Part shown: positions 1 to 64,000 of the stretch, piece by piece | Layout: each line of letters begins with the position of its first letter | How positions within the stretch are numbered: the first letter of the stretch is position 1 | Assembly: GCF_035594765.1 (NCBI RefSeq) | Contig: NC_085844.1 | Span: 46,453,923 to 46,517,922, forward strand | Source: Anolis carolinensis | Lineage: Eukaryota | Direction: 5' to 3' | Length of the DNA: 64,000 nucleotides | Position numbers and translations under genes: made by a program | The notes under the pieces: model-generated | Database searches by the model: none | What the model saw: the letters and a program-made list of their open reading frames with translations, nothing else | What the model was told of the DNA's origin: nothing

Positions 1-10582: not shown

Positions 10583-13347
10583 ATATTTGAAGATAATGTT
10601 CTAAACAAATTAAAATATCCAAGTCATGAGGGACATGCTATTTAAATAGGATAGCTAACACTAGATTGAAATAATCAGGTAGCTAGCTGGTGGACAGCCA
10701 TGTCAGAGAGGAATTAATTGTAATTAATTTAATTGTTTAGCTAGTATTTTTAATCACCTATTTGAGACTGTATATTGATTTATGTGATAGTTTATACAGT
10801 GTGGTCACCTAATATTCTAAATACCACTATGTGTTACTTCTCTGTTTGAAAGACAGTGGTAGTTCTTTAAAGGCACTATAATGTTAAATGTAAAAACTTT
10901 AGAACATTATTTAAACAAATGTTAGTCAGATATATTGTGAGGACTGATATTGTGGGAAGAGACCATAGGTAGTTTGTGAAATAACTATAAACTAACAGTT
11001 TAGAAGAACTGAAACACTTCTTGCTGACTGAAAAAACTAATTTAGTTGAAAACTCTGGTTTAGTTGGATATGGTGTATCTTCTTCGGTGTCTAAAAATAA
11101 TGCACACACTAAAGAACATAACCATTCCCTTAAGTAGACAGTTCATGAAAGGTATGAGCTTTCTGAGTGTGCCTGTGTTTGCTATTATACCAAAATATTT
11201 CAGTAGTTAGGCATGTATGTCTCAAAACATGCTATTAATACTGTCAAAAATAAGAACTTTGACTTTATATACTGCCCTGTCCCTGTTTGGGATAGAGAAC
11301 AAGTTGATTCTCACAAAAACCCAGGGAAGGCAAAGAGTGGTTTTTCCACTGCTACTTTTGAGTTTGTTGCTGAGCTGATTGTTACTAAGGTCCAAGTCCA
11401 TGTGATGACAGTCCATTATTTAGTGATTACACCAAACACAATGAATATAAAAGGAAGAAATAATTGAAAGAAGAAAATAATTGGCATTTTATTTTAAAAA
11501 GCTGTATCCATTTTGCTTACTGGTTGTTTTAATATTGGGATCAAAGTTATATCTATATATGTATATAATGACTAGTATTGTACATTTTTGCACATTTGTT
11601 ACCATCTAATTCATAACAAAATATAGATAAGTAGTCAAACATTCCACTTGAACCAAGGACTTTTTTAATATACAGTAGTTCTGGGCTGATTCCTTAAGTC
11701 TTAAAACCATATTGCTAGTCTTATTATTTCCTGATTACTCTAAACTAAAATATGCTATGAACTCTTTTTCTCCCTGGGTTGTTTTAATACTTTTTATTCC
11801 CATATGCACTCACTGTATACTGTTTCAGTTATAGGGGTTGTATACCGGTGTAGCCAAGGGATATCTCTATTCCAGTTTTATTTATTCTGCAGAGTATCTT
11901 GTCCCAAGTATCCGCAATTAATAATCAGAATGTTTAATATCTTTAGAATATTAATTGCAGATACTTGGGACATGATACTCTGCAATTGGTCATTTTCAAT
12001 AAATTCTGTGCTGTCTTCTTAATCCCCTTCTTTTAAAAAGGACACATTTAGAAAAGTTGAATGTCTGCTTGTCCTTACTAAAGTTATCTGACTTTGATCA
12101 ATTTCTCCTTCTAGAGTTTTGCCTTTTTTAAAGAAATAATTTAGTTCAATATGCCTACACAGAAACAGTTGAAGTAAACATTGATTGTACTCTATTTACA
12201 TGAAACACATTTATGGAAAGCATCTTATCCTTTTGTCTGTTTAAAGTTATGCTGGAAAAAATACCTTTGTGATTTTTTTGGTAGAGAAGAGAGCATTACT
12301 TCTTTCACACACATTTTGGGGACAGTCAGTTTGGCAGCTTGTAATATTTCTTAAAAATTCAGACCATCAATAGGACAATTTCTTAATTTTTCTGGTGCTC
12401 CAGAAAATTCATTACAGTGATTCAAAATGTGACGTGTTAACTAATGGAAGCCATGAGCTATAAGTTGGGGCAAGCTGGGACCAGTTCTGACCCTTTGGTA
12501 TTTCATATAAAATTATTACGTTTATGTTCTTATGCTTGGATATACAGGCTAGTTTAATATTTCAACATGTTTCTGTGCTCAGGATATGTAAATATTGGTG
12601 AAGCCAATTAGGTTGGAATTTCACTAATGGCTGTGGCATTTAGGAATTCAGTATGCAGTTTTGAATTCCATGATAGATAGGAAGGATATAAAATTATAAA
12701 AATAATACCCATGGGATTCTTCCTACTGTAAAACCACAAATTTAAGCTCCAGTTGCCTGATGAAAAATTTCTTACAGTGACCATAAATGTTACTTTAGGA
12801 AAACAATTATCAAGTGATAATTTTATGAAAGGATGTATGTTGTAGTAAGTGAATGAAGTGAATTTCCATTAGGAAATATACATTTAAAGGGTTGAATAAA
12901 CTCAGGCAGGTGTTTTCATCTTAGTCCATATCTGAGTTTCTGTGAGGATAAATGAATTTAGTGCACTATGTGCTGATCTGAATCACTTTGAAATCCTACT
13001 TACCAAGAAACTCATTATTACATAATATTTTTTCTTGGTTTAGTCAGTTTAAACTACATTGTTGTAAGAAATTGCTTTTAATGCAATTTTATAAAATATA
13101 TGCCTTACCAGGTCATTAAAGAAATGTTCTGATAATCATATCAATCTCAAAAGTTTACAGTAGTGCTGCTCAAAATGGTGGTCTACAGACTTTGGCTGGC
13201 CTATGAGCTATTAGTTCCTATCCAATGTGAATTTTCCACAAACCGACTCATGATAATCATTTAGCACAGTTATGGTCTGGATCTCTGGAACAAAGATGGA
13301 TTGGGTGGAGAATTGACAGTTCACAGTTTGAGAAGCACTTGTTTATA

Positions 13348-13573
13348 TCCTGTTTTCCCCAAAACAAGACGTACCCTGAAAATAAGACATCATGATTTTT
13401 CAGTATTTCTGAGGATGCTCAAAATGTGATCCCTATTTCAAAAATAAGCTCTAGATATAGTTGATTTTAAAAATCAATTTGGAAAAATAAGACTGCCCCT
13501 GTAAACAAGCCCTAACACATCTTTTGGAGCAAAAATTAATATAAGACCCTGTCTTATTTTGGGGGAAACAGGG
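13348..13573. mobile_element. Tc1/mariner MITE
   Basis: TIRs CCTGTTTTCCCCAAAACAAGAC / GTCTTATTTTGGGGGAAACAGGG flanked by TA. Confidence 0.75.
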
Positions 13574-16500
13574 TAGGATGTATTGTATATGGAATAGTGG
13601 TATACATATGTTCTCATTTCATATCATTCGGTTGTTTAAAAAGAGTGAGCAGTCAAATACACTTGCAAACCTTTCTGTATATTCATGTCTTATCATAGCA
13701 AGTTTTCAGTAATTTACCTGGGAAGTAAACCAGAGGGCTTGGATTATAGTTTTCCTTCTGAAAAATAGCTAAAATGTTAACAGAATAATGCTTTCGTCTT
13801 GCCCTCTGCAGCACTCTTTGCCCTGTGAAAATATACTTGTGGGAAAGAGTTTGGGAATGGCCTGGGATATAGTGCATAGAACAACTGGTAATGTTTTCCT
13901 CTTATGTGAACATAAGGTCCACTTTAAGATCTAGTAAATAGCACGATATCTAGTTGCTCTACATTTCAGTCTTTTCTGTAAAGAGAAAATATGCATTACA
14001 AAATATACCTCCTTTAAATCCCTTATCACAAATGAAATTGTTCATCTTAAATTAGTCAAAAAATGTGTTGGTGGTAGTACCTAAAAAGCAGACACATTTA
14101 AATTTAACTTAGTATAGCTCACCCTCAAATCCATATTAATGCTGCCTGGAAACAAAGAGGTGATCTTTTAGTTAAAAGTTTATGTTAATGAGCTATATGG
14201 TTATTCATATTCCAGAAACATTTCAGTACTTGAAGAAATGCTGTATAATCACTATGTGTCCATTATCAGCAATATTTGAACTGAAACATTCACAGGAAAG
14301 CTAGATTGGTGATATCTCTGGTACCTGTATATGAACTCATATAATTTTTAAATTAAGTTAAATAACATTAATCTGTTACAGATTATTCATTTGCATTTCT
14401 GGCACATTCTGTAGCCCATACTGTTTTGAACTAAGACCATCTGAGACTGTGTTTTAAATGGCCATTTATATTCTGCAAAGCAGTCTCTACTAATTTTATC
14501 ATCTAATCATTACCTTGCTTCATATATATTGAAATTACCTCCCAGTCTGGCCAGTGCAATATAGTGATCAATGGGATACATAGCCTTATCAGTAACCAAG
14601 CAAGCACAAATAGGAGCATTTGAACATTTCATTATCTTAAATTACAATGTAGCATGCTGCTAGTATCTGATGAAAACAGCTGCCAAAATAAGAATTAAAT
14701 TAACACAATCCACAGATTAGTGTGTTCCAATTGGTAAGCAGACGGTTGGGTTGATGAAATAACTCCCAAGCAATTTTGTAACTTTGTTTTTCAACAGAGC
14801 TCCAAGAAGTTGTTAAATACCATTGGCTAGTATTAATAAAGGATAAATTAGTAGATTTTGAAATTATTATATCCTTTGAAAATCTGCAAATCTAGTGCAT
14901 GACATACAGAATTCTACAAAACAATACATTTTAGTGGTTGCAACTATCTACTCTGTAATGTAGATTATTTGAAATAATCAAGGTAGTAAATTGTAATACG
15001 ATAGTAGAAATTGGTAGGAGAATTCTGTGATATACAAAGCATTTTAACAGGAATCAGATGCTCTGCCATTCTTTCTGTGCTCTGATATGACTATACCATT
15101 TCCATAAAGCATTGCAATGCAATTCGTAAGATGTAAATTAGTTGCTAATTATTTTATTGTGCTAGCTTCTATTCAAAATTGTGATAGTAAAAATGTAAAG
15201 AGACAATTAACATTACAATAAAAATCCAAAAACAATTTCAGGAAATAAATCAGAAGGCACATTCTCTCATACACATTCATTCTTTCTCTCCCTCTTTCTC
15301 ACACACACACAGAGTTTTCAGCGGCATATCTGATAACATATCAATTTACTGAAAAATTGTGTTTTCAAACTTCAGAATCCAATTAGGAGGATGGTGAGCC
15401 TATTTTTCCACTGTAGGTCAACTTCAGAATGTATTATGGAACAGTAGGGAGCCCTCCAAAGTTGGTTGTCAGGTAGCACAAAGGGGTGAAGAGTAGAAGA
15501 GGAGAAGATAACTGTGTCACAGTAGTATCAGTTAATGTGATACTGGAAGCAAGCTACATCCATTTTTGAATGCTAAGATAGCAGAAGCCAACTATACGTG
15601 TCCTGAAAGGGATTTCCACAGAGGAGGGATTGCTTTTTGAAAGCCCTGTGTAAACCAATATAAGAAATCTTCTATATGGGCTCATGTGACTTAGGTATCA
15701 ATGCCACCCTCATGGCACAGGCATGTTCATAAGTGGCCTTTCAAATAAAGTGGCCCTTAAACTCTTTGGGATTTTAAAGGTTGAGACCAGCACTTTGACT
15801 CAGAAATTCACAGTTGACATGTGGAACAGGAGTGGAAAAAAGTGATATATTCACTTTATGTCCTACCCCCCAGCTTGGGAAGCTCAAGCTGTGCACGGAA
15901 GTGATGTCTCCCAATGCTATGCGTTTGTTCACTCTCTGCATTTCTGTGACTAAAAAGAGATATGAATCCTTTAGTGTCCTAGTCTAACACTTAATACACT
16001 ACACCCTGGTGACTTGTTGCTTTGCAGTAGTCTGGTTTTAATTACTGCAAGGTCCTACATCATGCATGTTAGCTTAAACATTTGAGAAAAAAGTTTTTAT
16101 TCTCATATCTTTTTATCTTTCTACATCAGTTTAAATAATTTCCAGGGTTATTAGTATCATTTAGTATTATATCTGTTTGTGACTGAACTGAACTACTTGT
16201 TCATGTAAATCTCTCTTCTTACCTATTCCTTTTATATAATCCAATCTTCTACATGATTCATTGGAAGAAGGTTCGATCAAATTAAATAAGATTTAATGTG
16301 TTGTCGAAGGCTTAAGATTTGCTCCCATGTTCCCAAGCTAAACACTGCTTTAATTTGATAGTTGACAACCACACCTTAATTTCTGGCTGAGTACTAAAGT
16401 TGTGTGACTGGTTCTTATTTTCATGAAAAATACAGCAAAAATGAATAATGGGGAACTGAAGTTTTAGTTTGGATCTGAGAATTCTTTTGTATGAGTAAAA

Positions 16501-17193
16501 GGAACTTCTCAGCTAATGTTAATGATTCTTCTTCCTACTTCAGTATCATTTTAAATGCTGTTATGAATGAGCAGGGTTTTTTTGGGTTTTGCAGGAGAGC
16601 AGTGAGATAGGAAGCTCCATTATCCAGATTCTGTCATTTTTATTGGGCTTCCTTCTTAAACCTAAGTTATGTTTTTCCTCTATACAACACAATATGACCT
16701 GATGAGTGAAAAAAGAGCAGGGAGTAATGGAGGGATTGCAATAGTTTGGAGAGAACAGAACTCAGGAATAAAAGTCAGAATTCAAGCCATTTAAAGTTTG
16801 TTGTATGGTTTTTGCAATAGGTTTTTTCCATGCTAAGGACTTGTACTCCAATAGCTTATATTTCTAAACTTTAAGAAAAATAAACTTGAACTTGTTGTGC
16901 ATTTTTATCAAATAATTCTTTAATCTTTAATGTCATTTTTCACAGAGCATTCTTAGTGACTCTTCTAAAATAAATCACACCTTTTACACTATCTGAGGTT
17001 CTTCTTTGAATCATTAACACTCATGTAAATTTCAATACGAAATACCATCTATTATGAAATATCTATGCTTGCTATGTCCCAGTTATCATTGTGTTGAAGC
17101 CTTGGGCACTGTACTTTATTTCAATCTTTTATATATGAAGGGACCACCTTCAAAAATACAGTTTGCTTATATTCTAAAAGCAATGATGGAAGT

Positions 17194-17412
17194 TGTGTTG
17201 TCGAAGGCTTTCATGGCCGGAATCACAGGGTGGTTGTATGTTTTCCAGGCTGTATGGCCATGTTCCAGAAGTATTCTCTCCTGACATTTCGCCCACATCT
17301 ATGGCAGGCATCCTCAGAGGTTGTGAGGATGCCTGCCATAGATGTGGGCGAAATGTCAGGAGAGAATACTTCTGGAACATGGCCATACAGCCCAGAAAAC
17401 ATACAACCACCA
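17194..17412 (-). mobile_element. Penelope-like (Poseidon-type) pLTR insertion with inverted copy
   Basis: 88-bp inverted arms 17229-17316 and 17324-17411; terminal tail TGTGTTGTCGAAGGCTTTCATGGCC; 12-bp TSD AATGATGGAAGT at 17182 and 17413. Confidence 0.85.
17280..17320 (-). ncRNA. Minimal hammerhead ribozyme motif (variant GAAAUGUC)
   Basis: Minus strand CCU-CUGAGGA-U-GCCUGC(CAUAGAU)GUGGGC-GAAAU-GUC-AGG. Confidence 0.6.
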
Positions 17413-18329
17413 AATGATGGAAGTCTCTTCTTCTATCAAAAGGATTAGGCTAACTGGCACTTAAGTCAAACCACAAACATTCAGGTGTGCACTGCTAAAG
17501 TACTCCTGGAAATCTCTGCTTGACCTTGAAAGATTTTGCTATTCCCCAAAGAGTGTGTTCTACTGTCAAACAGCTCAGACTGTTATGTTTTTCTTTTATT
17601 TGGATCCATTGATTCATTTCCTTGTCCCTTCAGTTGGTTAAAGATGGATATCATACTTCATGGGCCTTTTGCCATCCTATAGATGTGTTCCAACCACATA
17701 ACCTGCACAACTTTCTAAAGTATAAAAGCATTTCCATTCTGCCAGTCCTTCATGGTGGAGAAATCTGTGTTACACACTTTTGTATGTATTATGTGTTTTC
17801 AGGTAGTAGCAAGATAACCACATACATTCTTTTTTACATTAAAAAATTACAGAGATAAATGCATTTATGAATGAAAGCAAATACAGTTATTGTGGAAGTA
17901 TCAGTTACGATAAATGTTGTAGACCCACAAGCACTGTTTCTTGTCTAACAATCTACATCACAAAGTCTTGTCTAATCGGTATAATTTGGTGGTGGGTACA
18001 AAATTATATTTGTGCCAAATGTATTCAGTAAACCTTCCAAGAATAACATGCTAGAGGAGAAAGCAGGTATTGACAGGATTCACCTTTGCTAATATTCAGA
18101 TCATCATATCTTTAAGGAGCAGATATTTTCTGAGAAAACCTCTTCTTACATTTAAATGTGAAAATGTAATGCAGTTATGTGTAAGAAAAAAATCAAAGCG
18201 CTTGCCATAATGAAGAAAGGAAGAGTCATAAACCAGTTTTGTGGGGTGGTTTTTGTTTTTTGGTTTGGGGTTTGTTTTTTTGTATTCTGTTTTTGGAATC
18301 TTTTGCTCAAAAAAAGTTCAAAAAAATGA

Positions 18330-19465
18330 AATAATAGCTACTCTGCAGAGAATATCAGTAATAAAAATAATGAAATCCTAGACAAGTTTGGAAGTGGTCA
18401 ACTATTTGCTTTCTTGACTGACAATTCAAATAATATGAAAGCAGCATGGGGCATCATAATGGATAACTATCCAGATCTTACTGCAATAGGATGTGTTTCA
18501 CATGGCGTAAATCTGTTTCCTAATGATTTTTATGAAGTTGGGCATGATGAAAAAGATCTACAGAAGGGCAAATAAAATTAAAACTGACATTTCATTCATA
18601 CTGGAGTTGAAATACATAAGAAGAAGAAAAATGAGAATAATAAAATTTTAACACTCACTTTGTGGTAAAATTAAATGTAATGATGTAATCGCATTTGAAA
18701 ATTTACGAAAAAGTTATTCAAGAAACAAAATTTGAAAATTTTCCATAATTATAAGGAATATCTTTTGAAGATACACTTTGTGGATTCAGCCACAAAATTC
18801 CTTGAACCATTTCACAGAACATTTCTCCAGCAGTATCTAAATCTGAATGCAATGGTGATCAGACATGCTTCACCTTATTGTCCATATGGAATAAGTAGAA
18901 CATTTCACACACACACACACACACACACACATTTTTGAGTAAAACTGGTTTACTCATGAATTTTAAATGGTTAAACAAATCCCCATGAGTGTCCACTGAA
19001 GTTTATCTATCTTGAGTGTCCACTGAAGTTTATCGATGGAGCCTGATTTCTAAATTATTTTGCATTATGGACCTATTCTTCATGATTCACTAAAAAAAGT
19101 TTCAACCCCCACTCCCACCAAAAAAAATTCTAGCTATGGCTGTGTTGCCAGCAATTCAGGCAGCTGCGCTCATTTTAGGTCCAAGGCTCATTAGTATGCA
19201 TTATTGATAGAAGCATTGCTTCTAGATTTGACTGGACAGGCAAACAAATGATGCATTTGGGACAGTATTGGAAAGGTATATTCCAATGTTGCAGAATATA
19301 GAACTTCTTCAAGAATCTAATTCAGAACTACAATCTGGAACTTGGTTAATCATATTCTTTCTGCAACATGATGGCAATTGCCTCTGCAACTCTAGTTGCT
19401 CTGTAAGCAAGTATGAAAGAAATTGGACAACCTTTTCTGAAATGCAATCCAGTAATATGATGTGA
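18330..19465 (+). pseudogene. Decayed hAT transposase (DUF659-type catalytic region plus C-terminal dimerisation domain)
   Basis: Frame from 18330 reads EILDKFGSGQLFAFLTDNSNNMKAAWGIIMDNYPDLTAIGCVSHGVNLF (TDNxxNM and CxxH motifs); ORF 19268-19465 contains SCSVSKYERNWTTFS. Confidence 0.75.
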
Positions 19466-19487
19466 AAGAGTGCAGAGGTTTGTTTCA

Positions 19488-19637
19488 GGCCCTTTCCACA
19501 CAGCTGAATAAAACCCCACATTATCTGCTTTGAACTGGAATATATAGCAGTGTGGACTCAGATAACCCAGTTCAAAGCAGATATTGCGGGATTTTCTGCC
19601 TTGATATTCTGGGTTATATGAATGTGTGGAAGGACCC
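19488..19637. mobile_element. PIF/Harbinger-like MITE
   Basis: TIR GGCCCTTTCCACAC / GTGTGGAAGGACCC; 3-bp TSD TCA. Confidence 0.7.
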
Positions 19638-20856
19638 TCAGTTCATGCAGCCTTTGTTTTTTGAAGATAAAAATGAAGGCCCCTCTGGCTAGTATTTTAA
19701 AAGATATAACTATTGTTAGATTGCCACAATTTTTCTTTGTGATTAATATGACATACACTCTTTATAATGATAATACAATATTGAGGTGATCAGTACTTTT
19801 GGCATTGTTAAAAATTATGTCCAAATAATGAAAGGTTCCTACTTATTATAGTTTCTGTTGTCACGTTTTCCTGTTTCTTTGATGACAAAAAATAAGATAC
19901 ATGTGGAATACAAGGTGTAACAATTTTCAGCTTTCTGTTGAATATGTTATATTCACATTTTTTTCCTTATAAAAACATGATTTTGCATTTTTTTACATTT
20001 CAAAAAATATATGAAATAGCACAATATATTAAAATAGGAATTAAATATTTCATATTGCCAAAACAGTAAAATGAAATTAAATTTTAATCTATAGGTGCCA
20101 CACCACTTGTTTTCCACACCAGTATCTTAAATTTCAGAATTGACGCTTATATTTATTTTTCATAATTCCACAGTATGATATCATGGCACCATTTCCAGAA
20201 GCTCCTTGTGAAGAATTTGATATTACATCCAAGTGCTGAAGATCAAGTATGATATTGTCTTTACCAGAAGCTTCCTTTATTAAAAGTATTAGTTTCACTT
20301 GATTTGCAGCTTATGGGCTGACTTAGTTTGTAATCTGTAGCAAGAGAAGATGGAAGTTTTTAGTCAAATATCAATGTGCTGAGTCAAAAATGTAGGGAGC
20401 GCAATTTGAGATAGCTTACTGCCTAAACCACACAGACATTAAGTCAGGCACCATAACATACATTTTCCTTTTCCATTTCAGCTACAATGGGTCTAATATG
20501 GGAGAAGAAGTGGATATAAAATAATGAATGAATGAAAAAATAATAATGTGAGTGAATTTGTGGACACTTAAATTAACTTCTCTCTAAAACTGGTGGGAGT
20601 GAGGTGGGTGGAATGGAGGGAGAATCCTAGAATAACTGACATAAATAGATATGAAAGTAAACTGTGTGACTTTCCTGATGTTGTTGGACTGAAGCTTCTA
20701 GGAGGCCTAGCTAGCATAGTCAATGTTGAAAAACATTAGGACTCCAACATTTAGTAAATGTCATGTCCTTTTAAAATGTATCTGAACCTGAATTTACAGT
20801 CATGCATAATATCTTGTATCTGTTTAATGAATTGTAGTCTATTTAATAGTTCTGAT

Positions 20857-21154
20857 TAGAGATGGGAAGGCCTGGAAAAAATGAGGGGAGGAGGGAACAG
20901 TTTTTTCCCATTTTTTTCCAAAGCCATTTTTTCCCAAAATAATTGGGTAGGGTGGAATTGTGTAGAAACAGAAGGTCTCAGAAATCTTTCATTAATGTCT
21001 TCATGTTATATTGTTTGAATACCATGTCATAGATAAATTTTATATCATTGGAAAATATTTTTCTGGAAAAAAAATGGCCTTGGAAAAAAACACAGGGAAA
21101 AAACTGTTTTTTCCCTCCAATTTTCCAGGTTTTTTCCAGGTCTTCTCATTTCTA
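20857..21154. mobile_element. hAT MITE with Ac-like TAGAGATG TIR
   Basis: TAGAGATGGGAAGGCCTGGAAAAA / TTTTTCCAGGTCTTCTCATTTCTA; TSD GTTCTGAT/GTTTTGAT. Confidence 0.75.
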
Positions 21155-21775
21155 GTTTTGATAACATGGTCATTGATTTTATTAACCTTGAAAACATGGA
21201 ATTCATATGTGCTTCTTTTATACAATAGGTCATGAAGTTAAATTTTGAAAATAGAATGGAATGAATCTCCTGTAACTCCCAACATACTGCTAGATGAGAG
21301 GAATCTACTCACTGAGGACAATTTACCCAGTAAAGGTCATCAAACAGGAATTCCATAATAAACTGTTGTATTTGTTGTGGGGAGGGATACAGCACAGCTG
21401 TGGTTCACATTATGTTATTGGTTGTCATTTTTTACTTCATACTAAAACTCTGTAAAAAATCTGTTGACCTCACCAAAAAAATAATAATCTGGAATTATAA
21501 AGATACAATAAAATCTGTTAATCTAAAACCTTCAAGTGTAATGCTAATTCAGTCATTCCACTTTCTGCTTAAACTGTAGTTTATTATTCTGGATTTTTTA
21601 CCTTGCCTACTATTCCTTATACACTCTTTCTCTGTGTGCCATAGATCATAAAAACAATGACTAAACAATTAGACTTGGCACTAGAGTACATATTATACTA
21701 AGCATGTTTCCCCCAGAAAGTCATGTACTTCAAAGAATGACTGGGGGAGCCAGTAAAAATAACATTAGGTAAGTA

Positions 21776-22109
21776 AAGTGTTCCCTCACTTATCACAAAA
21801 GTTACGTTCCAGGACCACCCGCAAAAAGTGAACATCCACAAAGTAGGGACGCTATATTTATTTTAATATTTATACTTTATATACAAATATTTGCTGCCTG
21901 GCTAACTTCCAACATGCTTCTTTGCAGCTCCTCCTTGCCATCTGCTTCGAGGGAGGAGGAGGAGGGGCTTGGACGGTCTCAGCAGAGCCTCTGCCTCTGC
22001 CATTTCTGTGTGAAGGAGAGGGAGAACGGTTGCGGGGGGGAGGGGAGAGTAAAAACCACGAAACAGCGAGTCCATGAAAAGCAAACCGTGAAGTAGCGAG
22101 GGAACACTG
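21776..22109. mobile_element. Tigger/pogo-like MITE
   Basis: TIR AAGTGTTCCCTCACT / AGCGAGGGAACACTG with TA flanks. Confidence 0.7.
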
Positions 22110-22878
22110 TATTCTGAATCTAGCATTTTTCCATTAAGGGATTACTCTTGAAAGTAGATTATGATTTTTTAATATAAACTGTTTTGATCTCCTGAGCTGA
22201 ATACCAGTTTCAGAGACTGGTGAGGGTGACTGACAACTAAAGATTTCTGCCTTGTATAGAATAGAAATGGACATATAGATATATTAAATCAGGGAACAAT
22301 TTTAACAAGCTGTAAACTATAGTAAATAACATCAATGCCAGGGGGGTTGGATGGGTCTTTGCCACGTTCCATGGTGTTTACCTTCATTTTCATGTACTGC
22401 CAAAAATTCCCTGTATCAACTTATACATAACATTACTTATCTGCTCTCCCTTCTCTTTCTTTCTACTGTAAACCATCCAGAATCTACTGTAAACCGTCCA
22501 GAATCATTTTCTGATCGAATCATTAGATATGACAGTGGGTACTCTGTTGGACTGAAAAATGATTAGCCATTTTAATAAAAACTTCAAATAGGTAAAATGC
22601 TCAAAAATATGAGTACAATAGATTCTCAGATAACCAGCATCCATAAGGATGTAATTTTTGGTTACTTGAGAGTTACTATTAAAAATATGCCTAATTTATA
22701 CTGTAACCCATTCTACACTGTGCCATAAACTCCTTATTGACTTGATGTTAATATTGAAACACAGCAATTAAATTTACATGTCTACTAAAATTGATTTTAT
22801 TTAAAGTATTATTTCTTTAAATTTTTTGCCAGTTAGGAGTTTTGGCTGCTTAAGTTTCAGTTAACTGAGAGTCTGCTG

Positions 22879-23264
22879 CAGGGGTCCCCAAACTAAGGCC
22901 CGGGGGCCGGATGCCGCCCTCCAAGGTCATTTACTTGACCTCTGCCCTCAGTTTTAGACTTAAGCTCACCTAAGCCTAATGACTTGAAGGCACTCAACAA
23001 CAACCATTTAATTAACTTGACTATCTCATTGGCCAGAAGCAGGCCCACACTTCCCATTGAAATCCTGATAGGTTTATATTAGTTAAAATTGTATTTTTAA
23101 ATATTGTATTGTTCTTTCATTGCTTTTTTTTTTGCACTACAAATAAGACATGTGCAATCTGCATAGGAATTTGTTCGTATTTTTTTTTCAAATTATAATT
23201 CGGCCCCGCAACAGTCTGAAGGATTCTGGACCAGTCCTCTGCTTAAAAAGTTTGAGGACCCCTG
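22879..23264. mobile_element. Non-autonomous hAT, OC1/OposCharlie1-like
   Basis: TIR CAGGGGTCCCCAAACT / AGTTTGAGGACCCCTG; TSD GTCTGCTG/GTCTACTG; subfamily name from recall. Confidence 0.75.
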
Positions 23265-24261
23265 GTCTACTGTATTGTGAATGTCTTCAGTCACACTTGA
23301 ATTCCTAGGGCAAAATGATCAATTCCATGCAATTACACATAAGGAAATGATATGGAGCTATATTTCATACAAAATCAGCAGGGCTGAAGTGGCTGGTTTG
23401 TCGAAAAGGTAAAGGGAAGTCTCCTCTCTGTCCTGTTGTTTGTAGGTGTCTCTGGAATTCATCCTCATCCTCCAGTACCACAATCTATTCAATTCATCAA
23501 TTTTTGCTAAGCTGTATTTTCCAAGAGTTAAAGACTCCCTTAGAATCATAAAGCTGGAAGAGACCTCATGGGCCATCCAGTCCAATCCCCTGCAAAGAAG
23601 CAGGAAACTTGTATTCAAAGCACCCCCGGCAGATGGGCATCCAACCTCTGTTTAAAAGCCTCCACCAAGGAGCCTCCACCACACTCCAGGGCAGTGAGTT
23701 CCACTGCTGAACAGCTCTCACAGGAAGTTCTTCCTAATGTTCAGGTGGAATCTCTTTTCCTGTAGTTTGCAGCCATTGTACCACATTGTCTCCAGAGCAG
23801 CAAAAAACAAGCTTGCTCCATCTTTCCTATGACTTTTCCTCACATATTGATGCATGGCTATCATGTCTCCTCTCAGTCTTCTCTTCTGCAGGCCAAACAT
23901 GGCCAGCTCTTTAAAGCTGCTCCTCATAGGGCTTGTTCTCCAGACCCTTGATCATTTTAGTTGCCCTCCTCTGGACACATTCCAACTTGTCATCTTCTCC
24001 CTTAAATTGTGATGCCCAGAATTGGACACAGTATTCCAGATGTGGTCTGACCAAGGTGGAATAGAGGGGTAGCATGACTTCCCTGGGCCTAAACACTACT
24101 ATTTATGCAGGCTAAAATCCCATTGGCTTTTTTTAGCCATCGCATGACATTGTTGGCTCATGTTTAACTTGTTGTCTACAAGGACTCCAATATCTTTTTC
24201 ACACATACTGTTATTGAGCCAGGCAGCCCCCCTTATGTATTTTTCTGTGTGCATTTCATTT

Positions 24262-24480
24262 TTGTATGTCTTTCGGGCTGTGTGGCCATGTTCCAGAAAT
24301 ATTCTCTCCTGACGTTTCGCCCACATCTATGGCAGGCATCCTCATCCTCACAACCTCTGAGGATGCCTGCCATAGATGTGGGCGAAACGTCAGGAGAGAA
24401 TATTTCTGGAACATGGCCACACAGCCCGAAAGACATACAACAACCCTGTGATCCCGGCCATGAAAGCCTTCGACAACACA
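24262..24480 (+). mobile_element. Penelope-like pLTR insertion with inverted copy
   Basis: ~82-bp inverted arms; 34-nt tail 24447-24480; TSD CATTTCATTTTT at 24252 and 24479. Confidence 0.85.
24354..24394 (+). ncRNA. Minimal type-I hammerhead ribozyme, intact core
   Basis: CCU-CUGAGGA-U-stem II-GAAAC-GUC^AGG; stem I CCU/AGG; palindromic ACGU stem III; predicted cleavage after 24391. Confidence 0.7.
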
Positions 24481-25246
24481 TTTCATTTTTTCTGCCTAGG
24501 GGGAGTATGACCTTGAGGGGTAATTGGTAGGCAACGTGTTTCCAGCTATTCTGTTGTACATGCTCAAATCTGGATTCAGGTAGAAGAGAAGTAAGACTAT
24601 CTCACTACCATGGTTAAAAGATAAGTTGCTACCTCCACTGTCACCTAGTTGTAGCTGTTTCATGAGAAGAGGAACACGGCTATTCCAGTGCAACTACTGA
24701 GATGTATTGGTAATGATAAAAACATTTAAAAGGAGTTATGCTGTTGTCTCACTTATTCTTTTTCTTTTGCATGTCATGTAAATGGGTAGGCAGGGACTTT
24801 TGTAAGTTATAGTGGGAGCACTTTTGATGGAAGTGTGAGGCTATAATTAACCTTTTTCTTGATATTACTGAATGAATTAAATACCTTTTTTCAACTACAT
24901 GCAAATATTTGCTTATATCTGAAAAAGTGCAAAACCTAGAAAAAGCTAGCTTTTTCATTGCTATGTACAATATATCGGGTGGTAGTAATGTTAATTACAT
25001 CCATTTCATTTCCAGCTTCTAACACAATGAAATGGAAAAATCAAAGGCAAAATCTGTCAAGGCACTGTATATCCATATTTGATTTTGACTTAACATATCT
25101 GAATATGCAGTTGTACTTTTCTTTAAAATGGAGTAACCTAACTCACCATTACAATAAGAATGAAGATCAGATAGTGTACAAGCAGAAGTGATCTGGACAT
25201 TGATTGTGATTATACTAACCATACGTATAACGATGTGCTTCATATT

Positions 25247-25619
25247 CTTGTTGTCCTCGTGGACAACAAGTTAAATATGAGCCTACAATGTGATGCGGCT
25301 GCTTAAAAGCCAACGGGATTCTGGCCTGCATAAATAGGGATATAGCATCTAGATCCAGGGAAGTCATGCTCCCCCTCTAGTCTGCCTTGGTCAGACCACA
25401 CCTGAAATACTGTGTCCAATTCTGGGCACCGCAATTGAAGGGAGATGTTGACAAGCTGGAAAGCATCCAGAGGAGGGCAACTAAAATGATCAAGGGTCTG
25501 GAGAACAAGCCCTATGAGGAGCGGCTTAAAGAACTAGGCATTTCCTGCTTCTTGGCAGGGGGTTGGACTGGATGGCCCATGAGGTCTCTTCCAACTCTAC
25601 TATTCTATGATTCTATGAT
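25247..25619 (+). mobile_element. Internally deleted CR1 3' fragment
   Basis: [15 protein letters not shown]...ERLKELG joined directly to the CR1 3'UTR and (ATTCTATG)n tail. Confidence 0.85.
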
Positions 25620-27855
25620 ATTCAGTTAAATTGGACTACAGAAGATGTCCCAAGTGAGACTTTCAAAGTGGACTGTATCTTTACACCCCTGACAATTTGA
25701 TAGCAATTTATATTTGTAGAGAAACAAAATGCAAACAATCTGTTTTCCTCAAAATATTACGTTTCTCCCCATGAGAAAAACTATAGATAGCAAATGTATA
25801 TTTTTGTGATTTTCAGCTTCTAACTTTAGCAGGTTGCACCAGTCCCAGAACTTCTGGGAAGCAATTTTGACATAGTATACTGGGCTATTATTCACATTTG
25901 AGTGGGGTTTTTTTTCTAGGTCTCTTTCCTATGAAAACTGGAATTTGAGTTATAACATTTTGTGAAGTCTTGGGCCATGGCAGTGTAGTCCTGAGTGCTT
26001 GCTGTAAAAATAGTGTTGGTTAAAGTATTTCTACCTTTACCTGTGTATGCTATAGCAATCCTTCCCTCTTCTGTGACTTGATGCTGATTAAAAAGAATTA
26101 TTTTTAAATGACACCATTATTTCATCCTAATTTCCTAAGACCTGAAACCATTCTTTTCTTGTTTCTTGTTTAGGGGTAGCTCTTTTTATACATGTTCTCT
26201 TAAACAATGGAGAGCTAAGAGTAAGAAGACAAAATTCTGGAAATTCTACAGCTGTCTTAACTATGCTACTCCTGAAAGTTTTCTCATTTTTAATAACACA
26301 CACACCAATCAGAACTTAACGACATAACATAAATAACCATGCATTTATATATTTGGATATATTTTTGTATATATTTATCTAAAATGTAGTGCGTATAATA
26401 CTCAGCTAGGGCTATTTTATGTGCAAAATAATGACAAACAGTCTTACAGCCATGTATTGATTTCCATTACTACAGGGCATGAAGATCTGTCTTTCAAAAT
26501 AGAACAGATTGCTTCTCAAATGTAGTGCAAACAGGATCTGATAGTCTTTGCACATCTTTACTAATAAATAATGTTGCTGCATGATTGGTTTGAATGTTTT
26601 CCAAATATGTTTGCTTTCCTCTGAATGATAAAAAGTCATAAAAAGCAAGTTAAGAAGTTCTAAAATAACAGCAGCACATTTTGCCCGCTATATCTAGTAG
26701 CTACTTTCTTTCTCATTAGTAATTATACAATATAATTATCAAGTTTCATATCTCCTTTCTACATTTAAATACCTACACCTACTTTCATAGGGAAAGTGAT
26801 TTGTCACTATGCTCTTTTCATTGCACATGCTTAGATACAAATAGAGTGGTGACAATGCACTATGTGAGAATTACTGGTTTTTAACATTTCTTAAGATTAC
26901 ATTCCAACAATGGATCGCTAACTGCCACTGTACACTAAATTGATTTTGAGTGACTCTTTCACTTTGACTGTAAAATCTTAAAGCTAATTTGAAATATTTC
27001 ACTACTGACTATGAAAAATGTGGCCATACAGTCTGAAGAATTATTAGTCCATTTAAAGGTGTTCTGGGGTCTGATACATTTCAGAGATAGCTCAAATACA
27101 GGATCTGTTCAATTGTGGTTCCCATTCTCTGGAATTTTCTTCTTAGGGGAATTTGACAGCCTCCCCTTGTTGCTGCTGCTGTTATTGTATCTCTATTAAT
27201 AGGCAAAGACTTTATATGTGCAGATTTGCACTGAAATTATTATCTTAGATACTTAGTTTGGGGAGAGGTTTTCATAGCTCTCCAACTGTCAGCACGTAGT
27301 ATTAGCCTGGATTCAGTGGTTTTCTGGTTAAGGTTATAACTATTTTAAAGTGTCTGTTCTTTGTTTAACTATTAAGGCTTGTCCTACCTTTAAAGGGCTT
27401 CTTGTGATAAAATGCAGTTAGTATGCTGCATTGTCATTTTGATCTTCCTCACATTTTTCCTCTCTGGCCCTTTGTTGTGATAATTTTGCAGACTTCTCTT
27501 CTGTTGGGAAATATACCAATTTAAGGTCTTCCGTTTTTTTCAGCCAGTCCAGTGCAGAAGAGAATGGCTGAATAAGGAGGAAACTGACTGTCTCAATTTT
27601 GACAAAAATTGCTATTTTGCCAGCAAAATTCTATAATTTGATTCTAGCCACAAAAGTCAAATTACTCTTACTTTCATGTCTGTTGAATATGTAGAAAACA
27701 ATCATCTAGCTCAGCATGCTATTATGCAGGTTAAGGCTTTCACTGTGTATTATGAGATCATTGCACTGTTGAAGAATATTCATAAGTATTGGGTTCATTT
27801 ATTGTGCTGTGCAGGCTAATTTTTAACCATGAGAAAAAGGGCATCCGAAGTGCTA

Positions 27856-28274
27856 CCCTGTTTCCCCTAAAATAAGACATCCCCAGGAAATAAGACCTAG
27901 TAGAGGTTTTACTGAATTGCTAAATATAAGGCCTCCCCCAAAAGTAAGACCTAGCAAAGTTTTTGTTTGGAAGCATGCCCGTCGAACAGAACACCGGAGC
28001 ATGCAGGTTCACTAAATGTACGTACCATAGAGTGTTGTACATGAAAATAATTGTAGTAACAAGAAATTCTTGATAGGAATCACAGTTTGTCTGGTTATGC
28101 TGGTTTGTGATGACAACTACTGTACAGTATATAATAAATGTTCATTTTTTTGTTCAACAATAAATGTGAATTCTTCTTCATGGAAAAATAAGACATCCCC
28201 TGAATATAAGACCTAGCACATCTTTGGGAGCAAAAATTAATATAAGACACTGTCTTATTTTCGGGGAAACACGG
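27856..28274. mobile_element. Tc1/mariner MITE
   Basis: TIR CCCTGTTTCCCCTAAAATAAGACA / TGTCTTATTTTCGGGGAAACACGG; TA TSD. Confidence 0.85.
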
Positions 28275-29275
28275 TAATTAAGACAGCTAAACTTTACAAA
28301 ATACTTTTGTAAATGGTTTTCTGATGTGTCTGAAACAATGTTTGCGCTGCAATATCATTCTCCATGTTGTAGCTTGGTATAAAAACTGATTTTCATGTCT
28401 TAAAATATTTTGAATTATGCAATGATTAAAATCTGGACTGACCACAATCTAGATGTGCTGAGGTAATTGCTGCAATTCAGATTCATGAATTAGAGATTAC
28501 AGACCTAGCTTAGTTATACACTACTCTACATGGCTGTCCATTGTCCTTTACAAAATTGTAAGTCCCCCCCCCCCCTTTTACAGATTTGATATGCACGGAG
28601 ATAAGGGAATTAGCTTTCCTTGTTTGCTGGTTTTTGTTTCAACGCAAACCCAACACACTGTCTCAAATATGTTTGAACTTCATCCTCAAGGTTGGCTTAT
28701 AATATAGATATTGCATGTTGTAAATATTTTATGTTAAATATTTTGCTTAGTGGTTGTGTTAAGTAATTGAAAGTTAAATAATAAGCTCCTATGCATAGAC
28801 TGCTGTCCTAGTTCTGTAGGGCCAGGGTACATCCATGTGTAGAGCAAAGCAAAGAAATGAGACATGAAGAAGTGCAATAGAAAACTAACGGGAGGCAATT
28901 ATTTCATTCTTCTTTCCTCTCAACTAATGTCACCACCTAAGTATTTTTCTGGCATAAGGTATAACTTAGTCTTACATGCAGAACTGTTTTGAATGAAATC
29001 AGTCTGTTGAAGGCTAGATATATGAGTGTATGCAGATGAAAAGTGTACTGTTGGTCAAGACTGAACCAAGAGCAAGGGAAGAGTACATTTGCTTTCTTCT
29101 TGTGGCTTGCTACATTTATAACATTTTGTATAGAGTCGATGCACCTTATTCAATTACTTGTGTTGACTACAGTTATACCATAACAAGTTTGAGCATGGTG
29201 TATTTCTTTCCATTTGGCATCTACCTTTCTGAAGTTAACTTACTAATGTCTAGTCCCTTTTCCTTTGTTTTTCAG

Positions 29276-29379
29276 ATCAGCAAAAATGGGAAGCACTGGA
29301 TTCTGGTTTGCTCCTACACATGTCAGTGGAACTGGTTAAGATCAAAACCTGAAAGTTTTTCTTCGTTATCCATCACCAG
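29276..29379 (+). other. PLAG1: PLAG1 internal 5'UTR exon
   Basis: Branch-point-like TACTAAT at 29241, long pyrimidine tract, TTCAG acceptor, CAG|GTGTGC donor; resembles the recalled mammalian PLAG1 leader. Confidence 0.7.
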
Positions 29380-32379
29380 GTGTGCACTGAACAGAGGCTA
29401 CCATAAATCTGTTTTGAGTATGAACACCTTTTAAAATGGTATAAATATATATATATATATAATATTGTTTTTATAATATAGCTTTAAATATTGTTTCTGA
29501 TGTACTGTTCATCCTACAGTTGTGAAAGAACCAACATGAATAATAACAGTAATAATCGTAATATGCTGAAGCTGAAAATGGGCATTCTTACTCAGTTTTT
29601 TTTCAGCTGGTCTTTGAGAAGTGTAATATTTGAGCATCAATGTTAAAATATTGTCTGCATTGCTCAGCCTGTACATCCACACTTCAGTTAGATATACTTG
29701 ATACCTAGAATTACATACTAGGAAATTGTTTACTTAAAAAGCATCTTAAGAGTAACAGAATAAAGATTTTAAATGGTTGGTCTTTAAAGGACTTATGCAG
29801 TATTCTGCATGCATGCCAAGACTTTTCTAATCCTGCTTTTCTGACGCAGCCCCTTGTGTATCTTCCACTATCTCCCTTAACAAAAAATAACAATTGGCTC
29901 TAGAAGGTCAGGACATTTTCTGGAGCAGCATCCAATCTGGAGAGATCAGTTGCCTCCTTATTCCTTTGGATACTGCTTACAGAAACTTTAATTAAGAAAG
30001 GACATATCTATAATTACTTTACACATGCCATTGTAATGAATTCAGAATTAATGTTCCTTTAAAATGTTGTTTCTCTACATTTTTTGAACTTTATTTAAAG
30101 TAATGGTAAAATCATTGAAAATTTTATTCTTGGCTTTCATAACTGAGTAGGTGCAATCACAATAAGCTTATATATTACAATATGAGTCTACAGCTCACTG
30201 GATTAGATCCAGGCATGCCCTTTAGTGGGGAAAGTTCCTGTTCAGAGTAGAAATGAGGACCCAGAAGAGATTTCCCACTGGATAAAGGAAGCAGACTGAA
30301 GTCTCTTACGTTCTTTCCTTACATTCTGGATGGGCCCCTAAGTCTTCCCAGCACAGAGCTCCACAGGGAAGGGGCAATTGTTTGGATCTAATCCAGGGTG
30401 AATTCACATTAAATTCAAAGGGAGGGAGGAGCAGTGATTTTTAAAAAAAGGAATACTGAAATGTGACGCCCTTCTCCACCTCCCTCAGCAATGTTTTCCT
30501 GCCTGTGTTCTAAGACTTTAACTGAAGTTCTGAAGATCTTTCCCATCACATTTTTTCCAATTATCGCACAGAAAAGATAAAAAATATTTCTGCAACAAAG
30601 ATAAGAAATCTTTCAAACTATCAGGTTCAGCTACATAACAGAAAAATAGAACCTCTAGAAGTAGTTAAGACTGCAACTGCTAGCATCTTTCAGATTTAAC
30701 TGTGCTTGCTAGGGCTATTAGAACATCTAGAGCACCGCAGATTCCCAGCCTGTTCTAAAAGCTTACCAGCAACCCCCCCACCCCACCCCCAAACATTATG
30801 ACTGTGAGTATTAAGAAACGGGTTTTGAAAATATTTTGGCCAAGTTTATCAACTATTGTGGCAAAATAAAACTGCCATAAATTCATAACTATACCTTCTT
30901 TTACAGTGCTTGAAGATGGTCTTAACTAAAGAAGCAGTAAGCACTGTAAGCTGTTTAATTGTCCCTTCTTTCCTGACCCATTTATACATTTCTGTAAATA
31001 CCTTTTGCATTTAATTATTCTTTCTGCACTAACTCACAGGTTTTGCATTGTATTTTCTTATAGTGGTCCACAATATTTGTCTATACATGTTTTTGCTCCT
31101 CAGCTTAGTTTTGCATCTTTTCTTATTTCTTCCTGAATACACTTTATTGTTTTCCATAGAAAATAAGGGAGGCAATAAGTTAAATCTATTCCATATTCAT
31201 TTATGTTTGACTTGTGATTAATTTATTTGATTGTTAATTGGGAGAAGAAATAGATGTAATACTTTTGAGTTACTGTACTCTAGTTTAGTGAAAACCATTT
31301 CCATTTATGCCACAACAAATATGCAGTTATTATTTGTTTGTTGTGAAAGATTCAGATCAGGGCCTAAACTCTTGTTAAGATCAGATGCATGGATTCAATA
31401 GAAATTAGTTAAGTCAGCCTTTATGTACATTATGTACATTCCATTGATTCAGTAGATATACTTATAGTTCGGACTAACAGTTGAATTTAGGACTAGCCTT
31501 TCAGGATTAATCATATTTTTGATATTAAAGATAAGCTGTATAAATTGATGTCAAACTGATGTTTTCTACTCATGCTACTCATGAAAAACCTATCACCATG
31601 CAGCTCCAAGGTTTTCCAGCTTTCCCTAGAGGGCCCACAATGTCTCTAGAATATGAAATATGTTGGGGAGACAAGTAATTGGTATCTCCATATTCTACTG
31701 AAAGATATTATCTAGAGACAAAGATCCTTACTAGATTCCTTCCAAAAGCAATAATACTAGTTAGTATGCAGATTAACCTGCATAATAAAGATAACTAACC
31801 CAAGAGAAAAATGTGAACAATCTTGCCCTGTTCAGTTAATTACGATCTTACGATGTAGATCATTTAGGAAAAAATAAAAATAATAACACCAAATGAAAAA
31901 AAAAATCTTGAGCACTGAGGAAGAAAAAAATGGGGGAATAATCTCAACAACAAGAACAACAATAATAATAACTATTTATAGACCGCCCTCTCTCCTCAAG
32001 GGGACTCAGGCGGTTTAATCATAACTAGAACTTTTACATGTTTATTTTTTCAGATCATAGATTTGATTTTATTAGAATCTATTTTTGTCTTCTAAAATCT
32101 GGAAAATCTGAAGCGCCCTGCGCAATTGTTTATGAGGATGTATGCAGCCATTCACTTTGGGAAGGGGAAGATAAATCTTGTTATGGCACTTTCTTTGCTT
32201 ATGCTTGTCTTTTCTCACAAACTGCATCTGTCTATTACATACTGAGCTTTGAATCTGTTTCCTTAATAGTTTCTTTGGCCTTGATATTTGTGGTCCCATC
32301 TTGAATTTTATACTCAAAATCCTATAGTGGCAGGTAAAAAAAGGACATGCTCACGGGTTTCTAAAACAATAATTACATA

Positions 32380-32549
32380 GGGTTGTTGTATGTCTTTCGG
32401 GCTGTGTGGCCATGTTCCAGAAGCATTCTCTCCTGACGTTTCGCCCACATCTATGGCAGGCATCCTCAGAGGTTGTGAGGTATATATATGTATGCCGAAA
32501 GACATACAACAACCCTGTGATCCCGGCCATGAAAGCCTTCGACAACACA
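32380..32549. mobile_element. Penelope-like insertion (inverted pLTR plus short tailed end)
   Basis: 14-bp TSD ACAATAATTACATA at 32366 and 32547; same family as 17194 and 24262. Confidence 0.85.
32432..32472 (-). ncRNA. Minimal hammerhead ribozyme motif, intact, antisense to PLAG1
   Basis: Reverse complement CCUCUGAGGAUGCCUGCCAUAGAUGUGGGCGAAACGUCAGG. Confidence 0.65.
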
Positions 32550-33786
32550 ATAATTACATAATTTGGTTGAAAAATGGATAAATTTATGCTCCATCATATT
32601 GTGCACAAGAATTTTAAACTTAGACCTTGGTCACTGAATTCTAGTTTATGTAATTAATATAAGACCCATCAACATATTCTGAAAATGTGCATGCTACAGC
32701 CCAATGAGGACTAAATTGTTCTATTTTAAAAGTTCCCTATGCAAACATATCAGAGAAGATACATGGTTAGGCTAGTAGCTTTTATTACTCTGAACAGTAG
32801 CCCCACATATTACTCATATTACATGGGTTCAGTTATATGTGAAGACCTACTTCAAGGACGAAGGTGAGGGAGGCTGGGGACCAAATTGTCCACACTCCCA
32901 AAATTAGCCTATCTTCAGATGTCATATCTGGTGGAAAACCTGGTAACACTTCTCTTCACTTAGAAAAGTGACAGAAGTCTGGCTGTTCCTTTCTCATCAG
33001 AGGAAGGAGATGAACTGCTTTTTTGGCAGAGAGAGGTGTATGGCTCCACACAGCTGGGCTTCCCACCAGATTGGCACCTGAGGAGGAGGCTACTTTTGGG
33101 AGCTCAGAGCAGGCAACCTGCACCCCAGCTTATGAGTCTTCCCTTTAGCTAGTCTCCCCTCTAGAGCAGCAGGTGAGTTGGGGGACAGTGCGGAATATTT
33201 TTTGATTGTACAATATTTTCAGCATTTAGCAGCATGCTGGCCAGGGGAAAGACCCAACCTGCAAAATCTCTCCCTGGAAAAGGTTTCAAGATTTTACATG
33301 AAAATTTTATTATGCAGAGTTCCAGAACTGATCCCTTGTGTAATATGTGGGTCTACTTTGGGCTATAGCCCTTTTGAATTGTGTAGTTTTTCTTTAGTAG
33401 AAAGCATGCACTTTTAGCCACATCATTTTTATTTATCATACAGATTAACATACTTGAAAATTACTGAAACAACTTTCTTTAAATTGGCATGCACAGCCAA
33501 ATAAGTTTTTAGATGCTTGAATACAGTTTTATAACGCTGATCTACTATTTAAAGAATTAGTTTTTTTAAAAAAAAAATGCAATGTGAAGTGTCAGGGTAC
33601 ATGTGGATCTGTCCATCCTGAGCAGTGAACATTGAGCTTTGATAAACAGCTGAAATTAGTCTACATGTATTACATTAGACCAGCTGAACCTAATTTTATA
33701 TGAGCTTTATTCAAAAGCATCACATAGCAAGTAAACTACAAAATTAAGTTTAGTTACAAATAGTTGTTTCTTATTTTTTTTTCCAG

Positions 33787-34148
33787 TCCCCTTTTGCTTT
33801 CTTTAACGACCACATGAAACTTGAGAAGCCATCTAAAGCTAAATCATTTAGTGGAGNNNNNNNNNNNNNNNNNNNNNNNNNNNNNNNNNNNNNNNNNNNN
33901 NNNNNNNNNNNNNNNNNNNNNNNNNNNNNNNNNNNNNNNNNNNNNNNNNNNNNNNNNNNNNNNNNNNNNNNNNNNNNNNNNNNNNNNNNNNNNNNNNNNN
34001 NNNNNNNNNNNNNNNNNNNNNNNNNNNNNNNNNNNNNNNNNNNNNNNNNNNNNNNNNNNNNNNNNNNNNNNNNNNNNNNNNNNNNNNNNNNNNNNNNNNN
34101 NNNNNNNNNNNNNNNNNNNNNNNNNNNNNNNNNNNNNNNNNNNNNNNN
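33787..34148 (+). other. PLAG1: PLAG1 first coding exon: 5'UTR part visible; start codon and first two zinc fingers presumed within the N gap (33857-34148)
   Basis: T-rich TTCCAG acceptor at 33786; visible sequence resembles the recalled PLAG1 leader; the last exon begins in phase 2 in the middle of a zinc finger, so an upstream coding exon is required. Confidence 0.7.
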
Positions 34149-34684
34149 TTAAACTCTATTTATTTTTCAGATTATATTATTTGTTGGCCGTTTTAAGCTT
34201 TTTAAACGTATATATATATGTGTGTGTGTGTGTACAGTTGAGGTGATTTTCAGGGAGGAAATGTTAATATAGATTGAGATTGTAAAATTATAAGCAGTGC
34301 TTAATTTTATTAACCAATATCTGAAGTTTTTTGTGTGTTTTGGAAGGGGAAAAATTTACAGTTTTTCAGTTGTATAAATTTGTTCTGTTGAAGTGTATGG
34401 CTGATTTTCCATTTTGGTTATGGAAAGAACTGAAGTATTGACATATAATAAAATACATTATTAAAATAACTTTAAAATGTCTAACTAAAATGTCAATTGA
34501 AATGAAATGGCTTGTAAGATGTGAATTGCTATATTGAAAGATGATATATATATATTGTTTATAGTTATGTCTCCTATATAATATATTCCTATGAAAAAAT
34601 AGCTTAGTATTTTGCTGCTGCTAAAATGAACACATATACTTTTTAATCAAAATTAATACTTACAGACTATATCTGTATTTAAAG

Positions 34685-35936
34685 GCACATGGCTACTCAT
34701 TCTCCTGAGAAAACCCACAAGTGTAATTATTGTGAGAAAATGTTTCATCGAAAAGATCATCTAAAGAATCATCTACATACACATAATCCTAATAAAGAAG
34801 CCTTTAAGTGTGAAGAATGTGGAAAGAACTACAACACGAAGCTTGGGTTTAAGCGTCACCTGGCTTTGCATGCTGCAACAAGTGGTGACCTCACCTGTAA
34901 AGTATGTTTGCAGACATTTGAAAGCACAGGGGTGTTGCTGGAGCACCTAAAAACTCATGCAGGCAAATCATCAGGTGGAGTAAAGGAGAAAAAGCACCAG
35001 TGTGAACATTGTGATCGTCGGTTTTACACCCGAAAGGATGTCCGAAGACACATGGTGGTGCACACTGGAAGAAAGGACTTCCTCTGTCAGTATTGCGCAC
35101 AGAGATTTGGCCGGAAGGATCACCTAACACGGCATATGAAGAAAAGCCACAACCAAGAACTTCTGAAAGTCAAAACAGAGCCAATGGACCTTCTAGACCC
35201 CTTTACTTGCAATGTTGCTGTGCCTATAAAAGATGAGCTACTTCCAGCAATGTCTTTATCTTCCAGTGAACTGACATCAAAGCCATTTACAAACACTTTG
35301 CAATTAAATCTCTACAATACTCAGATTCAGTCCATGCAGAGCTCAGCATCTGCACACCAAATGGTTGCCACATCATTACCTTTAGGTATGCCTTGTCCAA
35401 TAGAAATGGAATCTGTTCATGCTTCTCACCAGCTATCTCTAAAATATCCACTCAGTTCTACCTCATATACAGTTTCCATGACTGATAAAGAGCAGCCATT
35501 GAAAGGGGAAATTGAAAGTTACTTAATGGAACTGCAAAGTGGCATGCCTTCTTCATCCCGAGATTCTCAAGCATCTTCATCTAAATTAGGGCTGGATCCT
35601 CAAATAGGCCCGCTAGATGATGTATCTCTTTCCAAAAGTGCTGTTTCTATTACTGAACCTCTAAGCACACCATCACTGGACTTCTCCCAATTATTCAATT
35701 TTATACCAGTAAATGGACCTCCATTTAATCATTCTGTTTCTGTTGGAAATCTTGGAATGAGTTACACTCAAGAGGAAGCACATTCATCAATGACTCACCT
35801 TCCTCCACAGGCACACGATCTACAAGACCCTGGTAATGGTATCGGCCTTGGTTCTTTGCATTCATTGTCAGCAGCTTTCACGAGTAGTCTAAACACAACC
35901 ACAACCCTACCACGTTTTCATCAAGCTTTCCAATAA
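34685..35936 (+). CDS. PLAG1: PLAG1 zinc-finger transcription factor, last coding exon (end of ZF2, ZF3-7, Ser-rich activation domain)
   Basis: AAAG|GCACATG acceptor; five C2H2 fingers; SUMO consensus motifs VKTE, IKDE, LKGE; PLAG-family C-terminus LPRFHQAFQ; adjacency to MOS and RPS20 favours PLAG1 over PLAGL1/PLAGL2. Confidence 0.96.
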
Positions 35937-49299: not shown

Positions 49300-50686
49300 A
49301 TCCCAATACAGACTCACAGCTGGGGACACTCATAAAATGTGACAGACTCTTCCATCTGGGGACCGATTACACCAGGACCAGAGTGCACTAACAACCTCAA
49401 GTTGCTTCAAGTAGTAGACCTCCTCTCCCCTCCAGGGGCCACCAACAGGGCAGGGGCAAGCAGCCTGATCATGCTCAGCAACTAATTTAGCTCTCATCTT
49501 TGGGAAGAGCGACAGGTATCAAAATTTTATGATTCTATGCTCAATGCACCTTTAGTTTCAGTTTTCCTTTATACCCATTTCTTGACCTAGTACCATTTGT
49601 GGCCTTCAGGGCTGTTGATTCCCTATTAACTGCTACACTCACGTTTTTGGATCGCCTCTCCCCTTTTTCTGGAGGCATGGCGTGAGATCACTGGGTGTTG
49701 GAGATTGTCAGAACCGACTATGCCATTGAGTTTGCTAGCCTTCACCCAGTTGGGTCGCCTTTGGCCAGCCTCCACTCACAAATGGCAACTACACTGAAAG
49801 GAAGCTTGATTCATCTTCTACTACTGGGGGACTCCACGAGTAACTTCTTTGCCTCCCCCCTCAACACTCACTGTCCATTGTTCTGTTCCCACCACCGCCT
49901 GCAGATAAGTCACAGATGTCTGGGCAATGCCTTTCTTTTCACATGGTGGCTGGGGCTCCTCTACGCTTTTCCTCCTATACCACTAATAACAAGAACAGTG
50001 GCAAAAGTCCTGAGGGACAGAGAAGACTACATCCTCATCACACCATGGTGGCCCCAGCAACCTTGGCTTGCCCCACTGTTACAGGCTTCCAGGGGCAACT
50101 ACCATCACTTCAGGTGCAAACGGGACCTTCTGACCTGCCAGGCCAGACAAGTCTGTCACCTGGACATTCTGGCCCTCCATCTGATGGCATGGCTCCAGCC
50201 AGTCAGGGCCTCTCGCCATCCATAGCATTTGTTATCACTGCTACTCCACAAAGCAGCCCTCTGCCTACAAGTGGAGACATTTCTCTTCCTTCTCACAGAA
50301 GGCTGGTGTTGACCCACTCATGGTATTGACACCCTGGATTTCTTTCACTGTCAAAGCAAGAATTTTCCCTCTTTTCCTTTAAATGTTACCTGTCTGTCAT
50401 CTCATGGTACAGGTAGAGAGTGAGACATTCTATTTTCAGGACCCCACTCATTCAACCTTTTCTGCAAGATAGATAGTTTCTCCAAAAGAAATACTGCCTT
50501 TAACAGCTGCCAAGGAACTGATGTGCTAACATCTTCAGCTGGCTGTATATCCTCCAGGGGAGGGTGGGCAGGATTACCACCAACAGGCTTCTTAAACTAT
50601 ACACCTGTGCACAAGACCCCCCATATGTGTGAATTTCACAGATGACCACTGGAAGAAACATGGTTACCAGTAAGCAATACATTCTT
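49300..50686 (+). mobile_element. Decayed DIRS-type tyrosine-recombinase retrotransposon relic (left boundary approximate)
   Basis: ORF 49695-50225 contains LLYAFPPIPLI...ILITPWWPQQPW, typical of the DIRS pol C-terminal region; DIRS-like terminal sequence GAAGAAACATGGTTACCAGTAAGCAA. Confidence 0.7.
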
Positions 50687-51866
50687 CCAACAAGCTATTC
50701 TTTTCCAATCCAATTATCACAGAGACAGAAAGTGAGGTAAAATCTTCTGAACAGGGGCACAGCAAGACAACAAAACATCACAGGAGAATTAACTTTCCTA
50801 TGCTATCCAAAGCATTGCTGGAGTTACACTTCGAAATGCACCTGTTCCAACTTACAAATTCAAAAACAAACCTACAGAACCTATCTTGTTTGTAACACGG
50901 GAGCTGCCTGTACTAATAACTGACCTTGCTTAGCTTCCAGGATCAAATAGAATCTGTTGACTTTAGGTATTAAGGCAACTTGCTTGATTGATATATGTTG
51001 CAATTATTTATGTACTACACTAGCAGTAAACTGCACTGATGTACAGATATTTCCCCGCAAGCACAAGTGTGAAACATCCAGCTGAAAGAATAAAATCCTC
51101 ATAACACTAAAGTATCCAAAGCAAAGCAGTTCAAGGATATACTGAAGATATTAAGAGGGACGAGAAATGTGGAATGTCCATCAACCAGAAATTTTGGAGT
51201 GCACAGCAGGCATTGATATCTGCTGAGGTTTGGTTCAGGATTATCGCCATCATCCCTGCCCCCTTGATATCAAAATTCATGACTGCTCAAGTCTCATTAT
51301 ATAAGTATAAAATGGTGTAATAAAATATTTCTAATATAAAATGGCAAAATAAAGGTTAGTTCTGGGGTGTGGGAGACAACTGTAAGCCTCATGGAAGCAC
51401 AAATTACTTTGAGCAGTAATTTCTTGATATTACTTTATGAAAACCAGACTGTTTAATATATTATTTTCTTGCCATCAAAATGTGGTTTGCACCAGGGGCC
51501 ACATCTACAATGTAGAATTAAGGCAGTTTGGCATCACTTCAACTATTTTGGCTCAGTGCTGTGGAATCATGGGAACTGTAGTTTGGTGAAGCACCAGCAC
51601 TCTTTGGCAGAGAAGGCCAAAGGTCCTACAAAACTACAACTCCCATGATTCCAGAGAATAAGAATTTTATTTCTTACCCACCTCGAGGATTGAGCCATGT
51701 TAAAGGGGTGCCAGACCTCATTAATTATACAGTGTAGAGATGCATCATGAGATTAAACTGTTGTTTTTATTTTGATTTGTAAATGCACTCTTATAAGCAA
51801 TCACACCCTTTCCAAAAAACAAAAAGAAGGGTGGTTAGCTCCTATGAGTGAAGGGATCTTGTAGCA

Positions 51867-52214
51867 ATGTGTTGTCAAAGGCTTTCATGGCCAGAATCAC
51901 TGGGTTGCTGTGGTTTTCTGGGCTGTATGGCCATGTCGGGAGGCATTTTTTCCTGACGTTTTGCCTGCATCTATGGCAGGCATCCTCTGAGTTAATGAGG
52001 TATGCTGGAAACTAGCCAGGTGGGGTTTATATATCTGTGGAATGTTCAGGGTGGGAGAAAAAAACTCTTGTCTGAGGCAAGTGTGAAAGCTGCACCTGGC
52101 CACCTTGATTAGCACTGAATAGCTTTTCAGTTTCAAGGTCTGGCTGCTTACTGCCTGGGGGAAAGAATGCTTCTGGAACATGGCCATACAGCCCAGAAAA
52201 CTCACAGCCACCCA
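51867..52214 (-). mobile_element. Older Penelope-like insertion with inverted 5' piece and degenerate hammerhead
   Basis: TSD GATCTTGTAGCA at 51855 and 52215; same tail as the other copies. Confidence 0.8.
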
Positions 52215-52690
52215 GATCTTGTAGCACATTTGGGTCTAAAAGAGGACCCATCTATACTAACCATTTAATGGTTTCAGACTGGTTTTGCTGTGCAGAGGAT
52301 TACATAGGAAATCTGCTCGAGGACTGGTGACGATAGAAACCACAAAATACCGAGGCGCATTATGGGCTTTCTTTTCTTTCGTGCGCTTTTGGTGGAGTTT
52401 GAAGCGGGCTTTGAACTGCGTTAAATGGTCAATGCGGGGCGGTGACGCAGAGAACGAAGGAGGTATCGTAAACTTTTACGGAACCAAGGCTGCCCTATAT
52501 TCCAGTTTCAGAATGTGGATGAACTGCATTGATCTGGATTATAGGGCAGTGCAAACTGATATCCAGTTAAATGCGGTTAACCCACGTTTCCGAAACTGGG
52601 CTATAAAGCAGTGAAGATCCAGCCTAAAACTACTTCCTCTGGTGCATTTTCCACGACCTCAATTAATCCAAGAAGCCTGGTATTCCAGAA

Positions 52691-52834
52691 CAGGAATAGG
52701 CAAACTTGGGCCATCCCTCCAGTTGTTTTGGACTTCAACTCCCACCATTCCTAACCGCCGCCTGAGGCGGTTAGGAATGGTGGGAGTTGAAGTCCAAAAC
52801 ACCTGCAGGGAAGGCCCAAGTTTGTCCATGCCTA
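52691..52834. mobile_element. hAT MITE just upstream of the RPS20 promoter
   Basis: Palindromic; same family as 2955 and 5530; TSD TTCCAGAA/TTCCAGGC. Confidence 0.75.
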
Positions 52835-52985
52835 TTCCAGGCTAACACGGCTTCGTCTGTGAAGCCAGATTTCCTCCAGCCACCATTTCGGAAGCATTGG
52901 ATTGAATTCGAGGGTGGAAATAGTCCCCGCCCGCCTCTTACGCGACCAGTTCCGGGGCAAAACGGGGAGGGTGTTTCGAGGAGGC

Positions 52986-53030
52986 TATATAAGGCGCGCC
53001 TTCCCAGCGGCCTCTCTCTTTTCCCCTTCT
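52986..53030 (+). promoter_or_regulatory. RPS20 core promoter: TATA box and polypyrimidine (TCT/5'TOP) initiator
   Basis: TATATAA 52986-52992, then CCTCTCTCTTTTCCCCTTCT 53011-53030. Confidence 0.85.
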
Positions 53031-53119
53031 GAAGGCAGTGAGGCCTGCTTCCTGACTCACCGCTGTTCCGTGGGCCTCGTGCGCGCGAATAAGTCGGTCA
53101 GGAAAGAAAGAAGGCCGCC

Positions 53120-53122
53120 ATG
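53120..53122 (+). CDS. RPS20: 40S ribosomal protein S20 (uS10), exon 1 (ATG only)
   Basis: GCCGCCATG|GTGAGA: Kozak context followed by donor; exons of 3+100+74+183 nt = 360 nt = 119 aa plus stop. Confidence 0.9.
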
Positions 53123-53738
53123 GTGAGAGAGTGAGAAAGTCATAGACAGAGGGAGAGGGGGAGGGAGAGAGCCAATGAGGGAAGCGCCCAGGGACGGCCG
53201 TTGCTTTGAAACGTTCTAAAAGGGCTTCGAAGGGGGGGGGGGGGGTTGTTGTACCGGTTGGTTTCGCCCACTCCAACTCTTCCCCCCCCCCGCCCACCAC
53301 CATTACCTTTTCCAATTTTGCGCGCGTGCGCTCTTACGTCGCTTCCCTTCTCTAAAGGGGAAACTCTTTGTAGGATTGTGCCATGTAATTCATAAAAAGG
53401 GGGCAGGGGTGGAGCGCGCCTTCCCTGCCTTCGCATTTCTCAGTATCCCGGCTCTTTACAAGACTGTACCATCTGGCTGAGGGGGGAAAGGGAGGGGCGT
53501 GGCTTTTCTCTTTTCAACTCCCAGAATGATTCAGTCGTCCTGGGAGAAACTGGATTTAAATGTAACATAATGAATAAATATATATAAAACAAAGGATTCC
53601 CCCCCCCCCGCAGGAAGCAGCCAGGCTTTGAAGCTGCAAGGCCATTCAGTGCTAATCCAGGTGGCCAGTTGCAGCATTCACACTTGCCTCCAACAAACAA
53701 GAGTTCTTTCTCCCACCCTGGGCATTATTCCACAGATA

Positions 53739-54056
53739 CAGTAGAGTCTCACATATCCAACACTCGCTTATCCAACGTTTTGGATTATCCAACACATTTT
53801 TGTAGTCAATGTTTTCAATACGATATTTTGGTGCTAAATTCATAAATACAGTAATTACTACATAGCATTACTGCATATTGAACTACTTTTTTTGTCAAAT
53901 TTGTGGTATAACATGATGTTTTGGTGCTTAATTTGTAAAATCATAACCTAATTTGATGTTTAATAGGCTTTTTCTTAATCCCACCTTATTGTCCAACATA
54001 TTTGCTTATCCAACGTTCTGCCAGCTCGTTTATGTTGGGTAAGTGAGACTCTACTA
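53739..54056. mobile_element. Tc1/mariner (pogo-like) MITE in RPS20 intron 1
   Basis: TIR CAGTAGAGTCTCAC / GTGAGACTCTACT; TA TSD. Confidence 0.85.
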
Positions 54057-54186
54057 TATATAAACCCCAATTGCCTAGTTTTCCAACAAACTTCTCAACC
54101 TCTGAGGATGCCTGCCATGGGCGAAACGTCAGGAGAGAATGCTTCTGGAACATGGCCATACAGCCCGGAATACTCACAGCAACCCA
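54057..54186 (+). mobile_element. Tail-less Penelope pLTR fragment
   Basis: Homologous to the 51867-52214 and 24262-24480 copies. Confidence 0.8.
54099..54133 (+). ncRNA. Minimal hammerhead ribozyme motif, sense in RPS20 intron 1
   Basis: CCU-CUGAGGA-U-GCCUGCCAUGGGC-GAAAC-GUC^AGG with shortened stem II; flanks UUCUC/GAGAA extend stem I. Confidence 0.6.
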
Positions 54187-54619
54187 ATAAATATATACTA
54201 TGGCATAAAGTCCATGCTTTACATACTCGTTTTGAACCTCTGGTCTCACTGGAATGCTGACAGGTAGTTTGCCATTGTCTTCCTCTGGAATCATCCACCA
54301 TTTGCTGTTATTTGGCGATTTCTTACCCAAGTAGGTTAGAGCCTGCTTGCATCTAGTACACTGTAAAATTAAGGCACTTTGATAGCCCTTACATGCTGCA
54401 AGCCACCCTGAGTCCCTTCCAGGAGAGTGGACAGGATATAAATAAAACTTACTATTATTATTATTTGGTTCTGCAATGTAGAGACACCAGTTTAACTGCC
54501 AAAGCTCTATCCTGGGATTTGTACTTTGCCATGGCACTAAAACTCTTAGAAAGGTAAACATGTCACAAAACTGTAAATCGCAGGATCTCATAGCACTGAA
54601 CCATGACAGGTAATCCTAC

Positions 54620-55130
54620 TACTACTAATAATAGTAATAAACGTTATACCCTGCCACCATCTCCCAGAGGGACTCCGGGCAGCTGATAAAGCACTCAAAG
54701 GTGCAACATGCAAAAAGTGCAAAAAACAAATAAAACAATAATCAACAAACATAAACATCACAACTTCACAATGCCCACTGATTAAAATCAATAAAATACA
54801 GCAATAGCTTCAGGTAAAAACAACAGTAACCAATCTCAGTCTTGTAAAATGCATAATAAGGAATCAATAGGTCCTCATGTATATTCATTAAAATGATCTA
54901 AATATGGTCAAAGGCTTGTAAAAAATGTCTTCAATAGGGTATGGAAAGCTTGGAGAGTGGAGGCTAGCCTGATCTCTCTTGGGAGGGCATTCCAAAGCTG
55001 GGGGGCCACGAACGAGAAGGCCCTTCCTCTCATTCCCACCAGCCGCACTTGAGATGGAGATGGGACCGAGAGGAGGGCCTAGCCGGTAGATCTTAATGCC
55101 TACGCCAGTTGGACCTGAAGCGTATAGGGC
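54620..55130 (-). mobile_element. L2 LINE 3' fragment
   Basis: Minus strand encodes RAFSFVAPQLWNALP (L2 ORF2 end), followed by the stem-loop 3' end and a (TTA)/(TAG) tail. Confidence 0.8.
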
Positions 55131-56026
55131 TTTATAAGTAATAACCTATGCTCAATATGGTCTCAAACCACCATAATTTTTTAAAAGTGTGGCTGCAGCC
55201 TAATTCCAGCTGTAACTCCGAACTACAGGAGATCCTTTTGTATTAGATGGATAGATTCTTCCCAGAACTATAATTCCGTACTCAAGGGTGGGTTCGAAGT
55301 TAAATGCTATTGAACATTTGTTTGTGAACATGCTGTATCTATCTTTCTAACCCAATATTGTAATGTTTTAAAGTATTGTGATGGTGGTGGCAGAGTTCCC
55401 TGTTGCTGATCATTAAAGCCATTCTGGAAAGGAAATCCATTTGTTTAAGCAAGCTTTAAATAATCTTCAAAATATTGTGGCAGAAGTGGTCTCATTGCCT
55501 GTGTTTATTATTTTACTATGTAGACATCAATAAGGAATCTTAACCAGCCGTAATGTGTACTTTGTGTTTGTTAAGCAATTTCCCCAGTTTGACTGTTCTG
55601 TAAACTCTTGTATGTTATTCACTTAACTGCTGTGGGTCCATGGACCGTAATAAAGTTATGTATGTAATGGGACAACATGGGAAAGTTTGGTACCTGCAGA
55701 TTACTTTATTATGGTAAATATGCCGACTTGCTCAACACTATAATTTATATACTGCTTCCCTCTTAAGTGGGCTCAAAGCACATCACAAAATACTTTGGAA
55801 ACAAGGCTAAGTGCATCAAAAAGTTAAGTTTAGCAGGAATCTGGTAGCAATTTCTATCAGGATGCTTTACTCATTTAAATATACAGGAATTGAGCAGCCA
55901 CTTCCACATACTTTTATAATTATTCGATATGATCAGCGTTTTGTAGCCTGAAAACTTTTTGATGTATGTATAGATCTTGTGAGACATTTAAGTAAGAAAT
56001 GTATCTTTCCAAACTGTTTGTTTTAG

Positions 56027-56131
<105 letters not shown>

Positions 56132-57171
56132 TAGCGAATTGGCACAGGAATCCTGAATATTTGGTAAAAGCCTTGCATGCAGTTTCTCTGTTCAATCTTT
56201 GGTTCTCTTTTAGCCCGACCTTTCCAATTTAGGATACATCTACACTGTAGAATTGACCCCACTTTAACTGCTATGGCTCAATGTGATGGGATTCTGCGAG
56301 TTGTGCAAGGTTTTTTGGCTCTGACAAACTGAGAACTACAAATTCCAGAATTCAATCACATTGAACCATGGCCGCTAAAGTGGTGTCAGTTAGCATTAAT
56401 TTTACAATGTGGGTGGACCCTTAGTCACATGTCAGTTCATTGAGGCCAGTTCAGTGCAGTATTGAGCTGTTTGTATTAATATATAAAATCAGGAATGATA
56501 GACTAAGAAATAGCAATATTGTTTTCTGTTTAGATAATTAATGATTTGTTTATGGACTGTGTTCTAAAGTTTATTGCACTTTAGTATAGAGGCAAATTCT
56601 TATGGAATGAGACAATCTAGTTCAATTTTGAATGTTGCTTCTTTTGTAATACCTGATTACACTAATCTTTTATCTTACATCATCATTATGATTACACCAT
56701 TTTCCCCAGGATTGGGACAAAGCTGTCCAACTCATAAAAAGCAATGCAGTTAAAAACATACCATAAATCATGTGGAAGCGTTTTTGTAGCATGTAAATAC
56801 CTAAAACACCACATTCTCTCTGATTGTGGAAGCTTGACAGATTTGGCCCTGTTTGTTGTTATTATGTTTATCTATACCCCACTTTTTCTTTCCACAAGGA
56901 GACTCAAAGCAGCTGGTTAGTACTTGGATAGGATACCAATGAATACCAGGTGCTGTAGGCTATATTTCAGATAAAGGAACGGGGATAATGACATTTGAAA
57001 ACTCCTAGTCTGACAGAAGTCATAGAGTGACAATAGGTATCTTGAAGGCACAGACACAAAGCTCAAGACTTTTGACTTCCCACCGAAAAAAACTACAAAT
57101 GAAATGGACTGTTTTTTTGTAAACATCTTGCTTGCATCAACAACTTTACTATAACAAGTTTTGTTTTAAGA

Positions 57172-57453
<282 letters not shown>

Positions 57454-57781
57454 TAAAAAAGATAGTTCTTTGAATTGGGTAGTATAACTTTCATACTAGC
57501 ATTTTGTGTAGTGAATTTATGAATGATGTCTCAGATGTGGGAGGAATTGGTGATAAATGAAATAACATACCTTCTAAGAAGTTTTAGGAGTGTCTATCGG
57601 CATTAGACACATGCAGCCTGCACCCCACAAACTCATGAGGGGAAAATGGATTGATGGTCATAGGATAGAATTTTTTCCAGGAATAAATAAATAAATTCCA
57701 GGAACATTTTAATTTCCATGTAAAATATTATAACAAAAAACTGCATAGTAATCAGCTCTTGTTAATTCATTTAAATTATAG

Positions 57782-57964
<183 letters not shown>

Positions 57965-58910
57965 AATTATTTGCATCTGTTTCAATAAAAATTGAGAATA
58001 ACTTTTCACCTTTGTTGCTTTGCTTATTGTGTTGTCTTGAAATCAATTATGAAATTTAAATTTACTATCCTTTATTTGTCACAGTTTGAACAAGGAAGCA
58101 AGAAAGATCAGATACTGGTAAACATAAGGTGCATTACGCTGCAGAACCAAACTACAAATCCCAGGATTCTATAGCATTTTGCCATGGCCGTTAAGGTGGG
58201 GTCAAATTTGCATTCTGCAGTGCAGGTGTTCTAGGCAGAGCAGGGATTAAACCCAGGTCTCCAAAGTGGTCTTAACACTTAAACCACAATAGTCGGAAAC
58301 AAGTGGATTGTTTTAAAACCTGAAATCATAAATATTCAGGATACAGCACTAGGTTCAGATACATGATTGACTTACCTGTCTTCTTGTATGTGGCCTATAT
58401 ATTTGTTGTGTATGGTCTAAATCAGTTAACACCCTTGAAACAAAAGAATTGTATGTGAACAGTTGTATGCAGAAGCTCCAGAGTAAAAAAAATACCATGT
58501 TTGTGATGTAATTGGGATTGATCAATTAGTTCCTGTATATTTTTCATTACTGTGTTGGAATTACAACAGTCTTCATTAGATAGCAGTTCTTGCCCATTCA
58601 GAACAAGCTGCTGACTAGAAACTGCTGTTTTAAAAGCCCTTTTCAGGTATGCAATTTGAAGGAATGTTGGAAAACTAATCAGATATTAATCTCTATTGAC
58701 TTTCTAAGTTATTACTGTATAGGTTACTAACAAAATGACCAGTATTTTGATAGTTTGGAATCTGTGTTATTGAATGGCTTCCATTGCTAAAGATAAGAAA
58801 TGAGTAGTTATAGTATCTCAAATATATGAGAACCTTTTTATGCAACTGATTAAACACTTAAAATTTAGGTGTTGAACTGCTAAACATAATCTAGCTACAA
58901 TACATTTTGT

Positions 58911-59350
58911 TTATTTGTTCAGTTGCTTCCAACTCTTCGTGACCTCATGGACCAGCCCACAGCAGAGCTCCCTATTCCCCGTAGCCACCCCCAGCTCCTT
59001 CAAGGTCAAGCCAGTCACTTCAAGGATACCATCCATCCACCTTGCCCTTGGCCGACCCCTCTTTCCTTCCATTTTCCCCAGCATTATTCTCTTCTCAAGC
59101 TTTCCTGTCTTCTCATTGTGTGGCCAAAGTACTTCAACTTTGTCTCTTATATCTTTCCCTCCAGTGAGCAGTTGGGCATTATTTCCTGGAGTATGGACTG
59201 GTTGGGTCTTCTTGCGGTCCAAGGCACTCAGAATTTTCATCCAACATGGTTCAAAATCGCTCAGCCTTCCTTATGGTCCAGCTCTCACATCCATAGGTTA
59301 CTAAGAGGAATACCATTGCTTTAGCTATGCAGACCTTTGTTGCCAGTGTG
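58911..59350 (-). mobile_element. RTE/BovB LINE 3' fragment
   Basis: LEKRIMLGKMEGKRGRPRARWMDGI...VHEVTKS is the BovB/RTE ORF C-terminus. Confidence 0.85.
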
Positions 59351-59679
59351 AGTTAAGGTCCATATATGTCTAGCTCAAGAGTTTCCACAAGAGGTCACTA
59401 AAGGATTTAAAAAGATATGGGGGAAAAACTGAAAACCCTGGAAATCTTTTTATATAGCATTTCTTGAGATCTGAACATTATTTCAAGAATTTTTACAGGG
59501 TAAAAGGTAGGGAAAGGCTTCCTTATAAGGTCATATGCCCCCATTGTGTACAGTGTATCAACCTAGTTTGCTACTGCTTTCATAATTATGCTCCAGTATA
59601 ACAGATGACAAGGGAAATGTTTTCACATTAGGTTTCCAATTAATTGGTCTTGTCAAAAATGTAGGATCTTCCACTAGCA

Positions 59680-59814
59680 CAGTGGTTCTCAACCTGGGGT
59701 CCCCAGATGTTTTTGGCCTACAACTCCCAGAAATCCCAGCCAGTTTACCAGCTGCTAGGATTTCTGGGAGTTGAAGGACAAGAAAATCTGGGGACTCCAG
59801 ACTGAGAGGCACTG
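59680..59814. mobile_element. hAT MITE, same family as 2179-2313
   Basis: TIR CAGTGGTTCTCAACC; TSD CACTAGCA/CACTAGCT. Confidence 0.8.
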
Positions 59815-61792
59815 CACTAGCTGAAGAGCAGTAGAAGCGACAAATAGCAACCAGTAATAACAACCAGTAACCTCTGCCTCCTGCTACATACCACTGTAAA
59901 TGGAGAATGGGATAGACAGCTAATGTATGCCCCCCAAATGATTCTTTGAGTGCATCTACATTGTAGAATTAATGCAGTTTGACACCACTTTAACTGCTAT
60001 GGCTCAATGCTATAGAATCATGGGATTTGTAGTTTTGCATGGCATCAGCACTCTGGCAAGAAGAGCTAAGGAGCTTATAAAACTACAATTCCCAGGATTC
60101 CATAGCATTGAGCCAGGGCAGTTAAAGTGATGTCAAGCTGCATCAATTCTACAGTGATGCAACCCTTGATGCCTTGCTCCGAAGAGACTGTGGAGGCAGA
60201 ACATAATGAATAAATGGCCTGGGAAATAGCCTGAAAGTGATATTCCAAGCCCTGTCCTTAATGTTCTGCTACCAAGCCAGGTGCTAAGGAAAGCCAACAG
60301 GAGGTGCGCAACAGATGACTGTTTTCCTTCTGAAACCCTTGCCACAGTTCTACTTTCTCTATGGAGAGTTGTTTTATTTTTTAACCTGTATACCATGTCC
60401 AAAACATGATAAGTAACGTATTTCAGTAAACAATATAGCTTTGTATATATTACTGTTCCCTAATTTAAAAAGCAGCTTCCTTTTGATGTATATATTCTCC
60501 ATGAGACCAACTAAGCATGGAAACAAAAATGCAGATGAGTTGGTAACATAAAAGCAAAATCCACAGTGAGCTAGTATTAATCTACCACCATGTCATCAAT
60601 ATGTAATCTAAACAATTTGTTTGCTAAAGACATATATGGATCTAACAGTACTACCAGACTCTTTATCATGGTAGGATATGCCTTCAAATTGCTTGCTCAT
60701 TTATGGTAACTTTTAATTCCATAGGGTGGTATTCCTTGGTGGTCTTCCTTCCAAATGCTAAACAGACCTGCCTTTTCATAGCTTCTAGGATCCGCATGTC
60801 TCTCATCTGTATTAGAAAGTGTAACCTCATCCAAATCAGTAAAAACTCCTCTTGTCTGAAATTATTTATGTTTATTTATGCTTCATTCTTAAAACTTCTA
60901 TCTTCTGCTATGCTATATAAATACATTTTCCGTTCTCAGTTTCAATATGCTGTATTCAATATACAGTATAATAGAGTTTTATTTCCTAGGATAGAGTACA
61001 GAATCACGGTTTTGAAGTATGTCTCTTGTAGACACAAAAATCTCAGTGTTTAGCGCCGTATAAATATATATCGTAAGTGGATTTTGAAAAGTAAAATCCC
61101 TTTTGAGTATCTACAGATTTTTAGATTTTTTCCATTACCATCCTTAAGCAGTTTTGCAAAAACTGAAGAATGTAACTTCCAACCTAAGATTTTATAAAAC
61201 TTACTACTAATTACAATGAAGCATCTTCATTCTACACACCTTTGTGAGAGTTTCAGTAAATCTGAAATATCTCATATCCTTAGTGAATCAAAGTGTTTCT
61301 GTCCCCATATGAGAAGGGCGTCTGGTGTTAGAAGGGGCTAACTCTACATGAAAAGATATGTCTTGGTGAGAATCACAAGTACACAGCTGAAAACTGAGAA
61401 CACTAGGAATTAATGAATAGTCGTATGTCCTGCCTGACACTTGAGCTCGATTCCTCAGCTGTCATCAAAGGTAGTTCTTGAGCAGAACTGTTTCTTTACC
61501 AGTTTTGAAAAGTTTTTATTAGGTTTCAACATACATCATCAAAAAGGACATACTTAAACAAAACAAACATAACATAATCCAACTATTTAATAAAAGTATA
61601 TTGTCTAGACTTCCTTCTTTCCCTTTAAGGTAGAAGTTCTTCCTTAATCTTACATTCCATTTTTAAAAGAAAAGAATACTTAAATACTTACTGTTTATTT
61701 GTGTTCACAGAGACTACTATTACTTCCTTATTTCCTCTAAAAATTTATTTATTGGTAGATATTTTCTATCTGTCCTGTTGTAAGACATATTT

Positions 61793-61997
61793 GTTAAACC
61801 CTTGTGCCAGCTGAGCTGCTGACCCGAAGGTTGGATTAATGACCTGAAGGTTGCCGGTTCAAATCCGTGAGGCAGGGCGAGCTCCTGTTTGTCAGCGCTA
61901 ACTTGCGGGAACATGAGAGAAGCCTCCTAGCAGGATGGTAACACATCCGGGTGTCCCTTGGGCAACGTCTCTCACACCAGAAGCAACTTGCAGCATG
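61793..61997 (+). mobile_element. Truncated tRNA-derived squamate SINE
   Basis: B-box-like GGTTCAAATCC; head similar to the element at 62341. Confidence 0.6.
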
Positions 61998-62340
61998 CTT
62001 TGAAACAATTAAAAAAAATTCTCCCACTCTTTCTGCAACTTGTTTAGATAGCTCCCCTTTATTATCCTAGATAATTTGTCCATTTCCATTATTTCTCTTA
62101 ATTTCAATTGCCATATATGGATGGAAGGTACTTCAGTTGTTTTCTACTTTTTTTCCAGAACAATTCTTGCTGTTGTGATCAGGTACATAATAATTCTCTT
62201 TGTAGGTTTATTAATCCGTACATCTATCATATTGAGATGTTGCAGTGTAAATTCTAGTTGTAAATGTAAGATGCTATTAGATGTATTATGTCTTTTCTTC
62301 CAATAATTCTTAAGCCTTTTACACTTCCATAACATTTGAG

Positions 62341-62519
62341 GGAGCTTCTGGTGGCGCAGCGGGTTAAACCGCTGAGCTGCTGAACTTTCTGAGCAAAAGG
62401 TTGGCGGTTCAAATCCAGGGAGCGGGGTGAGCTCCCGCTATTAGCCCTAGCTTCTGCCAACCTAGCAGCTTGAAAACATGCAAATGTGAGTAGATCAATA
62501 GGTACCACTCCAGTGGGAA

Positions 62520-62580
<61 letters not shown>

Positions 62581-62900
62581 CTTTATTTATACCCCGCCAC
62601 CATCTCCCCATGGGGACTCGGGGCGGCTCACAATGTTACAAAAGTAACAGCGCAAATACATTAACAATACACAGTTTAAAACACAAGAAGATGATAAAAC
62701 AAGTTAAAACAAAGATTTAAACAACAGTAATAATATCAATAGTAATAATATCAAACAACCACGCCATGCAGTCATGCCGGCCATGACCTTGGAGACGTCT
62801 ATGGACAACGCCGGCTCTTCAGCTTAGAAATGGAGATGAGCACCTACCCCCAGAGTCGGACACTACTAGATTTAATGTCAGGGGGAAACCTTTATCTTTA
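62341..62900 (+). mobile_element. Sauria SINE interrupted by an inverted L2 3' end with (TAA)n (~62522-62760)
   Basis: Pol III A and B boxes TGGCGCAGCGGG / GGTTCAAATCC; body GTGAGTAGATCAATAGGTACC; BovB-like 3' end GAGTCGGACAC...ACCTTTATCTTTA. Confidence 0.85.
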
Positions 62901-64000
62901 ACATATGATAGAGGGTACCTTCCGCCTTCCCACATTTCTAACGTAAATCTTTCCTGATTTTATATATTTTGCCTAAGATCTGTGGAGTTAAATAACATAA
63001 AGAGTGGACTTCCTTTACCACTTTTTGCATTTTCCGCAACTTCCATCTCTACATTGTATGTTTCTATTGTTAACAAAAGTGATGAGAAGATTACAGCCTT
63101 TCTGAGTGGTTCCTCAGAAATGTTCTTTCCATTGTTCTTGTAATTTACTGAAATATATCCCTTTTTTAACAGCTCCAGCAAGTGTATTATGTACCTTATG
63201 CAGCTGCTTAATCACATACTCACATGGACACATTTCCATGGATTTTCCAAGCATGTGCTGTAATTTCCCATTGCAGCAGGCCATACATTGAATTCTGTTA
63301 CTCCAAAGTAGCTAGTGTTCTCAGTGAAATTGACTCTCAGTTAAATTGTGACTTAATCTATTATTGTTTACTCAGATGTAACTCTAATGAATTTAATGGG
63401 GCTTACTCCCATGGAAGCATTCACAAGGTTTGACTCCAATAGGGCTTTGTTTTCCCCAGCTTTTCTCAGTGGAGCATTTTACTCTTGAAAAGTCGCTGTT
63501 TCCAATGTCAGCATGGCTCCATAATAATATAATATTATATTTCTCCCCTCTTCATTGTGTGGAGACGAGAACTTTAAACTGACTGGGCGGTCGTGTTCTT
63601 CTGAATCACTTACAGGATGAGTTGAGTTAATTGATGGAGCTTAGTACTGATTTCTTTGGCTACACTTGTTGGTCAGTACCCTCAGCCTATAAAACTTCCA
63701 AGGGTGGGGCATAGTAGTTTATGCTGGAGCCATAATAAAAGGCAAGGTTCTCTTTTATTAAAAAAGAAGACATAGAGGAAATATCTGTTATTTATTATTT
63801 TTACAGGAATTTTAACAGGTATGTATGAAGACAGTGCATGATAAAAGTGCCTGATAGTAAAAAATTATCCTATGTCTGTAAGGATGAGGAAGAATTACAA
63901 TAATGTGTAGGAAAGAAAGAAGTATAGGGATTGTAAGTTGATTTGTTTAGAGTTTGTGCATTTATGTATATACTTGCCTTCTTATTCACAGCATTTCTAT

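What the first reader, a model, noticed from the sequence alone, without database searches (positions are those of the whole stretch)
24262..24480. Hammerhead ribozyme inside a Penelope palindrome, sense in PLAG1 pre-mRNA but locked by its own antisense arm
Seen: 24354-24394 has every core element of a minimal type-I hammerhead (stem I CCU/AGG, CUGAGGA plus an extra U, stem II, GAAAC, GUC^ cleavage triplet, palindromic ACGU stem III). The motif recurs at 17280 (-), 32432 (-), 54099 (+) and, decayed, at 51952 (-). Established: Penelope-like elements carry such minimal hammerheads, which cleave as dimers, so the motif class is not new. Inference: the upstream ~82-nt inverted arm should pair over the catalytic core and silence it in the PLAG1 transcript. 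Fold-back insertion would then be a built-in off-switch that lets ribozyme-bearing copies persist in the sense orientation in introns.
Basis: partly seen in the sequence, partly recalled or inferred. Interest (0 to 1): 0.7.

Follow-up and report, generated by a model that had tools for sequence, protein, structure and literature searches.

The report
Known lizard retrotransposon stub, locked ribozyme
This palindrome is a short leftover of a known anole jumping gene (Poseidon). Its self-cutting RNA motif is identical to one already shown not to cut without the element's protein, and the mirror arm that is predicted to lock it is likely a by-product of how the element inserts, not an evolved off-switch.

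Summary
24354-24394 is letter for letter the hammerhead of Poseidon_Ac (PAc), which did not cleave without PAc protein in vitro (PMC11167929). The 86-bp arm is predicted to bury it (70.7 kcal/mol), but a native 5' hairpin already hides the core (8-9.5 kcal/mol).

The palindrome is one insertion in a 12-bp target duplication. The genome holds 15,896 exact cores and 4,333 tight head-to-head junction matches. In 71 of 73 classifiable pairs one arm ends at each of the two published RT start sites, which points to priming from both cut strands.

The off-switch reading fails in its strong form. An intact-core, armless, sense copy sits in RPS20 intron 1. In 1.71 Mb of gene bodies, intact cores were armed in 3 of 5 sense and 4 of 6 antisense cases. 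A weaker form is not excluded: counting decayed copies, unarmed ones were 7 sense to 21 antisense. That bias follows the unpaired 35-nt tail (14 sense, 34 antisense; post hoc) and is equally present in armed copies.

The scan reached the two-ended reading before, in this genome and others. Ordinary, with one side lead.

The parts
24252..24263 (+). left target-site duplication CATTTCATTTTT; its last 2 bases overlap the start of the arm
24262..24344 (-). inverted arm: second copy of the Poseidon 5' region, ending near the proximal RT start site; lacks C3, so no complete hammerhead on the - strand
24345..24357 (+). head-to-head junction (13-nt loop); CCTCA at 24346-24350 can also pair with TGAGG of the core (native 5' hairpin)
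24354..24394 (+). minimal type-I hammerhead, identical to the PAc hammerhead; predicted cut after 24391
24363..24480 (+). first 118 nt of the Poseidon ORF (ATG at 24363); 24346-24480 is 133/135 identical to a genomic copy with an 846-aa RT plus GIY-YIG frame
24447..24480 (+). unpaired 'tail' between the two RT start sites
24479..24490 (+). right target-site duplication; its first bases overlap the end of the tail
17194..17418 (-). sister palindrome, antisense to PLAG1, also armed (95-nt arms, 7-nt loop, 12-bp duplication); U.G at 15.2-16.2
32376..32549 (-). asymmetric pair: intact hammerhead on the - arm; the tailed + arm is only 55 nt and does not cover the core
53585..54185 (+). armless, tail-less copy with an intact core (54099), sense in RPS20 intron 1 (53124-56028), 12-bp duplication, interrupted by a later repeat
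51866..52214 (-). older, decayed copy upstream of RPS20 with a short inverted arm
3975..29275 (+). inferred first intron of PLAG1, which holds the element
   Evidence: gene name recalled

Best explanation
The palindrome is one dead, 5'-truncated insertion of the anole Poseidon (PAc) retrotransposon, likely made when both strands of the cut target primed reverse transcription, one at the tail site and one about 35 nt upstream, and the two short cDNAs were joined head to head; its hammerhead is a passenger predicted to be inactive in the PLAG1 transcript with or without the arm. Shown: family identity, the target duplication, arm geometry, copy numbers and the one-end-at-each-site rule. Published: two RT start sites, extension of both strands, no cleavage without protein. 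Inferred: two primings in vivo; cDNAs running to an RNA 5' end just upstream of the hammerhead (TATA-like box 34 nt before it, initiator-like CCATACC); joining by microhomology; locking of the RNA; neutrality of the copy.
For: Right arm 133/135 identical to a copy with an 846-aa ORF carrying RVT_1 (E 2e-13), YVDD and a GIY-YIG-like motif. The ribozyme matches the tested PAc RNA printed in PMC11167929 (compared by eye). 71 of 73 classifiable tight pairs (81 distinct; 8 with one unclassifiable end) have one proximal and one tailed end; in the unbiased tiles alone 20 of 22. The arm reaching further 5' is proximal-ended in 35 and tailed in 26. Junctions are highly varied (100 of 4,333 rows seen), which argues for independent events. 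In the first 140 tiles, 20 of 103 5' ends fall in the 9 bases at the predicted start and 3 in the 24 bases upstream. Partner arms agree at 570/714 common variable sites against 58% for non-partners, and share 19 rare variants against 0.85 expected, so both come from one source lineage; 153 rare variants are unshared, so there is little later homogenisation. Without any arm the hammerhead fold costs 8.3-9.5 kcal/mol. RPS20 intron 1 counterexample. Intact cores: 3/5 sense and 4/6 antisense armed.
Against: Unarmed copies spanning the motif are 7 sense to 21 antisense (p 0.013), while solo copies not spanning it are 7 to 7; that is what selection against exposed hammerheads predicts. The intact-core sample is only 11. 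Exact cores are fewer in the tiles than the genome average (6 against 14.7 expected, 3 in each orientation). No RNA evidence of the transcript or of cleavage was obtained. The RNA start is inferred; a 3' splice site in the same place is a rival. Shared variants show one source locus, not one RNA molecule.
Confidence: 0.8

Rival explanations
1. One reading: exposed sense hammerheads harm host pre-mRNAs (for example when PAc protein is present in the germ line), and the inverted arm masks them, so armed copies persist in sense.
For: Arm locking predicted at 70.7 kcal/mol. Element-level arming 22/29 sense against 22/43 antisense, p 0.049; unarmed 7:21; tail-less unarmed copies still 5:10, not significant. 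PAc protein does switch the ribozyme on in vitro.
Against: 18 of the armed elements span the motif on both strands and count on both sides, so any antisense excess among solo copies creates the association. There is no effect among intact cores. Armed pairs, which should be neutral, are themselves biased (tail antisense 21:9, p 0.043), as much as solo copies (13:5; Fisher p 1.0). Armless copy in RPS20 intron 1. Stubs lack ORF bases 119-172. No RNA-seq ends at the cut site in PMC11167929.
Confidence: 0.1
2. The palindrome arose by fold-back: one cDNA self-primed at the CCTCA/TGAGG inverted repeat and copied itself (self-priming was proposed in PMC3846280).
For: 573 exact copies turn at that 5-bp repeat; the arms share source variants.
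Against: In over half of the pairs the arm without the loop carries the tail that the loop arm lacks. Many junctions keep both arms complete or hold filler bases.
Confidence: 0.06
3. A MITE-like palindromic unit that is amplified as a whole.
For: Thousands of short palindromes with target duplications.
Against: Junctions, arm lengths and the tailed side differ from copy to copy; the sequence is the 5' end of a full Penelope ORF.
Confidence: 0.04

Closest known systems
Poseidon_Ac / PAc of Anolis carolinensis (Frangieh et al. 2024, PMC11167929; parts 1-3 of 4 read, supplement 2 gave only panel labels)
   Same: Identical hammerhead, ATG at the start of stem II, cut 26 nt after the start codon, ends at the two RT start sites, AT-rich target.
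   Different: A 118-nt ORF stub with an inverted partner. The text read does not model the palindromes or test orientation in introns; the supplementary figures could not be seen and may bear on this.
min-HHRs of Penelope-like elements (Cervera and de la Pena 2014, PMC4209133; parts 1-2 of 4 read)
   Same: Extra base between 9 and 10.1, G10.1-C11.1, palindromic 15.2-16.2, no loop 3; single motifs inactive and dimers weak; opposite-strand pairs 100-700 bp apart already noted in Schistosoma.
   Different: Stem I is only 3 bp here, and a native 5' hairpin competes with the core; I did not see that described in the parts read.
Inverted pLTR plus one-sided tail of EN+ PLEs (PMC3846280, PMC8557442, PMC2377424; passages only)
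   Same: Head-to-head inverted 5'-truncated copy, palindromic junction, 30-40 bp tail on one end, target duplication.
   Different: PMC3846280 reads the palindromes as self-priming; the counts here favour two primers.
L1 twin priming (recalled)
   Same: Both nicks prime, giving a 5' inversion in one target duplication; 32376-32549 looks like this.
   Different: Here the two cDNAs usually copy the same 90 or so bases, which gives a palindrome.

Membership tests
Poseidon_Ac (Penelope/Poseidon clade PLE) | sequence identity to the PAc pLTR/ORF start | tested here: met
   133/135 to L267, whose 5' region matches the RNA printed in PMC11167929 (by eye)
Poseidon_Ac (Penelope/Poseidon clade PLE) | family encodes one ORF with RT and C-terminal GIY-YIG endonuclease | tested here: met
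   L267: 846 aa, RVT_1 at 374-543; GIY-YIG-like motif at 700 found by pattern only, no Pfam GIY-YIG hit. The window copy keeps 39 codons.
Poseidon_Ac (Penelope/Poseidon clade PLE) | inverted 5'-truncated partner, one-sided tail and target duplication | tested here: met
minimal type-I PLE hammerhead | core C3 U4 G5 A6 G8 A9, G12 A13 A14 A15.1, U16.1 H17; extra base before G10.1-C11.1; palindromic ACGU | tested here: met
minimal type-I PLE hammerhead | match to a curated Rfam hammerhead model | tested here: not met
   no hammerhead family among 63 matches at E<=5; this is not a defining feature of the minimal class, whose stem III has no loop
minimal type-I PLE hammerhead | self-cleavage (as a dimer or with protein) | not testable with these tools
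   published for the identical motif: cleavage only with PAc protein; co-folding two copies did not give the active dimer as the lowest-energy fold
selected antisense off-switch | arm sequesters the core | tested here: met
   folding prediction only, 70.7 kcal/mol
selected antisense off-switch | intact sense-intronic cores are armed more often than antisense ones | tested here: inconclusive
   intact 3/5 against 4/6, p 1.0; core bases present 7/10 against 6/13, p 0.40; all spanning elements 22/29 against 22/43, p 0.049
selected antisense off-switch | armless intact sense copies are absent from essential introns | tested here: not met
   54099 in RPS20 intron 1; L251 and L252 in a laminin-G gene (L251 lies 233 nt from the tile edge on its 5' side, so an arm could be missed)

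The most novel reading that the evidence does not exclude
PAc protein cuts host pre-mRNAs at exposed sense hammerheads in the germ line, and head-to-head insertion masks them, so two-ended priming doubles as a built-in silencer that has shaped where tens of thousands of ribozyme copies survive.
Probability: 0.1. Interest if true: 0.6.

Novelty: already known. Interest (0 to 1): 0.2.

Why it matters
As a locus it matters little: it is one of thousands of copies of a characterised element. Two side results are usable. First, the one-end-at-each-site rule (71 of 73) ties the two in vitro RT start sites to the long-noted inverted repeats and gives a direct test with the published PAc system. Second, the tail lies antisense to the host gene in 34 of 48 tailed intronic insertions, armed or not. 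If this holds genome-wide (about 0.4, post hoc), either the first priming strand is set by host transcription or replication direction, or the tail itself is harmful in pre-mRNA. My literature searches found no paper on orientation of Penelope copies in introns; a 2026 preprint reports depletion of related retrozymes from Xenopus introns (passages).

Tried and rejected
Rfam scan: no hammerhead model matched. Sequencing runs: no holder on record as RNA, contigs only. Four runs laid on 14000-33600 were swamped by repeat contigs and showed no splice joint and no pile of ends; this says nothing for or against transcription or cleavage. Strand skew as a stand-in for gene orientation was too weak (sum 0.031, SD 0.049 per 10 kb) and was dropped. 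A tail pattern meant to give an independent orientation sample stopped at 13 Mb, short of the oriented gene at 15.6 Mb, so the tail bias has no independent replicate; in the window's PLAG1 intron it runs the other way (2 sense, 1 antisense). ABC_tran genes were found but not sampled. No pile-up of 5' ends at the hammerhead cut site (5 of 103 in 44-50), so cleaved RNA is not a main template. Other repeats gave no clear bias in the same tiles (CR1-like 21:27, others 7:7 and 53:61 hits). Lunse et al. 2017 was not held; it is cited only through PMC6765202 passages.

Full report
OBSERVATION. The motif and arm are as described. 24354-24394 holds every base of a minimal type-I hammerhead, with the cut after C24391. 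Arms 24259-24344 and 24358-24443 pair over 86 nt at 99%. The unit sits in a 12-bp duplication, 24252-24263 and 24479-24490, so it is one insertion. A pattern scan of the window found the other listed copies and one chance match at 41057. Rfam has no matching hammerhead model.

HOST CONTEXT. The + strand carries a C2H2 zinc-finger exon (34683-35936) and a kinase ORF, then a ribosomal S10/S20 gene with snoRNA U54. I name these PLAG1, MOS and RPS20 from recall. A donor at 3975 and an acceptor ending at 29275 place the element in a long 5' intron. Reads did not confirm this.

IDENTITY. The first 39 codons after ATG 24363 hit 150 scored places in the genome, nine of them in frames of 860-867 aa. 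One such copy (L267) has an 846-aa ORF with an RT domain, YVDD and a GIY-YIG-like motif and is 133/135 identical to the right arm. Its 5' region matches the PAc RNA printed in PMC11167929. That paper (parts 1-3 of 4 read) reports that both target strands are cut and extended; that RT starts at two sites flanking the 'tail'; that 172 ORF bases are the minimum RNA for the insertion reaction; that the hammerhead shows no cleavage without protein; and that no RNA-seq reads end at the cut site. Exact cores number 15,896, the 15-mer 50,644, tight head-to-head junction matches 4,333, strand-counted, and the exact CCTCA/TGAGG turn 573.

HOW THE PALINDROME FORMS. Of 81 distinct tight pairs drawn from 90 pattern-selected loci and the first 140 tiles, 71 have one proximal and one tailed end, 2 have two proximal ends and 8 have one unclassifiable end. 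The unbiased tiles alone give 20 of 22. The arm reaching further 5' is the proximal one in 35 and the tailed one in 26. A self-copy cannot add a tail that its template lacks, so two primers fit better than fold-back. Partner arms share source variants but have since diverged independently (73 pairs). In tiles, 5' ends crowd at and just after CCATACC, 34 nt behind a TATA-like box, and thin out sharply upstream. I infer that this is the RNA start and that short cDNAs run off it and join by microhomology. A polypyrimidine-AG 11 nt upstream makes a splice junction a rival, since D. virilis Penelope has an intron ending at this place and a TATA-less promoter. The inverted copy and one-sided tail are textbook PLE features.

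IS THE RIBOZYME LOCKED? Forcing the hammerhead fold costs 70.7 kcal/mol in the whole element, 8.3-9.5 without the arm because CCUCA pairs with UGAGG of the core, and 5.1-5.7 in the RPS20 copy. The native 5-bp hairpin is complete in 35 of 44 tile copies that include it. So the arm locks something already predicted to be misfolded, unable to form stem III alone, and dependent on protein. No second intact sense copy lies in the PLAG1 span to serve as a dimer partner.

IS THE ARM SELECTED? I took 174 stretches (1,714,317 bases, 37 genes) between same-strand Pfam exon hits of ion-channel, myosin and laminin-G genes (fetched). Gene limits are inferred from those hits, and isolated tiles can hide arms at their edges. 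Results by hit: intact cores armed 3/5 sense and 4/6 antisense; cores with all catalytic bases 7/10 and 6/13; all 85 spanning hits 29/35 and 29/50 (p 0.019, inflated by tandem copies). By element (68 elements): 22/29 and 22/43 (p 0.049), unarmed 7 sense to 21 antisense (p 0.013). But 18 armed elements are symmetric and count on both sides, and one-sided covered pairs are 4:4. The bias tracks the tail, which no arm covers: 14 sense to 34 antisense among 48 tailed elements of 71 (p 0.006; 5 against 17 genes, p 0.017), alike in pairs (9:21) and solos (5:13). Tail-less unarmed copies are 5:10 (p 0.30), and solos not spanning the motif are 7:7. The tail split was noticed after the counts and has no independent replicate. 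Spanning solos also usually carry the promoter and acceptor, which could be selected against for reasons unrelated to cleavage. Within the window, an antisense copy is armed (17194) and an intact-core sense copy in RPS20 intron 1 is not (54099).

VERDICT. A known element and a known, tested ribozyme. The arm is predicted to lock the RNA but is most likely a by-product of two-ended priming (0.8); a selected off-switch keeps about 0.1. Earlier scan notes on this and other genomes reached the same two-ended reading; they are unchecked AI notes, and I had written that reading down before seeing them.

Noticed in passing
tiles L061-L200, L231-L264: The Poseidon tail is antisense to the host gene in 34 of 48 tailed insertions, equally in armed and solo copies; post hoc and unreplicated.
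   Followed up: partly
L045-L047 (G000:C1:1063396-1063876); G000:C1:2664321-2664880; L057; L130: Tandem arrays of hammerhead units with periods of 220, 173, 78 and 56 nt. The first two have exact cores and could dimerise in cis like retrozymes; the L130 array is decayed and lies sense in an ion-channel intron.
   Followed up: no
window 23541-24098 and 25343-25607: An inverted pair of CR1-like fragments (188 nt at 88%, 67 nt at 91%; class recalled) encloses the palindrome, so the pre-mRNA could form nested double-stranded stems, possible editing substrates.
   Followed up: no
window 24346-24362 and L267 186-202: A native CCUCA/UGAGG hairpin hides the catalytic core in most copies and could explain the published need for PAc protein.
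   Followed up: partly
L267 152-190: TATA-like box and initiator-like CCATACC just upstream of the hammerhead, overlapping a polypyrimidine-AG; 5' ends of genomic copies crowd here.
   Followed up: partly
window 24403: Both arms share a rare T (4 of 146 arms sampled), so the variant was in the source or was copied between arms.
   Followed up: yes
window 57174-57240: snoRNA U54 in RPS20 intron 2, as expected.
   Followed up: no
G000:C1:155484855-155493222 and 78536301-78542258: Tandem and head-to-head arrays of copies with 860-867 aa open frames at about 2,666-bp spacing, so the family is young.
   Followed up: no
window 48314-48528, 52688-52837, 59667-59827, 59959-60156: Several unrelated hairpin (MITE-like) repeats that hit miRNA models below threshold.
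   Followed up: no
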